From Pseudomonadales bacterium (GTDB lineage Bacteria; Pseudomonadota; Gammaproteobacteria; Pseudomonadales; UBA5518), in contig JACKOP010000005.1 in assembly GCA_024234165.1 (NCBI GenBank), positions 234,078 to 298,077 of the forward strand: a stretch of DNA of 64,000 nt, written 5' to 3'. Below the pieces are notes generated by a model. That model was not told the DNA's origin, ran no database searches, and saw only the letters and a program-made list of their open reading frames with translations. The position numbers and the translations under genes were made by a program. This document shows positions 1 through 64,000 of this stretch, piece after piece. How positions within the stretch are numbered: the stretch's first letter is position 1; each line of letters opens with the position of its first letter.

Positions 1-1
1 G

Positions 2-550
2 AACCTGTCGTTCGTGCAGTCACGGCCGGGCTGCCCGCTGCCATTTCCCGACGACCACTTCGATCTCGTCTGTTCGTGGTCGGTATTCGAGCACGTCACC
101 GACGTCTCCTCGGTACTTGTCGATCTGCTGCGTGTCACCAGACCCGGCGGCGCTCTGTACGTCCAGATCGAGCCGCTGTTCCACGGCCCGTACGGATCGC
201 ACCTGCGTCGACTCGTGGATCAGCCATGGGCACATCTGCTGATGGACGAAGAGACGTTCCTGGACATGGCGAGATCGGCGCACGACAACGTGGCGGCACC
301 GGAGCAGGACATCCTGTACCGCAACAACGAATTCGAACGGGTGAAGAACTACCTTCTCGGGGAATACCGGTCCCTGAACAGGATCACGGCAGAGGAGTTG
401 CTGCAGGCGATCGCCGATGCCGGCTTCTCGATCGAGTCCGGCATCATCATCAAGGTGGGCAATCTCACGCCGCCGCAGCGGCTCGTCGAGCAATACGGCA
501 GCGAGCTGTTGCTGACCAACGAGATCCTGGTCTGCGCCCGCAAGCGCTGA
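2..550 (+). CDS. class I SAM-dependent methyltransferase, C-terminal part (5' end outside the window)
   Basis: The ORF is open to the window edge. FPDDHFDLVCSWSVFEHV and PGGALYV motifs are typical of the Methyltransf_11/25 fold. Confidence 0.7.
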   Translation, partial: NLSFVQSRPGCPLPFPDDHFDLVCSWSVFEHVTDVSSVLVDLLRVTRPGGALYVQIEPLFHGPYGSHLRRLVDQPWAHLLMDEETFLDMARSAHDNVAAPEQDILYRNNEFERVKNYLLGEYRSLNRITAEELLQAIADAGFSIESGIIIKVGNLTPPQRLVEQYGSELLLTNEILVCARKR

Positions 551-568
551 GCGCAGACCGCTCGCGGC

Positions 569-1831
569 TCAGCCGTAGACAGGAAAGCGCCGGCAGATTG
601 CCAGCACCTTCGCGCGCACCTCGGTGATCACCCGATCGCTGCTGCCGTCTTCCAGCGAGGCCAGCACATCGCACATCCAGTGCGTGAGCTCCACCGTCTC
701 GGCGATGCCGAAACCGCGGGTGGTGATCGCGGGCGTACCCACACGCAGTCCGCTGGTCACCGCGGGCGGGCGCGGGTCGTTCGGCACGGCGTTCTTGTTC
801 ACCGTGATGTGCGCCTCGCCAAGCACTTCGTCGGCGTCCTTGCCGGTGTAGGACTTACCGATCAGGTTCACCAGCATCAGGTGGTTGTCGGTGCCACCGG
901 AGACTATGTCGATGCCGCGCTCGATGAACGTGCGCGCCATCGCGCGTGCGTTGTCCACCACCTGCTGCTGGTAGACGCGGAACCCGGGTTCCAGTGCTTC
1001 CTTGAAGCTGACCGCCTTGGCGGCGATCACGTGCATCAGCGGCCCCCCCTGGCCACCGGGGAATACCGCCGAGTTGAACTTCTTCGTCAGCTCGTCGTTG
1101 CGTCGCGCGAGGATCATCCCGCCACGCGGGCCGCGCAGTGTCTTGTGCGTGGTCGTGGTCACCGCGTCGGCGTACGGCACCGGATTCGGATAGAGGCCGA
1201 CTGCAACCAGCCCGGCTACGTGTGCCATGTCGACCAGCAGGTAGGCTCCCACCTTGTCGGCGATCGCGCGAAAGCGCGCCCAGTCCATCACGCGCGAGTA
1301 CGCGGAGAAGCCGGCCACGATCATCCGCGGGCGGTGCTCCAGCGCCAGCCGCTCGACTTCGGCGTAGTCCACCTCGCCGGTCGCGGCGTCGAGACCGTAT
1401 TGCACCGCGTGGTAGAGCTTGCCGGAGAAATTCGGCTTTGCGCCGTGCGTCAGGTGCCCACCGTGCGCGAGGCTCATCCCGAGGATGGTGTCGCCCGGCT
1501 GGCACAGCGCCAGGTACACGGCGTTGTTCGCCTGCGACCCCGAATGCGGTTGCACGTTGGCAAAATCGGCGCCGAAGAGCTGCTTCGCACGCTCGATCGC
1601 AAGTTCCTCGGCGCGGTCGACAAATTCACAGCCGCCGTAGTAACGCTTGTGCGGGTAGCCTTCGGCGTACTTGTTCGTCAGCACGGTGCCCTGCATCTGC
1701 ATCACGCGCGGGCTGCAGTAGTTCTCCGAGGCGATCAGCTCGATGTGCTCTTCCTGTCGCCGCTCCTCGTGACAGATCGCGTCCCACAGTTCGGAATCAT
1801 AGTCAGCGACACTGAGATGGCGGTCGAACAT
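569..1831 (-). CDS. glyA: serine hydroxymethyltransferase
   Basis: 420 aa. The N-terminus [17 protein letters not shown] and the [14 protein letters not shown]-lysine motif are present. Confidence 0.97.
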
Positions 1832-1911
1832 GGCGTCTCCTCCGGGACAAGGCCCCTGCGATGGTCGGAAAAGCCGCGCATTCTACCCGATCTCACCAGG
1901 CCGGGCGGGGT

Positions 1912-2547
1912 TCAGAAGCCGAACAATTCCCCCAGCACCGATCCGATATCGACGTCGATCAGTCGATAACCTGTCGGCACCTCGAACAGGCCTGGCTGCT
2001 GTGCGCCCACCCGCAGATCCCGCAGCTCCAGCTCGATCAGCCGCGTGCGCCCGGCGCGGTCGGTGACCGGGAAACGCTCCTTCACGTGCACGCCGGCCGC
2101 GTTCTGCCAGAAGTGACCCTCGTGACGGGTTCCGTCGCGGGTCTGGAACAGCGCTCGATACTTCATTGCACTCTGCCCGCCGACGGCCTCCTCACCCAGC
2201 GGCTCGGCTTCGACGATGCGCACGTTTGCGGGTGTATCCATGCGCGAGACGTCGGCTTCGGCGTAAACCATCATCAGCGGCACCAACTGCCAGGCAACAT
2301 TGCGGTCGCTGCGCAGGATCAGCGTCAGCTCGACGCCAGCGACGTCGGTCACGATGCGCTCCTGCAGCCGCGTGTGGTTCACGTGGGTGACGAACTCGCG
2401 CCCGTCGATGCGCACGATCCGCGTCGCCGACCACGAAGCGCCATCGAGCAGTGCGTACGCAGGCGCGCCCAGCACTGCCCCCAGCCAGAACAACAAGACG
2501 TACAGCGGCGTCAAGGGCTGTCGCAAAAGCCCTTCGAACATCGACAT
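1912..2547 (-). CDS. hypothetical membrane-anchored protein
   Basis: Internal ATG (MSMFEGLL...) of the 391-aa ORF, followed by a hydrophobic segment LYVLLFWLGAVLGAPAYALL. The upstream part of the ORF runs through a repeat element and looks non-coding. Confidence 0.5.
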   Translation of the reverse strand: MSMFEGLLRQPLTPLYVLLFWLGAVLGAPAYALLDGASWSATRIVRIDGREFVTHVNHTRLQERIVTDVAGVELTLILRSDRNVAWQLVPLMMVYAEADVSRMDTPANVRIVEAEPLGEEAVGGQSAMKYRALFQTRDGTRHEGHFWQNAAGVHVKERFPVTDRAGRTRLIELELRDLRVGAQQPGLFEVPTGYRLIDVDIGSVLGELFGF

Positions 2548-2565
2548 GACCGGCGCGTGGCGAGG

Positions 2566-2668
2566 CCTTTGCACCGGTGGGACACCGCAAATGCATCCCT
2601 GCAGGCTCGAGTGCCGCATCCCTGCGGCACACGCCCCCCGATGCAAAGGCCTCGCCACACGCCTCGCC
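2566..2668. repeat. ~100-nt intergenic repeat element, copy 1 (second copy at 45742-45842)
   Basis: CACCGGTGGGACACCGCAAATGCATCCCTGCAGGCTCGAGTGCCGCATCCCTGCGGCACACGCCCCCCGATGC aligns with 45750-45825 in the same orientation. It is flanked by the inverted GAGGCCTTTGCA / TGCAAAGGCCTC. Confidence 0.55.
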
Positions 2669-2875
2669 ATCTGTTGCGACATGTTCTTCATCCCCGCCTC
2701 CGGAACCACACCAGCAGCGGGTCGAGTATACGGAGGCGCACCCGCGGCTTCGCGTGACTGTGCAATCGTGCCATGCGTGCGTGCCATGCGTGTTGCGTGC
2801 CATGCGTGTTTGCCAAGTGCCCGGCTCTGGGGTAACTTCGCCGCCCCATTGATATTCCCGGCGGACGGACACGAG

Positions 2876-4540
<1,665 letters not shown>

Positions 4541-4558
4541 GTCTCTGCTGCACCCCGC

Positions 4559-4775
4559 GTAGGTCGGGTTTCAACCCATGTAGGTCGGGTTTCAACCCGA
4601 CAGGTGCCCGATCGGAGGCATACATCGTCGGCATGAATGCCGACCTACGCCCAACGCATGAATGCCGACCTACGCCCAACGCATGAATGCCGACCTACAC
4701 CCAACGCATGAATGCCGACCTACACCCAACGCATGAATGCCGGCCTGCGCCCAACGCGCGAATGCCGGCCTACGG
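4559..4775. repeat. REP-like hairpin cluster plus a 25-bp tandem array
   Basis: Two copies of GTAGGTCGGGTTTCAACCC (4559 and 4580). They are followed by about 5.8 tandem copies of GCATGAATGCCGACCTACGCCCAAC starting at 4631. Confidence 0.85.
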
Positions 4776-5237
4776 GGCCGTACTCCACGGCATGATCGGC
4801 ACGGTGGAGATCGAATTCTGCGGCGAACCCTCGATCAGCCGATCCGAATAGCTGAGGTAGACCAGCGTATTGTTCGGCCGGTCGAAGAAACGCACCACCT
4901 GCAGCCGCTTGAACACCAGCGAGCGGCTCTCCCGGAACACATCCTCGCCGTCCTCCAGCTTGCCGCGGATCGTGATCGGACCGACCTGGCGGCATGCGAT
5001 CGCTGCATCCGACGTGTCCTCGGCAAGACCAACGGCACCCTTCACACCACCGGTCACGGCACGGCTGACGTGACACACAACACCATCGACCTTCGGATCA
5101 CGAAAGGATTCGATACAGATCTTGTCGTTGGGTCCGACCCACTTGAACACGGTCGACACGCACCCGACCTCGTCGGCATGCACCCCGCAGGCCAAAGCCG
5201 CAAGGACGAGCACCCCGACACTCCGACACGGCTTCAT
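4770..5237 (-). CDS. creA: CreA family periplasmic protein
   Basis: Starts MKPCRSVGVLVLAALACGVHA (signal peptide). Carries the CreA-like motifs VSTVFKWVGPNDKI, CHVSRAVTGGVKG, LAEDTSDAAIACRQVGPI and SISTVPIMPW. Confidence 0.85.
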   Translation of the reverse strand: MKPCRSVGVLVLAALACGVHADEVGCVSTVFKWVGPNDKICIESFRDPKVDGVVCHVSRAVTGGVKGAVGLAEDTSDAAIACRQVGPITIRGKLEDGEDVFRESRSLVFKRLQVVRFFDRPNNTLVYLSYSDRLIEGSPQNSISTVPIMPWSTAP

Positions 5238-5269
5238 CGAAACTCCGTTACGCATCGTGCCCACCCCAT

Positions 5270-5674
5270 TCAGTTTACTGGTTCTGCGCCACGGGCCTCG
5301 CGCAGCGCCGACTCGATCCGCAGCGGGTTGAAGCCCTGGATCCGTCGCGTACCGATCACGACCACCGGCACCCCGTGCGCACCGCTGGCATAGAACGCCT
5401 CGCGCGTCTCGACGGTCGCGTTCACATTGTGCTCGGTGTACTCGATGCCACGCGCCTGCAGGTATTTGCGCAGCATCTTGCAGTAGGTGCACGACGGCGT
5501 GGTGTAGATCTCGACGAGCGGCTGTGCCCCCTGCTCGACGGTGGCGGGCGCTTCGGTCGGCGCAGTGCTGGCATCCGCCGGCGATACCGGCATCAGCAGC
5601 ACAAGCAATGCCGAGAGGAGCAGACAGCCTGCCCCTGTACACACGAATCCTTGGCTTGAAAAAACAGGTTTCAT
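5270..5674 (-). CDS. secreted glutaredoxin-family protein
   Basis: Signal-like N-terminus, a CTYC redox motif, and GVPVVVIGTRRIQGFN typical of the glutaredoxin fold. Confidence 0.75.
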   Translation of the reverse strand: MKPVFSSQGFVCTGAGCLLLSALLVLLMPVSPADASTAPTEAPATVEQGAQPLVEIYTTPSCTYCKMLRKYLQARGIEYTEHNVNATVETREAFYASGAHGVPVVVIGTRRIQGFNPLRIESALREARGAEPVN

Positions 5675-5756
5675 GGATGGATCAGCTCATCCTCGGGTTC
5701 CCGCAGCACTACTGCCTGGCGCATAATGTGTATATATAAACGCTGGAGTACACACC

Positions 5757-5951
5757 ATGCGAACCAACATTGTAATTGACGACGAGCTCATGAAGGACAC
5801 CCTTCGGGTCACGGGGCTGAGGACCAAGCGGGAGGTAGTCGAGCTCGGTCTTCGTACCATCCTTCGTCTCGACCAGCAAGCGCAGGTGCGCAGGCTACGG
5901 GGCAAGCTTGCGTGGGAGGGCGACCTCGAGGCCATGAGAACAGACAAGTGA
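5757..5951 (+). CDS. vapB: type II antitoxin, VapB (DUF2191-like)
   Basis: 64 aa, MRTNIVIDDELMKDTLRVTGLRTKREVVELGLR. Its stop overlaps the PIN gene start. Confidence 0.8.
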   Translation: MRTNIVIDDELMKDTLRVTGLRTKREVVELGLRTILRLDQQAQVRRLRGKLAWEGDLEAMRTDK

Positions 5952-6349
5952 TTCTGGTTGACTCCAGCGTGTGGATCGACTTCTTTCGGGGAAAATCGAA
6001 TCCACAAGTCGAACGCCTGGACGCCTTGCTCGGGAATGAGCCTCTAGCCATTGGCGACCTCATACTAACCGAGGTCCTCCAGGGTTTCACATCTGATCGA
6101 GATTTTAACGAAGCACGAAAGATGCTGGATGCGTTCACACTCGTGAAATTGGGCGGAAAGGACATTGCCATTGAAGCAGCGCGAAATTTCCGTCTGCTCC
6201 GCGCTCAAGGCATAACGGTTCGGAAGACGATAGACACGATCATCGCGACGCGCTGCATCGTTAGCGGCTATTCGCTGCTGCACTCCGACCGCGATTTCGA
6301 TGCATTCGCAGAACACATCGGGCTCAGGGTAGTTTCCTTGAAAACCTGA
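5948..6349 (+). CDS. vapC: type II toxin, PIN-domain ribonuclease VapC
   Basis: GTG start overlapping the vapB stop (GTGA). VILVDSSVWIDFFRG ... LLHSDRDFD carries the PIN acidic residues. Confidence 0.85.
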   Translation: MILVDSSVWIDFFRGKSNPQVERLDALLGNEPLAIGDLILTEVLQGFTSDRDFNEARKMLDAFTLVKLGGKDIAIEAARNFRLLRAQGITVRKTIDTIIATRCIVSGYSLLHSDRDFDAFAEHIGLRVVSLKT

Positions 6350-6562
6350 CCCTGGTCAGACCCGACACGATTCATTCCCATGCTGATGGCGGCGTCTTCA
6401 AGGGGTGTCGGCGAATAAAGTTCTCCAGCTCCCACCACTGAAGGTGGAGATCACAAAGTATCTGTTGAGCGACTCCCGCCTCCCGCGTTTGCCGTTCGCC
6501 GAATCGCGACGATACTATGCAGCAGAGTCCTGTAGTCCCGCTGATCGAGGAGAACGCGCGCA

Positions 6563-6922
6563 ATGAGCGATTTCGTTTCGTATTCCCGGATCGAGAACGA
6601 ACTGGCACCAGGGCTGCGCAACAGCCTGAACCATGCCGAATCGGTGGGCGACGTGAAGAACTTCTTCAACTACACCGTGCGGGAGCTGCTCGAGCGAACG
6701 CTCGGCGACGATATCGGCCTCGAGTACGAGGACATCACGCTCGCCAGCGACGGCGAGACTTTCACGGTCAGTGAGCGCCTGCGCAGTCACAGCGCGTTCG
6801 CGAACGCAACACAGTCATCGGACCTGAACGCGATCCTCGGCCGTTTTGCGCTGGCTGCCCAACATCGGCTGCGCCATCTCGAAGGACATCCGGAACGCAC
6901 GAACGCGAAGATCCGCGGCTAG
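6563..6922 (+). CDS. hypothetical protein
   Basis: 119-aa ORF with a GAGGAG Shine-Dalgarno 10 nt upstream. I recognise no family. Confidence 0.5.
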   Translation: MSDFVSYSRIENELAPGLRNSLNHAESVGDVKNFFNYTVRELLERTLGDDIGLEYEDITLASDGETFTVSERLRSHSAFANATQSSDLNAILGRFALAAQHRLRHLEGHPERTNAKIRG

Positions 6923-6940
6923 CGCGCATGGCAGCGCGCC

Positions 6941-8302
6941 TCACAGCGCCGCCAGCGCCTCGGACAATCGCGTCACGCCGACGATCTCCATGCCGTCGAT
7001 CGGCTTGCGCGGCACGTTGGCCAGCGGGACGATCGCGCGCGTGAACCCGTGCTTGGCGGCTTCCGCCAGTCGTTCGCCGCCGCTGGGAACGGGGCGGATC
7101 TCGCCGGCGAGGCCGACTTCACCGAAGCTGACCAGGCCGGCGTCGATGCGCCGATCGCGGTAGCTGGAGACGATCGCGAGCAGCAGCGCAAGGTCAGCAG
7201 CAGTCTCGCCGACCTTGATGCCACCGACGACGTTCGCGAACACGTCCTGGTCACCGAGCTGCATGCCGCCGTGACGGTGCAGCACCGCGAGCAACAGTGC
7301 GAGCCGGTTCTGGTCCACACCGACCGCCACACGGCGCGGATTCGCACCGAGGCTGTCGTCGACCAGCGCCTGGATTTCGACCAGCAGCGGTCGTGTCCCC
7401 TCCCAGACCACCATCACGACGCTGCCCGGGGCGATGTCGGTGCCGCGCGAGAGAAAGATGGCCGAAGGGTTGCGCACTTCGCGCATGCCACGATCGGTCA
7501 TCGCGAACACGCCGAGCTCGTTCACCGCGCCAAAGCGGTTCTTGCCCGCACGCAGCGCCCGAAAGCGGCTGTCGCCTTCCTCCTCGAGCATGATCGAGCA
7601 GTCGATGATGTGCTCCAGCACCTTGGGTCCGGCGAGCGTGCCGTCCTTCGTGACGTGTCCGACGAGGAACAGCGCGCTGCCGGCAGACTTCGCAAACCGG
7701 GTGAAACGGGTCGCACTTTCGCGCACCTGCGATACGCCGCCGGGCGCCGACGGCACATCGTCACAGTGCACGACCTGTACCGAATCGACCACCATCACGC
7801 GCGGCGCGAACTGCGCCGTCACCTCGAGGATCGCCTCGACGCTGGTCTCGGCAAGCATGCGCAGGCGGTCGGTCGGCAACCCCAGTCGGTGCGCTCGCAG
7901 CGCAACCTGTTGCAGCGACTCTTCGCCCGTCACGTAGAGCGCATCCATCTGTTGCGACAACGCGCACATCACCTGCAGCAGCAGCGTACTCTTGCCGGCA
8001 CCAGGCTGGCCGCCGATCAGATTCACCGACCCGGGCACGATGCCGCCGCCCAGCACGCGGTCGAACTCGACGTAGCCGGTCGAGAAACGTGGGACCTCGG
8101 CGAGGTCGATCTGATCCAGCGTCTGCAGCGCCGTCACATCACCCGCATAACCGCCGCGGCGCGTTGCGGTGCCGCGCGGCGCACCGGGCTCGACGAACTG
8201 GGTCATGGTGTTCCAGGCGCCGCAATCCGGGCATTGTCCGGCCCACTTGGCCTGCTCCGAACCGCAATCCTGGCACACATAGACGACTCTGGACTTTGCC
8301 AC
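6941..8302 (-). CDS. radA: DNA repair protein RadA/Sms
   Basis: Zinc-finger N-terminus CQDCGSEQAKWAGQCPDCGAWNT, Walker A GGQPGAGKSTLLLQ, and a Lon-like C-terminus. Confidence 0.97.
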   Translation of the reverse strand: MAKSRVVYVCQDCGSEQAKWAGQCPDCGAWNTMTQFVEPGAPRGTATRRGGYAGDVTALQTLDQIDLAEVPRFSTGYVEFDRVLGGGIVPGSVNLIGGQPGAGKSTLLLQVMCALSQQMDALYVTGEESLQQVALRAHRLGLPTDRLRMLAETSVEAILEVTAQFAPRVMVVDSVQVVHCDDVPSAPGGVSQVRESATRFTRFAKSAGSALFLVGHVTKDGTLAGPKVLEHIIDCSIMLEEEGDSRFRALRAGKNRFGAVNELGVFAMTDRGMREVRNPSAIFLSRGTDIAPGSVVMVVWEGTRPLLVEIQALVDDSLGANPRRVAVGVDQNRLALLLAVLHRHGGMQLGDQDVFANVVGGIKVGETAADLALLLAIVSSYRDRRIDAGLVSFGEVGLAGEIRPVPSGGERLAEAAKHGFTRAIVPLANVPRKPIDGMEIVGVTRLSEALAAL

Positions 8303-8407
8303 ACCCGATCCTTACGCTTGGTGCCCATTCATTCTCCGGCGGTCGATTGTGGCAGGGCAAACGCCCCGGCACTACGCCCCCGGACCCGGCAGTTCCCAGA
8401 AGATCCC

Positions 8408-9508
8408 ATGGCAGCGAGTCTGATCCAGGAACGGGCTCTCGTCGTCTCACCGACGCTGGCAGCGACGATCGGCCTCGAAGAGGCGGTGATGCTGGCGCTG
8501 TTGCACGACGCAGCTCAGTTTGCGCCGCGGCGCGGGCCGTGGTGCGAAATCGACAAGGCAGAGCTGCTGCGCCTGCTGCCGTTCTGGGGCGAGCGCGATT
8601 GTCAGCGCATCAGTGCCAGTCTGCGCGACAAGGGCGTGCTTGCGATCGACTCACCACCGCTCGAGCAGAGCGCCTGCCTGCGATTCGCGCTCGATGCGCC
8701 TGCGCAAGCGACGACGCACCGTGCAGGCACCACGGCTCCCGCCAGGGCACCCGGCAAGGCACCGATCGCCACACGCTGGCGGCCCGACGAACAGTTGCTG
8801 CGTCAGCTCGCGCTGCACGGGATTCCTTCGGTGTTCATCGAGAGCGAGCTCGACGACTTCGTGGCCTACTGGTCCGAGCGCGGAGAACCCGCATTCGCGT
8901 GGAACGCAAAGTTCCGCTCGCAGGTGATACGACGCTGGCGGGAGCAGGAGTCGCGCGACGCCGCACGCGAAAGCGGTCCGCAACCGATCGGCCAGGACTG
9001 GGAACCCGGGCCCGATGCACTCGAGATCCTGCTTCGCGCCGGTGTGAGTCGCCATTTCATCGAGGATGCGGTACCGGAATTCGTTTTGTACTGGACCGAA
9101 CGCGGCGAGGCGGCACGCACCTGGAACTCGCGCTTCGTATCGCACGTGAAGCGCCAGTGGGCACGCTACAGCGCGACCATGGACCTCGACAGCGAGCCGC
9201 GGCGACTGCCGGCCGACTGGCAGCCGTCGGCCGATGTCTGGGACATCCTGCGCATGGCCAACATCGACAGCGCGTTCGCACGCACGCTGCTGCCCGAGTT
9301 CCAGATGTTCTGGACCGACGCCGGCGAAGCGCATCCTTCCTGGAACAGCAAGTTCCTGCAGCACGTGAAGTATCATTGGGCACGCAGCCACCGGGCAGCG
9401 AGCACCGCGGAGCACAGGCATGGAACACGGCAAGGATCTGGCGGAACGGGCACTACGCGATCTCGAAGCATCGTCGAAGACCTCACGGACCGCAGCTGGG
9501 CCGACTGA
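8408..9508 (+). CDS. DnaT-like ssDNA-binding domain protein with three tandem domain repeats
   Basis: Starts MAASLIQERALVV. Three ~60-aa repeats have the form W.P....L......FI....PEFV.YW.ERGE....WN.KF..HV...W. Confidence 0.7.
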   Translation: MAASLIQERALVVSPTLAATIGLEEAVMLALLHDAAQFAPRRGPWCEIDKAELLRLLPFWGERDCQRISASLRDKGVLAIDSPPLEQSACLRFALDAPAQATTHRAGTTAPARAPGKAPIATRWRPDEQLLRQLALHGIPSVFIESELDDFVAYWSERGEPAFAWNAKFRSQVIRRWREQESRDAARESGPQPIGQDWEPGPDALEILLRAGVSRHFIEDAVPEFVLYWTERGEAARTWNSRFVSHVKRQWARYSATMDLDSEPRRLPADWQPSADVWDILRMANIDSAFARTLLPEFQMFWTDAGEAHPSWNSKFLQHVKYHWARSHRAASTAEHRHGTRQGSGGTGTTRSRSIVEDLTDRSWAD

Positions 9509-10088
9509 GGCGCGCCGCGATCAGGCGCAGGTCGATGCAATCAATCAGGTCTTCGCGCTGTTTCGCCTGAACTACCACAATCAGTACTACAGCGCCTACG
9601 GCGACGCCACGCAACTCAACCAGATCAAGCGTCTGTGGCTGGACAGCCTGGCGCAGTTCAGCACGGAAACGATACTGCTCGGCGCGCGGCGCTGCATCGA
9701 GACCTCGGAATACCTGCCCACGCTGGCGCGCATGCGCGAATGCTGCAACGACGCGCGCATGGCAGCCCAGGGCCTGCCCGACGCACGCAGTGCGTACCAC
9801 GAGGCCTGCCTGGCCGGCGAACCGCGCCACGCGCAGCGCTGGAGTCATCCGGCCGTGTATCACGCGGGACGCGAAACCGGCTGGTTCCTGCTCGCATCCA
9901 CACCGGAGCGCAAGGCGTTTCCGCTGTTCGAGAGCAACTATCAGGCGATCTGCGAACGGCTCGCCAACGGCGAAGTGCTGGAATTGCCGGCCCCGGCGAC
10001 CGCCGCGACACGCGCGCCGGCACCGCCTTCGCCCGAAGCGCAGCACGACCATCTCGAGCAGCTGCGACGGCAGACCGGAATCGGCTGA
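9420..10088 (+). CDS. replication protein P-like (lambda P family helicase-loader-like)
   Basis: QVDAINQVFALF...IKRLWLDSL...YLPTLARMRECC parallels lambda P (INGVFSQLL...IRRQWVLAF...FLPSPGQFVAWC). The only canonical start gives an 89-nt overlap with the upstream gene. Confidence 0.6.
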   Translation: MEHGKDLAERALRDLEASSKTSRTAAGPTEARRDQAQVDAINQVFALFRLNYHNQYYSAYGDATQLNQIKRLWLDSLAQFSTETILLGARRCIETSEYLPTLARMRECCNDARMAAQGLPDARSAYHEACLAGEPRHAQRWSHPAVYHAGRETGWFLLASTPERKAFPLFESNYQAICERLANGEVLELPAPATAATRAPAPPSPEAQHDHLEQLRRQTGIG

Positions 10089-10149
10089 AGGCACGCGCAC
10101 ACCCCGGCGTCTCGAAGATCATTTTTTACCCGCACAGGAGGACTTCAAC

Positions 10150-10917
10150 ATGACCGGCAACGCCTTTTCGATTCGCGGCCGTACTGCACTCATCACCGGC
10201 GCCTCGCGCGGCATCGGACTCGCGATCGCCGAACTGTTCGCCGACGAGGGCGCAGAGGTCGTACTGGTCGCGCGCAAGCAGGAATCGCTGGACGAAGCGG
10301 CTGCGGCGATCCGCGCGCGCGGAGGCAAGGCGCATGCGATCGCCTCGCACATGGGCAAGAGCGAGGACATCCAGCACCTGGTCGCCGCACTCGACGAACG
10401 CGGACTCGCGATCGATATCCTGGTCAACAACGCCGGCATCAGCCCGCCGCACACCGAATCCTTCGCCGACACGCCGGAATCGCTGTGGGACAAGATCATG
10501 GACGTGAACCTGAAGGGTCCGTTCCTGCTGAGCGGTGCGATCGGCAAGCGCATGGTCGCACGCGGCAAGGGCAGCATCATCAACATCAGCACGACATCGG
10601 CGCTGATGTCGCAGCCCGAGATCGGCGCGTACTGCGTGTCGAAGGCCGGCCTGAATACCGTGACGCGCTGCTTCGCGCGCGAGTTCGGCCCGCACGGTGT
10701 GCGCGTGAACGCGATCTCTGCGGGCGTCATCAGAACCGTGATGGGCGATCACACGCTGAACGACCCAGGGCGCTACGCCGACATGATGAAGATCAACCCG
10801 CTGAAGCGTGCCGGCCTGCCCGAGGAAGTGGCGAACGCGGTGCTGTTCTTCGCCAGCGACGCGTCGAGCTACTCGACCGGGACGATCTTCCAGGTCGACG
10901 GCGGCGTGCTGAGCTGA
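10150..10917 (+). CDS. SDR family oxidoreductase
   Basis: TGASRGIGLAIA cofactor motif, NNAG, and the YCVSK catalytic motif. Confidence 0.9.
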   Translation: MTGNAFSIRGRTALITGASRGIGLAIAELFADEGAEVVLVARKQESLDEAAAAIRARGGKAHAIASHMGKSEDIQHLVAALDERGLAIDILVNNAGISPPHTESFADTPESLWDKIMDVNLKGPFLLSGAIGKRMVARGKGSIINISTTSALMSQPEIGAYCVSKAGLNTVTRCFAREFGPHGVRVNAISAGVIRTVMGDHTLNDPGRYADMMKINPLKRAGLPEEVANAVLFFASDASSYSTGTIFQVDGGVLS

Positions 10918-10935
10918 GCGCGGACACAGACGCCG

Positions 10936-12582
10936 ATGAACACGCACCACACCGTCACCGACATCTTCCGTTCCCGCGCAGAAGACGGGCACGTCGCACT
11001 GCGCCATGGCGACCAGCAGTGGAGCTACCGCGAGCTGATCGCTGCTGGCGCCGAACGCGCTGCGTTCCTGCTCGCCAACCGCCGCGCGGGCCCGTTCCAC
11101 GTCGGCATCCTGCTCGACAACGTGCCCGAGTTCCCGCTCTGGCTCACCGGCTGCATTCTGGCCGGCGCGACCATGGTGGGTCTGAACCCGACCCGCCGGG
11201 GTGCCGACCTCGCGCGCGACATCACGCACACCGACTGCCAGTTCGTGATCAGCGCAGAAGCGTACCGCGCCGAGCTTGCGGGCCTGCGTGATGCGATCGG
11301 CAGCGCTCGCATCGTCGACATCGACTCCGGGGAGCATGCCGCGCTGCTCGCGCCATTCGCAGGCGCAGCGCTGCCCGCGGTCACGGTGAACCCGAGCGAT
11401 ACCTTCGCGCTGATCTTCACCTCCGGTTCGAGCGGGGCGCCGAAGGCGTGCATCTGTTCGCATGGGCGTGTTGCGGCGCTCGCCACGCTGGTGTCGCAGT
11501 TCTTCGGTTTCGGCCGGGATTGCGTGAGCTATGTATCGATGCCGTGGTTCCACAACGCCGCAATCAGCATGGGCTGGCTGCCCACGGTGGTCGGCACGGG
11601 GACAACCATCATCCGCAGGTTCAGCGTCTCGGGCTTCCTGCCGGATGTGCGCCGTTACGGTGTCACGCATTTCAACTACGTGGGCAAGCCGCTCGCGTAC
11701 CTGTTGACCGCTCCCGAGCAGGCCAACGACCACGACAACTCGCTGCGCATGGTGTTCGGCAACGAAGGAGCGATCGCGGACCAGGAGAATTTCGCCAGGC
11801 GCTTCGGCTGCACCGTGATCGACGGTTACGGTTCTACCGAAGGCGGCATCTCGATCGCGCGCACACCGGACATGCCGCGCGGCTGCCTCGGCGTATCGCA
11901 ACAGCCCGGGGTGAAGGTGCTGAACCCCGAAACCGGCGCGGAATGCCCGCGGGCGCGCTTCGACACCGACGGCAGGCTGCTGAACCCGAATGACGCGATC
12001 GGTGAACTTGCCAACGTCGATGGCGCACAAGGCTTCGAGGGTTACTGGAACAACCCCGAGGCCAACCATCGTCGTGTACACGACGGCGTGTTCTGGACCG
12101 GAGACCTCGCGTACCGCGACGAGCAGGGTTATTTCTGGTTTGCCGGTCGTGACGACGACTGGTTGCGCGTGGACGGTGAGAACATCGCGTCGGCACAGAT
12201 CGAGCAGGCCCTGTTCCGCCATCCCGACGTCGTGCTTGCAGGCGTCTACGCGGTGCCCGACGACGTGGTCGGTGACCGCGTGATGGCTGCGCTGCAACTG
12301 CGCCCCGGTGCCCGTTTCGACGTCGCGGAGTTCGAACGCTTCCTTGCCGCGCAGACCGACTTCGGCACCAAATGGATGCCGGCGTTCGTGCGCGTGATGC
12401 AGGAGATCCCGGTCACTGCCACCGCCAAGGTGATGCGCAGGCAGTTACGCGAGCAGCGCTGGCATACCGATGATCCGCTGTGGTGGAAGCCACGCATGGA
12501 CGAGCCGTACCGGCGCATGAGCGCAGAAGATGTTGCAGCCTGGGAAGCGCGCTTCGCACCGGGGACGCTGACGCGCCTGTAG
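10936..12582 (+). CDS. AMP-dependent acyl-CoA synthetase/ligase
   Basis: 548 aa. IFTSGSSGAPKA AMP-binding motif, GYGSTEG, and TGDLAYRDEQGYFWFAGR. Confidence 0.9.
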   Translation: MNTHHTVTDIFRSRAEDGHVALRHGDQQWSYRELIAAGAERAAFLLANRRAGPFHVGILLDNVPEFPLWLTGCILAGATMVGLNPTRRGADLARDITHTDCQFVISAEAYRAELAGLRDAIGSARIVDIDSGEHAALLAPFAGAALPAVTVNPSDTFALIFTSGSSGAPKACICSHGRVAALATLVSQFFGFGRDCVSYVSMPWFHNAAISMGWLPTVVGTGTTIIRRFSVSGFLPDVRRYGVTHFNYVGKPLAYLLTAPEQANDHDNSLRMVFGNEGAIADQENFARRFGCTVIDGYGSTEGGISIARTPDMPRGCLGVSQQPGVKVLNPETGAECPRARFDTDGRLLNPNDAIGELANVDGAQGFEGYWNNPEANHRRVHDGVFWTGDLAYRDEQGYFWFAGRDDDWLRVDGENIASAQIEQALFRHPDVVLAGVYAVPDDVVGDRVMAALQLRPGARFDVAEFERFLAAQTDFGTKWMPAFVRVMQEIPVTATAKVMRRQLREQRWHTDDPLWWKPRMDEPYRRMSAEDVAAWEARFAPGTLTRL

Positions 12583-12754
12583 GTCGGATTTCAATCCGAC
12601 GGTGTTGTGGGTCGGGTTTCAGCCCGACCGGGGCCGGCACAATCCCTGTCGGCATGAATGCCGACCCACATTTCCGTCGGCACGAATGCCGAGCCACGTA
12701 GGTCGGGTTTCAACCCGACAGGTGTGGCGATTCCCGTCGGCATGAATGCCGACC
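12579..12754. repeat. REP-like hairpin cluster (same families as 4559-4775)
   Basis: GTAGGTCGGATTTCAATCCGAC overlaps the TAG stop. It is followed by GTCGGGTTTCAGCCCGAC, GTCGGCATGAATGCCGAC (x2), GTCGGCACGAATGCCGAG and GTAGGTCGGGTTTCAACCCGAC. Confidence 0.85.
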
Positions 12755-12778
12755 CACGCAAAAAAGGAGCTGGTTGCA

Positions 12779-13210
12779 GTGAGTGGAGCACTCGATACGG
12801 AACAGATGATCGAATACATGCGCCTGCGTGCGGGGGCGTTCATGCGCATCCTCGACGGCAGCGTGGAAGCGATCGATCAGCAGCGCGGCTGGGCACGGCT
12901 GCGCTGGTATCCGACCGAAGCATGCTGCCATTCGGGAACGATCGTGCAGGGCGGTTTCGTGACCTCGATGCTCGATGCGGCGATGGCACACGCGATCACG
13001 GCGAAGGTCGGCGTCGGCATGATGGCGCCGACGCTGGAACTGAAGGTGTCGTTCTTCAGGGTCTGCAGCCCCGGGGTGTGCTTCAGCGAAGGCCGCGTGG
13101 TGCACAGCACGCGTTCGATCGTATTTGCCGAGGCAGACCTGACCGACGCGGACGGCACGCCGATCGCACGTGCTTCGGCCACCTGCAAGGTGGCGCCGCT
13201 GAAGGGCTGA
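12779..13210 (+). CDS. PaaI-family hotdog-fold thioesterase
   Basis: GTG start 8 nt after AAGGAG. HSGTIVQGGFVTSMLDAAM motif. Confidence 0.8.
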   Translation: MSGALDTEQMIEYMRLRAGAFMRILDGSVEAIDQQRGWARLRWYPTEACCHSGTIVQGGFVTSMLDAAMAHAITAKVGVGMMAPTLELKVSFFRVCSPGVCFSEGRVVHSTRSIVFAEADLTDADGTPIARASATCKVAPLKG

Positions 13211-13255
13211 ACCGCACCGGCACACTGCCTCTGTCCGAGGCAAAGTGCGGTGCGG
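13211..13255. terminator. long imperfect hairpin between convergent genes (possible bidirectional terminator)
   Basis: ACCGCACCGGCACACTGCCTC-TGTCC-GAGGCAAAGTGCGGTGCGG. There is no clear U-tract. Confidence 0.35.
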
Positions 13256-13278
13256 CGGGTGCGGCGGGAAGGCGGGCC

Positions 13279-14016
13279 TCAGCCGCGCAGGTCGCCGGCA
13301 CGGCCCGCGCGCAGGCGATCGAGCGCGGGGTCGAGACGGCGCGAACGCACGATCTGCGGTGCACGCACCAGATAGAACAGGCTCGCAAAACCGCTCCAGA
13401 CATGGACCAGCCGGGTGAACGGGAACACCAGGAATACGGTCATCCCCAGAAACATGTGCGCCTTGAATACCCAGCCCACGTCGGCCAGCAGCGGAACGGC
13501 GCCGCCACGGAACGTCACGACGCGCTGAGCCCATCCAGCCAGTTTGAGCATCGTGCTGCCATCGAGATGCTGGGCGGAAAGCGGGATGGTGGCCAACCCG
13601 AGCAGCAGTTGCAGCCACAGCAGCACGGCGATCAGGATGTCACCGGGGCGCGATGCGGCACGGATGCGCTCGTCGAACAACCTCCGCTGCAACAGCAGCG
13701 TCAACCCGATGAAGCCCAGCGTGCCGGCGATTCCACCCGAAACCATCGCCAGCAGCTGCTTTGCACCGCTGCTGATGAAGGGTTCGTAGATGAAGTGCGG
13801 TGTCAGCATGCCGACCAGGTGGCCGAAGAACAGGAACAGCACGCCGATGTGGAACAGGTTGTTCGCCAGGCGCAACTGCCCGCGTCGCAGCAACTCCGAG
13901 GAATCGCTCTTCCACGTGTACTGGTCACGGTCGAAGCGGATCAGGCTGCCGACCAGAAAGACGGCCATGCAGATATACGGATAGATTCCAAACAGCAGGT
14001 AATCGAGAGCGTTCAT
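13279..14016 (-). CDS. narI: respiratory nitrate reductase gamma subunit
   Basis: MNALDYLLFGIYPYICM..., multi-TM with the conserved heme histidines. ATGA overlap with narJ. Confidence 0.95.
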   Translation of the reverse strand: MNALDYLLFGIYPYICMAVFLVGSLIRFDRDQYTWKSDSSELLRRGQLRLANNLFHIGVLFLFFGHLVGMLTPHFIYEPFISSGAKQLLAMVSGGIAGTLGFIGLTLLLQRRLFDERIRAASRPGDILIAVLLWLQLLLGLATIPLSAQHLDGSTMLKLAGWAQRVVTFRGGAVPLLADVGWVFKAHMFLGMTVFLVFPFTRLVHVWSGFASLFYLVRAPQIVRSRRLDPALDRLRAGRAGDLRG

Positions 14017-14750
14017 GACGGGGCTCCGTTGCTGGAAACAGGTACGGCGACGCGCTGCGGCTCGCCAACCAATCGAACCGGGTCGGCGGAAGCGACCGGC
14101 TGTGGTCGTGCGCGATACGGCGTGCAGCCGTCGAAGGCGGGCGGCTCTTCCCACAATGCATCGAGTGCGGGCTCTGGAGCCGACTCCACGGCAGTCGGCT
14201 CCTCACCGGCAAGCTCGACGATCGCCGCGATCGCCGACGCGTACGGCGACTCCAGGCGACGCAGCGCGCTGTGGATCGCATTGAGGATATGGGTCAGCTC
14301 GCCAAGGAACCCGCGCGTCTGCGTTGCCGGCTGGGTCGAGGCAAATTCGAGCACTGCCGGCAGGTAATCGGGCAACTCGCCTGGCGCGAGCAGCAGCCCC
14401 GCCTGTTCGTAGCTGTGGCGCAGATCGACCAGTGCCGGACCGCGCTCGCGCGAGTCTCCGTGCACATGCTCGAACAGGTGCAACGAGCAGGCACGGGAGG
14501 AATCGAACACCCTCACGTACTCTGCTTCGGCATCGAGCGGGTCGCTGTCCGCAAGGCTCCTTGCCAGCCGATCGAGTTCCGCGAGGCGATCGTCCGACAG
14601 CGGAGCACCCGCCCGGCGCGCGGCATGCAGCGTTGCACGCAGCTCCGGCAGCGCCTGGCGCAATTCGCCGTCCGGGTAATCGATCAGGCGTGCAAGGGCG
14701 CGCAACGCAGCGCCCGCAGCACGATCCGGAGCCTGGGCAAAGGCATTCAT
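14013..14750 (-). CDS. narJ: nitrate reductase molybdenum cofactor assembly chaperone
   Basis: Its position between narH and narI. AEYVRVFD and LPDYLPAVLEF motifs. Confidence 0.9.
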   Translation of the reverse strand: MNAFAQAPDRAAGAALRALARLIDYPDGELRQALPELRATLHAARRAGAPLSDDRLAELDRLARSLADSDPLDAEAEYVRVFDSSRACSLHLFEHVHGDSRERGPALVDLRHSYEQAGLLLAPGELPDYLPAVLEFASTQPATQTRGFLGELTHILNAIHSALRRLESPYASAIAAIVELAGEEPTAVESAPEPALDALWEEPPAFDGCTPYRARPQPVASADPVRLVGEPQRVAVPVSSNGAPS

Positions 14751-14761
14751 GGGCACACTCC

Positions 14762-16285
14762 TCACTCGACCAGCTTCACGGGAATCGTGCGGCGGCGACC
14801 GCTTCCGAACAGGCTGGCTTCGCTGCTGCCGTCCGAGCAGCCGTTGCCGAAGCTGAAGCCACAGCCGCCACGCAGCTCGAACGCGTTCTCGGCGTACTCG
14901 CGATGCGTCGAAGGAATCACGAAGCGGTCCTCGTAGTTCGCGATTGCGAGCAGTCGGTACATGCTCTCGGCCTCTGCCTCGTCGAGTCCGACCTGCGCCA
15001 GCACCGTCGCATCGGGCGCGCCATCCACGTGACGCGAGCGTTGCCACGCGCGCATCGCGAGCATGCGTTCCAGCGCAGAAATCACCGGTGCCGGATCGCC
15101 TGCGGTCAGCAGGTTCGCGAGGTACTGCACCGGGATGCGCAGCTCGTTGACGTCGGGAATCACGCCCTTGGTGGCGAGCTGCCCGGCAGCAGCCGCCGCA
15201 GTGATCGGCGACAGCGGCGGCACGTACCAGACCATCGGCAGCGTGCGGTATTCGGGATGCAGCGGCAGCGCAATCTTCCAATCGACCGCCATGCGGTAGA
15301 CCGGACTCGAGCGCGCCGCTTCCAGCCACGCTTCGGGCACGCCGTCGCGGCGCGCCGCGGCGATCACCTGCGGGTCCGAGGGATCGAGGAAGACGCCGAG
15401 CTGCGCCGGGTAGAGATCCTTTTCGTCGGCAACGGCCGCTGCCTCGGCGATGCGATCGGCGTCGTAGAGCAACACGCCGAGATAACGGATGCGGCCAACA
15501 CAGGTCTCCGAACACACGGTGGGCATACCCGCTTCGATGCGCGGGTAGCAGAAGGTGCACTTCTCGGCCTTGCCGGACTTCCAGTTGTAATAGATCTTCT
15601 TGTACGGACAGCCGGACACACACATGCGCCAACCACGGCACTTGTCCTGGTCGATCAGGACCACGCCGTCTTCCTCGCGCTTGTAGATCGAACCCGAGGG
15701 ACAGCTCGCGACGCACGCCGGGTTCAGGCAGTGCTCGCAAAGCCGCGGCAGATACATCATGAAGGTGTTTTCGAACTCGCCGTACATCTGCTTCTGTACC
15801 TGCTCGAAGTTCGTGTCTGCGGAGCGGCTGGCGAACTCACCACCGAGGATTTCCTCCCAGTTCGGCCCCCATTCGATCTTCTCCATGCGCTGGCCGGTGA
15901 TCAGGCTGCGCGGGCGTGCCGTTGGTGCTGCACTCATTTCGGGTGCCGAGTGCAGGTGTTCGTAATCGAAGGTGAACGGTTCGTAGTAGTCGTCGATCTC
16001 CGGCATGTTCGGGTTCGAGAAGATGCGCGACAGCAGCTTCAGTTTGCCGCCCTGGCGCAACTCCAGACTGCCGTCCTCACGAAGCACCCAGCCACCCTGC
16101 CACTGTTGCTGGTCCTCCCAGTGCTTGGGGTAGCCGATCCCCGGCTTGCTCTCGACGTTGTTGAACCACGCGTACTCCACGCCGGGACGACTGGTCCAGA
16201 CGTTCTTGCACGTCACCGAGCAGGTATGACAGCCGATGCACTTGTCGAGGTTCAGCACCATGCCGATCTGCGCGCGTACTTTCAT
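14762..16285 (-). CDS. narH: respiratory nitrate reductase beta subunit
   Basis: MKVRAQIGMVLNLDKCIGCHTCSVTCK, with multiple Fe-S cysteine clusters. Confidence 0.97.
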   Translation of the reverse strand: MKVRAQIGMVLNLDKCIGCHTCSVTCKNVWTSRPGVEYAWFNNVESKPGIGYPKHWEDQQQWQGGWVLREDGSLELRQGGKLKLLSRIFSNPNMPEIDDYYEPFTFDYEHLHSAPEMSAAPTARPRSLITGQRMEKIEWGPNWEEILGGEFASRSADTNFEQVQKQMYGEFENTFMMYLPRLCEHCLNPACVASCPSGSIYKREEDGVVLIDQDKCRGWRMCVSGCPYKKIYYNWKSGKAEKCTFCYPRIEAGMPTVCSETCVGRIRYLGVLLYDADRIAEAAAVADEKDLYPAQLGVFLDPSDPQVIAAARRDGVPEAWLEAARSSPVYRMAVDWKIALPLHPEYRTLPMVWYVPPLSPITAAAAAGQLATKGVIPDVNELRIPVQYLANLLTAGDPAPVISALERMLAMRAWQRSRHVDGAPDATVLAQVGLDEAEAESMYRLLAIANYEDRFVIPSTHREYAENAFELRGGCGFSFGNGCSDGSSEASLFGSGRRRTIPVKLVE

Positions 16286-19200
16286 CGGGTCATCTCCTGT
16301 GCAGGGGGCACGTTCACACTGGTACCGGCCGGCGTATCCAGCCAGTCCACCTTTGCCATGCGGCGCACGACGACAAACTCGTCGCGGTTGGTGCCGATCG
16401 TGCCGTAGTAGTTGAAGCCGTAGCTGAGCTGTGCGTAACCGCCGATCATGTGCGTCGGCTTCAGCACCACGCGCGTGACCGAGTTGTGGATGCCGCCACG
16501 CGCTCCGGTGATTTCCGAGCCGGGCGTGTTGATGATCTTCTCCTGCGCGTGGTACATCATGACCATGCCGGGCTTGACGCGCTGGCTGACTACCGCGCGC
16601 GCAGCGATGGCCCCGTTCAGGTTGAACAGCTCGATCCAGTCGTTGTCGACGATTCCGGCACGGCGTGCGTCGTCTTCGGACATCCACACACACGGGCCAC
16701 CGCGGCTCAGCGTCAGCATCAGCAGGTTGTCCGTGTACGTCGAGTGGATACCCCACTTCTGGTGCGGCGTGATGAAGTTCAGCACCACTTCCGGGTTGCC
16801 GTTCGAGCGCACGCCATGGATACCGGCAGTGGCCTTCAGATCCACCGGCGGGCGATAGCTCGCCAGCCCCTCGCCGAATGCGAGCATCCACGGGTGGTCC
16901 TGGTAGAACTGCTGGCGACCGCTCAGCGTGCGCCACGGAATCAGCTCGTGCACGTTGGTGTAGCCGGCGTTGTAGGACACGTGCTCCGACTCCAGCCCGC
17001 TCCAGGTCGGCGAGCTGATGATCTTGCGGGGCTGCGCCTGGATATCGCGAAAACGGATCTTCTCGTCCTCGCGCGGCAGCGCGAGGTGCGTATGGTCACG
17101 CCCGGTCTGGCGACCGAGTGCGGCCCATGCCTTCACGGCGACGTGGCCATTGGTTTCGGGTGCCAGCATCAGCACCGTCTCGGCGGCGTCGATGTCGGTC
17201 AGGATGCGCGGCATGCCCTGCGTTGCACCTTCTTCGCGAACCGTACCGTTCAGCGCTGCGAGGGCATCGACTTCGTCGCGGGTATTCCACGCGATTCCCT
17301 TGCCGCCGTTGCCGATGCGCTGCATCAGCGGTCCGAGCGCCGTGAACTGCCTGTATACGTTCGGATAGTCGCGCTCGACGACGCCGATCTGCGGCGCCGT
17401 GCGCCCGGGAACGAGCGGCACTTCACCGCGTTTCCAGTCTCGCACCTCGAGCGCCTGCCCGAGTTCGCCCGGTGAATCATGCATCAGCGGCGTCAGCACC
17501 ACCTCGCGCTCCAGACCGAGGTGCCCCTGGCACACCTCGCTGAACGCACGCGCGAAGCCCTTGTAGATTTCCCAGTCACTGCGTGCCTCCCACGCCGGGT
17601 CGACCGCGGTCGACAGCGGGTGGATGAACGGGTGCATGTCGCTGGTATTGAGGTCGTTCTTCTCGTACCAGGTGGCGGTTGGCAGCACGATATCGGAGTA
17701 CAGACAGGTGGTGCTCATACGGAAGTCGAGCGTTACCAGCAGGTCGAGCTTGCCTTCGGGTGCCTGCTCGTGCCAAACCACCTCGGCCGGCCGTGCGTCG
17801 TCGGCGCCGAGGTCGCGCCCCTGCACGCCGTGCGATGTACCGAGCAGATGCTTCAGGAAGTACTCGTGACCCTTGCCGCTCGAGCCGAGCAGGTTCGAGC
17901 GCCACACGAACATGTTGCGCGGCCAGTTGTCCGGATGATCCGGATCCTCGCAGCTCATGCGCAGCGTACCGTCGGCGAGTGCATCGGTGACGTACTGCAC
18001 TGCATCCTTGCCGGCAGCCTGCGCATCGCGCACGAGCTCGAGCGGATTCCGCTGCAACTGCGGCGCCGATGGCAGCCAGCCCATGCGCTCGGCGCGCACG
18101 TTGTAGTCGATCATGCTGCCGCCGAAGGCGCTGCGGTCAGCGAGCGGCGACAGCACCTCGTCGACCGCGAGCTTCTCGTAGCGCCACTGGTCGGTATGCG
18201 CGTAGAAAAAGCTGGTCGAGTTCATCTGCCGCGGCGGGCGGATCCAGTCGAGTGCGAACGCCAGTGCGGTCCAGCCGGTCTGCGGCCTGAGCTTTTCCTG
18301 CCCGACGTAATGTGACCAGCCGCCACCCGATTTGCCGATGCAACCGCAGAGCATCAGCATGTTGATGACGCTGCGGTAGTTCATGTCGGAGTGGTACCAG
18401 TGGTTCATGCCGGCACCGATGATCACCATCGAACGCCCCTTGGTACGCTCGGCGTTGTCCGCAAACTCGCGTGCAATCGCAATCACCTGCGCGCGAGGCA
18501 CGCCGGTTATCTTCTCCTGCCATGCGGGCGTATAGGGTGCGTCCGCGTCGTAGTCGGGCCGCGCGGCCTCGCCACCGTCGCCACGCGCAACACCGTAGTT
18601 CGCGGCCAGCAGGTCGAACACCGTGGCAACCACGAGCTCCGGGGCAGCAGCGGCGGGATCGAGCGCGATGCGCTGCACCGGCACCTCGCGCACGACGATC
18701 TCGTCACCCGGGTTATTGTCGAAATGCGGTGTCTGGATGCCGCCGAAGTACGGGAAGCCGATGCGCTGCAACTCCGCTGCCTGACCGCCTTCGGTCACCG
18801 ACAGGCGCAGGCGCACCTCGTTGCCACCCCCCGCTTCCTTCGCCTCCAGGTTCCACTGCCCGGCATCCGGACGTCCGTCCGGGCCCCAGCGGAAGCCGAT
18901 GGCACCGTTCGGTACGACGACCTTGCCGTCGGCGTCGCAGGCCAGCGTCTTCCACTCGGGGTTGTTGCTCTGGCCGAGCTGTCCGACCAGGTCCGACGCG
19001 CGCAGATAGCGATCGGGCACCAGCAGCGGCTTGCCGTCCGGACCCGTGCGCTGCTTCAGCACCACCAGCATCGGCAGGTCGGTGAAGCGGCGTGCGTAGT
19101 CGTCGAAATACGCGCTGCGGCGCTCGAAGTAGAACTCACTGAGAATCACGTGCCCCATCGCCATCGCAACGGCTGCATCGGTTCCCTGGCGCGGGTGCAG

Positions 19201-20082
19201 CCACGAATCGGCAAGCTTCGCGACCTCGGAATAATCGGGCGTGATCGCAACCGTCTTGGTACCGCGGTAGCGCACCTCGGTGAAGAAGTGCGCATCCGGG
19301 GTACGCGTCTGCGGCACGTTGGATCCCCACGCGATGATGTAGCCGCTGTTGTACCAGTCGGCCGATTCGGGAACGTCGGTCTGCTCACCCCAGATCTGCG
19401 GGCTCGACGGCGGCAGGTCGCAGTACCAGTCGTAGAAGCTCATGCAGACGCCACCGATCAGGCTCAGGTAACGGCTGCCGGCGGCATAGCTGACCATCGA
19501 CATCGCCGGGATCGGTGAAAAGCCGACGACGCGATCCGGTCCGTGGCGGCGGATCGTGTACACGTTGGCAGCCGCAACGAGCTCGTTGACCTCGTCCCAG
19601 CTCGCGCGCACGAAGCCGCCCATGCCACGCCGGCTCTGGTAGTCGCGTCGCTTCGCCTCATCGGTGGCGATCGCCGCCCACGCGGCCACCGGATCCAGCG
19701 TGCGGCGCGCCTCGCGCCAGTGACGCAGCAGCCGTGCGCGCACCATCGGATACTTCACCCGGTTGGCGCTGTAGAGGTACCACGAATAGCTCGCACCGCG
19801 CGCACAGCCGCGCGGCTCGTGGTTCGGCATCTCGGGGCGCGTGCGCGGATAGTCGGTCTGCTGCGTCTCCCACGTCACCAGCCCGCCCTTGACGTGGATC
19901 TTCCACGAGCAGGACCCGGTGCAGTTCACGCCGTGCGTGGAGCGCACCACCTTGTCGTGCGCCCAACGGTTGCGGTACGCATCCTCCCAGGTACGGTCCT
20001 CGCCGGTGGTAGTCCCGTGCCCGTCTGCAAAGCTCTCGCGACGACGGGAAAAATACTTCAGGCGATCGAGAAAATGGCTCAT
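16282..20082 (-). CDS. narG: respiratory nitrate reductase alpha subunit
   Basis: 1266 aa. MSHFLDRLKYF... and HGVNCTGSCSW FS0 cluster motif. ATGA overlap with narH. Confidence 0.98.
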   Translation of the reverse strand: MSHFLDRLKYFSRRRESFADGHGTTTGEDRTWEDAYRNRWAHDKVVRSTHGVNCTGSCSWKIHVKGGLVTWETQQTDYPRTRPEMPNHEPRGCARGASYSWYLYSANRVKYPMVRARLLRHWREARRTLDPVAAWAAIATDEAKRRDYQSRRGMGGFVRASWDEVNELVAAANVYTIRRHGPDRVVGFSPIPAMSMVSYAAGSRYLSLIGGVCMSFYDWYCDLPPSSPQIWGEQTDVPESADWYNSGYIIAWGSNVPQTRTPDAHFFTEVRYRGTKTVAITPDYSEVAKLADSWLHPRQGTDAAVAMAMGHVILSEFYFERRSAYFDDYARRFTDLPMLVVLKQRTGPDGKPLLVPDRYLRASDLVGQLGQSNNPEWKTLACDADGKVVVPNGAIGFRWGPDGRPDAGQWNLEAKEAGGGNEVRLRLSVTEGGQAAELQRIGFPYFGGIQTPHFDNNPGDEIVVREVPVQRIALDPAAAAPELVVATVFDLLAANYGVARGDGGEAARPDYDADAPYTPAWQEKITGVPRAQVIAIAREFADNAERTKGRSMVIIGAGMNHWYHSDMNYRSVINMLMLCGCIGKSGGGWSHYVGQEKLRPQTGWTALAFALDWIRPPRQMNSTSFFYAHTDQWRYEKLAVDEVLSPLADRSAFGGSMIDYNVRAERMGWLPSAPQLQRNPLELVRDAQAAGKDAVQYVTDALADGTLRMSCEDPDHPDNWPRNMFVWRSNLLGSSGKGHEYFLKHLLGTSHGVQGRDLGADDARPAEVVWHEQAPEGKLDLLVTLDFRMSTTCLYSDIVLPTATWYEKNDLNTSDMHPFIHPLSTAVDPAWEARSDWEIYKGFARAFSEVCQGHLGLEREVVLTPLMHDSPGELGQALEVRDWKRGEVPLVPGRTAPQIGVVERDYPNVYRQFTALGPLMQRIGNGGKGIAWNTRDEVDALAALNGTVREEGATQGMPRILTDIDAAETVLMLAPETNGHVAVKAWAALGRQTGRDHTHLALPREDEKIRFRDIQAQPRKIISSPTWSGLESEHVSYNAGYTNVHELIPWRTLSGRQQFYQDHPWMLAFGEGLASYRPPVDLKATAGIHGVRSNGNPEVVLNFITPHQKWGIHSTYTDNLLMLTLSRGGPCVWMSEDDARRAGIVDNDWIELFNLNGAIAARAVVSQRVKPGMVMMYHAQEKIINTPGSEITGARGGIHNSVTRVVLKPTHMIGGYAQLSYGFNYYGTIGTNRDEFVVVRRMAKVDWLDTPAGTSVNVPPAQEMTR

Positions 20083-20122
20083 GTCCTTGTCTCCACGAAA
20101 TCACGCCACTGCAACAGGTCGC

Positions 20123-21535
20123 TCAGCACGGGCGTGCTGCGCCACGCCGCGAATAGAACAACCAGGTCAACACCACGCACACCAGGTAAAAGCCGATGAA
20201 GGTCCACAGCGCGGCATGCGGACTGCCGGTCAGCGCAATCGAACTGCCGTAGCTCTTCGGGATGAAGAATCCGCCGTAGGCACCGATCGCACCACTGAAG
20301 CCGAGCACCGCGGCGGCCTGGCGGTTGCCATCCCTGACCGCGCTCTCCTGCGCCTCGCTGCCACGCCCACGCGCCGCCTCGGTGCACTCGTCCATGAAGA
20401 TCACCGGGATCATCCTGAACGTCGACCCGTTGCCCACGCCGGTCGCGATGAACAGCAGCATGAACGCCAGGAAGAAGCCGGTGAGGTTGCCGGTCGCGCC
20501 CTCGACTCCCGGCGTGGGCAGGAAATGCAGCGCAAGCCACACCCCCACGATCATCACCGCGAAGTTCCAGAAGGTCACACGGGCCCCGCCGATCCGATCC
20601 GACAACCAGCCACCGACAGGGCGCGCGACCGCACCGGCAAATGGTCCCATCCACGCGAACTCGAGGGGATCCACTCCGGGAAACTGGCTCTTGATCAGCA
20701 GCGGAAAACCCGCCGAAAAGCCGATGAACGACCCGAAGGTACCGATATAGAGCCAGCACATGATCCAGGTGTGGCGATTGCGGAAGATCACGGCCTGATC
20801 GACGAACGAGGCTCGCGCATCGGCAATGTCGTGCATCATCAGGAAAGCGAGCAGCGCAACGATCAGGATCGGCGCGACCCACAGGAAGCCGGCGTTCTGC
20901 AGCCAGATGTGCACCGTCTCGCCGTCTGGCAGTTCGATGATTTTCGGATCGCCGCCGAACCAGCCGAACACACCAGCGCCGATCACCAGCGGCACCATGA
21001 ACTGCACCGACGATACGCCGAGGTTGCCAAGGCCTGCATTCAGGCCGAGCGCCGAACCCTTGCGCTCCTTCGGGAAGAAAAAGCTGATGTTTGCCATCGA
21101 CGAGGAGAAGTTGCCTCCGCCGAGTCCGCACGCCGCGGCCAGCAGCAGCATCACCCAGTAGGGAGTCTGCGGATCCTGCACCGCCACGCCGATGCCGATG
21201 CATGGCAGCAGCAGCAACAGCGTGGAAATCACGGTCCAGCGCCGTCCGCCGACCATCGACACGATGAAGGAATAGAAGATCCGCAATGTGGCGCCCGACA
21301 GCGCCGGCAGCGCCGTCAGCCAGAACAACTGGTCGGTGGTGTACGCGAAGCCGGCCGCAGGCAGCTTCGTCACCACGGCGCTCCACACCATCCACACCGC
21401 AAACGCGAGAAACAGCGCCGGGATCGAGATCCAGAGATTGCGATTTGCTATCGCTCGCCCCTGGGTCTCCCAGAACGCCCGATCTTCGGGTGTCCAGACG
21501 CGCAGCACATGTCTGGACGGGTTGCTGTCGATCAT
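20123..21535 (-). CDS. narK2: nitrate/nitrite antiporter (NNP family MFS), NarK2-type
   Basis: Starts MIDSNPSRHVLRVWTPEDRAFW. Carries the GGNFSSSMANISFFFP nitrate signature. 470 aa. Confidence 0.9.
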   Translation of the reverse strand: MIDSNPSRHVLRVWTPEDRAFWETQGRAIANRNLWISIPALFLAFAVWMVWSAVVTKLPAAGFAYTTDQLFWLTALPALSGATLRIFYSFIVSMVGGRRWTVISTLLLLLPCIGIGVAVQDPQTPYWVMLLLAAACGLGGGNFSSSMANISFFFPKERKGSALGLNAGLGNLGVSSVQFMVPLVIGAGVFGWFGGDPKIIELPDGETVHIWLQNAGFLWVAPILIVALLAFLMMHDIADARASFVDQAVIFRNRHTWIMCWLYIGTFGSFIGFSAGFPLLIKSQFPGVDPLEFAWMGPFAGAVARPVGGWLSDRIGGARVTFWNFAVMIVGVWLALHFLPTPGVEGATGNLTGFFLAFMLLFIATGVGNGSTFRMIPVIFMDECTEAARGRGSEAQESAVRDGNRQAAAVLGFSGAIGAYGGFFIPKSYGSSIALTGSPHAALWTFIGFYLVCVVLTWLFYSRRGAARPC

Positions 21536-22824
21536 TGCCTGCTCCCGTTGGGTGATGAGGCCAGGCCTGCGCCACGCAGACTGAAGCTCGATGCGTGTCT
21601 GCCCATGACCTCGGTCTTGCGTACCTCGGTGAAGTACATCCAGATCAGCGACATCCAGACGACGCCGTAAAGGAACATGAAGGCGCTGGAACGCACCCCG
21701 GTGAAGTCGAGCAATGCGCCGAAGATGATCGGCAGGATGAAGCCGCCGAGCCCGCCGGCAAGGCCGACCACCCCCGAGATCACGCCGATGTTGTGCGGAT
21801 AGTCGTCGGAGATGTACTTGAACACCGACGCCTTGCCGAAGGCCCACGCAATGCCGAGCACGAACATCAGGATCGAGAATGGCCAGATGCCGAGCCCGAG
21901 ATGGAAGCTGCGCGGCCCGTCGACGGTGGTGATCGTGAAGTCGGTTTGCGGATAGCTGAGGATGAACAGGCAGATCCAGCTCACCCACAGCACCCACCAG
22001 GTGACCTGGTGTGCGCCATAACGGTCGGATAGCCAGCCGCCGATTGCGCGCAACACCCCGCCCGGCAGCGAGAAGCAGGCTGCGAGCAGCGCCGCGGCAC
22101 GGATATCCAGGCCAAACTCACCGACGTAGTACTGCACCATCCACAGGCTGAGCGCGACGTAGCCACCAAAGACGATCGAGTAGAACTGGCAGAGCTTCCA
22201 CACCTTCGGATCACGCAACACCGTCAACTGCTCGCGCCAGGTCACACCGGAGTCGACCCGGTGTGCGGGATCGGAGTACGAAAACATCCAGAACAGGACG
22301 GCGGTCACCAGCATCACCACCGCGTAGGTCTGCGGCACCAGGGTCCAGCCGAAGGCAACCACGATCGCAGGAGCAACGAACTTGTTCACCGCGGCGCCGG
22401 AATTGCCGGCGCCGTAGATTCCCATCGCGAAGCCCTGGCGTTCGCGCGCAAACCAGCGTGCGACGTAGGGTGTGCCGACCGAGAACGAGCCGCCGGCCAG
22501 ACCGACGAACAGACCGAGCACGAGGAACTGCCACAATTCGGTGGCGTAACCGATCAGCCAGATCGGCACCACGCACAGCATCATCAGGATGAACAGCACG
22601 ATGCGCCCGCCGAAGCGATCGGTCCACATGCCGAGCGGCACGCGCACCAGCGAACCGGTCAGCACCGGAGTTGCCGCCAGCAGCCCGAACTCGGTCGCAT
22701 TCAATCCCAGAGCGTCGCGGATCGGGATACCGATCACGCCGAACATCATCCAGACCATGAAGCACACCGTGAAAGCGAGCGTGCTCACGATCAGCACCGA
22801 AAGCGCCTGTGCATTCCTGTTCAT
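21532..22824 (-). CDS. narK1: nitrate transporter (NNP family MFS), NarK1-type
   Basis: Starts MNRNAQALSVLIVSTLAF. 430 aa. Its stop overlaps the narK2 start (ATGA). Confidence 0.9.
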   Translation of the reverse strand: MNRNAQALSVLIVSTLAFTVCFMVWMMFGVIGIPIRDALGLNATEFGLLAATPVLTGSLVRVPLGMWTDRFGGRIVLFILMMLCVVPIWLIGYATELWQFLVLGLFVGLAGGSFSVGTPYVARWFARERQGFAMGIYGAGNSGAAVNKFVAPAIVVAFGWTLVPQTYAVVMLVTAVLFWMFSYSDPAHRVDSGVTWREQLTVLRDPKVWKLCQFYSIVFGGYVALSLWMVQYYVGEFGLDIRAAALLAACFSLPGGVLRAIGGWLSDRYGAHQVTWWVLWVSWICLFILSYPQTDFTITTVDGPRSFHLGLGIWPFSILMFVLGIAWAFGKASVFKYISDDYPHNIGVISGVVGLAGGLGGFILPIIFGALLDFTGVRSSAFMFLYGVVWMSLIWMYFTEVRKTEVMGRHASSFSLRGAGLASSPNGSRQ

Positions 22825-23251
22825 CTGCGCCCCCCAATCGATGTGCCGACTGTAGGTGGCCGCGTCACGCCGCGGCATCCGCCGGCAGGGATGGGTCAGG
22901 CAAGGCAGAAGGAGGATGCGGCATCGTCCGAAGGAACTATGCCCATCGGCGGCGCGTCATCGTGACTCGACGGCGCAAGCTGACTGTTGGAGCAAGCAGC
23001 TCCCACGGGAGCGAGAGGAAATGGACGCCATGTTCTGGTCATCCGGCAGCATGCGTGCTATACGGCAAGTTGCCGCGAAAAAACACGGCGAACTTGCGAA
23101 CCTGATCGAAAGGAAAGACGAGCAGGATGTTGTTTTTCATGACTTTGGATTCTGGAGATTTTTTATCAGTGTTTGGATGGCGCTCGAAGTCGCTGCGTGC
23201 TAGATGGATGAGTGCCGTGTTACAACACGGACGATTCCCGTCCACTCACTG

Positions 23252-23624
23252 TTAGTTTCGCTCCGCTTTTCGTGCAGAAGACAAAGTTGATGCTGTTCAG
23301 CGCGCAGGCGTTGTTGCACCAGAAAGCGCTCGCCGTGATTTCGCCGAGTCGTGGTTCAAACCGAGCGGCTATCGGCCAACGGTGATATGCACCAGTTTTG
23401 GGGCATTTGCCGTTGTCAGCCGCTGACGTCAGTTGTTCCGCGCGCGACGGAGTCTGAGCCAGGCTTGTGTGCGTTTGGAGATATCGCAACGGGGCTTGCA
23501 AGCGTGTGGCCGCGCGCGGCAGAGTAAGGCTGGATAGCGCGCTGTGCGTGAAGTTTGGAAAGTCGAAACTAACCCATCGCTGCAGGCACGACGGCCCTGT
23601 CGGGCCGCGGCCTGAGCTCAAACG
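23252..23624 (+). mobile_element. gene cassette 1 (373 bp, no convincing ORF)
   Basis: Begins TTAGTT after G23251. Its attC R'' is AACTAAC, the exact complement of G+TTAGTT. Confidence 0.6.
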
Positions 23625-23630
23625 TTATGC
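23567..23630 (+). other. attC recombination site of cassette 1
   Basis: R'' is AACTAAC and R' is GTTATGC. Internal stems CAGGC/GCCTG and GGCCC/GGGCC. Confidence 0.7.
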
Positions 23631-23700
23631 GCTCTTGTGGCCGCGCAGCCTGATTCATGTGAAAATCTACGCCATTCTTCCTAGTCGGCACCCAATCTCC

Positions 23701-24339
23701 ATGAAATCCCCGAAGTTTGACCGTTCTAAGCATGTGTACCGAAACGATGCGTTCGCCGAATTGGTAAAGGACGCAGTTCGTTTCTTCAACGGGACCCCGG
23801 TTCATACGCTGCCTCCCCCAGAAGAATTTTTTGGAACGGGGGTATATGCGTTGTATTACACGGGCAAGAATCCGCAATACAAAAAGTACGCAGACCTAAA
23901 TCGGCTGGCTTACAGCCATCCAATTTATGTTGGCAAGGCTGTGCCAAAAGGCTGGCGGCAATCGCGAATCTCAGATGGCGAGGGGGTGCAGTCGAAGGAA
24001 CTGTATACGCGGTTGCGCGAGCATTCGAGGAGTATTACGCAGGGTGCCGGCTTAGAGCTTAAGGATTTCTCCAGCCGTTTCGTAATCTTCGAAAAAGAAG
24101 GCTCCGATATGATCGGAACCATTGAGGCTGCGCTAATTAAGTTAAACCGGCCGCTTTGGAATACCGCTGTTGATGGGTTTGGCAATCATGATCCCGGTAG
24201 TGGGCGCTATGAGCAGGCCAAGTCAGATTGGGATGTCATCCATCCTGGTCGATCTTGGGCAGAAAAATGTAATGGCCGTCCTACAGACAAGCGCACGATT
24301 CTCAGCAATATTGAGCGTCATCTTAAAAGTCTCGGGTGA
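23701..24339 (+). CDS. GIY-YIG restriction endonuclease, Eco29kI-like
   Basis: KFDRSKHVYRND, GVYALYYTG, PIYVGKAVPKGWRQSRI, IEAALIKLNRPLWNT, WDVIHPGRSWAEKC. From memory this resembles Eco29kI. It is immediately upstream of a C5-methyltransferase. Confidence 0.8.
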   Translation: MKSPKFDRSKHVYRNDAFAELVKDAVRFFNGTPVHTLPPPEEFFGTGVYALYYTGKNPQYKKYADLNRLAYSHPIYVGKAVPKGWRQSRISDGEGVQSKELYTRLREHSRSITQGAGLELKDFSSRFVIFEKEGSDMIGTIEAALIKLNRPLWNTAVDGFGNHDPGSGRYEQAKSDWDVIHPGRSWAEKCNGRPTDKRTILSNIERHLKSLG

Positions 24340-25511
24340 TTGCAATGCGTTCTTTGGAAGTGTTCTCGGGGGCCGGCGGCCTCGCAAAGGGCCTTGAGCA
24401 AGCGGGCTTCGAGCACTCTGCTTTTGTAGAGTTCAACAAGCATGCATGTGCATCACTCTCAGAGAACTTCACGCCAGAGAGAGTTTTCTTTGGAGACATA
24501 AGAGATTTTGATTTGGGTAGCGTGGGGTCTGTTGATGTTGTTGCAGGTGGCCCGCCGTGTCAGCCGTTCTCTCTTGGTGGCAAGCACAAAGCAGATCAAG
24601 ATGATCGAGACATGTTTCCTTATGCCATTAGAGCAATTGAGTTCCTTACGCCTAAGGCCTTTGTTTTTGAGAACGTAAAGGGCCTGCTTAGGCCAAGTTT
24701 CGCTGAGTATTTTGAATACATTATTCTTCGCCTTACTTATCCGGGCTTCTCAGCGAAGCCAAAGATGGCGTGGCAAGATCATCTGGCGCAACTTAGAGCG
24801 GCGAACAAGTTCGCGTACGCCGGCGTTAAGTATGACGTTCAATATAAACTCATAAACGCTGCGGACTATGGCGTTCCTCAAACCCGCGAGCGTGTGGTTA
24901 TCGTTGGAATTCGTTCAGACCTTAAGAAAACATGGTCCTTCCCGGCTGCAACACACTCGGAAGATCGGCTGCTTTGGGAAATGCATGTGTCGGGAGAGTA
25001 CTGGCGGCGGCACCGAGTGGCGCTTGCAAAGCGCCCCAGCATCGAACCGTCCATGCAAGAGCGGATCGCGCGCATCAACGAGCGTTATGGGCTCTTTGAG
25101 CCCGAACTTCTACCTTGGAAAACTGTGCGAGACGCGCTCCATGACGTTCCTGATCCACGGAGCAAGCATGGCATTGCAGACCACATCTTTAAGGATGGGG
25201 CGCGTAGTTACGCTGGCCACACTGGCAGTGATTATGACTGGCCTTCAAAGACCATTAAGGCCGGAGGCCATGGCGTGCCGGGCGGGGAGAACATGATCCG
25301 CTACGCGGATGAAAGCATTCGCTACTTCACCGTCTTTGAAGCAAAACGCATCCAAACCTTCCCGGATGATTTCATTATCAAAGGTGCGTGGGGCGAGGCA
25401 ATGCGTCAAATTGGCAACGCCGTCCCGGTTGCTCTAGGTGAAGTCTTTGGCACCCATCTTTGGTCGCTGCTCTCGAAAAAATATTCCGCTGCTAAGGCGT
25501 CTGCCAAGTAA
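24336..25511 (+). CDS. DNA (cytosine-5)-methyltransferase
   Basis: LEVFSGAGGL (motif I), GGPPCQPFS (motif IV), ENVKGL (motif VI), QTRERV, and GNAVPV (motif X). The GTG at 24336 overlaps the upstream stop. An alternative ATG lies at 24345. Confidence 0.93.
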   Translation: MIAMRSLEVFSGAGGLAKGLEQAGFEHSAFVEFNKHACASLSENFTPERVFFGDIRDFDLGSVGSVDVVAGGPPCQPFSLGGKHKADQDDRDMFPYAIRAIEFLTPKAFVFENVKGLLRPSFAEYFEYIILRLTYPGFSAKPKMAWQDHLAQLRAANKFAYAGVKYDVQYKLINAADYGVPQTRERVVIVGIRSDLKKTWSFPAATHSEDRLLWEMHVSGEYWRRHRVALAKRPSIEPSMQERIARINERYGLFEPELLPWKTVRDALHDVPDPRSKHGIADHIFKDGARSYAGHTGSDYDWPSKTIKAGGHGVPGGENMIRYADESIRYFTVFEAKRIQTFPDDFIIKGAWGEAMRQIGNAVPVALGEVFGTHLWSLLSKKYSAAKASAK

Positions 25512-25535
25512 TTGGCAATTAGTTTGAGTGTTCGC

Positions 25536-25589
25536 GCATAACGAATAGGGATAGGTCGCGCGCAGCCGCGACCTGATCCCGGGTTGAAC
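25536..25589 (+). other. attC recombination site of the R-M cassette
   Basis: GCATAAC-GAATAGGGATAGGTCGCG-CGCAGC-CGCGACCTGATCCCGG-GTTGAAC. The R'' GCATAAC is the complement of the cassette start G|TTATGC at 23624-23630. Confidence 0.85.
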
Positions 25590-25813
25590 AAGCCCGTGCC
25601 CTGGAGTGGCGAACGCTTTTTTATAGGGGAAAGCTTTTCGGACGTGTGAGGGCATCGTTGCCCGATCAGGCGGATGATTTTCACCAGACGAACGCGGCCC
25701 GCACCCGCGAGCGCAGCGTGTCTTGCCTGTCTGGATCCATCAGTGGCGCGAGGTCCTCCTCGGGAGTGGATTGCCGGCGAGCACACCACGCTCTCCGGGC
25801 CAGCGGATCATGT
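25584..25813 (-). mobile_element. truncated second copy of the recombinase/IS91 unit (transposase-distal end only)
   Basis: It is the reverse complement of about 31300-31536, with few mismatches. IS66 cuts it at 25814. Confidence 0.75.
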
Positions 25814-25834
25814 GTAAGCGGTCAAACGACGCCG

Positions 25835-27448
25835 TTATATCTTTCCGCAGGCGAGTATGGATTTCATGGGATCGTGGGCGAAGCGTGCCTTCCATTCTCG
25901 CGGCGTGAGCTCGACCGCCCGACTCGCCGGATGCACGCTGATGCGCTGCAGCACATCGACCAGGTAGGTGTAAGGATCCACGCCCTGTAGGCGGCAACTC
26001 ACCAGCAGGCTCTGGATAACCGCTACCCGCTCGGCACCGACCTCGGTCCAACAGAAGAGCCAATTGCGCCGTCCCATTGGAACCGCCCGCAGGCTGCGCT
26101 CCAGGTGGTTGGTGTCGATCGGCACATCCGGATCCGACAAGAACACCCGCAGGCTCGTCACCCGCGCCTTCGCGTACTGGATCGCCTTGGCGAGCGGGTT
26201 ACTCGGCAACAGATCCATGCGGTGGCACTGGTCGTCACACCAGTGCCAGAAGCGGTCGACGATCGGCTCGCTGTGCTGTGTTCGGTAAGCGAGCTTGTGT
26301 TCCCGGTCCAGGTTCTGTTCCCGGATGATCTGCTCGTGCCGGTACAGCGCGGCAATCATCGCCAGCGCCTCGGCCGCCGCCTGCGGTTCGGCATCCTGTG
26401 CCTGCTCGAAGCCTCGGCGGCAATGCGCCCAACAACTCGCGTGGGTAACGCCACCTTTGCGTGCCGCATAGGCGCTGTAGGCGGCGTAGCCGTCCGAGAG
26501 CAGCGTTCCCCGGAAGTCCGGCCCCAGGATTTTCTCGACATGGTGGTGCGCCCGGGTCGGCGCGTAGTGGAAGACGATCTCGTCGTCCTCGCCGTAGATC
26601 GGCCAGAGGTAGGCTGGCGCATCTTGCCCTGCTTCTCGCGTCCGCCTTGATCGGGGTCTCGTCCATCGCCACCACCGATCCGATCCGAGGAGGATGTGGG
26701 CGTGCTGGGCCGCTGCGATGGGGCGCAGCAGATCGATGGCCCGTCCGCTCCAGTTGCTGAGGCTGGTACGGCTCAGCTGGATGCCGCACTGGGCGATCCG
26801 CTGGTGCTGGCGATACAGCGGCAGGTGGTAGCAGAACTTGTCGACGAGCATTCCGGCCAGCAGGCTCACATCGGCCACGCAGCGCTCGAGCACGCTTGCC
26901 GGTGCCGGGGTGCTGACGATGCGCTGCTCTTCGACCAGCTTCCGGTCTGGTAGTGGTACTCGATGATCCCGTAGCTGCCCGGGCGTTGCGCCGCGGCGGT
27001 AGCTGACGCGCTCGGAGACCAGCTCGCGCCGATCCTCGGGTACGGCAGCAATCGCTGGATCGACGATGGTGACCACGTCGCGGGTGACATCCGGGCCAAA
27101 GCGCAATCCTGAGTCGTTCACCGCCGCATCGCGCACCTTGCGCTGGCGCGTGTAGGTGATCGACTGCTCGGGAGGCGGTGGGGATTTCTGCGGAGGTTCA
27201 AGCACACCGAGCGCATCGAGCAGGTTGCCCTGTACGGCGGGATCGATGACCAGTTGCTTTTCGCTCTTCTGCCCGAAGAGCTGGCGCTTGAACCAGTCGA
27301 GCTGCTGCTTCAGCGTTGCAATCTCGGCGCCGTACTGCTGCTTCAGCGTGCCGAGTTCCGTGCCAAACTTCTGCGTCATCGCGACCATCTGCACCGTAAG
27401 TTGCGCATTGGTTTGTTCGAGTTCGGCGATGCGCGAAGCGGTGTTCAA
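25835..27448 (-). pseudogene. IS66 TnpC transposase with two compensated frameshift patches
   Basis: Compared with copy 2, VVAMDETPIKAGREKQGKMRQ is replaced by out-of-frame DRWWRWTRPRSRRTREAGQDAP. LAQRPGSYGIIEYHYQTW is replaced by RGATPGQLRDHRVPLPDR. Confidence 0.75.
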
Positions 27449-27502
27449 GGGCGGAAAATACTGCAGGAAAACCGTGCCGCCATTGTACCGGAATGCCCCT
27501 GC

Positions 27503-27862
27503 TCATGCCGCTGTTCGGTAGCGTTTTCGCTGCCTTTTTATCTCGACGTCGACGCCTTCGAGCAGCGCCAGAAACTCGGTGGCGCACAGCGCACGTTTCA
27601 CGCGTCCATCGCGTGTCATCAGGCGGGCAAAGTGTCCGCGCTCGAGTCGCTTCGACCAGATCCAGTAGCCGCCCGTCTCGAAGCCGAGCACCTTGATCTG
27701 CGTGGCGCGGCGGTTGAGAAACGCGAACCATTGGCTGCTACTGCCCAGCGGGTCTTCTCCCAGGTGTTGCTTCACCCGCGCCGACAACCCATCGAACGAG
27801 CAGCGCATGTCGGTGGGCTCCAGACACAGCCAGATGCGCGATGCGCTGCTGACGCTCAGCAT
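27503..27862 (-). CDS. IS66 Orf2 (TnpB)
   Basis: MLSVSSASRIWLCLEPTDMRCSFDGLSARV. 119 aa, intact. Confidence 0.85.
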   Translation of the reverse strand: MLSVSSASRIWLCLEPTDMRCSFDGLSARVKQHLGEDPLGSSSQWFAFLNRRATQIKVLGFETGGYWIWSKRLERGHFARLMTRDGRVKRALCATEFLALLEGVDVEIKRQRKRYRTAA

Positions 27863-28200
27863 GGCGCGTCCCGGCGCAGCCGCAGCACAACGCCTGCGCC
27901 CAAATCAAGCTCTACTTCCCATGCGGGTGCGGCCGGTGACGCCTCGGTCTTGTCGACTATCGGTGCGGTCAATTCGACAAACAGCGCTTCAGGCCGAACA
28001 CCAACAGCGTCAACAACCCGTGCTCCGCGCAGCTTGCGCCGCCACAGCTCGAAGGTGCTCTTCGCCAGGCCGTGGCGGGTGCAGAACGCCTGCTGCGAAA
28101 CACCGCTTGCCTCGAACTCGCTGATCAACGCGCGCCACCGTGCCGCGCTGTGACGCGCATACTTGCGCACAGAACCTGAACCCGTCGATGCCGAACCCAT
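27856..28200 (-). CDS. IS66 Orf1 (TnpA, HTH)
   Basis: MGSASTGSGSVRKYARHSAARWRALISEFEASGVSQQAFCTRHGLAKSTFELWRRKL. Confidence 0.75.
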   Translation of the reverse strand: MGSASTGSGSVRKYARHSAARWRALISEFEASGVSQQAFCTRHGLAKSTFELWRRKLRGARVVDAVGVRPEALFVELTAPIVDKTEASPAAPAWEVELDLGAGVVLRLRRDAPC

Positions 28201-28288
28201 GGCGATACTCCTCCAACACCACTTCGTTGAAGCAGAGCATCGCGAAGGTTCAGACGGCATAACAGAACGGCGTGGTTTGGACGGTTAC

Positions 28289-28876
28289 CGCCTGATGGCG
28301 ATGCTCGAGGGCTGCGCAGAGCTCACGCTCGAGCGGCTGAACGAGGCCACGCAGGCCTGGGTCGAGATGGAGTACAACCGCCGTTCTCACAGCGAACTCG
28401 GCTGTTCTCCGCTGGCACGCTACGGCGACGGCACCGATGTCGGACGCGAGTGCCCCGGGAGCGAGCGGCTGCGCCAGGCGTTTCGCACCGAAGCCGTGCG
28501 CACCCAGCGGCGCTCCGACGGCACGTTCTCGCTCGAAGGCACACGCTTCGAGGTGCCCTCGCGCTACCGCCACCTCGCACGGCTCACGGTGCGCTACGCG
28601 CGCTGGGACCTGCGCACGGTCGAGCTGATCGATCCGCTGAGCGGGACGCCGATCTGTGCGCCCTACCCGCTGGACAAGACGGCTCACGCCAGCGCCGCGA
28701 GGCGCCTGCACGCAGTGCGCACGCCTCCGGTACCCGTGCTGCCCGACCCGCCGGCGCACAGCCCCATGGCGCCGCTGTTGCGCGCGCTCATGGTCGAGTA
28801 TGCCGCCACCGGGCTGCCCCCGGCCTACGTGCCCCTGTCCAACGACGCACCCCTTGCCGAGGATCCGCTGCGATGA
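28289..28876 (+). pseudogene. 5'-truncated Mu/Tn552-like DDE transposase (end of rve core plus Mu-transposase C-terminal domain)
   Basis: Begins abruptly at the IS66 end. WVEMEYNRRSHSELG and LTVRYARWDLRTVELID motifs. Confidence 0.65.
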
Positions 28877-29199
28877 ACAAGCAACTGCTCGCCCTTTATG
28901 GTCTGAAGTGGAATCCCTTCTCGCCCGAACTGCCCACCGAGGCGCTGCGCCTCACGCCGGCGGTGGAGAACTTCGCCTGGCGTATCGAGCACGCGCTCGT
29001 GCGCGAAGGCGGCTTCGCGCTGATCAGCGGCGATGTCGGTACGGGCAAGAGCGTGGCGCTGCGTCTGATCGCCGAGCGCCTCGCCCCCGTGCCGGATCTG
29101 ACCGTTGCCGCACTCACGCACCCGAGCGCCAACCTCGCCGACTTCTACCGCGAGCTCGGTGATCTGTTCGCCGTGGAGCTGCGCCCGCACAACCGCTGG
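28873..29199 (+). pseudogene. ExeA/TniB-like AAA ATPase, N-terminal fragment
   Basis: MNKQLLALYGLKWNPFSPELP, with Walker A GDVGTGKS. The reading frame is broken after ...RPHNRW by the 29200-31577 insertion. Confidence 0.75.
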
Positions 29200-29311
29200 T
29201 TGAACGAAGCCGCTTCGCGGCAGGAACAAGACGAGAAGAACGAGACGCCAAAACCGGGAAACTTCTCCGGCACCCCCAGGCCCGGGTGTGCATCACCAAA
29301 GGAGAAGCGAC

Positions 29312-30217
29312 ATGGATTCATCGGAGCAAACCCGTTTTGACGCACTGTACGCGAAGCATCTTAGAGCACTGAAGCTTCAAGGCAAGGCAGCGAAGACGAT
29401 CGATGGTTACGCACGAGTGCTGCGCCGGGTAGCCGCACACTTCGATCGCTGTCCGGATCGACTGGACGCGGAAGACTTCAAGTCCTACTTCGCCTCGCTG
29501 ATCGACGAGCGATCGTGGAGCCTGGTGAAGATCGAACGCTGCGGACTGCAGTTCTTCTACGAACACGTCCTGGAGCGGGAGTGGCCGTGGGTGGGCATGC
29601 TCAAGCCGCCGGTGGTGCACGCGCTGCCCGATGTGCTCAGCGTCGACGAGGTCGCACAGATCATCCGGGCGAGTCGCGAGCGGCGCTACCGGACGTTCTG
29701 GCTGACGACCTACAGCCTGGGCCTGCGTCTGGGCGAAGCGCTGCGGTTGCGGATCGGTGATATCGACAGCGCCCGTGCCCAGGTCCATATCCGCAGCGGC
29801 AAGGGGCACAAGGACCGCTTCGTGGTGCTGCCGGCACTGACCCTGCAGTGCCTGCGCCGCTACTGGCGTGATCATCGCCACCATGAGCTGTTGTTTCCAG
29901 GGCGTGCTGGACCGCAGGGTATTCCGGCTGCCACCTTCATGGATCGCGGCAGCACCCAGAAGGCGTTTGCCCGTGTCGTGGCCGACTGCGGCATCCGCAA
30001 GCGGGTGTCGATCCACAGTCTTCGCCATGCCTACGCCACCCACCTCATCGAAGTCGGCCTGAATCTGCGCGGTGTGCAGGAACTGCTCGGTCATGCCTGC
30101 CCGAAAACCACGGCGCGCTATGTGCACATGACGGACAAGTGCCGTGATGATCGCCGCGTGCTGATCGACGGCTTGATGGGCGAGTTGCACCAGCGTCTGC
30201 GGGAGGCTCGGTCATGA
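29312..30217 (+). CDS. tyrosine recombinase (XerD/IntI-like, without the IntI-specific insertion)
   Basis: AAGGAG sits 7 nt upstream of the ATG. LQFFYEHVLEREWPW, GLRLGEALRLRIGDID, GKGHKDR, SLRHAYATHL, LLGHACPKTTARYVH (R-K-H-R-H-Y set). Confidence 0.85.
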   Translation: MDSSEQTRFDALYAKHLRALKLQGKAAKTIDGYARVLRRVAAHFDRCPDRLDAEDFKSYFASLIDERSWSLVKIERCGLQFFYEHVLEREWPWVGMLKPPVVHALPDVLSVDEVAQIIRASRERRYRTFWLTTYSLGLRLGEALRLRIGDIDSARAQVHIRSGKGHKDRFVVLPALTLQCLRRYWRDHRHHELLFPGRAGPQGIPAATFMDRGSTQKAFARVVADCGIRKRVSIHSLRHAYATHLIEVGLNLRGVQELLGHACPKTTARYVHMTDKCRDDRRVLIDGLMGELHQRLREARS

Positions 30218-30250
30218 CCCAAGCCCTCGCCCCCCCTGCGTCTGGCCGAG

Positions 30251-31285
30251 GTGTTCGACGCCGGACACGCCGCCCTGATGGCGCGCTACGGAGCGCGCCT
30301 GCACCCCCGACAACACCAGGCGATGGCCGCCATCCGGGGCTGCCGAAGCGGTGAGCTCGGTGAACTGCACTGGCGCTGTCCCGACTGCAGTGCACGACAC
30401 CACACGCCCCGCTCCTGTGGTCATCGCAGCTGCCCGGCCTGCCAGAACCACTGCACCTCGCAGTGGCTCGATCGGCAACGCCGTAAGCTCCTGCCCGTGG
30501 ACTACTTCATGGTGACCTTTACCTTGCCGGCACCCTTGCGTGCCGCCGCGCAGGCGTACCCCGAAACCGTCTATGCCGCCTTGTTTCGCGCCGCCTCGCA
30601 GACCCTCAACGGTTTCGCGACGCGAAAGCTCAAGGCGGAACTCGGCCAATGCGCGGTACTGCACACCCACAACCGTCGTCTCGATCTGCACCCGCACGTG
30701 CACGTCATCGTGCCCGGAGGCGCAATCGATGCGCGGCGCCGGCAGTGGCGAAAACTCTCCGGGCGTTACCTCTTCAACGCCTTTGCCCTGGCCCGGGTGT
30801 TCCGCGCCCGTATGCTGCAGGCCCTGCAGCTCGCCGGCGTGCCGATCCCTGTCGGCCTGCCGCCGAAATGGGTGGTCGACTGTCGCCGTGTCGGTCGTGG
30901 CGAGCCGGCATTGCAGTACCTCTCGCGCTACCTCTATCGGGGTGTCATCCGCGAGCGCGACCTCCTCGACTACGACCGCCTCGCCGGCACCGTCACCTTC
31001 CGCTACCGTGACGCCAAGACCCGCCAGCCCGCACAGCGCACCCTGCCCATCGCCGAGTTCCTGTGGCGCGTGCTCGCCCACGTCCTGCCGACCGGATTCC
31101 GTCGTGTGCGCGAGTACGGATTCCTGCACTGCCGAGCCAGGCGACGCCTCGTTCTCGTGCAACTCGTCTTGCATGTGCTGGTCCAGGCGGCAACGTTGCG
31201 ACCACGCCCACCGCTGTGTTGCATGCGCTGCCATACCCCGATGATCGTCGTCGCCGTCACCAAACGCCGCAGACCCGACGGCTGA
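30251..31285 (+). CDS. IS91-family HUH-Y2 rolling-circle transposase (N-terminus uncertain or frameshifted)
   Basis: Zn-finger CPDCSARHHTPRSCGHRSCPACQ, HUH motif HPHVHVIVPGG, Y2 motif YLSRYLYRG. An ATG at 30214 (ATGA with the upstream stop) is out of frame by one C in a C7 run. Confidence 0.85.
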   Translation: MFDAGHAALMARYGARLHPRQHQAMAAIRGCRSGELGELHWRCPDCSARHHTPRSCGHRSCPACQNHCTSQWLDRQRRKLLPVDYFMVTFTLPAPLRAAAQAYPETVYAALFRAASQTLNGFATRKLKAELGQCAVLHTHNRRLDLHPHVHVIVPGGAIDARRRQWRKLSGRYLFNAFALARVFRARMLQALQLAGVPIPVGLPPKWVVDCRRVGRGEPALQYLSRYLYRGVIRERDLLDYDRLAGTVTFRYRDAKTRQPAQRTLPIAEFLWRVLAHVLPTGFRRVREYGFLHCRARRRLVLVQLVLHVLVQAATLRPRPPLCCMRCHTPMIVVAVTKRRRPDG

Positions 31286-31529
31286 GGCAACGTTCGCGGA
31301 TCGCCACATGATCCGCTGGCCCGGAGAGCGTGGCGTGCTCGCCGGCAATCCACTCCCGAGGAGGACCTCGCGCCACCGATGGATCCAGCCAGGCAAGACG
31401 TGCTGCGCTCGCGGGTGCGGGCCGCGTTCGCCTGGTGAAAATCATTCCGCCTGATCGGGCAACGACGCCCTCACGCGTCTGAAAAGCTTTCCCCTATAAA
31501 AAGCGTTCGCCACTCCGGGGCACGGGCTT

Positions 31530-31577
31530 GTTCAACCCGGGATCAGGTCGCGGCTGCGCGCGACCTATCCCTATTCG
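31530..31577 (+). other. attC-like site at the end of the recombinase/IS91 unit
   Basis: GTTCAAC-CCGGGATCAGGTCGCGG-CTGCGC-GCGACCTATCCCTATTC-G. G plus the unit's first 6 nt TTGAAC gives GTTGAAC, the complement of GTTCAAC. Confidence 0.7.
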
Positions 31578-32052
31578 ATGGGCTTCAAGGCGCTGCGTAC
31601 CCGCTGGATCGCCCATCTGGAGAGCACGCGGCTTCGCCCCGTGCTGCTGATCGACGAGGCGCAACAGGTCGCCCCGCTCGTGCTCTCGGAGTTGCGCCTG
31701 CTCGCCTCGGCGCACTTCGACTCGCGCAGCCTGCTGAGCGTCGTGCTCGCCGGCGACCAGCGTCTGAACGAGTTGCTGCGCCGCGACGAACTCCTGCTGC
31801 TCGGTTCGCGCATCCGCGCACGCCTCTCGCTGGAGTACGCCAGCCGCGAGGAACTGCTGGCCTGCCTGAAGCACCTGCTCGCAAGCGCCGGCGCCCCGCT
31901 CTGATGACACCCGAGCTGATGCACACCGTCTGCGACCACGCCATGGGTAACTACCGTGCGCTCACCACCATGGCCGCGGAACTGCTCGCCGCCGCCGCGC
32001 AGCGCGAGCTCGTCCAGCTCGACGAGAAGCTGTACCTCGCGGTGTTCACGCC
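31578..32052 (+). pseudogene. ExeA/TniB-like AAA ATPase, C-terminal fragment with an additional frameshift near 31895
   Basis: GFKALRTRWIAHLESTRLRPVLLIDEAQ (Walker B) continues the N-terminal fragment. The frame changes at ...SAGAPL* / MTPELMHTVCDHAMGNYRAL. Confidence 0.65.
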
Positions 32053-32445
32053 CCGGGGCAATCCGCCGGCACGCGCCGCACCCGGCTCACCAGCGCTTGA
32101 GCCGGCAACCATGAAATCGTCCCGGCACCACCCCATCGAATTCCCGAGCAGCTCAGCGACGAGGGCGCGGCACACATCCTCGACTTCCTCTACGAGGTGA
32201 TCCGCGCCTTCGAGTCGCGCTACTTCGTGCAGATCCGTCGCCACCATCGCCACACCGCCGCTGAGTACGCCGCCCAGCGCGCCGAGCGCACCCAGCTCGA
32301 ACTGCCCTCACAATCCCCGACGAGCCGTCCGACCCGGTCTTCTGAGCCATCGTCAGACCGTCGCCACAGCGCCTCGCAGCCGCCGGGCGCTGCGGTTGCG
32401 TCGCACCCAAAACGCGGTCGACACCGGCAGCGCCAATGCCGGACA

Positions 32446-32682
32446 CCTCGCAATATCACATCACGGCTGCAGACCATCAGAAAGCGTGATCAGCTCGCCA
32501 TCGATTACCGTGGTCATGCTCAGGTTACGGACGACTTGCGGGTTCCTCCGGGTAATCGGCTCGAAGCGCTGAGGGGCAGAAGATCTGGCCAGTACAGCAT
32601 TCGTATCAACGATCAATGGCGCGTCTGTTTTCGTTGGGCCGACTCAGGTGTCGAAGACGTCGAGATCGTGGATTACCACTGA
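32446..32682 (+). pseudogene. higB: HigB-like toxin lacking its N-terminus and start codon
   Basis: [49 protein letters not shown]. There is no in-frame start, and it is fused in frame to transposon-derived sequence upstream. Confidence 0.6.
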
Positions 32683-32694
32683 GGTGATGTTGTC

Positions 32695-33033
32695 ATGAGC
32701 AAGCTCGATCCCATTACTCCCGGCAAACTTCTCTTGGAGGAGTTCCTAGCGCCTATGGGGATCAGCCAGTACCGCCTGGCGAAGGAAGTCGATGTGCCGG
32801 CGCAGCGCATCAGCGAAATCGTTTCTGGCAAGCGCGCCATTACTGCGGATACGGACTTGCGGCTGTGCCGTTTCTTCGGTCTTTCCAGCGGCTACTGGTT
32901 GCGTGCGCAGGCCGCGCACGATACGGAGGTTGCCGAGAGGGAACTCGGCCCGGTTCTGAAGCGGATCAAACCATGGGCAGCAAATGCGACCGAACAACAC
33001 GGCGCAGCGGACGCCTCTTCGAGGCGCCGCTGA
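32695..33033 (+). CDS. higA: HigA-family antitoxin (XRE HTH)
   Basis: ITPGKLLLEEFLAPMGISQYRLAKEVDVPAQRISEIVSGKRAITADTDLRLCRFFG. Confidence 0.85.
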   Translation: MSKLDPITPGKLLLEEFLAPMGISQYRLAKEVDVPAQRISEIVSGKRAITADTDLRLCRFFGLSSGYWLRAQAAHDTEVAERELGPVLKRIKPWAANATEQHGAADASSRRR

Positions 33034-33048
33034 CCGCCATCGTTAGCC
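32992..33048 (+). other. probable attC site of the higBA cassette
   Basis: R' GTTAGCC (33042-33048) defines the next cassette start. It has an imperfect hairpin GGCGCAGCGGACGCC / GGCGCCGCTGACCGCC. The R'' GAACAAC is weak. Confidence 0.45.
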
Positions 33049-33053
33049 CCGCT

Positions 33054-33371
33054 TCAAATACCGGTAATGAGCAAGTCGAGAGCAGCAATAATTTCGTCAC
33101 GCTTCGAAGAAAGATCGATCGCCTTCGCTCCAAGCATCTTCTTCGGAACGCCGGCCAGTTGCGGCGTCACCATGACGTACTGCTTACCTTCAATCTCAAA
33201 GACTGGAGTCAACGTTTCGAGGATCTTTCCTTTCATCGCAGCTACTGAGTAGAGGGGCGCCACAACTCGCGTGGCCAGATCTTCAATCAGATCGCTTTGA
33301 ACGTTGAGCAGATAAGGAACGGTGCTCTTGGTGTCAGGGTTGGCGTTCTTGTGAACGGAAAATTGCGTCAT
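33054..33371 (-). CDS. ccdB: CcdB-family gyrase toxin
   Basis: MTQFSVHKNANPDTKSTVPYLLNVQSDL...LTPVFEIEGKQYVMVTPQLAGV. 105 aa. Confidence 0.85.
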   Translation of the reverse strand: MTQFSVHKNANPDTKSTVPYLLNVQSDLIEDLATRVVAPLYSVAAMKGKILETLTPVFEIEGKQYVMVTPQLAGVPKKMLGAKAIDLSSKRDEIIAALDLLITGI

Positions 33372-33616
33372 CAGAAGTTCCGCAGTCCGTCGCTGAATAC
33401 GCCGTGCTTCTCTACGTGGTCGTTATAGGCGTCAATCGAGGCCTTATTGTCGGCTAGCCATTTGGCCTTCTGTTTCTCCCGCAGGGCATTGGCCAGAGCC
33501 TGCTCCAGGGTGGCGGACAGGTTTATGTCCAATTCCTTGGCTTTGGTGAGCAAGTCCCCGTTAACGCTGAGATTTGCAGGTCGCTTGGGGGCATGGGTAT
33601 CGTAGGTCGGCACCAT
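33371..33616 (-). CDS. ccdA: CcdA-family antitoxin
   Basis: 81 aa. KRPANLSVNGDLLTKAKELDINLSATLEQAL. Its stop abuts the ccdB start. Confidence 0.8.
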   Translation of the reverse strand: MVPTYDTHAPKRPANLSVNGDLLTKAKELDINLSATLEQALANALREKQKAKWLADNKASIDAYNDHVEKHGVFSDGLRNF

Positions 33617-33688
33617 AGCGGGCTCCCTCTGGGGTTTGTATGCGCATACGATATACGCATATCAAGGCGCAAGCCAGTGTGGTGGCGG

Positions 33689-33766
33689 GGCTAACGAATA
33701 GGTGAGCCTGACCAGACTACCCTCCGCGCTGCGCGCTCCGGCGGCGGCTCATGCACGCCGTTAGGG
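33689..33766 (+). other. attC site of the ccdAB cassette
   Basis: R'' is GGCTAAC, the complement of the cassette start G|TTAGCC. R' is GTTAGGG. Internal stem TGAGCC/GGCTCA. Confidence 0.8.
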
Positions 33767-33979
33767 TTGCTTGGCAAGTGCTTGCGCCAGCGTCATCGCG
33801 ATCGCCGGGAATTCCTTGAGTATCTTCTTGTCGGCAGTAACGAGTTTCGCGTTCAGGCGCTTTGCCAGCGCAACAAACTCACAGTCGTACGCAGAGCACT
33901 CGCTGGATTCCACCAGCCTCAGGACGTCGAGGGAGGGAACTTCATATTCCGAATCTGCGTAAGCGGTCAAACGACGCCG

Positions 33980-35590
33980 TTATATCTTTCCGTAGGCGAG
34001 TATGGATTTCATGGGATCGTGGGCGAAGCGTGCCTTCCACTCGCGTGGCGTGAGCTCGACCGCCCGACTCGCCGGATGTTCGCTGATGCGCTGCAGTACA
34101 TCGACCAGGTAGGTGTAGGGGTCAACGCCCTGTAGGCGGCAACTCACCAGCAGGCTCTGGATAACCGCTACCCGCTCGGCACCGACCTCGGTCCAACAGA
34201 AGAGCCAATTGCGCCGTCCCATTGGAACCGCCCGCAGGCTGCGCTCCAGGTGATTGGTGTCGATCGGCACATCCGGATCCGACAAGAACACCCGCAGACT
34301 CGTCACACGCGCTTTTGCGTACTGGATCGCCTTGGCGAGCGGGTTACTCGGCAACAGATCCATGCGGTGGCACTGGTCGTCACACCAGTGCCAGAAGCGG
34401 TCGACGATCGGCTCGCTGTGCTGTGTTCGGTAAGCGAGCTGGTGTTCCCGGTCCAGGTTCTGTTCCCGGATGATCTGCTCGTGCCGGTACAGCGCGGCGA
34501 TCATCGCCAGCGCTTCGGCCGCCGCCTGGGGTTCGGCATCCTGTGCCTGCTCAAAGCCTCGGCGGCAATGCGCCCAGCAACTCGCGTGGGTGACGCCACC
34601 CTTGCGTGCCGCATAGGCGCTGTAGGCAGCGTAGCCGTCCGAGAGCAGCGTTCCCCGGAAGTCCGGACCCAGGATCTTCTCGACATGGTGGTGCGCCCGG
34701 GTCGGGGCGTAGTGGAAGACGATCTCGTCGTCCTCGCCGTAGATCGGCCAGAGGTAGGCCTGGCGCATCTTGCCCTGCTTCTCGCGTCCCGCCTTGATCG
34801 GGGTCTCGTCCATCGCCACCACCGATCCACTGAGGATGTGGGCGTGCTGGGCCGCTGCGATGGGGCGCAGCAGATCGATGGCCCGTCCGCTCCAGTTGCT
34901 GAGGCTGGTGCGGCTCAGCTGGATGCCGCACTGGGCGATCCGCTGGTGCTGGCGATACAGCGGCAGGTGGTAGCAGAACTTGTCGACGAGCATTCCGGCC
35001 AGCAGGCTCACATCGGCCACGCAGCGCTCGAGCACGCTTGCCGGTGCCGGGGTGCTGACGATGCGCTGCTCTTCGACCAGCTTCCAGGTCTGGTAGTGGT
35101 ACTCGATGATCCCGTAGCTACCCGGGCGTTGCGCCAGGCGGTAGCTGACGCGCTCGGAGACCAGCACGCGCCGCTCCTCGGGTACGCCAGCAATCGCCGG
35201 ATCGACGATGGTGACCACGTCGCGGGTGACATCCGGACCAAAGCGCAGTCCCGAGTCGTTCACCGCCGCATCGCGCACCTTGCGCCGGCGCGTGTAGGTA
35301 ATCGACTGCTCGGGAGGCGGTGGGGACTTCTGCGGAGGTTCAAGCACGCCGAGTGCATCGAGCAGGTTGCCCTGCACGGCAGGATCGATGCTCAGCTGCT
35401 TCTCGCTCTTCTGCCCGAAGAGCTGACGCTTGAACCAGTCGAGCTGCTGCTTCAGCGCTGCGATCTCGGCGCCGTACTGTTGCTTCAGTGTGCTGAGATC
35501 CGCGCCAAATTTCTGCGTCATCGCGGCCATCCGCACCGTGAGTTGCGCATTGGTGTGTTCGAGTTCGGCGATGCGCGAAGCGGTGTTCAA
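33980..35590 (-). CDS. IS66 TnpC DDE transposase (apparently intact)
   Basis: 536 aa. Contains VVAMDETPIK and the C-terminal CWAHCRRGF region. Confidence 0.9.
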   Translation of the reverse strand: MNTASRIAELEHTNAQLTVRMAAMTQKFGADLSTLKQQYGAEIAALKQQLDWFKRQLFGQKSEKQLSIDPAVQGNLLDALGVLEPPQKSPPPPEQSITYTRRRKVRDAAVNDSGLRFGPDVTRDVVTIVDPAIAGVPEERRVLVSERVSYRLAQRPGSYGIIEYHYQTWKLVEEQRIVSTPAPASVLERCVADVSLLAGMLVDKFCYHLPLYRQHQRIAQCGIQLSRTSLSNWSGRAIDLLRPIAAAQHAHILSGSVVAMDETPIKAGREKQGKMRQAYLWPIYGEDDEIVFHYAPTRAHHHVEKILGPDFRGTLLSDGYAAYSAYAARKGGVTHASCWAHCRRGFEQAQDAEPQAAAEALAMIAALYRHEQIIREQNLDREHQLAYRTQHSEPIVDRFWHWCDDQCHRMDLLPSNPLAKAIQYAKARVTSLRVFLSDPDVPIDTNHLERSLRAVPMGRRNWLFCWTEVGAERVAVIQSLLVSCRLQGVDPYTYLVDVLQRISEHPASRAVELTPREWKARFAHDPMKSILAYGKI

Positions 35591-35647
35591 GGGCGGAAAA
35601 TACTGCAGGAAAACCGTGCCGCCATTGTACCGGAATGCCCCTGTTGT

Positions 35648-36003
35648 TCATGCCGCTGTTCGGTAGCGTTTTCGCTGCCTTTTTATCTCGACGTCGACGC
35701 CTTCGAGCAGCGCCAGAAACTCGGTGGCGCACAGCGCGCGTTTCACGCGTCCATCACGTGTCATCAGGCGTGCAAAGTGTCCGCGCTCGAGTCGTTTCGA
35801 CCAGATCCAGTAGCCGCCCGCCTCGAAGCCGAGCACCTTGATCTGCGTGGCGCGACGGTTGAGAAACGCGAACCATTGGCTGCCACCCAGTGGGTCTTCT
35901 CCCGGTGTTGCTTCACCCGCGCCGACAACCCATCGAACGAGCAGCGCATGTCGGTGGGCTCCAGACACAGCCAGATGCGCGATGCGCTGCTGACGCTCAG
36001 CAT
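35648..36003 (-). pseudogene. IS66 Orf2 (TnpB), frameshifted
   Basis: Relative to copy 1 it has a 3-nt and a 1-nt deletion (CCCAGGTG to CCCGGTG). This splits MLSVSSASRIWLCLEPTDMRCSFDGLSARVKQH from ...DPLGGSQWFAFLNRRATQIKVLGFE. Confidence 0.7.
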
Positions 36004-36046
36004 GGCGCGCGCCCGGCGCAGCCGCAGCACCACGCCTGCGCCCAAA

Positions 36047-36343
36047 TCAAGCTCTACTTCCCATGCGGGTGCGGGCTGGTGACGCCTCGGTCTTGTCGAC
36101 TATCGGTGCGGTCAATTCGACAAACAGCGCTTCGGGCCGAACGCCCGCCACATCAGCGTTTCGGGTTTCGCGTAGCTTGCGCCGCCACAGCTCGAAGGTG
36201 CTCTTCGCCAGGCCGTGGCGGGTGCAGAACGTCCGCTGCGAAACGCCGCTCGCCTCGAACTCGCTGATCAGCACGCGCCACTGTGCCGCGCTGTGGCGCG
36301 CATACTTGCGCACGGAATCTGAACCCGTCGATACCGAACCCAT
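36047..36343 (-). CDS. IS66 Orf1 (TnpA) with an altered, shortened C-terminus
   Basis: 98 aa. It diverges from copy 1 after ...DKTEASPA because of a 1-nt insertion. Confidence 0.6.
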   Translation of the reverse strand: MGSVSTGSDSVRKYARHSAAQWRVLISEFEASGVSQRTFCTRHGLAKSTFELWRRKLRETRNADVAGVRPEALFVELTAPIVDKTEASPARTRMGSRA

Positions 36344-36648
36344 GGCGATACTCCTCCAACACCACTTCGTTGAAGCAGAGCATCGCGAAGGTTCAGACGG
36401 GATAACAGAACGGCTTCGTTTGGCCGGTTACGAATCTGCGAGCAGAGTCTCGGCTTCAGTTTGAATGGAATAGGCGTGCTCGAAGGAAAGCAGCTCCTTT
36501 CTTATATATAGCGCAAGCACATTGCGCAGCTCGCTGCGCCAAAGTGCGGGGGCGGCCCAATGAGGTTCCTTTGCCAGCAGCTGCTCTGCCTCGGCGCTGA
36601 GGTCTGAGGGCAGGTAGAGGTAGGCAATGATGTTGCTATCAACAACGA

Positions 36649-36894
36649 TCACGGGCGGCCTTCATCTATGGCCTCGAGAATATCGGCCGCTTTGAACTTC
36701 TTGCCCTTGAGGCTCTCCCGAATCTGCCGAGCGCGGGCCATATGCTCCTCATTGCTGGCCTTGGAAGGCAGCAAGACCCGCTCCAGGCAGGCTATGGCTT
36801 CGCTGTTAATGCTCCGGTGGTGGGCATCGGCAGCCTGCTTGAGGCTGTCGTAGATCTCATCGGGTATGTTCTTGAGGGTAATGGTTGCACCCAT
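36649..36894 (-). CDS. Arc/FitA-like ribbon-helix-helix antitoxin (VapB-type)
   Basis: 81 aa. MGATITLKNIPDEIYDSLKQAADAHHRSINSEAIACLE. Its stop overlaps the disrupted PIN gene start. Confidence 0.75.
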   Translation of the reverse strand: MGATITLKNIPDEIYDSLKQAADAHHRSINSEAIACLERVLLPSKASNEEHMARARQIRESLKGKKFKAADILEAIDEGRP

Positions 36895-36956
36895 AGCGGC
36901 TTACCTTGGAACCATATTGGAACCAATATGGTATCTCTGGGCGCCGGGCGGAGCAA

Positions 36957-37010
36957 CCCTAACGAATAGGGATAGGTCGCGCGCCGCCGCGACCTGAGCC
37001 CGGGTTAGGG
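36957..37010 (+). other. attC site of the vapBC::IS66 cassette
   Basis: CCCTAAC-GAATAGGGATAGGTCGCG-CGCCGC-CGCGACCTGAGCCCGG-GTTAGGG. R'' is the complement of the cassette start G|TTAGGG at 33760. Confidence 0.88.
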
Positions 37011-37391
37011 CCGCTCTACGCGTCGTTCCGTATGCTTCTTGGTATTCTTGATGAAGTTGGCGTCGAAGGTCTTGAGCGTGTCCTGATCCTTGCTTAGTGC
37101 AAGATGAAACGCATCGGCAAAGTCGAATCCCACCTCGTGCCAGGCAATGACCTGGGCAATGAGCGTGCCGTCGCTAACTGTCACGTTTTGTAGGCCACAT
37201 ACGCGCCGGAATGCGGTGCATATGTCTGCTGGGGTTAAGTCGAAGGCGGCGCGTAATACCCACTCGGTTTCCAGCAGCACGGTGTCCGGAATGAAGATGT
37301 CTTCGGAAGCGAAGAGTTTGTGGCTGGCTTTGCTCTGGATCGCGTTGTCGCTGACCAGCAGCCGTACCAGTACATTGGTATCAATTGCCAT
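37005..37391 (-). CDS. PIN-domain toxin (VapC family)
   Basis: MAIDTNVLVRLLVSDN...IFIPDTVLLETEWVL...DFADAFHL. Confidence 0.85.
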   Translation of the reverse strand: MAIDTNVLVRLLVSDNAIQSKASHKLFASEDIFIPDTVLLETEWVLRAAFDLTPADICTAFRRVCGLQNVTVSDGTLIAQVIAWHEVGFDFADAFHLALSKDQDTLKTFDANFIKNTKKHTERRVERP

Positions 37392-37644
37392 CACGCCACT
37401 TACTCCGCATGTCGTGAGCCAATGCTGCCGCAATTTCCTCGTCCGTCTTCGGGGATACCTTATCTTTGAACATGCCAAAGACCTCGGAGAGGTCCGAGGG
37501 GGCAAAAGTGGCCTTGGGCTTAAGCAGGAGGCCGTCCCCGGTGTCTATCACCATGAGTTCAAGGCCGGGCTCCCAGTGATGGGTGCTCCGGAAGGCCTTG
37601 GGTATGATCACTTGGCCTTTGCTGGAGAGTTTAGTGGTTTCCAT
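37381..37644 (-). CDS. AbrB/MazE/SpoVT-family antitoxin
   Basis: METTKLSSKGQVIIPKAFR. 87 aa. 11-nt overlap with the PIN gene. Confidence 0.85.
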   Translation of the reverse strand: METTKLSSKGQVIIPKAFRSTHHWEPGLELMVIDTGDGLLLKPKATFAPSDLSEVFGMFKDKVSPKTDEEIAAALAHDMRSKWRDGN

Positions 37645-37715
37645 AAGGGCGCCCTAAAAGTAAGACGAAGGTAAGATTATGCCTGCGGGGCCTGCCTGTC
37701 AAATCGAGCAGGCTG

Positions 37716-37769
37716 CCCTGACAAATAGGGATAGCCCGCGCGCAACCGCGACCTGATCCCGGATTGAAC
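37716..37769 (+). other. attC site of the PIN/AbrB cassette (slightly degenerate)
   Basis: CCCTGAC-AAATAGGGATAGCCCGCG-CGCAAC-CGCGACCTGATCCCGG-ATTGAAC. R'' has one mismatch to the complement of the cassette start TTAGGG. R' has A in place of G. Confidence 0.7.
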
Positions 37770-37830
37770 AAGCCCGTGCCCCGGAGTGCCGGGCCAAAGG
37801 TTTTCCAGTCCGGCAAGCCTTGGCGGCAGG

Positions 37831-38253
37831 CTATGCGGCCGCTGTCATGTGCCGGCGGTGGACGAGATCGAACAGAACCCCGGCCACGATCAGCAGCACG
37901 ATGGCTTCCACCACCTGCACGCCCAGCAGCAGCCAGGTCGCGCCTTCCACGCCGACGAAGAACTGCATGTTGGGCAGCACGACGAACAGTCCGCCCCACA
38001 GGCCCCACCAGATCGCCTTGCCGACGCCGCCGGCCGGATAGAGCCGCATGAACAACCACAGGAACATGGTGATCTGGACCAGGTAGGTCAGGAACAGGAA
38101 GGGCATCAGCGCGGCCATTTCCGCGCTGGAGCGCTGCGGGTAGCCTTCGTACAGATTGGGCACGGCCACTGCGTGAAACGCCACATCGGCCACGAAGAGG
38201 ATCACGGCCAAAATCACGCTCGTCACCAGAAACCGCACCGTCAGCTTGTTCAT
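37831..38253 (-). CDS. small integral membrane protein (4 predicted TM segments), function unknown
   Basis: Starts MNKLTVRFLVTSVILAVILFV. Hydrophobic throughout. Confidence 0.55.
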   Translation of the reverse strand: MNKLTVRFLVTSVILAVILFVADVAFHAVAVPNLYEGYPQRSSAEMAALMPFLFLTYLVQITMFLWLFMRLYPAGGVGKAIWWGLWGGLFVVLPNMQFFVGVEGATWLLLGVQVVEAIVLLIVAGVLFDLVHRRHMTAAA

Positions 38254-38443
38254 GGATTTCCCCTCATCGATGCCGCTTTCGTGCAGTTGGTATTTGTATA
38301 CGTGCTGATCCGTAATGCAAGCAATCGCCATTTGCCGCTGCTGTCTTCGCTGTTCACCCGCGCGCCGACGTGCGCCATGTGTTTCTTCTTTGGTGATGCA
38401 TACCCCGGGATGAAGCGCTCGCGCGGGTCCGTGCCCGACTGAC

Positions 38444-38500
38444 GTGACCTACTGGATCCACCCTGAGGCTGAGGCCGAACTGGGTGATGCCGTCAGACAT
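38444..38500 (+). pseudogene. N-terminal stub of a ParE/RelE-family toxin
   Basis: V-TYWIHPEAEAELGDAV matches the usual ParE N-terminus. The similarity ends at the island/narL junction. Confidence 0.4.
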
Positions 38501-38504
38501 ACAC

Positions 38505-39176
38505 TCACTGTAATCCGTGCTCGGTGGCAATCACGGCCGCCTGTACCCGCGACGCGACGTCGAGCTTGCGCAGCACGTGCTGGACGTGGATCTTCACCGT
38601 CGTTTCGGCAATGCCCAGCTCGCGTGCAATGACCTTGTTGCTGTCGCCTCGAGCAATGCCTCGCAGGATATCGCGCTCGCGCGCGGACAGCGCATCGAGC
38701 GGCGAGGTCGGCGCCGGATTTTGCTGCAACACCGTGTCCGTTTGACGCACTGCCGACACCAGCTTGGTGGTCATCTCCGTGGCGATCACACTCTCGCCCG
38801 CCATCGCACGCCGTATCGCATCGCCGAGTACGTCACCATCGATCGTCTTCAGCAGATAACCACAGGCACCACCGCGCAGCGCATCCAGCAGGTCCTGCTC
38901 GTCCTCGCTGACGGTGAGCATCAGGATCCTCGCGGCGGGCGCCGCCTCGCGCAGAGCGGGCAGTGCGTCGACCCCGCGCACTCCGGGCAGGTGATTGTCG
39001 AGCAGCACCAGGTCCGGCTGCTGCTCGGCTGCGCGCAGCAGTGCATGACTCACGTCCGCCTCGTCGCCGATCACGAGGAACCCGGGTTCACGCGCGAGCA
39101 GCGCAGTGAGTCCACGGCGGAACAAGGTGTGGTCATCGACCACGAGGATGCGGATCGGCGTAGCCGTCTCGTTCAT
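38505..39176 (-). CDS. narL: nitrate/nitrite response regulator
   Basis: REC domain RILVVDDHTLFR and a LuxR HTH LSARERDILRGIARGDSNKVIARELGIAETTVKIHV. Adjacent to narX. Confidence 0.93.
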   Translation of the reverse strand: MNETATPIRILVVDDHTLFRRGLTALLAREPGFLVIGDEADVSHALLRAAEQQPDLVLLDNHLPGVRGVDALPALREAAPAARILMLTVSEDEQDLLDALRGGACGYLLKTIDGDVLGDAIRRAMAGESVIATEMTTKLVSAVRQTDTVLQQNPAPTSPLDALSARERDILRGIARGDSNKVIARELGIAETTVKIHVQHVLRKLDVASRVQAAVIATEHGLQ

Positions 39177-41167
39177 GTCTGTGCCTCTGTCGTAGCAGGC
39201 GGGCCGATGGAATCCGCATCAGTTGTCTTGTCCACCGCTCCCGCCAAAGGCAAGTCGAGCCTGACCCGCGTTCCCTTCCCGCACCACGAGTCGACCGCAA
39301 GTTCCGCCCCGATGCGTGCGGCCCGTTCGGCCATGATGCGCAGCCCCACGTGCGTGGCATCGGCAGGCAGCGCGTCGACAGCAACCGCTCCGTCGGCAAA
39401 GCCGATGCCGTCGTCGCTGATCTCGAAGCACCAGGCGGGCTGCTTCCACACCTCGACGCGCACCCTGCTCGCGCGCGCGTGCTTGCGCACGTTGGACAGT
39501 GCTTCCTGCACGATATGCAGCACCTGGATCTGCACATCCGGCGGCAGCGGCATCGCGTGTCCATGAACGCGCAGCTCGCCATGCAGACCGCTCTGATGCT
39601 CGAACTTGCCGAGCGTCGTCTGCAGCGCCGTTTCGATGCCACCGGCATCAGCGCGGGTACGGAAGTGCAGCAGCAACTCGCGCACATCACCGTAGCTCTC
39701 CCGAACCCCGGTATCGATATCGGCAAGAACGGCAGCTATGCGTCCGGCATCTCCCGCCGCCAGTGCATCGCGCATCAGCTGCACCTGGATCTTCAGGTAC
39801 GCGAGCGACTGTGCGATCGAGTCGTGCAACTCGCGTGCAATGAAGCCGCGCTCCTCGGCGACTGCGGCTTCCTTCGCGAGTGCAGCCAGACGGATGTTTT
39901 CCAGCCCGGCAGCAAGGTGCGCGGCCAGCGCTTCGAGCAGCGAACGCTCGGCAACGGACAGTGCGGTCCGGCTGCGGAAAAACAGATCGAGTTCGCCGCT
40001 GGTGTGCTGGTGCACACGCACCGGCACCGTTACCGCAGTCGCGAAACCGGCCTGGCGGCAGTGCTGCAGGCAGCTCGCAGGCAAGGCGTCGAGCGCGACC
40101 AGACGCAGCTCCGGTTCCCGCACACCCTGGCTCGACGCCGACACGCCGCATGCGCATTCGCCTTCGGCCAGCGTGCTCTCGGCGGCGATCATCGCCTGCG
40201 GCAAACCTTCCCAGGCGAGCGGCACGTAGTGACCACGTCCGGTGTCGTACCAGCGCAGCAGCGCCCCGTCCGCACGCGTCAGACGCAGCACGCAGCGCAC
40301 GAAGCCGTGCGCCAGCTCCTCCGTAGACGCGGCATCGGCAACGATCGCGGCGACTTCATACAGGGCTTCGAGCCGCTCGTGCTTCTCCTCCAGCTCGGCG
40401 GTCTTCTCGTGCACCCGGGTCTCGAGATTGTCGTATACGGATTGCAGGTGCTCCGCCATACCGTTGAAGCCCTCGGCCAGGGCTCCGAACTCGTCACGAC
40501 TCGCGCACCCGACCCGAGCCCCCAGATCACCCTGCTGCACGCGCCGCACGGCGCGCGCCAGCGCACTCACCGGCTCCAGCACGAACACGTAGCCGGTGTA
40601 GACGAGCGTTGCACTCGCCAGCACGGCAAACGCCAGCAGCGCCATCTGCACGAGGTGCATGATCGCGGTCCAGCGCGACATATGCCTTTCGATCGCACGC
40701 ACCAGTGCGTCGATATGGTCGGTAAAGCGCGCGGTATCCTGTTCCAGCGCGGTCGCGCTGGCCTGGAGGCTCTGCGGGGTACCCCACCGCACCCGGAAAT
40801 CCGCCCACTCCGCTTCAACCGCCGTGAAGCGCTCGCGCACCCGTGCATCCCACGGCACGAACAACGGGCGATGCGTATCGCCGACCCGCAACAGCTCGAT
40901 GCTGGCATCGAACTCCGTTACGTACTGCCGCAGCAGCGTCGCATCGCCGGCGTCCACGGCACGCGCCATGCGGTTGATCTGCATGCGCAGGCGACCCGCC
41001 TCATTGACCGCGGCCGCGCCACCATCGAGCTGCCACGACACCCAGAGGGTCACTCCGATCGAGACCCCCGTGAAGACCAGAAACGGCAGCAGCACCAGCG
41101 CGAGCTTCAGCCCGAGACTCCATTGACGCTGGTCCGTGTCCACCACGGCGTGTGCTTCTTCAGCCAA
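39173..41167 (-). CDS. narX: nitrate/nitrite sensor histidine kinase
   Basis: 664 aa. Two TM segments flank a periplasmic domain. HAMP, a central GAF-like region, HisKA_3 (ARELHDSIAQSL) and an HATPase domain. ATGA overlap with narL. Confidence 0.9.
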   Translation of the reverse strand: MAEEAHAVVDTDQRQWSLGLKLALVLLPFLVFTGVSIGVTLWVSWQLDGGAAAVNEAGRLRMQINRMARAVDAGDATLLRQYVTEFDASIELLRVGDTHRPLFVPWDARVRERFTAVEAEWADFRVRWGTPQSLQASATALEQDTARFTDHIDALVRAIERHMSRWTAIMHLVQMALLAFAVLASATLVYTGYVFVLEPVSALARAVRRVQQGDLGARVGCASRDEFGALAEGFNGMAEHLQSVYDNLETRVHEKTAELEEKHERLEALYEVAAIVADAASTEELAHGFVRCVLRLTRADGALLRWYDTGRGHYVPLAWEGLPQAMIAAESTLAEGECACGVSASSQGVREPELRLVALDALPASCLQHCRQAGFATAVTVPVRVHQHTSGELDLFFRSRTALSVAERSLLEALAAHLAAGLENIRLAALAKEAAVAEERGFIARELHDSIAQSLAYLKIQVQLMRDALAAGDAGRIAAVLADIDTGVRESYGDVRELLLHFRTRADAGGIETALQTTLGKFEHQSGLHGELRVHGHAMPLPPDVQIQVLHIVQEALSNVRKHARASRVRVEVWKQPAWCFEISDDGIGFADGAVAVDALPADATHVGLRIMAERAARIGAELAVDSWCGKGTRVRLDLPLAGAVDKTTDADSIGPPATTEAQT

Positions 41168-41346
41168 GAGCTTTCCTCGACGCGACGCCGATCGGCAGCA
41201 GATCCATCAGGGTTCCCGGCCGACCGTCATGACCGCGGGATTATGCCCGCCATGGGCTGCTGGACGCGAGCCGCGCCCTCTATACTGCCGGCCGTCCGGC
41301 TGCCCGAAGCCGGCATCCCGGCATCCATGACCGACCAGGACACACC

Positions 41347-42627
41347 ATGCAGCCGCCGACACGCGCTCCGAGTGCCGCCTACGCCAACTACGTGCTCGCC
41401 CTGTTGAGCCTGGTCTATGTGATGAACTTCATCGACCGGCAGATCCTGGCCATGCTGATCGAGCCGATCAAACAGGAATTCGGCGTTTCGGATACGGCAC
41501 TCGGGTTGCTGTCGGGCTTTGCGTTCGCGTTCCTGTACACGCTTGCGGGAATCCCGATCGCGCGCTGGGCAGACCGCAGCTCGCGTACCCGCGTCATCAC
41601 GCTGGCACTCACCATATGGAGCGTGATGACCGCTGCCTGCGGCCTGGCACGCAACTTCATCGAACTGGCTCTGCTGCGGGTACTGGTCGGCATCGGCGAG
41701 GCCGGCGGCAACCCGCCGTCGCATTCGTTGATCGCCGATTATTTTCCGCCACACCGGCGCGCCACGGCGCTATCGATATTTGCATGGGGTGTCTATGTGG
41801 GGTCTGCCATCGCGTTCCTCGCCGGCGGTTACCTGGTTGCCCACTACAGCTGGCGTACCGCATTCATGGTCGTCGGTGCGCCGGGCCTGTTGCTCGCGGT
41901 GGTGGTTGCACTGACGGTGCGCGAACCCGCACGTGGCGCCTCGGAACAACGCAGCGCCCCGCAGGCGCAGCCGCCGCTCGGTGAGGTGTTGCGCCATCTG
42001 CTGGCGCAGCGTTCGTTCATGTTCATCGTGCTCGGTGCGTCGATCCAGTCGCTTTCGGGCTATGGAGTGCTGACCTGGGGACCCACGTTTCTGTACCGCG
42101 TCCACGCGATGCCGTGGACCGAGATCGGCGTGTGGCTCGGCTGGATCATCGGTGTCGCGGGCTGCGCCGGAGCCTACGCCGGTGGCCGGCTCGCGGATCG
42201 CTTCGGCGCACGTGACGCCGCGTGGTACATGCGCCTGCCGGCGCTGCAGTCCTTGCTCGGCGTGCCGTTCGTGCTCGGTTTTGCACTGCTGCCGGCACAG
42301 CGTGACTCGATGCTGGCGTTCATCCCGTTCTATGCGCTGGGCGCCATGTACGTGGGGCCGATGTTCTCGATGGTGCAGGGGCTGGTGCCGCTGCGCATGC
42401 GTGCCACGGCTTCCGCGCTGCTGCTGTTCGTCGTGAACCTGATCGGACTCGGACTCGGGCCGCTGTCGGTCGGGCTGCTGAACGACTACGTGTTCGCCGC
42501 CGAGCACGGTGCGCTGGCGATCCGCTACTCGATGCTCGTGATCGGCGTGCTCGGCGGTGCGGCCAGCCTGCTGTTCTGGCAGGCATCACGTACGCTGGCC
42601 GCGGACCTCGCCCGCCAGCACGACTGA
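41347..42627 (+). CDS. MFS transporter (Spinster-like)
   Basis: YVMNFIDRQILAMLIEPIKQEF and GIPIARWADRSSR motifs, with 12 TM segments. Confidence 0.9.
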   Translation: MQPPTRAPSAAYANYVLALLSLVYVMNFIDRQILAMLIEPIKQEFGVSDTALGLLSGFAFAFLYTLAGIPIARWADRSSRTRVITLALTIWSVMTAACGLARNFIELALLRVLVGIGEAGGNPPSHSLIADYFPPHRRATALSIFAWGVYVGSAIAFLAGGYLVAHYSWRTAFMVVGAPGLLLAVVVALTVREPARGASEQRSAPQAQPPLGEVLRHLLAQRSFMFIVLGASIQSLSGYGVLTWGPTFLYRVHAMPWTEIGVWLGWIIGVAGCAGAYAGGRLADRFGARDAAWYMRLPALQSLLGVPFVLGFALLPAQRDSMLAFIPFYALGAMYVGPMFSMVQGLVPLRMRATASALLLFVVNLIGLGLGPLSVGLLNDYVFAAEHGALAIRYSMLVIGVLGGAASLLFWQASRTLAADLARQHD

Positions 42628-43428
42628 GTTCGCGCGCGGCACCGCCGCTTGCGGCGGCAGCGTGAGCCGCCGCGACCAGTCCTCGACCACGCCGCTCTCG
42701 AGCCGACGCGATGCAAGCAGGCGCCAGCCCTCGGACAGAACGGCGAGGTCGGCGATCGTCGCGAGCAGCACCCGGTTCAGGCAGTCGTGATACAGCACGT
42801 GCTGCAGCCGCGCCAGCGTCCACTCGGGATGCGGACGATCGTGCAGCTCGAGGCAATCGCCTGCGGCAATCGTGCCGGGCTGCAGCACCCGGTAGTACCA
42901 GCCCGTCAGCCCGCTGTCCTGCACACGCTCGGCCATGGCTGGCAGATCGAAGCGCAGATCGAGCTTCCAGCACGGCTGGCGACCCTGCGAAACCTGCAGG
43001 ACGGCGCCTCCGAGCCGGTACACGTCGCCAACGCAGACCACGTCCTCGGTCATACCGAGAGTGACCAGGTTCTCGCCGAAGCCTCCTGCAACGAAACGCT
43101 CCGCTCGCTCCGGCAGCAGCGCACGCCAGCGCGCGTAATGCTCCAGCGCGTAGTGGTGCAGAGCCTTGTCGGGGCCGCCGTGATGGCGGGTGTCGGCCTG
43201 TCGATCTGCCCGCAAGCCGTTCACATCGGCGTAGCCATCGCGAACCGGCTGCTTGTCGATTGCGCTGCGTGCCTCACCGGAACCCAGCGGTGCGACGATT
43301 CCTGCGCGCAGCTCCCGCAGCACGATCCCTGCGCTCACGGCGCTGCCCCGGTTTCGGGCCACTCGGTAGATTCGGCGATTTTCACTACGGGACCCCATGC
43401 ATGACGGCGGCATCGACATGATCGACAT
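42586..43428 (-). CDS. MOSC domain-containing protein (YiiM-like); start uncertain
   Basis: HGGPDKALHHY, GGFGENL and LQVSQGRQPCWKL motifs. Several candidate starts lie between 43338 and 43428. Confidence 0.8.
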   Translation of the reverse strand: MSIMSMPPSCMGSRSENRRIYRVARNRGSAVSAGIVLRELRAGIVAPLGSGEARSAIDKQPVRDGYADVNGLRADRQADTRHHGGPDKALHHYALEHYARWRALLPERAERFVAGGFGENLVTLGMTEDVVCVGDVYRLGGAVLQVSQGRQPCWKLDLRFDLPAMAERVQDSGLTGWYYRVLQPGTIAAGDCLELHDRPHPEWTLARLQHVLYHDCLNRVLLATIADLAVLSEGWRLLASRRLESGVVEDWSRRLTLPPQAAVPRANSVVLAGEVRGQRT

Positions 43429-43625
43429 GATAGAGGCATGCGAGCCGTGGCGCGCTTCCCGTTTCTGCTTCTGTAGTCGGCATGTGGTCAGCGCTGTCGC
43501 AAGCCTGCGGCTTTGCTAGACTGCCTCTCGCATCGACAGACGAGGCGTACGGGTCTTGCGCCGACGAGCGCACCGCCCACCGGAGTTTTGCAGCGCAAGG
43601 CGAAACGCGAGGAGACCCGCGGCAG

Positions 43626-44561
43626 ATGAGCACCACCGGCGTCGCCAGAGCGCAACCGACCTCGAGCGTCTCGTGGCGTGAGCATGTGCGCGCACACCCG
43701 CTGGTTGCCGGCGGACTTGCGATCGGCGTACTCGCCGTGTGCTTCCTGCTGGCGGAGAGTCTGGTCTCACTGAACGAAGGCGGGCCTTCCCGCGCGCTGG
43801 TGCTTGCCCTGTACGGCGGGACTGCCGGCTTCCTCACGACGGCCCTCGGCGCGTTGCCTGCGCTTTTGCTGCGCACCATGCCGCAGCGCCTCGCCGACAC
43901 ACTGATGGGAATGGCCGCCGGCATGATGCTGGCGGCAACCGCATTCTCGCTGCTGCTGCCCGGTATCGACGCCGGCACCCACATCCTGGGCAATGCACCG
44001 CTGGGCGCCTGCATCGTGGTGTTCGGCATGGCACTCGGCGTGCTGCTGATGCTGGGCCTGGAGCAGTTCACGCCGCACGAGCACGAGTCCACCGGACCCT
44101 GCGGCCCCGGGTATGCACGCTATCCGCGGATGTGGCTGTTCGTGTTCGCGATCGCGCTGCACAACCTGCCCGAAGGCATGGCGATCGGCGTGGCATTCTC
44201 ACAGGGCAGCCTGCAGACCGGCTTGCCGCTCGCGGTTGCGATCGCGCTGCAGGATATTCCCGAGGGGCTCGCGGTGGCTCTTGCACTGCGCAGCGTCGGA
44301 CTCCGCCCGGCACGCGCGGTGATGCTGGCAGCGCTGAGCGGCGTGCCCGAACCGCTCGGCGCGCTGATCGGCCTGGGCTTGGCAAGCGGTTTTCCGCTCG
44401 CCTACCCGATCGGGATGGGCCTGGCCGCCGGTGCGATGCTGTTCGTGATCTCGCACGAAGTGATTCCCGAAACCCACCGCAATGGCCACCAGACCCCCGC
44501 CACACTCGGACTGATGGTGGGCTTCGCCGTCATGATGGTGCTCGACACCACCCTTGGCTGA
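43626..44561 (+). CDS. ZIP-family metal (zinc) transporter
   Basis: ALHNLPEGMAIGVAF, LQDIPEGLAVALAL and ISHEVIPE motifs. The start is taken at MSTTGVARA. Confidence 0.85.
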   Translation: MSTTGVARAQPTSSVSWREHVRAHPLVAGGLAIGVLAVCFLLAESLVSLNEGGPSRALVLALYGGTAGFLTTALGALPALLLRTMPQRLADTLMGMAAGMMLAATAFSLLLPGIDAGTHILGNAPLGACIVVFGMALGVLLMLGLEQFTPHEHESTGPCGPGYARYPRMWLFVFAIALHNLPEGMAIGVAFSQGSLQTGLPLAVAIALQDIPEGLAVALALRSVGLRPARAVMLAALSGVPEPLGALIGLGLASGFPLAYPIGMGLAAGAMLFVISHEVIPETHRNGHQTPATLGLMVGFAVMMVLDTTLG

Positions 44562-44611
44562 AGCTGCTGCGGCCATCGCACGGCAGCAGGCCGTCTGCGC
44601 GCACGCTGCCC

Positions 44612-45607
44612 TCAGTCGAAGGGTACCGGGCGCGGGGTCGCGTCCTCCGACGGCGGCAGGATCGGCAACAGCAGGCGAGGCTGCTCGCCGGTCAGCGTCT
44701 TCAGGAACGCCACGATGCTCGCATTCTCCGTCGCGCTGAACGTACGCCCCAGTTGCAGCCGCCCCATGATATCGACCGCCGCGCCGAGCGTATTCGCAGC
44801 ACCGTCATGGAAGTACGGGTAGGTCAGTTCGACGTTGCGCAGGGTCGGCACCTTGAAGCTGAAGCGGTCGGAGTCCTTGCCGGTGACTGCCGAGCGTCCT
44901 TCTGCGTCCACCGCTGCCTTGTACGGTGCGACGACGCCCATTTTCTGGAACGAATTGCCGCCGACCGCCTCGCCGTTATGGCAGGCGATGCAGCCGCTTT
45001 CCTTGAACAGCTTGTAACCTGCCAGTTCCTGCTCGCTGAGCGCGCTCGCATCGCCCAGCAGCCACTGGTCGAAGCGCGAGTCCGGTGTCACCAGCGTCTT
45101 CTCGAACTCGGCGATCGCCTGCGTCACCTCGTCGATCGTGATCTTGTCGGTGCCGAACACCTGCCTGAATTCACGCACATAACCCGGAATCGACGCCAGT
45201 ACGCTGACAGTGAGCTGGTGTGTGAACGCCATCTCCTTGGGGTTGGCGATCGGGCCACCCGCCTGTTCCTTGAGATCCGCTGCACGCCCATCCCAGAACT
45301 GTGCGACGTTCAGGCTCGAGTTCAGCACGGTCGGCGCGTTGATCGGCCCGCGCTGCCAGTTGTGCCCGATCGAGGTCGGGATGTTGTCGGTCCCGCCCAT
45401 CGACAGGTTGTGGCAGGAATTGCAGGAAATGAACCCCGAACGCGACAGACGCGGGTCGAAGTACAGTTTCTTGCCGAGTTCGCTGAGCCCCAGATCGATA
45501 TTGCGCGCCGGCTTGACCGGCTGGATGGGCTCACTGGCATAGCTGACGCCCTGCGCCAGCATCGCGCAGAACAGGGCGACACCCGCCGTGGCTTTCGAGT
45601 ACTTCAT
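44612..45607 (-). CDS. ccpA: di-haem cytochrome c peroxidase
   Basis: Signal peptide, two CxxCH motifs (CNSCH and CIACH), and FWDGRA. Confidence 0.93.
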   Translation of the reverse strand: MKYSKATAGVALFCAMLAQGVSYASEPIQPVKPARNIDLGLSELGKKLYFDPRLSRSGFISCNSCHNLSMGGTDNIPTSIGHNWQRGPINAPTVLNSSLNVAQFWDGRAADLKEQAGGPIANPKEMAFTHQLTVSVLASIPGYVREFRQVFGTDKITIDEVTQAIAEFEKTLVTPDSRFDQWLLGDASALSEQELAGYKLFKESGCIACHNGEAVGGNSFQKMGVVAPYKAAVDAEGRSAVTGKDSDRFSFKVPTLRNVELTYPYFHDGAANTLGAAVDIMGRLQLGRTFSATENASIVAFLKTLTGEQPRLLLPILPPSEDATPRPVPFD

Positions 45608-45741
45608 GCTGTCGTCTCCTCATGACTTGATCATCTGGCAGCGATTGTCCACATCGGGACCCGACGATGCCAGAGCTTCGGATAACCGTCGCGCGAGCGC
45701 TTCAGAGTGCTGTCGCAATACACTGCGAAACATGAGGCAAT

Positions 45742-45842
45742 GCCTTCACACCGGCGGGACGCCGTAAATGCCTCCCTGCAGGCTCGAGCGCAGCCTCCCT
45801 GCGGCGCACGCCCCCGATGCGACGGCATCTCGCCGCACGCTT
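45742..45842. repeat. ~100-nt intergenic repeat element, copy 2
   Basis: Aligns with 2566-2668 in the same orientation. Confidence 0.55.
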
Positions 45843-45879
45843 GCGGCATCGACGATCGGGCGCTGTTTCGACTGCCTTT

Positions 45880-46653
45880 TCAGCCTCGTTGCCACGGGAT
45901 GATCGCAGCCAGGCCGTCCTCGTCGATCACGCGCATGCGCACCCCGTAAACGGGCTCCAGTATCGCCGGCTGCAGCACCTCGCGCGCTGCTCCGCAAGCG
46001 ATCACGGCACCGTGGTGAAGCAGCAGCACCCGATCACAGAAGCGTGCCGCCAGGCTCAGATCGTGCAACACCACCGCAACGGCGGTACCCCGCACGGCCC
46101 GCTCGGCGAGCAGTTCCATCGCGTGCAACTGGTGATACACATCGAGCGCCGCCACCGGTTCGTCGGCGAGCAGGATCAGCGGCTCGGCTGCCAGCAGCCG
46201 GGCGATCATCACACGCGTACGTTCACCGCCGGAGAGCTCGTTGACCAGGCGATGCTGCAGATCCTCGACTTCGGCATCCAGCAGCGCCGTGGCAACCGCC
46301 TCTGGGCCCGCCTCGTCGACGCTGAACCAGCCGTGCTGCCAGGGCAACCTTCCCAGCTCGACTACCGTACGCACATCGAGCGGCCAGTGCAGCGGCGCGG
46401 ACTGCGGCAGATACCCGATGCGCCGACCGCGTTCTACGGCCGGCCATGCCTGGAGCTCCCGGCCATCGAGACGCACGCTGCCGCCGGCGGGATGCAGCAG
46501 CCCGGCCATCACACGCAACAGCGTACTCTTGCCCGCCCCGTTGGGACCGATGACGCCGAGCACTTCGCCTGCCGCGAGTTCGCACGACACGCCGGCCAGC
46601 ACGGCTCGCAAGCCGAGGTGCACACGCACATCGTCGACGATCAGCGCACTCAC
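45880..46653 (-). CDS. ABC transporter ATP-binding protein (FecE/BtuD type)
   Basis: GTG start overlapping the permease stop (GTGA). GPNGAGKSTLL, LSGGERTRV, LLADEPVAALD. Confidence 0.9.
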   Translation of the reverse strand: MSALIVDDVRVHLGLRAVLAGVSCELAAGEVLGVIGPNGAGKSTLLRVMAGLLHPAGGSVRLDGRELQAWPAVERGRRIGYLPQSAPLHWPLDVRTVVELGRLPWQHGWFSVDEAGPEAVATALLDAEVEDLQHRLVNELSGGERTRVMIARLLAAEPLILLADEPVAALDVYHQLHAMELLAERAVRGTAVAVVLHDLSLAARFCDRVLLLHHGAVIACGAAREVLQPAILEPVYGVRMRVIDEDGLAAIIPWQRG

Positions 46654-47648
46654 GTCAGGCGTCCGCGCGCACCGAGCACGATCGCCAGAAACACCGGCGC
46701 GCCAAGCAACGAGGTGACCACGCCCAGCTTCAGCTCGCTGGCGCCGGGAAGGCGTTGCACCAGCACATCCGCCAGCAGCACCAGCAAGGCGCCACCAAGC
46801 GCACTCGGCACCAGCAAGCGCCCTGGCCGGTGCCCGACCAGCGGGCGCAGCACGTGCGGAACGACCAGGCCGACGAATGAAATCGTACCGCTGATCGCAA
46901 CGGCGGCACCCACACCGATCGCAACCCCTCCCATCACTCGCCACGGCAGCGAACGGGCCCCGAAACCGAGCGTATGCGCGGTGTCTTCACCGAGGCTCAG
47001 CGCTTCCAGATAGCGGCGCGTCGACACCAGCGACACCACGGCGATCAGCATGAACGGCAGGCAGAACACCAGTTCGGCAAAGCTGCGGTTGGCCACCGAA
47101 CCCATCAGCCAGTAGACGATCTCGTGCAACGCGTAGGGGCTGGGTGCGAGATTGAGGGCCAGCGCGATCGCGGCTGCAGCGAAGGCGTTCAGCGCCACGC
47201 CGGCAAGGATCAGCGTGGCAACCCGTGCGTGGTCACCGACCAGCACACGCAACAGCGCGAGAGCCGCGACTGCACCGACGATTCCGGCTGCCGGCAGCAG
47301 CAGCGAATGCTGTGGCACCAGCCCGAAATAGAGCACCAGCACGGCGCCGAGCGCGGCACAACTCGATGCACCCACCAAACCCGGCTCCGCAAGGGGGTTG
47401 CGCAGCATGCCCTGCAGCGCCGCACCGGCAATGCCGAGCGTCGCGCCGACTGCCAGCGCGGCGAGCGCACGCGGCAAACGAATCTCGCGCAGGATCAGCA
47501 GCGCCGTCGATTCCCGGCCGGCAACCCAGTCACCGAGTGCCGGCGACAGCAAGGCACCCGCCGAACCGGTATCGAGTGCCAGCAGGCCTGCGAGCACCAG
47601 TGCCACCGAGAGCGCAGGCAACAATGACCGTTCTGCCAGCACGCGCAT
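46650..47648 (-). CDS. FecCD/BtuC-family ABC permease
   Basis: 332 aa. RLPRALAALAVGATLGIAGAALQGMLRNPLAEPGLVG. Confidence 0.9.
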   Translation of the reverse strand: MRVLAERSLLPALSVALVLAGLLALDTGSAGALLSPALGDWVAGRESTALLILREIRLPRALAALAVGATLGIAGAALQGMLRNPLAEPGLVGASSCAALGAVLVLYFGLVPQHSLLLPAAGIVGAVAALALLRVLVGDHARVATLILAGVALNAFAAAAIALALNLAPSPYALHEIVYWLMGSVANRSFAELVFCLPFMLIAVVSLVSTRRYLEALSLGEDTAHTLGFGARSLPWRVMGGVAIGVGAAVAISGTISFVGLVVPHVLRPLVGHRPGRLLVPSALGGALLVLLADVLVQRLPGASELKLGVVTSLLGAPVFLAIVLGARGRLT

Positions 47649-47654
47649 CGCCGC

Positions 47655-48551
47655 TCAGCTCCCGGGACCCTGCGCGAGCAGCGTGGCGAGCGCGCTCTCG
47701 TGCCGCCCCAATGCTGGCTGGGTGCGCGCACTCGCACCGCGATAGCGGCGCAGGTACCACAGCAGCCCGAGCAGGCGGTACAACACGCGGGCACGGAACA
47801 GGCGCTCGATCGCGGCATCACCGATCGTCCCGTAGGCGAGCAGCAGACGTTCGCGGTCGAGCGTGCTGAAGTTGCACTCTTCCGCCAGCGTCGCGAGATC
47901 GACGAAAGGGTCACCGCGGGCAGCGTATTCCCAGTCGATGAAACGCAGTTCGCCGTCGGCCTCGAGCACGTTCTGCGCGGTCAGGTCATGGTGGCACAAT
48001 GCGTCGCGGTAATTGCCGAAACGGTACTGCTCGAGCACATGGCGGGCTGCTGCAAGCCAGCGTCGCGCACGCAGCCAGCCACGCGCCTCCGCAGTGTGCA
48101 GCTCGCGGGCATAGATGCGGATCCGGTCGGCGATATTCACCGAAGGTACGTCCAGCTTCTGCCGATGCAACAGCTGCAATGCCACCGCAAGCCGATCGAT
48201 GGTGTCGCCGGCGCCGAGCCCCTCGATGCGTAACGGCCGGCCTTCGATATACGCGGTCACCAGCGTCCCGCACGCAGGATTGCAATAGACGACCTCCGGC
48301 CCGAGCGCGATGCGTGCGGCGCGATCGAGCACGCGCCGCTCCACCTGACGATCGACACCGAGCTGTGCGGCCGCCTTTTCCGGAAAGCGTGCAACGTAGC
48401 GTCGTCCGGCATGGCGGATCAGGAAACTGCGGTTGCTGTGTCCGGAGCTGAACACCGCCTCGACTTCCGGCCGCTCGTCACCGTCCCCGGGACACCACTC
48501 GTCGAACAGATCGACCAGACGGCGCGGCAGAGTATGCTGCGGTTTGCTCAC
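47655..48551 (-). CDS. aminoglycoside/choline-kinase-fold phosphotransferase (candidate thiamine kinase)
   Basis: SGHSNRSF, LCHHDLTAQNVL, and FIDWEYAARGDPFVDLA (Brenner/APH motifs). The assignment also rests on its thiamine-operon context. Its 5' end overlaps the upstream gene by 74 nt. Confidence 0.7.
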   Translation of the reverse strand: MSKPQHTLPRRLVDLFDEWCPGDGDERPEVEAVFSSGHSNRSFLIRHAGRRYVARFPEKAAAQLGVDRQVERRVLDRAARIALGPEVVYCNPACGTLVTAYIEGRPLRIEGLGAGDTIDRLAVALQLLHRQKLDVPSVNIADRIRIYARELHTAEARGWLRARRWLAAARHVLEQYRFGNYRDALCHHDLTAQNVLEADGELRFIDWEYAARGDPFVDLATLAEECNFSTLDRERLLLAYGTIGDAAIERLFRARVLYRLLGLLWYLRRYRGASARTQPALGRHESALATLLAQGPGS

Positions 48552-49125
48552 GATGATGACGTTGCCACTGGAAGTACCCGAACACGACGATCACAAGATA
48601 GACCACAAACAACAGCGCGGTGAGATGCAGTCCACGGTCCAGATACAGGTACAGCGAAACGGAATCCACCACCAGCCAGTACAGCCAGTTCTCGAGCAGC
48701 TTCTGCGCAACCATCCAGGTCGTGAGTACCGCCCCCCAGGTCGTGAAGGAGTCGAGGTACGGCAGCCGCCCCAGCCCGAACGCCGTCAATGCGCTGCCGG
48801 ACAGCACCGAAGCACCGAGCAATACCGCCACGGCCAGCAGATGATTGCGCCAGGGCCAGGTGCGGATCGAAGGCGCCTGGTCACCCGTGGCCTTGCCACC
48901 ACGCCAGTGCCACCAGCCATACACCGCCATGCCGAGGTAATAGACCTGCAGCGCCGACTCCATCGGCAACCCGACGTGCCAGAACAGGAACAGGTAGATC
49001 AGCGTGCTGCAAAACGCGGCGTACCAGCACCACAGGCTTTCGCGCATCGCAAGCAGCAGGTACGCAACACCGAGCACCACCGCGAGCGCTTCCCAGGCAT
49101 GGCGGGCCGTCCAGAACGCCTCCAC
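48478..49125 (-). CDS. PnuC-family vitamin transporter (PnuT-like by context)
   Basis: About 7 TM segments. WWHWRGG and YLDSFTTWGAVLTTWMVAQKLLENWLYW motifs. Confidence 0.85.
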   Translation of the reverse strand: MEAFWTARHAWEALAVVLGVAYLLLAMRESLWCWYAAFCSTLIYLFLFWHVGLPMESALQVYYLGMAVYGWWHWRGGKATGDQAPSIRTWPWRNHLLAVAVLLGASVLSGSALTAFGLGRLPYLDSFTTWGAVLTTWMVAQKLLENWLYWLVVDSVSLYLYLDRGLHLTALLFVVYLVIVVFGYFQWQRHHREQTAAYSAAPSGRSVRRVVSRGR

Positions 49126-49134
49126 CCGCGCGCC

Positions 49135-49389
49135 TCAGGAGCCCAGGCGCACGTCGCCGGCGATGATCTTCGCCACCAGCACCGACTTGCCCCAGGTGGC
49201 CACGCTGTGCTCGAACTCCTGCGCCAGAACCGTGAGTACGTGCGTGCTCTCACCGAAAAGCTGGGTCGACAGCACACCGCGCGTCACTTCGATGCCTTCG
49301 CGCAACTGCACGCGGTGAATGAAATCGATGACGATCGGGATGAACTCTTCCTGCAGCGGATAGAGACTGATATCGACGGAGACCTGCAT
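49135..49389 (-). CDS. YkoF/MTH1187-like thiamine/HMP-binding protein
   Basis: MQVSVDISLYPL... with an ACT-like fold pattern. 84 aa. Confidence 0.6.
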   Translation of the reverse strand: MQVSVDISLYPLQEEFIPIVIDFIHRVQLREGIEVTRGVLSTQLFGESTHVLTVLAQEFEHSVATWGKSVLVAKIIAGDVRLGS

Positions 49390-49390
49390 C

Positions 49391-51541
49391 TCATTTTCCT
49401 CTTTCGAAGTGATAGGCGACGCTGACGCCGGCCACACGCGGTGGACCGAACTGCCAGTACGGTTCGTTCACGTAGAACTTGCGCGGATCATTGCCGAAGT
49501 AGAAGCCGTGCACCGCGTAGTCCTTGTCGAGTGCGTTGCGCACCCAGGCACCGACCTCGAGAGACTCGCCACGCCAGCCGGCACCCAGGTGCAGCAGGCC
49601 GAACGCATCGCTCTTCTGATCGTCGGAATCGGAAAGGTAGTAAGCATCCTTGCCCTCGCATTCGAATCGAAGATACGCGTGCTGCAGCACGACGAGCTCT
49701 GCGCCCACGCGGAATTGCCACTTCGGCGCCTGCGCCTGCGCGCGGCCACTGCGATCGACGAAGCCGCGATCGGGGTCGTTGGCCACGAAACCGTCGATCC
49801 TGGTCTCGAGCAGGCCGAGCGAAGCGTCGATGCGCAGGCGCTGCGTGGCCTGCCAGTCCAGCGTCGACTCGAAACCGTAATTGCTGCCAGTGCCCGCATT
49901 GTCGATATAGCCTACGAACTGCTGTCCCTCGATGTACCACGCCTTCAGTTGCACGTCGCGCCGGTCCATGTAGAACAGCGCAACCGCCAGGCGCAATCCA
50001 GCGTCGGGGCGCGAGTATTTCCAGCCAATCTCGTAATTGTCGAGCGTCTCGGCGGCGTATTCGCTGCGCGTGGCGAGAAAGTCCAGGATCGTCGGGTCCA
50101 ACCCGGCCTTGCGTGCCTTGCCGATCGCCTCGCCGTTCACGCCGCCAGCCTTGTAGCCGCGCGCAACCAGTGCGTACAGCATGGCATTCGCGCCCACGTC
50201 GTACTGCGCTGCGAGCTGCCCGCCACGCAGCCAGTCTGCCGGCCTTTCACGCAAGCCGAGCGAGTCCCGATAGCGTGCCTCGAAGCGCTGCACACGCAGA
50301 CCGGCATTCAAGCTCAGTCGCTCGCTCGCCTGCCACTCGATCTCGCCGTATGCAGCGAGATGACCGCTGCGGTAGTCGCTGTTGAACTCTCCCGGCCCGT
50401 CGAGATCCCAGTCGTAAAACTCGCGCTCGAGTCCTGTGTCGCGCCGCGTGGCGTACACGCCGGCGACCCAGCCGAGCGCGCCCGGATGCCCTACGAGGCG
50501 CAGATCGAGACTGCGCGCTTCGGCTGTACGCAGGTAACGATCACTCGATGCGTACTCCCAGCCTTCGCATGCACTGCCATCGCACAGCCCGGGGTACGAC
50601 CAGTCCTCGTCGTACGCGTAGTCGCTGCCGGTATCCATCCAGGTCGCGAGCAATTGCACGTCGAAGGCGGTTGCGCCACGCCACTGCGCACTGAACGCAG
50701 CCGCACTGCTGCGCTGGTAGTCGCGCCCTGGTTGATCGGACAGTGTGTGACGGTTGTTGTCGAGCGACCAGGCGTCATAGCCATTGTGCGCATCGACGTG
50801 CAACGCCGTCAGCCCAAGCTCCAGCATATCGCTCGCCTGCCAGACGAGCCGCGCGCGCAGCGTGTCTTCGTCGATGCGGGCGGTGTCGTCGCGCCGCAGG
50901 TAATCGTTCCTGGTGTAGCCGTCGCTGCGGTTGCGATGCAACGCGAGCCGCCCCTGCAGATCGGAGGTCAGACTGCCGCTGATCACCGCACCCAGCGTAC
51001 TGCCGCCGTAGTCCGATACGCCGGCCTCGATGCGTGCGAGGGGTGTATGCGTCGGTGCCGCAGAGCGCAGATTGACCAGCCCCGCGAGTGCGCTGGCGCC
51101 GAAGGCGCTGCCCTGTGGACCACGCAGGATCTCCACCTGCTCGACGTCGAACAGCGTGCCGGCGTTGCCCAGCCCGCTGAAGTCGATGCCGTCGATGTAC
51201 AACCCCACCGAGGGGTCGACCGGATCGACGAACTGGCTGCGCTCGCCGATGCCGCGGATCTGCACGAATCGCCCACGCGAAGCCCCGGCGCTGTAGTTCA
51301 CGTTCGGCGCCGCGTTCAGCAACTCCTCGAAATGCCGCGCCTGCCGTTCCCGGATCAGCGCGGCGGGCAACACGCTGACGCTGGCGGCCACCGTATCCTG
51401 CGACTTCGGCAGCAGGCGTGCGCTAACCACGACCTCCTCGATGCGCTCCGCCGTTGCTGCGACGGACACGGAGACCACGCTCCACTGTGAAAGCACCAAC
51501 AGCGCGCACACGACGCGCGGTGAAACAAAGGCACGATGCAT
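49391..51541 (-). CDS. TonB-dependent outer-membrane receptor
   Basis: Signal peptide, TonB box/plug region EEVVVSA...FEELLNAAPNVNY...RGIG, and a C-terminal ...VSVAYHF. Confidence 0.9.
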   Translation of the reverse strand: MHRAFVSPRVVCALLVLSQWSVVSVSVAATAERIEEVVVSARLLPKSQDTVAASVSVLPAALIRERQARHFEELLNAAPNVNYSAGASRGRFVQIRGIGERSQFVDPVDPSVGLYIDGIDFSGLGNAGTLFDVEQVEILRGPQGSAFGASALAGLVNLRSAAPTHTPLARIEAGVSDYGGSTLGAVISGSLTSDLQGRLALHRNRSDGYTRNDYLRRDDTARIDEDTLRARLVWQASDMLELGLTALHVDAHNGYDAWSLDNNRHTLSDQPGRDYQRSSAAAFSAQWRGATAFDVQLLATWMDTGSDYAYDEDWSYPGLCDGSACEGWEYASSDRYLRTAEARSLDLRLVGHPGALGWVAGVYATRRDTGLEREFYDWDLDGPGEFNSDYRSGHLAAYGEIEWQASERLSLNAGLRVQRFEARYRDSLGLRERPADWLRGGQLAAQYDVGANAMLYALVARGYKAGGVNGEAIGKARKAGLDPTILDFLATRSEYAAETLDNYEIGWKYSRPDAGLRLAVALFYMDRRDVQLKAWYIEGQQFVGYIDNAGTGSNYGFESTLDWQATQRLRIDASLGLLETRIDGFVANDPDRGFVDRSGRAQAQAPKWQFRVGAELVVLQHAYLRFECEGKDAYYLSDSDDQKSDAFGLLHLGAGWRGESLEVGAWVRNALDKDYAVHGFYFGNDPRKFYVNEPYWQFGPPRVAGVSVAYHFERGK

Positions 51542-51614
51542 CCGTGACCTCCCTGGCAGGAGATCCGGACCGGCTCTATGGATACGTGGACACGCAACGG
51601 AAGATGCGCACATT

Positions 51615-51696
51615 CCCATCCCTTCGCCGGCATTATCCGGATCAGGTTCAAGGGGTTCACCGGACCATTCCGGTGTCTCAGGCGTGACCCACCCCC
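51615..51696 (-). promoter_or_regulatory. TPP (THI-box) riboswitch
   Basis: The minus strand reads GGGGGTGGGTCACGCCTGAGACACCGGAATGGTCCGGTGAACCCCTTGAACCTGATCCGGATAATGCCGGCGAAGGGATGGG. It contains the CTGAGA and ACCTGATCCGGATAATGCCGGCGAAGGGA core. Confidence 0.9.
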
Positions 51697-51769
51697 AGGA
51701 GGCCCGGAGTATAACCCGGGTTTCCGGCGAACGGCGCGGGTTTTTCCGCCGGATGTTTTCCCAGCAGAT

Positions 51770-52663
51770 CTACGAACGCACGCCGAGCCGGTCCATCAGC
51801 TCTGCCAGCCGCTCGATCTCGGCGAGATCGGCGGTGACCGGAACGAACATGATCTCGTCGACGTCGAGCGCATGATAGTCGTCGATCACACGACGCACAG
51901 CGTCTGCACTGGAACGCGTCATCGAACCGGCAACCAGGTTTGCCACGTTCTCGTCGGCGATCTTCAGATAGTCGTGCACGTACTGGCGCAGACGCGGCGC
52001 CGCAGCATCGGCCAGCGAGTGCCAGAACCCGGCCATGCGGTAGGGCCGGTCCGCGCGTCCTGCGGACTCCCACGACGCGTCAGCCATCTGCAGCATGTTC
52101 GCGACCTCGTGCTTTTCGCCGTTCATCGAGAATGCGTACACACCCTGCGCCCACTCGGCGGCGCGGCGCATGCTCTTGGGTCCCATCGCGCCAGCCAGAA
52201 TCGGCGGCCCACCGGGCTGCACCGGCACCGGACCGACGGGGTCGGCACCCTCGAACGGCGGCACTCCGGCCCAGATGCGGCGCATCTCGGCGACCTGCGC
52301 GTCCATGCGTTCGTGGCGATGTGTAAACGTCGCACCCACTGCACGGTAGTCCTTCTCGCGCCCGCCGACACCGACCGTCACCGTGACGCGCCCGCCGGAT
52401 ACCACGTCGAGCGTGGCGATCTCCTTCGCCGCCCACACGGCCGAGTGCATCGGCAGCACGTACAGGGACGGCACGATGCGCACGCGCGTGGTCAGTGCGG
52501 CGGCTGCGCCGAGCAGGATGCGCATATCGCAGGTAGGGCCGGTGATGCGCTCCCCGCACGACAGGCTGTCCCACGGCCCGGCGTCGATCGCCCGGCACCA
52601 GGCGAGCAGCGTATCGCGATCGTAATCACGCTTCATGTATGGCAGGCAGACGCCGTAGCGCAT
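51770..52663 (-). CDS. LLM-class (luciferase-like) flavin-dependent oxidoreductase
   Basis: Starts [23 protein letters not shown] motif. 297 aa. Confidence 0.85.
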
Positions 52664-52808
52664 CGCTGATCCTCCGTTGAAGTGGCGCGCGTCGATGATA
52701 TCCGCCAGCCGCAGCGCCGTCTGCGTCCACGCAGGCGCTGCCGCGTTGATTTGTGATTGCGGGCAAGCTACTGTCGCGCCGTTCATCCCGCCCCGCAGGT
52801 CCATCGCC

Positions 52809-53096
52809 GTGTCCGCACCACGCAAGCCCCGCAATTTCGAGAAGGCGCTGGCCGAACTCGAAGCGCTCGTCGAACGACTGGAGCACGGTGACCTCAGCCT
52901 GGAAGAATCCCTGAAGGCCTTCGAGGCCGGCGTACGGCTGACGCAGGAGTGCCAACAGGCCTTGACGCAGGCGCGCCAGCGGGTGCAGTTGTTGACGGCA
53001 CAGGACGGCGCCATGCACGCCGAAGCGTTTGGCGACGACAGGGACGTGGATCTGGGCGCGGAACGAGGCGACGTTGACGCAGACGACGATGGCTGA
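52809..53096 (+). CDS. xseB: exodeoxyribonuclease VII small subunit
   Basis: [43 protein letters not shown] start assumed. Confidence 0.85.
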
Positions 53097-53997
53097 CGTC
53101 CCCCGGCACGACGATCCGCTGCACGCTTACCGCCAACGTGCCGAAGCGGCGCTGGCGGCACTTTTCGACACCGCCCTGATCGGCAGCGGCGATCGACGAC
53201 TGCACGCTGCAATGCGTTACAGCCTGCTTGCTGGCGGCAAGCGGCTGCGCCCGGTGCTGGTCTATGCCGCAGGCGACGCACTCGGCGGCAGCCGTGTCAG
53301 CGCCGCCGACACCGACCGCGTCGCCTGCGCGATCGAGTGCATCCACACCTACTCGCTGATCCACGACGACCTGCCGGCGATGGACGACGATGATCTGCGC
53401 CGCGGAGTTCCGACCTGTCATCGCGCCTTCGACGAGGCCACCGCGATCCTCGCCGGTGACGCATTGCAGGCGTTGGCCTTCGAACTGCTGTGCGCTCTCG
53501 AAGCGACCGACGACACACTGGCGCTGGCGCTGGTCGCAACGCTGGCACGCGCGAGTGGCAGCCGGGGCATGGTCGGCGGTCAGGCGATCGACATCGCCCA
53601 CGTCGGGCGAGCGATCGATGCTGTCACGCTGGCGTCCATGCACGAACTCAAGACCGGGGCGCTGATCGGTGCCGCGTTGCACATGGGAGCGCTGCTCGGC
53701 GGAGCACGCGGCGCGGCGTTCGAAGCGATCGATGCTTACGCACGCGCACTGGGACTCGCATTCCAGGTGCAGGACGACGTTCTGGACGCCTGCGGCAGCG
53801 CGGCTGCACTCGGCAAGACACCCGGCTCCGATGCGGCGCGCACCAAGCCAACCTATGTCACCCTGCTCGGCGAGAGCGGAGCGCGTGCATTTGCGCACGA
53901 ACTGTGCGCACAGGCGCTGGCCGCACTGACACCACTCGGCGCACAGGCCACACCGCTGGCGGACATTGCACGTTTCGTCGTCGAACGCGACCGCTGA
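53089..53997 (+). CDS. ispA: farnesyl diphosphate synthase
   Basis: GKRLRP, and the two aspartate-rich motifs [17 protein letters not shown] and FQVQDDVLD. Confidence 0.93.
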
Positions 53998-54102
53998 GCG
54001 GCGCGCGACACCCTCTGCAGGCACACCACGCGACGCGATCGGTTAGAATTGCCACCCTTCCCGGCCCGTGCTGGCCGGTCCATGCGCAGGAAGCTCGCAG
54101 GC

Positions 54103-56022
54103 ATGAAACTCTTCCAGGAAATCCCCGTGTCGCGTCCGTCCACGCCACTGCTCGACCGTGTGGATTTTCCATACGATCTGCGCGCGCTCGACGAAGCGGA
54201 TCTGCGCCAGCTCGCAGACGAGCTGCGCGAGTACCTGCTCTATGCAGTGGGTCACACCGGGGGACATTTCGGAGCCGGTCTCGGCGTGGTGGAGCTCAGC
54301 GTTGCACTGCACTACGTGTTCGACACACCGCGTGATCGACTGGTGTGGGACGTGGGGCATCAGAGCTATCCGCACAAGATCCTGACCGGTCGGCGCGAGG
54401 AGATGCTGACGATCCGCCAGGCCGGCGGACTCGCCGCATTCAACAATCGCGCCGAGAGCGAGTACGACTGTTTCGGTGTCGGACACTCGAGCACCAGCAT
54501 CAGCGCCGCACTCGGCATGGCGCTCGCGGCACGCGCACGCGGCGAAAGCCGCAGGGCGGTGGCCATCATCGGCGACGGTGCGATGACCGCCGGCATGGCG
54601 TTCGAAGCGTTGAATCATGCTTCACACACCGGCGCCGACCTGCTGGTGATCCTGAACGACAACCAGATGTCGATCTCGCGTAACGAAGGCGGGCTGGCGT
54701 CGGCCTTCGCGCGTCTGTGGGCCAGCCCCATCTACAACAACATGCGCGAGGGCGGCAAACGTGTACTGTCGCGGCTGCCGGGCCCTGCGCTGGAAATTGC
54801 GCGACGTACCGAAGAACACATGAAGGGAATGGTGGCCCCGGGAACGCTGTTCGAGGAACTGGGGTTCAACTATATCGGGCCGATCGACGGTCACGACCTG
54901 CCGTTGCTGGTCAGCACGCTGGGCAACGTGAGCGAGCTGAAGGGTGCCCAGTTACTGCACGTGATGACCGTCAAGGGCAAGGGCTTCGCGCCAGCCGAAC
55001 GCGACCCGGTCGGCTACCATGCCATCGACAAGATCGATCCTTCACCACGTGTCGCGGGCGCCCGACCACGCGCGGTACGACCGAAGTACCAGGACGTCTT
55101 TGGTGCCTGGCTGTGCGACATGGCCGAACGCGACCGCCGCCTGATCGGCATCACGCCCGCCATGTGCGAGGGTTCGGGCATGGGGGCGTTCGCGCGGCGT
55201 TTTCCGGAGCGTTTCCACGATGTGGCGATTGCCGAGCAGCACGCCGTCACGCTGGCAGCCGGGCTCGCCTGTGAAGGCATGAAACCCGTCGTCGCGATCT
55301 ACTCGACGTTCCTGCAACGCGCGTACGACCAACTGATCCACGACGTCGCGCTGCAGAACCTCGATGTACTGTTTGCGATCGACCGCGCCGGGCTGGTCGG
55401 CGAGGACGGTCCCACTCACGCCGGCAGCTTCGATCTCGGCTATCTTCGCTGTGTGCCGAACATGGTGGTGATGGCACCATCCGACGAGAACGAGACCCGC
55501 CAGTTGCTGTCGACGGGTTTCCTGCACGACGGGCCGGCTGCGGTGCGCTACCCGCGCGGCTACGGCCCAGGAACCACGATCGAACCGGCACTGGACGCAC
55601 TGCCCATCGGCAAGGGTGTGGTGCGCCGGCACGGCCGCGAGGTCGCCATGCTCGCGTTCGGCTCGATGGTCGCGCCGGCGCTTGCCGCCGCCGCCGCACT
55701 CGACGCCACCGTGGTCGACATGCGCTTCGTGAAGCCGCTGGACCAGGCCCTGATCCTCGAACTCGCCGCCAGCCATGCGCTGCTGGTCAGCATCGAAGAG
55801 AACGCGATCGCCGGCGGAGCGGGCAGCGCAGTCGGCGAGTTCCTCACCGCGCACGACATCACGCTGCCGCTGCTCATGCTCGGTTTGCCGGACCGCTTCC
55901 TCGAGCATGGCAAGCCGGCGGCGATGCTGCACGACGCAGGGCTGGACGCCGAGGGAATCGAGGCAGCGGTACGCGCGCGTCTTGCCGCATCGCGGCAGGG
56001 CAGCCTGCAAGCCTCTGCCTGA
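54103..56022 (+). CDS. dxs: 1-deoxy-D-xylulose-5-phosphate synthase
   Basis: [54 protein letters not shown]. Confidence 0.97.
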
Positions 56023-56036
56023 AGTCTGCTTTCGCT

Positions 56037-56639
56037 TCAGCCGCCCGGGTCTTCCTGCATCCAGTGACCGAGCTTGCCTGCCTTGGTTTCGAGATAGCGC
56101 ACGTTGTGCGGATTCTGGCCGGTGCGGATCGCAATACGCTCGACGACCCTGACGCCCATGTCCTCGATCGCGGCCACCTTGCGCGGATTGTTCGTCATCA
56201 GACGCAGTGCCGTGATACGCAAGTGGCGCAACATCTCCCGACAAATGCCGTAATCACGCATGTCGGCACCAAAGCCGAGCTTTTCGTTGGCCTCGACCGT
56301 GTCGGCGCCCTCGTCCTGCAGATGATAGGCGCGGATCTTGTTCAGCAGGCCAATGCCGCGCCCCTCCTGACGCAGGTAGAGCAACGCGCCGCGTCCTTCA
56401 CGCGCGATCCGTTCGAGCGCGGTGCGCAACTGCGCTCCGCAATCACAGCGCATGCTGAACAGCGCATCGCCAGTCAGGCATTCGGAATGGATACGTGCGA
56501 GCACCGGCTCACCGTCGGCGACATCGCCCATCGTCAGTACGATGTGCTCCTTTTCGTTTTCGATGTCCTCGAAGCCGTGCATGTCGAACACGCCCCACGG
56601 CGTGGGCAGGCGCGACGAGGCGATGTAGCGGATGGACAC
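56037..56639 (-). CDS. ribA: GTP cyclohydrolase II
   Basis: [23 protein letters not shown] and [19 protein letters not shown]. Confidence 0.95.
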
Positions 56640-56741
56640 TGCACGCGGCTCCGGCCGACAGAAAGGGGGGCGATTCTAGCAGTCAACCGCCGCGTGCCGC
56701 CAACGACGAACGGCCAACGACGAACGGCAAACGACGACGGA

Positions 56742-57416
56742 TCATTTCTCGCCGAGATACAGCACTCCGTCCGCCTCGCGCAGCGTGACCCGTCCCAGCC
56801 ACGACATGCCGAGCAGCACATCCGCCGGATAGTCACCCTCGATGACCGCCGCCGCGACGTTGCGCACCACGATTCCCGAGACCTCGACCCGATCGAGCAG
56901 CACCGACCAGGCAGGCACCACGCCAGCGGCGGTCTGCACCGAACTGGTCGTGCCGTGCAGCCGGTAGTCGATACCGAGACGACGCGCCTCGCGGGAGTTC
57001 ATCGCAATCACGCTGGCGCCGGTGTCTACCAGCATCCGTGTCTGACGCCCGTTCACGGTAGCAGGGACCGCATACTGGTGACGCTCGCTGCGCGCGATCG
57101 CGACCTCGCGCCGCGCAGGTGCCACGAATCCACCCGTTCCACTGCGTCCCGGAGCGAGCGTCACGCGCCGACCCCCGACCTCGACCAGCGCCTCGCGTGC
57201 ATTCGCCGCCAGCAGCTTCACGCCCTCGGGCGAGGTCTCACCCACGCGCAGCATACGTTGCGCACCGTCGATGGCGAGCAGTGCGCGCCCCTCGAACAAC
57301 GCGCTGGCGACGATGTCCGTCTGGGCATCGCCAGCGGCTGCGCCCAACGCAAGCCATGCCGCGAGCAGGCATGCCGCCGGTCCGTGCCTGTAAGCTGATG
57401 CCCGCATCGTGCTCAT
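56742..57416 (-). CDS. retropepsin-like (TIGR02281-type) aspartic protease
   Basis: MLVDTGASVIAM active-site motif, with a signal/anchor N-terminus. ATGA overlap with the thiL stop. Confidence 0.75.
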   Translation of the reverse strand: MSTMRASAYRHGPAACLLAAWLALGAAAGDAQTDIVASALFEGRALLAIDGAQRMLRVGETSPEGVKLLAANAREALVEVGGRRVTLAPGRSGTGGFVAPARREVAIARSERHQYAVPATVNGRQTRMLVDTGASVIAMNSREARRLGIDYRLHGTTSSVQTAAGVVPAWSVLLDRVEVSGIVVRNVAAAVIEGDYPADVLLGMSWLGRVTLREADGVLYLGEK

Positions 57417-58366
57417 GCGCCCGTGAAGTGCCGGTAGCCTGCACGCTGCGGCACGAAGCCTGCGGCGCGCACCCCCGCTCCCTGCTCGACGCGGCCGATG
57501 CGCGTGCACGCCAGTCCAAGCTCGTTCGCCATGGCCATGATTTCAGCCGCACGTGTCGGCGCCACCGTAAAACACAGCTCATAGTCGTCACCCCCGCCCA
57601 GCGCCAGCGAAAGCGCATCGTCACGGTCAGCGAGCTGAGCCAGCTCCGCTGCCAGCGGCAACCGGGCAGGCTCTACCACGATCGCGACACCACTGCGCTC
57701 GGCGATGTGTCCGGCGTCTGCAAGCAGGCCATCGGACACATCGATCGCCGCACTCGCCACGCCGCGCAACGCCGCACCCAGCGCAAGGCGTGGCTCGGGT
57801 TGCAGAAACACGCGCGCCGCGGCCGTCTCCACACTGCCTGCAAGGATGTGTCGCAGGCCGAGCGCCGCGAGCCCCGGCTGCCCGCTGACCCACAGTTCAT
57901 CACCGGCACACGCACCGTCGCGACGCAACGCGCTGCCCGCCGGCACGGTTCCATGCACCTGCACCGTGATCGACAGCGGACCTCGGGTGGTATCACCGCC
58001 GACCAGCGCAATGCCGAAGCGCCGAGCGAAAGCCGCGAGCGCACCGCTGAAGGCAGCCAGCCAGGGCTCGTCCACCTCGGGCAGAGTCAACGCGAGCGTG
58101 AACCACGCCGGGCGCGCACCCATTGCAGCCAGATCACTGAGATTCACCGCGAGTGCACGCTGTGCCAGATGGGCCGGATCGAAGTCCGCCGGAAAGTGCA
58201 CGCCAGCAACCAGCGTGTCGACCGAGATCAGCAGATCCTCGGCCGCAGGCACGCGCACGATGGCGCAATCGTCACCGATGCCGAGCACGACACCGGCGGC
58301 AGCAGGAACCGCAAAGCGTTCAGCAGCGAAGTAGCGCGCAATCAGCTCGAACTCGCCGAGCGCCAC
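57413..58366 (-). CDS. thiL: thiamine-monophosphate kinase
   Basis: GEFELIARYF, IGDDCAIV, and SVDTLVAGVHFP. Confidence 0.93.
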   Translation of the reverse strand: MALGEFELIARYFAAERFAVPAAAGVVLGIGDDCAIVRVPAAEDLLISVDTLVAGVHFPADFDPAHLAQRALAVNLSDLAAMGARPAWFTLALTLPEVDEPWLAAFSGALAAFARRFGIALVGGDTTRGPLSITVQVHGTVPAGSALRRDGACAGDELWVSGQPGLAALGLRHILAGSVETAAARVFLQPEPRLALGAALRGVASAAIDVSDGLLADAGHIAERSGVAIVVEPARLPLAAELAQLADRDDALSLALGGGDDYELCFTVAPTRAAEIMAMANELGLACTRIGRVEQGAGVRAAGFVPQRAGYRHFTGA

Positions 58367-58377
58367 GTCTGTCTCCC

Positions 58378-58842
58378 TCAGCGCGTGCGCGCGCTTTCCG
58401 CCGCGCGCAGATCACGTGCGACCCGGTCGAGAACGGCATTCACGAAACGGTGGCTCTCGGTGGCGCCGAACTTCTTCGCCAGCGCCACCGCCTCGTTCAG
58501 CACCACGCGGTACGGAACGTCAGGCCGCCAGGCGAGTTCCCACGTGGCGATGCGCAGCACGGCGCGCTCCACCGGCCCCAGTTTTTCCAGCTCGATGTCG
58601 AGATGCGGTTCAAAGGCGGATTCCAGCTCCGCGAGGCGGGCCGGAACACCATGCAGGATTTCGTGGAAATAGTCGCAATCAGCGCCGCGAAAGTCGAAAT
58701 CCTCGCTGAACTGACGCTCGATGTCGCTCAACGCATTGGCGCTGATCGCCCACTGGTACAGCGCCTGTACCGCATAGTGGCGCGCCTTGCGGCGTGCAGC
58801 GGCAAGCTGGCGTCGTTGCTGCTCCGGTGCGCTGTCAGTCAA
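58378..58842 (-). CDS. nusB: transcription antitermination factor NusB
   Basis: [15 protein letters not shown]...[15 protein letters not shown] start proposed 22 nt after the ribH stop. The longer ORF to 58947 would overlap ribH. Confidence 0.88.
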
Positions 58843-58864
58843 CGGGACGGTCTCCGCGAGAGCC

Positions 58865-59335
58865 TCACAGGCGGGCCAGCAGGCTGACCATTTCGAGGGC
58901 AGACAAGGCGGCCTCCTCACCCTTGTTGCCGGCCTTGGTGCCAGCACGTTCGATGGCCTGTTCGATGGTATCGACGGTCAGCACACCGAACGCAACCGGA
59001 ACGCCGGTCTGCAGCGACACCGTCGCGATTCCCTTGGTGCACTCTCCGGCAACGTGCTCGAAGTGCGGGGTTCCACCACGGATCACCGCGCCAAGCGCCA
59101 CGACCGCATCGTAGTTGCCGCTGCGGGCGACCTTCTGTACCACCAGCGGCAGCTCGAAGGCGCCCGGTGCGCGCACCAGCGTGATCCGCTCGGCTGCCAC
59201 ACCGTGGCGGCGCAGCGTATCCAGCGCGCCGGCGATCAGACTCTCGACCACGAAACTGTTGAAGCGGCTCGCCACCAGCGCAAACCGTGCCTGTCCCGGC
59301 GCGAACACGCCTTCCACCGTCCTGATCGCGTCCAT
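58865..59335 (-). CDS. ribH: 6,7-dimethyl-8-ribityllumazine synthase
   Basis: [27 protein letters not shown], and [12 protein letters not shown]. Confidence 0.96.
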
Positions 59336-59420
59336 TTGCCTGCCTTGCCGTGGGTATGCGAAAAGAGCGCCAATTCTGCCATCAAAAGCGCATGCCGACC
59401 ATCAACGATAACGGCGCGGA

Positions 59421-60530
59421 TCAATAGTCGAGATGCTCGACGATCTCGAGTCCGAAACCCGAAATTGCGCTGTAGCGCATTGGTGGGCCCATCAACCGGA
59501 TCCTGCCGACGCCGAGCTGGCGCAGGATCTGCGAACCGACACCGACCACGCTCAGCGCATTGCGCGTGCGCACCAACCCGCCCACGGCACTTTCGCCAAG
59601 TGCAACCTCCACACTGGCGAGCAACTGTTCTCCGGTTTCCGGCTGCGCGAGCAGCACCAGCACCCCGCTGCCTTCGCGCTCGATGCGCTCGAGGCAGCGC
59701 GCTGCGTTCCAGTCACGCGCCCTGCCCGGCACATCGGTACCCAGCACATCGCGCAGTGCCGCCGTCTGCTGCACGCGCACCAGCGTCGCCGCATGCGCAT
59801 CGATCTGCCCACGCGCCAGTGCAAGATGGACCTGACCGTCCTCGACATCGCGAAACACATGCAGACGGAACAGTCCCCGGGCCGTCTGCACATCACCCTC
59901 ACGGATGCGCTGCACGGTAGTCTCGTGGTTCAGGCGGAACTGGATCAATCCGGCGATGGTCCCGACGCGCAATCCATGACGGCGTGCAAATGCAAACAAT
60001 GCCTCACCGGTCGCCAGCGTGCCGTCGCCGTTCAGCACATCGACCATCACCGCTGCCGGTTCGAAGCCTGCGAGTCGCGCCAGATCACAGCCGCCCTCGG
60101 TGTGACCGGCACGCTTCAGCACGCCGCCAGGCTCGGCGCGCAACGGAAACACATGCCCGGGCTGCACCACGTCGCGCGGCTGCGCGCCGCGAGCAACGGC
60201 GACGCGAATCGTATGGGCGCGGTCGGCAGCCGAAATTCCGGTGCTGATACCCTCCGCCGCTTCGATCGATGCCGTGAACCGGCTCGCAAACGGGCCTGGC
60301 GAACCGCCAACCATCGGTGGCAACTGCAACTGCGCGCAGCGCTCGGCGCTCAGTCCCAGGCACACCAGGCCGCGCGCCTGGCGCACCATGAAGTTGATCT
60401 TGTCGGCGCCGATATCCTCCGCCGGCGCGAGCAGCACCCCGCCGAGTCGATCGTCGTCGTCGTCGACCAGCACCACCATCTCGCCACGGCGAAAGCTGTC
60501 GATCAATTCCTGTGTGGTATCGAACTTCAT
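59421..60530 (-). CDS. ribBA: bifunctional 3,4-dihydroxy-2-butanone-4-phosphate synthase / GTP cyclohydrolase II-like protein
   Basis: DDDDRLGG, RAGHTEG, and a RibA-like C-terminal domain. Confidence 0.95.
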   Translation of the reverse strand: MKFDTTQELIDSFRRGEMVVLVDDDDDRLGGVLLAPAEDIGADKINFMVRQARGLVCLGLSAERCAQLQLPPMVGGSPGPFASRFTASIEAAEGISTGISAADRAHTIRVAVARGAQPRDVVQPGHVFPLRAEPGGVLKRAGHTEGGCDLARLAGFEPAAVMVDVLNGDGTLATGEALFAFARRHGLRVGTIAGLIQFRLNHETTVQRIREGDVQTARGLFRLHVFRDVEDGQVHLALARGQIDAHAATLVRVQQTAALRDVLGTDVPGRARDWNAARCLERIEREGSGVLVLLAQPETGEQLLASVEVALGESAVGGLVRTRNALSVVGVGSQILRQLGVGRIRLMGPPMRYSAISGFGLEIVEHLDY

Positions 60531-61189
60531 GATGCGTCAAAACCGTTGCGCCGCAGGAATTCACGGCTGATGCCAGTCACGGCCGGTCGTGCCGCCGCAT
60601 CGCCGAGCAACAGGCGCTCGAGGTAGCGCGCGATCACGTCCACCTCGAGATTCACGCGCGTTCCTGCCCGGTAGTTGCCAAAAATCGTCTCACTGGCTGT
60701 GACCGGAATGATGTTGAGGTCGAAGTCGACACCGTCGACCGCGTTCACGGTCAGACTGACGCCATCGACGCAGACCGACCCCTTGTGCGCGATGTAGCGC
60801 GCGAGCGCCTGCGGCGCACGCACGCGATAGCGTGTCGAGCGCCCATCTGACTGCAGCGACACGACTTCCCCGACGCCATCGACATGACCGCTGACGATAT
60901 GGCCGCCGAGCCGCTCCCCGACGGCCATTGCCTTCTCGAGGTTCACGCGCGAGCCGGTCGCCAGCGAACCCAGCGTGGTGTGCGCAAGCGTCTCCAGCGA
61001 AACGTCGGCCGAGTACCAGTCGTCGCCGCAATCGACGACAGTGAGGCAGACGCCGTTGGTGGCGATGCTGTCGCCATGACGCACATCCTGCATCCCGAGC
61101 TGGCCGCTGCCGACATGCAGACGCACATCACCACCGCGACGCTCGATCCTGCGCAGCTCTCCGATCGCCTGGATGATTCCCGTGAACAT
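60527..61189 (-). CDS. ribE: riboflavin synthase
   Basis: MFTGIIQAIGE... with duplicated GDSIATNGVCLTV / GSVCVDGVSLTV lumazine-binding repeats. Confidence 0.93.
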   Translation of the reverse strand: MFTGIIQAIGELRRIERRGGDVRLHVGSGQLGMQDVRHGDSIATNGVCLTVVDCGDDWYSADVSLETLAHTTLGSLATGSRVNLEKAMAVGERLGGHIVSGHVDGVGEVVSLQSDGRSTRYRVRAPQALARYIAHKGSVCVDGVSLTVNAVDGVDFDLNIIPVTASETIFGNYRAGTRVNLEVDVIARYLERLLLGDAAARPAVTGISREFLRRNGFDAS

Positions 61190-61231
61190 CCGAACTCCTG
61201 CCTCGCCCAAATGAATCCGCTGCCGCCCGCA

Positions 61232-62365
61232 TCAGGCTGCTTGTGCAGCCACGCTGGCGGTGATCCGCCAGTCGTCACCGACTGCACTGACATCACTGAT
61301 ATGCAGCACCACCTTCTCGCCCATTGTGGTCAATGGCAGCTCGAACAGCGCTCGTGCCGAGCTGCCGAGCAGCGCCGGTGCGACGTAGAACACCAGCTCG
61401 TCGGCCAGCCCCGCACGCAGCACTGCGCCGGCAAGCGCCGCACCCGCCTCGATCAACACCTCGTTGCATTGCGCTGCCGCCAGGTATTCGAGCAGCGCGC
61501 GCAGATCGACCCGCCCGTCTTCGCCGGGAAGATGCAACAGCCTCGCGCCTGCGGCGGTGAGCGCTCCCTCTCGGACCGTGTCGGTACCGGCGGTGACGAC
61601 GATGGCCTCGCCGGGCGGTCCGAGCAACCGTGCCGAGATGGGCGTGCGGGCCTGCGAGTCCACAACCACGCGCAGCGGCTGACGTGGCGCCTGCTCTTCG
61701 CCAGGATTCATGGCCAGACGCACGTCGAGGCGCGGGTCATCGTGCAGTACCGTACCGATGCCGGTGATGACCGCGCAACTGCGCGCGCGCAAGCGCTGCA
61801 CGTCGGCACGCGCAGCCACACCGGTGATCCACTTGCTGCTGCCGTCGGCCATCGCAGTACGCCCATCGAGGCTCATCGCCAACTTGATCCGTACCCACGG
61901 CAAACCAGTCGTCATGCGCTTGAAGAACCCGGGATTCAGCGCGCGGGCCTCGCGTTCCAGCAAGCCACACTCCACCGTGACCCCAGCGGCACGCAGCAAG
62001 GCGATGCCGTCGCCGGCAACCAGCGGGTTGGGATCGCGCGTGGCAACGACGACCCTCGCCACCCCGGATGCGAGCAACGCTTCGGCGCACGGCGGCGTAC
62101 GCCCATGATGGCTGCAGGGTTCCAGCGACACGTAGGCCGTGGCACCGGCAGGCGATTCGTGCGCCGCCCGCAGCGCCGCGACTTCCGCGTGCTCCTCACC
62201 GGCGCGGCGATGGAAGCCGCTCGCGATCACGTGCTCGCCGCGCGCGATCACGCAGCCGACGCGCGGATTCGGTGCCGTCGTGTACAGGCCACGACGCGCC
62301 AGCCCGATCGCGTGCGCCATGTGGCGGATATCGATGCTCGTCTGCACGTCCACGCCGGCAATCAC
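61232..62365 (-). CDS. ribD: bifunctional riboflavin deaminase/reductase
   Basis: HAEVAAL and [14 protein letters not shown] zinc-deaminase motifs. ATGA overlap with the nrdR stop. Confidence 0.95.
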
Positions 62366-62844
62366 CCCGCCGTGCCAGCAGAGCCTGCGTCCTGCTCCTC
62401 GGCCAGGCGTTCGATCTCGGCGCGGAATTCATTCAGGTCCTGGAAGCTGCGGTAGACCGACGCGAAACGCACGAAAGCCACGTGGTCGACCGCCTTCAAC
62501 TGGCGCATCACCTCTTCCCCGACCACGCGCGAAGGCACCTCACGCTCACCGGTAGCGATCAGCGCGTGCTTGATCCGGCTCAGCATCTGTTCCACACGCT
62601 CGACGCTCACCGGGCGCTTTTCGATTGCGCGCACTATCCCCTGGCGCAGCTTGTCCTCGTGGAACGGTTCACGCACCCCGCTCTGCTTGATGATCCGCGG
62701 CAGCATCAACTCGGCGGTCTCGTAGGTCGTGAAGCGCTCGGAACAGCCGAGACATTCGCGGCGCCGACGCACCTGATCGCCATCGGCAACCAGCCGCGAG
62801 TCGATGACCTTGGTGTCGGCTGCGGAGCAGAACGGACAGCGCAT
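62362..62844 (-). CDS. nrdR: transcriptional repressor NrdR
   Basis: [42 protein letters not shown]. Confidence 0.95.
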
Positions 62845-63011
62845 GAACGGGAAAGTACGGATGGTGGCGAGGCGCGCATGGTAGCACAGCAAGCGTGAAC
62901 GGCCGGAGCACGAGACTGGACGGCGTCCGCATGATCCAGCCCTGCATGATCCAGACGATGCCAACCGTTCAGCGCTTGCGGTAGACTCGGCAAAAACCAC
63001 ACTATCGAGAG

Positions 63012-63857
63012 GTGTTCAGCGTGAGCACGAAGAACGGCGACAGTCACAAGACCGTGTTCATCACCGGTGCCGCCGGAGGGCTTGGCGCGAGCACGGCCCG
63101 CTACCTGGCCGAGCACGACTGGATGGTATTTGCCGCAGACTACGATGCGAAGGCGCTCGAGGAGCTCGAGAACGAAACGAACATCTATCCGCTGCGCGTC
63201 GATGTCACCGACGCCCAGAGCTGCGAGGCGGCTCGGCGCAAGGTGGCGTCCATGTGCCGCGGACTCGACGGCATCGTGAACTTCGCCGGGATTCTCGCCG
63301 TCGGTTCATTGGTCGAAATCGACCCGGAGACGGTGCGCCGCGTGCTCGAGGTCAACGTGATGGGCACGGTAAGAGTGAACCACGCGCTGTTTCGCCACGT
63401 GCTCGCACGCAAGGGACGGATCGTGAATATCAGTTCGGAAACGGGCTGGCAGACGGCGATGCCATTCAATGGGCCCTACGCGATGAGCAAGCACGCGATC
63501 GAGGCCTACTCCGACGCGCTGCGTCGCGAGCTGATGTTTCTCGACATCCCCGTGATCAAGATCCAGCCCGGGCCGTTTCGCACCGGCATGGTGGCGAGCA
63601 TCGAAGAGAATTTCGATCGCGTCACGAAGTCATCGAAATACTTCAAGGGCCTGCTGAACAACCTGAAGAAGGCGACCGTCAAGGAACAGGACAAGGCGCA
63701 CGATCCGCTGCTGCTCGCTCGCACGGTCCATGACGCGCTGACCGACCGCTGGCCACGGGCTGCGTACTCGGTGAAGCCGGATCCGCAGCGCATCGCCTTG
63801 AACAAGCTGCCGGAGTGGTCGATCGATCAGGTGCTGAAGCGGCTCCTGCGCAACTGA
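63012..63857 (+). CDS. SDR family oxidoreductase
   Basis: [16 protein letters not shown], and YAMSKHA motifs. GTG start at 63012, or possibly 63021. Confidence 0.85.
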
Positions 63858-63939
63858 GCAGGGATATCATTTGCGCCCGCGCAGCCGATCCGTATGCTGT
63901 GGCGCTCCGATCGACCAGGGTTCGCCAGAGGAACAGGGA

Positions 63940-64000
63940 ATGGACGTGCGCAGGCTCACTGACGCCATCGCGGTCACCTCGCAGATTTCCGTGCCGGATG
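63940..64000 (+). CDS. 5' end of a gene running out of the window (possibly a TIGR01244/DUF442-type phosphatase/sulfurtransferase)
   Basis: ATG after AGAGGAACAGGG. The MDVRRLTDAIAVTSQISVPD pattern resembles that family's N-terminus. Only 20 codons are visible. Confidence 0.35.
   Translation, partial: MDVRRLTDAIAVTSQISVPD

Follow-up and report, generated by a model that had tools for sequence, protein, structure and literature searches.

A complete IS91-family element with an IntI-like recombinase gene and an attC-like end, inserted without target duplication into an ExeA-like ATPase gene

A gene for an ExeA-like ATPase is split by a DNA segment that encodes a tyrosine recombinase next to an IS91-family transposase, and that has much of the outward form of an integron cassette. 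The gene lies within the 64-kb stretch of DNA analysed here (64,000 nt; hereafter the window), and the locus raises the questions of what the segment is and which of its enzymes brought it to its present position. The segment is a complete member of an IS91-family subgroup in which the gene for an IntI-like tyrosine recombinase precedes that for a Y2 HUH transposase (Table 1). We are highly confident of the identity of the element, of its ends and exact junctions, of the rule that governs its orientation and of its terminal hairpin.

Table 1. Features of the element, its target gene and related sequences in the window
Feature	Position	Strand	Basis or remark
Whole mobile element (2,378 bp), from the left end through the recombinase and transposase genes to the attC-like right end	29200..31577	+	Missing from the 99%-identical empty site L023; ends shared by 22 more complete copies (2.02-2.45 kb)
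5′ portion of the split ExeA-like AAA_22 ATPase gene, within an rve-transposase/ATPase transposon	28873..29199	+	
Left end: TTGAAC (TTRRRY half of R′ box), then terIS-like palindrome GCCGC (29209-13)-TTC-GCGGC (29217-21)	29200..29223	+	TTGRAC-SAAGCCGC-N3-4-GCGGC kept in all related loci
Tyrosine recombinase, 301 aa, IntI-like without IntI-specific insertion	29312..30217	+	Pfam PF13495 and PF00589
IS91-family Y2 HUH transposase; open frame from GTG 30251	30214..31285	+	NF033538, 349 bits; PF14319 and PF04986
Right end: GGGCTTG; R″-like GTTCAAC (31530-36); CC; stem GGGAT (31539-43); bulged C (31544); stem AGGTCGCG (31545-52); loop (31553-58); CGCGACCT (31559-66); ATCCC (31567-71); unpaired TATTC (31572-76); terminal G (31577)	31524..31577	+	
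3′ portion of the split ATPase gene, with a further frameshift near 31901	31578..32150	+	
Second element copy, last 273 nt; lies inverted within the array and is truncated by IS66 (25814/25815)	25542..25814	-	Inverted repeats I1, I2, I4, 95-99%
Solo element-type hairpin core between two toxin-antitoxin cassettes, with cassette boxes CCCTAAC and GTTAGGG on either side	36955..37012	+	
Degenerate element-type core and 22 nt of element 3′ tail; homology ends at 37791, the island right edge on the narXL side	37712..37791	+	
Canonical-type attC ahead of the restriction-modification cassette; surplus bases on 5′ arm of + strand	23570..23632	+	

The interruption can be described to the base. In a profile search, the two flanking halves of the ATPase gene cover AAA_22 profile positions 4-64 and 69-130, and uninterrupted homologues (P0001, which is 99% identical, and others) read RPHNRWMGFKALR with zero residues gained or missing. 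The corresponding empty-site DNA (L023:2791-2809) reads CACAACCGCTGG|ATGGGCTTC, or CTGG|ATGG, and over 1,860 bp the flanking sequences agree at 99% identity. Comparison with this empty site establishes that the insertion measures exactly 2,378 bp, with neither duplication nor loss of target sequence and a one-base (G) ambiguity; the lack of a target duplication between empty and filled site is a trait of the IS91 family. An earlier note, made from the sequence alone, had proposed that a 2,378-bp segment interrupts an ExeA-like gene with precise junctions at a G|AT target, and the intact homologues and the empty site agree with it on each of these points. The site CTGG|ATGG is a secondary, non-attC target. 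Because the insertion is clean and element and target have a single base in common at the crossover, classical double-strand recombination across a 6-8-bp overlap is ruled out, and exchange of single strands fits.

The upstream gene (ORF 29312-30217) specifies Phage_int_SAM_4 and Phage_integrase domains and a complete catalytic set (R139, K167, H235, R238, H261 and Y270), as expected of the tyrosine recombinase that had been named in the earlier note. Its top NCBIfam family is integron integrase, at 146 bits against a cut-off of 265, and the scores of the IntI families are not reached (146 bits versus 265 for TIGR02249; 103 versus 435 for PRK15417). The closest PDB structure is that of VchIntIA (2A3V), relative to which about 36 residues are missing between residues 176 and 208. 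Specifically, these 33 amino acids stand opposite 69 in VchIntIA (residues 172-240), and the IntI-specific helical segment is absent. This agrees with a study in which tyrosine recombinases of IS91 elements were reported to be the closest homologues of IntI (bioRxiv 10.1101/542381). An A8-9 frameshift site is conserved directly ahead of the recombinase catalytic boxes in many members, which suggests that the control of the enzyme resembles that of transposition enzymes. The identical recombinase protein occurs on 8 contigs in a single genomic context and therefore gives no sign of recent repeated movement.

The downstream gene is co-oriented with the first, and an ATGA overlap at 30214-30217 joins the recombinase stop to the ancestral transposase start. 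Its open frame (30251-31285) encodes Zn_Tnp_IS91 and Y2_Tnp domains, scores 349 bits against an NCBIfam cut-off of 125 for IS91 transposases, and retains the CPDC/CPAC, HPHVH (HUH) and YLSRY (YxxxY) motifs, so that its earlier designation as an IS91-family Y2 transposase stands. The same gene arrangement recurs in L001-L015, L018, L019 and L150. The transposases of relatives begin M..LRLAxLF in frame; in the window the ancestral ATG at 30214 has been put out of frame by a 1-base frameshift in a C7 run (30230-30236).

This frameshift could be taken to mean that the recombinase alone excises and integrates the unit as a self-encoded cassette, and that the transposase is a passenger or a decaying relic. 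The cassette topology and G|TT junctions described below point the same way, as does an internally deleted derivative of 1,137 bp in which both ends are retained. In contrast, at almost every one of 22 genome loci, and at many metagenome loci, the recombinase gene has the transposase gene as its neighbour (41-79% identity), and this linkage of an intact transposase ORF to the recombinase gene across phyla implies selection. Furthermore, the terIS-like palindrome is conserved, and no recombinase-alone member was found among the complete copies. We consider movement by the recombinase alone improbable.

The ends of the element have the topology of a cassette. It starts with TTGAAC at 29200 and finishes with GTTCAAC (31530-31536), 40 nt and a G (31577), and circularisation joins the terminal G to the left TTGAAC to give GTTGAAC, which is complementary to the GTTCAAC located 41 nt upstream of the end. 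These features had been read correctly in the earlier note, as had the CTTGTTC at 31527-31533. Thus the element shares with cassettes a TTRRRY start after G and a terminal attC-like site whose R″ and R′ boxes pair upon circularisation. The folded site comprises an R box of 7-8 bp and, between the two boxes, a conserved hairpin with a bulged base (31530-31577); the right end folds at -17.2 and -17.4 kcal/mol (z of -4.4 and -4.5). Among 15 homologous sites 92% of cells pair, compensatory changes occur in 7 pairs, and the covariation score is 0.419, compared with 0.179 for shuffled alignments and at most 0.166 for slid ones. The geometry of the non-coding strand is that of an attC bottom strand, with a longer 5′ internal loop and a bulged base on the 3′ arm.

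The site is nonetheless not a canonical attC. With the aadA1 attC folded likewise for comparison, its internal loop is 5x2 nt, it has a single bulged base, and its unpaired parts are conserved in sequence (GAATA; CGAATA next to the junction). The earlier description of a perfect integron-style cassette is therefore upheld for topology and for the bulged hairpin, but not for the architecture of the site. The left end calls for a similar amendment, since it bears a palindrome and GTYC that are typical of an IS91 terIS (PMC13181058) and that an ordinary cassette does not need. Subterminal palindromes are present at both ends of the element, GTYC adjoins the left one, and the observed junction lies 2 nt beyond GTYC. 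In the IS91 family, terIS is a subterminal palindrome adjoining GTTC, and terIS is cleaved beside GTTC/CTCG; our comparison with oriIS and terIS follows the published description (PMC13181058). Within the window, ATAGGGATAGGTCGCG occurs 4-5 times against 0.28 expected, and the left-end 24-mer once against 0 expected.

The same ends are kept in 22 further complete copies from many phyla, so that these copies share boundaries of the kind that the note had proposed to look for: a TTGRAC start and a GTYCAAC-hairpin-G end. The left end is (G/A)|TTGRAC followed by the terIS-like palindrome, and the right end is GTYCAAC, a covarying bulged hairpin and then CTATCCTTATTCG|TT. In these 22 copies the left flank base is G (20 copies) or A (2 copies), the last base of the element is always G, and the right flank is always TT; the variable left-flank base is the one that a G|TT crossover gives to the target. 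The R″ box matches the left end in 16 of 23 elements, and all ten TTGG left ends are paired with GTCC R″ boxes. On the transferred strand, the element is flanked by ..CCAT in the window and by RYYYAA in the 22 other copies. In a more distant recombinase-plus-IS91 subfamily (about 35% identity), the junction is displaced from TTGAAC by 8-16 nt.

The element inserts preferentially into the top strand of a resident attC, at its inverse-core (R″) box RYYYAA|C, and copies therefore lie inverted in cassette arrays. A classifier with the aadA1 attC as control assigned the inverted orientation at R″ to 30 of 36 scorable flanking hairpins. In Motilimonas all cassette ORFs are on the strand opposite to the element, and the orientation is likewise inverted in contig L123, where folding of the reconstructed attC sites gave no clean hairpins, and in the array of the window. 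The clearest relative is on the E. coli IncC plasmid NZ_LT985243.1, in a class 1 integron, where the element sits inverted between GTCTAA and C of the aadA1 attC R″ box; its removal restores a canonical aadA1 attC whose bottom strand has T and G bulging from the 3′ arm. The plasmid collection contained one full copy of this element and a 252-nt right end on a Shewanella sp. ANA-3 plasmid, and complete E. coli genomes gave no match to it. The proposal that unit and array are defined on opposite strands thus holds both here and in its relatives. As to why the top strand (R″) would be preferred over the bottom strand (R′), the 5-nt spacing after the R box and exposure of the lagging strand are guesses.

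These orientations bear on another view of the locus, in which an ordinary cassette happens to encode an insertion sequence and is moved in trans by the integrase of a host integron. The attC-like site and the presence of relatives within cassette arrays are compatible with it, IntI1 is encoded on the E. coli plasmid, and solo element-type cores flank other cassettes. However, recombination of a bottom strand by IntI places cassettes co-directionally at R′ (G|TT) or attI, whereas these copies are inverted at R″. Moreover, the element keeps its own site in Desulfobacteraceae, Lysobacterales, Vibrionales-like and other hosts, whatever the attC type of the host. A search of the 64-kb window found no second tyrosine recombinase (no homologue at E below 0.04) and no IntI either, and none was found within 6 kb of the element in 22 genome loci. 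Passive carriage by a host integrase is, in our judgement, very improbable.

Further traces of the element are found in the window. Positions 25542-25814 match 31305-31577 over 273 nt at 95-99%, up to the IS66 copy, and the site of this second copy (25542-25589) adjoins the R″ box of the restriction-modification cassette at GCGCATAA|C; GCGCATAAC is complementary to the start of that cassette, G|TTATGCGC, at 23625. The 48-nt terminal site is exactly identical to the reverse complement of 25542-25589, as had been noticed, but what had been called an array attC is the tip of the IS66-cut second copy. The polarity of the array is fixed by the surplus bases on the + strand 5′ arm of 23570-23632, which identify the + strand as the top strand. 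An array on the minus strand, in which the element would be an ordinary co-directional cassette, is ruled out by this attC, with which the aadA1 attC agrees. Separately, the restriction-modification and toxin-antitoxin cassettes of the window and L004:12284-12338 carry candidate left-behind cores.

How might the two enzymes divide the work? In the explanation we favour, the Y2 transposase would use rolling-circle replication, terminating at the left-end terIS-like palindrome and GTYC, to produce a single-stranded circle of the element's bottom strand; IS91 is reported to insert only as such a circle (PMC13181058). The circle would fold the attC-like hairpin, the element's own recombinase would carry out a single-strand exchange at GTYCAA|C, where IntI also cuts, with a target ..A(A/T)|(C/T), and replication would resolve the product. 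The element would then use cassette chemistry. We think this explanation, and with it the assignment of the strand exchange to the recombinase, somewhat probable, given the kinship of the enzyme to IntI, its intact catalytic residues and a hairpin backed by folding and covariation. The assignment of single-strand supply to the transposase is more tentative, a little short of an even chance. Against the favoured explanation, the domain with which IntI reads extrahelical bases is absent from the recombinase, so the analogy with IntI may not transfer. The lost transposase start, the single genomic context of the recombinase protein, the departures of the site from a canonical attC and the displaced junction of the distant subfamily also count against it.

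The alternative that deserves most attention is rolling-circle transposition by the transposase alone. The Y2 enzyme would nick after ..YAA (or ..AAC) at the ori-side flank, the left end and the target, the recombinase would be an accessory (in multimer resolution, regulation or occasional excision), and a short target preference would coincide with the conserved AAC of attC R boxes. Several hallmarks of IS91 are indeed present, namely Y2, no duplication, palindromes at both ends and GTYC by the left palindrome (PMC13181058), and Y2 cleavage after ..AA at the left end (GTYCAA|) and at targets would yield identical junctions. The IS91 target tetranucleotide resembles the tetranucleotide cleaved at terIS, and here ..YCAA| resembles the targets ..CTAA|, ..ATAA| and ..CCAT|. 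CGAATA is unpaired by the junction and conserved, as expected of an HUH nick site, and the polarity of the inserted strand agrees with insertion of a bottom-strand IS91 circle (PMC13181058). However, IS91 targets a 5′-GTTC/CTTG tetranucleotide abutting the oriIS end with an invariant T at position 2 (PMC13181058), and the targets found here have neither. An ancestral IS91-type cut at GTTC|AAC is rejected for the insertion in the window, where no AA precedes CGAATA at the right junction. The 7-bp complementarity of R″ and R′ across the junction is left unexplained, and it would be an unparsimonious coincidence for a transposase to cut on the exact IntI bond, in IntI's box, with the closest relative of IntI aboard and its catalytic residues intact. 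We regard transposition by the transposase alone as rather unlikely.

A bolder version of the favoured explanation makes the element a two-enzyme transposon in which the HUH enzyme copies out and the integron-like recombinase pastes in, at inverse-core AA|C (top strand) or R|WT secondary sites, by means of a self-encoded attC mimic, and in which an alternative resolution leaves hairpin cores on neighbouring genes. As a whole this scheme is possible, on the doubtful side. If it were true, the element would be a donor of attC sites and a concrete way for integron cassettes to arise, and it might be related to the ancestor of the integron system. The formation of cassettes has long been a question in integron biology, and element hairpin cores that stand alone on unrelated cassettes give a testable lead on the origin of attC.

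Some of this was known. That certain IS91 elements carry a recombinase akin to IntI is established, and the suggestion that the combination was undescribed falls in that respect (bioRxiv 10.1101/542381); we found no description in the literature of the ends of the element, its cassette topology, its G|TT junctions, its targeting of inverse cores or its inverted orientation. Nor did we find a paper on such a pairing of an HUH transposase with an integron-type recombinase. If the favoured mechanism is true, a transposase that makes single-stranded DNA is coupled to a recombinase that needs folded single-stranded DNA. The recombinase, as the nearest relative of IntI without the IntI-specific domain, also offers a natural experiment on strand choice in integrons. 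One copy is already in a clinical class 1 integron on a resistance plasmid, between aadA1 and qacEdelta1.

Among named insertion sequences, ISAzo26, ISSod25, ISSde12, ISMno23 and ISWz1 are presumably IS91-family members with an upstream 'phage integrase' ORF. Together with ISShvi3, which has been observed beside an attC of a Shewanella integron (PMC9229058), such members almost certainly belong to the same subgroup and carry the same gene pair. We found no paper on them that describes a role for the recombinase. With IS91, IS801, IS1294 and their ISCR relatives, the element shares a Y2 HUH transposase with an N-terminal zinc-binding domain that reads toward the ori-like end, the absence of inverted terminal repeats and target duplication, subterminal palindromes, and GTYC by the left one. 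Unlike them, it has an extra IntI-like recombinase gene, ends that pair into an attC-like R box, an ori-side flank of RYYYAA (CCAT in the window) instead of GTTC/CTTG, and a junction displaced by 2 nt from GTYC.

Integron cassettes resemble the element in the TTRRRY start after G, in the imperfect palindrome closed by G with R″/R′ pairing on the circular junction, in the bulged strand-asymmetric hairpin, in crossover at the IntI bond (G|TT = AA|C) and in secondary-site insertion at G|AT. In contrast to cassettes, the element encodes its own recombinase and transposase, inserts inverted at R″ and not at R′ or attI, and has a 5x2 loop (about 5x6 in cassettes), one bulge rather than two, and arm and loop sequences conserved across phyla. 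Integron integrases such as IntI1 and VchIntIA are the closest family to its recombinase by NCBIfam and by structure, with SAM-like N-terminal and catalytic domains and all catalytic residues, but the recombinase lacks about 36 residues of the IntI-specific insertion, scores far under the family cut-off, and is encoded inside a mobile unit rather than beside attI. Finally, the element is a third kind of attC-homing element beside the IS1111-attC group (IS110 family) and group IIC-attC introns, which home to attC at a fixed position and orientation; the introns, too, mostly point the other way from the cassettes (PMC9229058). Those elements use a DEDD transposase, or a ribozyme with a reverse transcriptase, and neither carry an attC-like site of their own nor leave one.

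The insertion previously observed in this contig is confirmed, and the interpretation placed on it is partly supported. Specifically, the 2,378-bp segment at 29200-31577 described in the earlier note reads as it was described: it begins with TTGAAC (29200), finishes with GTTCAAC, 40 nt and a G (31577), and encodes a tyrosine recombinase and an IS91-type transposase (see table). A domain search identified the flanks as two halves of one AAA_22 (ExeA-like) ATPase gene. Uninterrupted homologues were found by a protein search with the joined halves, the best of which (P0001, 99% identical) reads ...RPHNRWMGFKALR.... The contig encoding P0001 (L023) matches the window flanks with 99% identity over 1,860 bp and carries the empty site CACAACCGCTGG|ATGGGCTTC, so that the insertion measures exactly 2,378 bp, with no duplication and no loss. 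Junction ambiguity is limited to one base (G), and the uninterrupted copies bear out the claim that this ORF was entered at a G|AT target. The ExeA-like gene also has a frameshift near 31901 (31895-31910), where intact homologues read ...SAGAPALMTPELM..., and is a pseudogene twice over.

Features of the element, hairpin cores and recombinase frame splits (L numbers denote related genome, metagenome and plasmid loci or contigs; other coordinates are window positions)
Feature	Location	Orientation	Evidence or context
Tyrosine recombinase ORF	29312-30217	co-oriented with transposase	Phage_int_SAM_4 and Phage_integrase domains
IS91-family Y2 transposase ORF	30251-31285	co-oriented with recombinase	Zn_Tnp_IS91 and Y2_Tnp domains
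Hairpin core (solo)	36955-37012	same as 25542 core	flanked by CCCTAAC and GTTAGGG; neighbours' R boxes
Degenerate hairpin core with 22 nt of element tail	37712-37791	same as 25542 core	sequence match
Solo core	L004:12284-12338		flanked by neighbours' R boxes
A8-9 frame split	L005:~860, L007:~850, L008:~400, L009:~1215, L012:~5755, L014:~1120, L015:~620, L147		

The top family match of the recombinase is integron integrase (IntI), far under the cut-off, and its top solved-structure match is VchIntIA, with the alignment breaking at ~36 residues that are extra in IntI. This pattern agrees with a report that the recombinases of IS91 elements are the closest homologues of IntI and are without the IntI insertion (bioRxiv 10.1101/542381). 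By both membership tests (family score and insertion) the protein falls outside IntI, and its set of catalytic residues is complete. The transposase scores 349 bits on NCBIfam NF033538 (cut-off 125), with its zinc, HUH and YxxxY motifs in place. A C7 run (30230-30236) puts its ancestral ATG (30214), which overlaps the recombinase stop as ATGA, out of frame, and the open frame starts from GTG 30251; relatives carry M..LRLAxLF in frame. The C7 run could result from mutation or from a sequencing error, or could itself be slippery. The recombinase gene of many family members switches frame at a conserved A8-9 stretch (ATTAAAAAAAAGTC), between ...CGIKKK and VSIHSLRH and immediately 5' of the catalytic HxxR box. 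This stretch resembles a site of programmed -1 frameshifting or of transcriptional slippage. In the window copy, CGIRKRVSIHSLRH is read in a single frame.

A scan of one genome per species revealed transposase relatives at 22 loci (41-79% identity), in hosts that include Lysobacterales, other Gammaproteobacteria, Gemmatimonadaceae, Desulfobacteraceae, Spirochaetes, Motilimonas and Photobacterium, and the recombinase gene lies directly 5' of the transposase in nearly all of them. Each end is conserved across the family, as TTGRAC-SAAGCCGC-N3-4-GCGGC on the left and GGGCTTGTYCAAC, 4-5 nt, GGATAAGATCGYG, loop and CRCGATCTATCCTTATTCG on the right. With a left-end motif scan of metagenomes (at least 120 contigs) included, the genome and metagenome scans gave at least 22 further complete copies of 2.02-2.45 kb among the matches listed. 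In the copies listed, the terminal G and a right flank starting with TT are present in 22/22, and TTGRAC is preceded by G in 20 copies and by A in two. A G|TT crossover would place this sole variable junction base in the target. Left ends and R'' (inverse-core, 1L) boxes tend to correspond as well, with TTGG left ends accompanying GTCC R'' boxes in 10/10 of the copies listed. A tandem of two element-type sites in one related locus (L020:638-760), in which the second starts at the G|TTCAAC closing the first, suggests that one copy inserted into the GTT within the R'' box of another. A distant recombinase-plus-IS91 subfamily (~35% identity; L068, L121, L127, L078 and ~40 other metagenome loci) has the left hairpin motif unchanged but 8-16 nt more on the left (..AAGCCGAC-TTGAAC or TTCCCAGAAGCCCGT-TTGAAC). 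On the right it ends in a long hairpin, 5' of which lies TTCAAGTCG, complementary to CGACTTGAA of the left end. The subfamily shares the design of the element but has its junction elsewhere.

At the circular junction both strands fold at ~-17 kcal/mol (z -4.4 and -4.5). Across 15 homologous sites, 92% of cells pair, compensatory changes occur at 7 pairs, and the covariation score of 0.419 exceeds those of shuffles (0.179) and slid controls (0.166 or less). The terminal site is a bulged hairpin on either strand, as covariation supports, and this hairpin is real. On the non-coding strand it consists of an R box (GTTCAAC), 5 unpaired nt (GAATA), the stem GGGAT-AGGTCGCG, a loop, CGCGACCT, a bulged G, ATCCC, 2 unpaired nt and GTTGAAC. 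The longer 5' spacer and 3'-arm bulge give it the polarity of an attC bottom strand, and the element alone is therefore a normally oriented cassette whose coding strand is the top strand. In contrast to canonical attC sites, its internal loop is 5x2 rather than ~6x5, it has one bulge rather than two, and sequence conservation across phyla includes its unpaired bases as well as the two arms. The left end, read on the transferred strand, is a palindrome followed by TTC-GTYC-AA. Except for the extra AA, this fits the termination end (terIS) of the IS91 family, described as a subterminal palindrome beside GTTC (PMC13181058).

The clearest view of where these elements sit comes from the E. coli IncC plasmid NZ_LT985243.1, whose class 1 integron has the order intI1, aac(6')-Ib3, aadA2, cmlA1, aadA1, element, qacEdelta1, sul1, with the element genes on the strand opposite to the cassettes. 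The junctions (left, ...GTCGGCTTGAAC-GAATT-G|TTGAACGAAGCC...; right, ...CCTATCCTTATTTG|TTAGACATTATTTGCC...) place it between GTCTAA and the C of the R'' box in the attC of aadA1. Taking the element out restores that attC, including the bulged T and G in the bottom strand's 3' arm. When hairpins flanking left ends were scored with the aadA1 attC as control, surplus bases lay on the 3' arm (element coding strand) in 30 of the 36 scorable cases. In a Motilimonas array, every neighbouring cassette ORF is on the strand opposite to the element, and the metagenome contig L123 (1-3192) has three consecutive toxin-antitoxin cassettes with an element or remnant at each R'' box. One of these (L123:866-2002) is a 1,137-bp internal-deletion derivative whose right end is identical to the window site over 48 nt and whose flank TTATGCGCG is the same as that of the element copy in the window's array, which itself conforms to the rule. 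Behaviour as a cassette defined on the opposite strand, proposed earlier for the window insertion, thus characterises the family in general. Movement in trans by the host integron integrase is unlikely, since the element is inverted at R'' and its site travels along with it. The preference for the R'' top strand might reflect the 5-nt spacing 3' of the R box common to the element site and attC top strands, or exposure of the top strand on the lagging-strand template; both are guesses.

Two further observations concern these loci. A lone 252-nt right end on the Shewanella sp. ANA-3 plasmid (L151, NC_008573.1:42430-42681) has 94.8% identity to the NZ_LT985243.1 element, which hints at a Shewanella origin for the class 1 integron copy. 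The Motilimonas array (L011) also contains two copies of a ~1.9-kb repeat (~1225-3280 and ~8900-10850) with long ORFs (1359-2661, and 9020-10309 with 429 aa) for a putative group II intron reverse transcriptase, on the strand of the cassette ORFs.

Within the window, the 48-nt match at 25542-25589 stands, but the site is not an array attC as the earlier note had it. The last 273 nt of the element are repeated inverted at 25542-25814 (95-99% identity), and this homology stops at an IS66 copy (25815 to ~28262) that cuts the element copy; the site is therefore the tip of a second element copy. At 23570-23632 lies a canonical-type attC whose surplus bases fall on the + strand's 5' arm, so that the top strand of the array is the + strand. 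The array copy and both extra cores lie within a lower-GC island (~23000-37800) between narK and narXL that contains an Eco29kI-type restriction-modification pair, toxin-antitoxin pairs, two IS66 copies and an rve/ATPase transposon. A second tyrosine recombinase was not found in the whole 64-kb window. Element-tail homology ends at 37791/37792, the right edge of the island, beside a membrane-protein gene and narXL, and the island border falls inside an element remnant. The IS66-family copies (25815-28262 and 33956-36410) are in direct orientation and 91-100% identical, which suggests rearrangement between them; the first interrupts both the array element and the rve transposase gene, so matching target duplications are not expected. 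Elsewhere, the stretches 4555-4798 and 12575-12724 comprise a 25-bp tandem repeat (4606-4798), which gives six overlapping matches of a 68-nt reference with starts 25 nt apart, and recurring REP-like hairpins (GTAGGTCGGGTTTCAACCCGAC).

Element-type cores also occur alone between unrelated cassettes, bordered by the R boxes of those cassettes. The restriction-modification unit, which starts at G|TTATGCGC and ends at GCGCATAA|C, likewise abuts a core directly (25533-25589), but there the core runs on into the truncated element copy. This arrangement suggests that, through an alternative resolution, the core may stay in place and become the attC of a neighbour.

For the mechanism, the junction positions, lack of target duplication, one-base partner identity, orientation rule and structured site are established. 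Together they rule out ordinary double-strand site-specific recombination, and the same junction evidence rules out an IS91-type cut at GTTC|AAC for the window insertion. We favor a model, with enzyme assignments as a proposal, in which the Y2 transposase would supply a single-stranded circle and the recombinase would exchange a single strand at AA|C, as IntI does. This model is favored because the cut is the IntI bond inside an IntI recognition box, the element encodes the nearest relative of IntI intact, and circularisation is needed for the two ends to pair as an R box. Furthermore, IS91 is reported to insert only as a bottom-strand circle (PMC13181058), and that strand folds here like an attC bottom strand. 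The model would account for the conservation of both genes, the terIS-like palindrome and GTYC in both boxes. It is also plausible that the Y2 transposase cleaves after ..AA: the left end (..YCAA) is similar to the targets (..CTAA, ..ATAA, ..CCAT), a likeness also seen between the terIS site of IS91 and its targets, and the unpaired junction-adjacent bases are conserved in sequence.

The transposase places the element in the IS91 family, in the subgroup with an upstream recombinase, members of which are listed in ISfinder. ISShvi3 has been noted beside an attC (PMC9229058), and our literature search returned no description of the conserved ends, G|TT junctions, inverse-core targeting or inverted orientation. 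This is a genuine and widespread element with an unusual architecture. It differs from an ordinary cassette in being without canonical attC geometry and in not being co-directional in arrays, and from IS91 in that it does not follow the IS91 target rule.

Follow-up and report, generated by a model that had tools for sequence, protein, structure and literature searches.

An integron integrase-like tyrosine recombinase without the IntI-specific domain in a two-gene IS91-family element with attC-like ends

The tyrosine recombinase gene at positions 29312-30217 (+) of the window, i.e., of the whole 64-kb stretch of DNA analyzed in this study, encodes a protein of 301 aa that is related to the integron integrases (IntI) and lacks the insertion typical of them, as profile, structure, alignment, and tree evidence indicates. 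Judged by its sequence, this protein is probably the active-looking recombinase of a two-gene element of the IS91 family. The explanation that we consider best, and reasonably likely to be correct, is that an HUH enzyme makes a circle of this element and that the IntI-like recombinase acts on a circle junction mimicking an integron attC site, with the complete copy in the window as an off-target insertion. New in this picture are recombinases that travel with a conserved attC mimic and with an enzyme making single-stranded DNA, and the homing of their elements to one exact attC position in an orientation that IntI does not produce.

Results

A two-gene element interrupts an ATPase gene

The recombinase gene is part of a complete IS91-family element of 2,378 bp (29200-31577, +) that comprises the recombinase gene, a transposase gene, and an attC-like end and that is delimited by empty-site contigs, a colinear relative, and models of the element ends. 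It splits a gene for an ExeA-like AAA_22 ATPase, the target, into a 5' part (28864-29199, +), assigned by Pfam AAA_22 and the empty-site contigs, and a 3' continuation (31578-31904, +) that matches AAA_22 positions 69-130 and joins the 5' part in frame at TGG|ATG. The uninterrupted gene is present in contigs of four independent wastewater/activated-sludge metagenomes, in which 29198 is joined to 31577 and exactly 2378 bases are skipped, with one ambiguous G. Because these contigs carry the exact empty site, 29200-31577 is a discrete insertion into CTGG|ATGGGC without target duplication. The depth of the empty-site contigs (25-166) lies above that of the element, and one of the runs also holds both occupied junctions; the circle junction of the element was not seen in the metagenome contigs that showed these empty and occupied sites. 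An independent contig of 2378 bp (L001) is colinear with the element from end to end at 76% identity. A megablast search of the element against plasmids gave no match, and Rfam found nothing over 20-42 kb of the window.

The list of open reading frames contains a 309-codon frame at 29288-30217 (+), followed by one of 344 codons at 30251-31285. When 21 homologues (including the window protein) are aligned, the recombinase is seen to start at ATG 29312, with no conservation at the in-frame GTG upstream (29288), and the product is intact. It belongs to the simple type of two domains, i.e., a SAM-like N-domain (Phage_int_SAM_4, PF13495, residues 20-100) and a catalytic domain (Phage_integrase, PF00589, residues 116-283) with no arm-binding domain. 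The catalytic set of tyrosine recombinases (R, K, H, R, H, Y) is complete, and R139, E142, K167, H235, R238, H261, and Y270 are invariant or nearly so in the 21 homologues; the AF2 model of the protein reaches a pLDDT of 84.7.

Beyond the stop of the recombinase gene at 30217 follows the co-oriented gene of an IS91-family Y2-HUH transposase (30236-31285, +; homology from 30236, open reading frame from GTG 30251), recognized by NF033538, Pfam, and frame analysis. Its score with NF033538, the IS91 equivalog, is 345 bits against a cut-off of 125, and Pfam detects Zn_Tnp_IS91 and Y2_Tnp. In the window copy, the conserved overlapping ATG start of the transposase has been lost by a +1 shift in a C7 run, a change by which this copy of the element may be impaired.

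The recombinase resembles IntI and lacks an IntI-specific domain

By BLASTP, the recombinase aligns to IntI1 with 102 bits and 30% identity, with 39 gap positions clustered at residues 182-203, compared to 72 bits for E. coli XerD and 74 bits for E. coli XerC. Its best match in NCBIfam is the integron integrase model TIGR02249 (145.7 bits in two stretches, below the cut-off of 265); a second integron integrase model, NF011946, scores 102.7 bits, also below its cut-off (435), and the Xer models give 138.5 (XerA), 128.7 (XerD, cut-off 329.6), and 120.5 (XerC, cut-off 335). A sequence search of the PDB places the integrase VchIntIA (2a3v) on top with 92 bits in two stretches, ahead of XerA with 84 bits in one stretch. 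The predicted structure agrees with this order, as Foldseek on the AF2 model returns 2a3v first (E = 2.9e-14, TM 0.64) and XerA second. By every similarity measure run and by path length in the tree described below, IntI comes out as the nearest named family.

The gap in these alignments corresponds to a missing part of the protein: the recombinase has 33 aa where IntI (2a3v) has 69. Measured from the K(D/E)R patch to box II (HxLRH), the spacing is 64 aa in the window protein, 61-67 aa in 27 IS91-linked family members, 62 in XerC, and 66 in XerD, as opposed to 99-100 aa in eight IntI. The window recombinase is without the ca. 35-aa IntI-specific domain between the beta-hairpin lysine and box II that includes the I2 helix. 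An earlier sequence-only reading of the window had already described an IntI-like recombinase without the IntI-specific insertion and with a start at 29312, and all three points stand: IntI came first in NCBIfam, the PDB sequence search, BLASTP, and Foldseek, the spacing is that of a protein without the insertion, and the homologue alignment favors the same start. The IntI1 segments quoted in that reading agree with the actual IntI1 from plasmid NZ_LT985243.1.

We placed the recombinase in a maximum-likelihood tree of 79 rows, composed of 27 IS91-linked recombinases, 40 more distant representatives, eight IntI, and XerC, XerD, FimB, and FimE of E. coli. The IS91-linked recombinases form one clade of 28 rows (SH-aLRT 96), i.e., all 27 of them and one representative of unknown context, and the rows nearest to the window recombinase are L002 and P0011. 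IntI form a clade of their own (SH-aLRT 99), and both groups fall within a clade of 75 rows (SH-aLRT 97) that a branch of 1.02 parts from XerC/D. Neither this phylogeny nor the HMM comparison with IntI and XerC/D clusters the protein firmly with XerC/D or phage integrases. An alternative split that unites the family with Xer and IntI with Fim was not rejected by the AU test (delta lnL 0.26, p = 0.50). Because this result accommodates more than one position of the root among IntI, Xer, and the family, we claim no sister-group relation with IntI. The identity of a Xer homologue was rejected on the XerC and XerD scores below cut-off, the gene context, and the tree.

At the level of the protein, the relationship of IS91-associated recombinases to IntI and their lack of the insertion are already in print: an “integron-like” subgroup uniting IntI with simple tyrosine recombinases from IS91 and IS3 elements has been defined (Smyshlyaev, Barabas and Bateman, 10.1101/542381). 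Of its members, those associated with IS91 come closest to IntI, and the IS-borne recombinases are devoid of the IntI insertion. These recombinases and two-ORF IS91 entries such as ISShvi3 (PMC9229058) resemble the element in gene pair and domain architecture, but the features described below, i.e., a junction that mimics attC, ends that covary, and inverted insertion at R'', do not appear in the published accounts searched.

The comparison with IntI itself (IntI1 and VchIntIA, 2a3v) has the same two sides. Common to both are the SAM-like N-domain, the catalytic domain with RKHRHY, and a crossover, predicted for the element, at G|TT within a hairpin site that has R and L boxes and carries a bulge. 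Beyond the absent domain and the TIGR02249 score, the difference lies in the surroundings: the window gene sits within a mobile unit of 2.4 kb, next to an HUH transposase gene and directly 5' of the IS91 transposase gene and not beside attI or a cassette array, whereas the IntI gene sits beside attI and Pc.

The gene pair is widespread and conserved

Relatives of the recombinase number in the thousands, with 1179 clusters at E <= 1e-30 in a search of 1.8 billion representatives and more than 580 matches in a scan of species-representative genomes. The matches come from Gammaproteobacteria, Cyanobacteria, Desulfobacterota, Planctomycetota, Victivallales, Acidobacteriota, and Chloroflexota, and numerous relatives lie on contigs of ca. 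2.37-2.40 kb. Among 96 recombinase matches, the transposase is directly 3' in 77 (gap criterion), while the remaining 19 are ended by a contig edge (nine) or are short alignments (ten); the two genes overlap by ATGA or GTGA in 52 of the 96. Using models of the ends, we recovered both termini of ca. 64 units with lengths of 2163-2490 bp, again from Gammaproteobacteria, Cyanobacteria, Desulfobacterota, Planctomycetota, and others. An intI gene or remnant lies within 10 kb of the element at nine loci.

The joined ends of the element are predicted to mimic attC

The conserved left terminus of the window element (29200-29223, +) consists of TTGAAC, an R' half-site that covaries with the R'' box of the right end, and of a small hairpin, GAAGCCGC-TTC-GCGGCAG. 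Across the family, the left end reads TTGAAC or TTGGAC (TTGRAC) followed by NAAGCCGC-NNN-GCGGCAG. The right end (31524-31577, +), identified as attC-like by folds and conservation, is composed of GGGCTT, the R'' box GTTCAAC (31530-31536), a hairpin with one bulge, and CCTATTCG; its family form is GGGCTT, a box GTTCAAC or GTCCAAC (GTYCAAC), a hairpin, and CCTTATTYG. Conservation reaches 90-98% over the right 55 nt, compared to 74% for the rest of the unit, and the right-end core occurs four times in the window with 0 copies expected. The element starts with TTGAAC and ends with a G, so that its internal R'' box GTTCAAC is complementary to this G plus TTGAAC, which gives it exact cassette-style boundaries. 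It has in this way the hallmark of a gene cassette, with bounds G|TTRRRY and the first 6 nt complementary to the R'' box of its own attC.

The pairing between the two ends covaries. For R'' position 3 and left-end position 4, 35 of 50 units have T/A and 13 have C/G, with C/A in two and T/G in none (Fisher p = 3e-10), and the TTGGAC variants are spread over several clades. Judged by eye, the pairing extends further, from GGCTT to AAGCC, with compensatory variants. In the joined site, the fold of the bottom strand comprises an R stem of 7 bp, an unpaired spacer of 5 vs 2 nt, an L stem whose 3' arm has a single bulged G or T, and a short loop (dG -16.5, z -4). A textbook attC differs from this hairpin in the spacer of 5 vs 2 nt and in having more than the one bulged base seen here. 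On these grounds, the joined ends of the element are predicted to form an attC-like hairpin, i.e., an attC mimic that they do not make when apart. Since selection appears to act on pairing across the junction, the ends would meet in a circular or tandem single-stranded form of the element.

Insertion into the R'' box of attC in inverted orientation

The targets of the family were read from a set of 50 distinct junctions. The left flank ends in G at 44 of 47 junctions, and the right flank, with the consensus TTAGGC, has T as its first base in 51 of 52 and as its second in 52 of 52; the window junction alone has A as first right-flank base. When restored, ca. 17 targets are clean attC hairpins under a constrained fold, with bulges on the junction-side arm, and the orientation of the element reads the bottom strand of attC, while the opposite reading (top strand) gives one clean target only (L049). 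The flanking open reading frames tell the same story, as 28 junctions have only a converging frame vs three with only a co-directional one, and the stop codon of the converging frame is often the TTA of the right flank. Members of the family usually enter an integron attC at its R'' (inverse core) box, at G|TT and without duplication, and lie inverted with respect to the cassette.

The rule is illustrated by a class 1 integron on an IncC plasmid of E. coli (intI1 - aac(6')-Ib - aadA2 - cmlA1 - aadA1 - [element] - qacEdelta1 - sul1), where the R'' box of the aadA1 attC is split exactly at GTCTAA|C by the inverted element. It is also obeyed by a second copy in the window (25542-25814, -), of which only the last 273 nt remain next to an IS66 that cuts it and which abuts GCATAA|C at the end of a restriction-modification cassette. 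The complete copy in the window, in contrast, lies outside any attC; it went off target into a secondary site of similar sequence (G|AT, CTGG|ATGGGC) within the ExeA-like ATPase gene, a target that agrees with G|TTGGGC at five of the six bases after the G.

A simple reading of such positions would be that the element is a passive integron cassette, moved in trans by a host IntI via its attC, with its own recombinase irrelevant or serving another purpose. The G|TT boundaries and the attC-like site fit this idea, as do the relatives in integron arrays with intI at up to 10 kb and the window target G|AT, which suits the GWT secondary sites known for IntI1. However, IntI inserts at R' or attI in direct orientation, whereas the family lies inverted at R'' and not, as a cassette in an array would, directly oriented at the R' of the attC before it, so that its products are the mirror image of those of IntI. 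The ends are moreover maintained in phyla whose host attC types differ widely, conservation extends to both genes, which are often translationally coupled, and the 64-kb window contains no intI (nor a paralogue of the recombinase). We therefore judge passive movement by a host IntI to be improbable. The identity of an ordinary integron cassette was rejected on the orientation and the conserved gene pair.

These observations also bear on the remaining claims of the sequence-only reading, which had seen a cassette-borne recombinase acting on a near-palindromic attC with a relaxed choice of strand. The unit at 29200-31577 is indeed cassette-style, with exact boundaries of that kind and an attC-like hairpin, but it is no ordinary cassette, and its recombinase is the resident enzyme of a two-gene IS91-family element. 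Near-palindromy holds for the window copy (GTTCAAC/GTTGAAC), while 13 of 50 units have GTCCAAC/GTTGGAC. Relaxed strand choice does not survive the comparison of ca. 50 junctions, which are strictly oriented by flanking frames (28 vs 3) and by hairpins (ca. 17 vs 1), and the window junction from which it had been deduced, as a G|AT insertion in the ExeA-like gene, is uninformative on strand. From the junction sequences, the strand choice of the element appears reversed relative to IntI products, not relaxed.

For the same reasons, we regard as highly improbable an IntI-type recombinase that would be indiscriminate between strands because it has no I2 helix and meets a near-palindromic attC. The insertion is missing and the box of the window copy is nearly palindromic, as such an enzyme would have it, but the orientation within the family is strongly one-sided instead of mixed, and the palindromy is not conserved.

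Comparison with canonical IS91 elements

Canonical elements of the family (IS91, IS801, IS1294, and ISCR relatives) have in common with the element the Y2-HUH transposase equivalog, the lack of target duplication, and a right end with CCTATACG followed by (TT)GAAC. They differ in having no recombinase, no terminal hairpin (IS1294), and as target merely GTTC/CTTG instead of attC. In IS1294, the end reads ...TTTCCTATACGT|GAAC compared to ...CCTTATACG|TTGAAC in the joined site of the family, and the terminal CCTATACG(T)+GAAC motif is all that the two share. Because this motif and GAAC are common to both, the right end of the family is probably homologous to oriIS. The GAAC of the element is located in its own left end and comes to adjoin the right end only once the two ends are joined; instead of GAAC or CAAG, the right flank has TTRRRY, and the left-flank consensus is CTTG. 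The end of IS1294 has no hairpin (dG -2.9, z +1.6), unlike the strong one of the element, and the hairpin as a general feature of IS91 oriIS was rejected on this single comparator. Since hairpin and attC specificity go together with the recombinase in this one comparison, we take the hairpin as the putative substrate of the recombinase.

The similarity of the ends also lends some weight to a pathway without any role of the recombinase in insertion. Canonical IS91 elements transpose by the HUH enzyme alone, and the transposase could likewise do all cutting and joining, recognizing a hairpin plus TTG|TT on single-stranded DNA at its own ends and, as a mimic of these, at attC; the recombinase would then be an accessory that resolves rolling-circle multimers or tandem copies at the junction in the manner of Xer or excises the element. 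Left boundary, right boundary, and targets all conform to YTTG|TTRRRY, the left-flank CTTG is the classical IS91 target tetranucleotide, and the oriIS of IS1294 with its target has CCTATACG plus GAAC in common with the right end. Yet the classical tetranucleotide flanks the oriIS end 3' of tnpA, while CTTG here is at the opposite end. Furthermore, the crossover point is exactly that of IntI, the recombinase is the nearest relative of IntI, and hairpin and attC specificity co-occur with the recombinase, as canonical IS1294 has no hairpin. Insertion by the HUH enzyme alone seems rather unlikely to us on balance.

Discussion

In IS91, the HUH enzyme yields a single-stranded circle. In the explanation that we favor, an HUH-made circle and an IntI-like recombinase acting on its junction, the Y2-HUH transposase would release a single-stranded circular copy of the element by rolling-circle replication, and the circle junction would fold into the attC mimic. 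The recombinase would then carry out an IntI-style exchange of single strands at G|TT with a folded attC strand, and the product would be resolved by replication. An enzyme without the IntI insertion would not be bound by the strand rule of IntI, and its product would be the mirror image of a normal cassette insertion. Because the inverted product joins the bottom strand of the element to the top strand of the array, the reaction would use the side or strand that IntI avoids, in line with the loss of the domain by which extrahelical bases are read. In its most specific form, this amounts to a self-contained single-strand pathway of two enzymes, in which the HUH transposase makes the circle and an IntI-like recombinase without I2 integrates its junction into the opposite side or strand of attC. 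We put forward this specific form only tentatively, as a serious possibility.

The closest parallel to such a pathway is the integration of CTX-phi by XerC/D, where, as proposed for the element, the hairpin of a single-stranded circle exchanges one pair of strands through a Xer-type recombinase and replication resolves the product. CTX-phi differs in relying on host enzymes and dif, while the element brings along a recombinase gene of its own and presumably also a generator of single strands. Site- and orientation-specific insertion into integron attC is also known from the IS1111-attC group of the IS110 family and from group IIC-attC introns. These use other enzymes, i.e., a DEDD transposase or a ribozyme with a reverse transcriptase, insert at other positions within attC, and carry no attC mimic of their own. 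The attC-targeting rule and the junction mimic of the element were not described in the literature searched, a scope that lay outside ISfinder and TnPedia, though ISShvi3 adjoining an attC has been noted to make “a new gene cassette structure”.

If the two-enzyme pathway is true, the family would be a natural experiment on the role of the extra domain of IntI in strand selectivity and could plausibly be related to the ancestor from which integron integrases and attC sites descend. The role of the IntI-specific domain in strand choice, the cooperation of a tyrosine recombinase with a rolling-circle transposase, and a possible link of the element to how integron integrases, attC sites, or new cassettes arose become open to test. 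As the relative in the aadA1 attC of the clinical class 1 integron (IncC plasmid) shows, members of the family are able to remodel resistance arrays; integron annotation software may take the element for a cassette.

Hairpins of the element type are also found behind unrelated genes, at 36955-37006 and 37721-37791 of the window, and solo right ends occur in L064, L054, L038, and L069; such hairpins would fit an element that seeds new cassette-like units. In L003 and L014, a group IIC intron abuts the element.

The transposase start is displaced in the window copy

In the copy of the IS91-family element that lies at window positions 29200-31577, the region 30214-30251 contains the conserved ATG of the transposase, which overlaps the recombinase stop codon as ATGA but is out of frame by +1 and is adjoined by a run of seven C residues (C7, 30230-30236). 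The transposase frame of this copy is instead the recombinase frame, resumed past a single TGA (30215-30217), and its first openings are limited to CTG at 30236 or 30242 and GTG at 30251. Because contigs from four metagenomes are identical across 30214-30251, the displaced start is not a sequencing error. Readthrough of the TGA would result in a recombinase-transposase fusion.

Other traces of the element in the window

Of a second copy of the element, only the last 273 nt are present (25542-25814, minus strand; 96-99% identical). IS66 copy 1 truncates this second copy, whose end adjoins GCATAA|C of a neighboring restriction-modification cassette, i.e., the usual position of the family at the R'' box with the element inverted relative to the cassette. 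Two element-type hairpins stand alone on the minus strand (36955-37006 and 37721-37791) behind unrelated genes, namely an AbrB/PIN toxin-antitoxin pair and a small membrane protein. In the unit of the membrane protein, ca. 35 nt from the leader of the element persist as well (38375-38408, resembling 29281-29315), and similar solo right ends are found at five of the loci with relatives of the element (L064, L054, L038, L069, and L053). Such solo sites may have derived from the element, or they may represent cassettes that took up its site.

Relatives in a resistance integron and in unusual contexts

One relative with a 53% identical recombinase is located on an E. coli IncC plasmid (L012, NZ_LT985243.1, 5891-8226), where it occupies the attC of aadA1 in a class 1 resistance integron, with aadA1 on one side and qacEdelta1-sul1 on the other. 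The existing annotation of this relative comprises only a "site-specific integrase" and an "IS91 family transposase". At three other loci (L003, L004, and L014; positions about 1-1810), a group II intron with its reverse-transcriptase ORF on the minus strand abuts the left end of the element with its 5' end GTGTGC and takes the place of the TTGAAC bases that form the element's left terminus. It seems that an attC-type intron has inserted into the attC-like half-site of the element itself. Locus L010 (623-3989) carries a single ORF (3018-3908) between two oppositely oriented element copies, one placed ahead of the ORF like a neighboring cassette and the second at its 3' end. At two cyanobacterial loci (L049 and L061, Cyanobium/Synechococcus), the element closely follows the 3' end of an intI gene or pseudogene and shares its strand, a context that differs from the R''-inverted rule. 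Among the clean cases, L049 alone has its flanking hairpin read as top strand.

The interrupted ExeA-like gene

Across window positions 28900-31900, the uninterrupted ExeA-like gene had 2-20 times the depth of the element in four sludge/wastewater metagenome runs (X1, X2, X4, and X10). The target gene is therefore part of an abundant, possibly mobile, element of which a minority carries the insertion. Its reading frame shifts at 31904, giving ORFs at 31578-31904 and 31904-32200 with an ATGA overlap, which may be a second defect of this gene or a two-ORF arrangement.

Far from the element and its recombinase, window positions 4606-4798 contain six 25-nt units in tandem (GCATGAATGCCGACCTACGCCCAAC).
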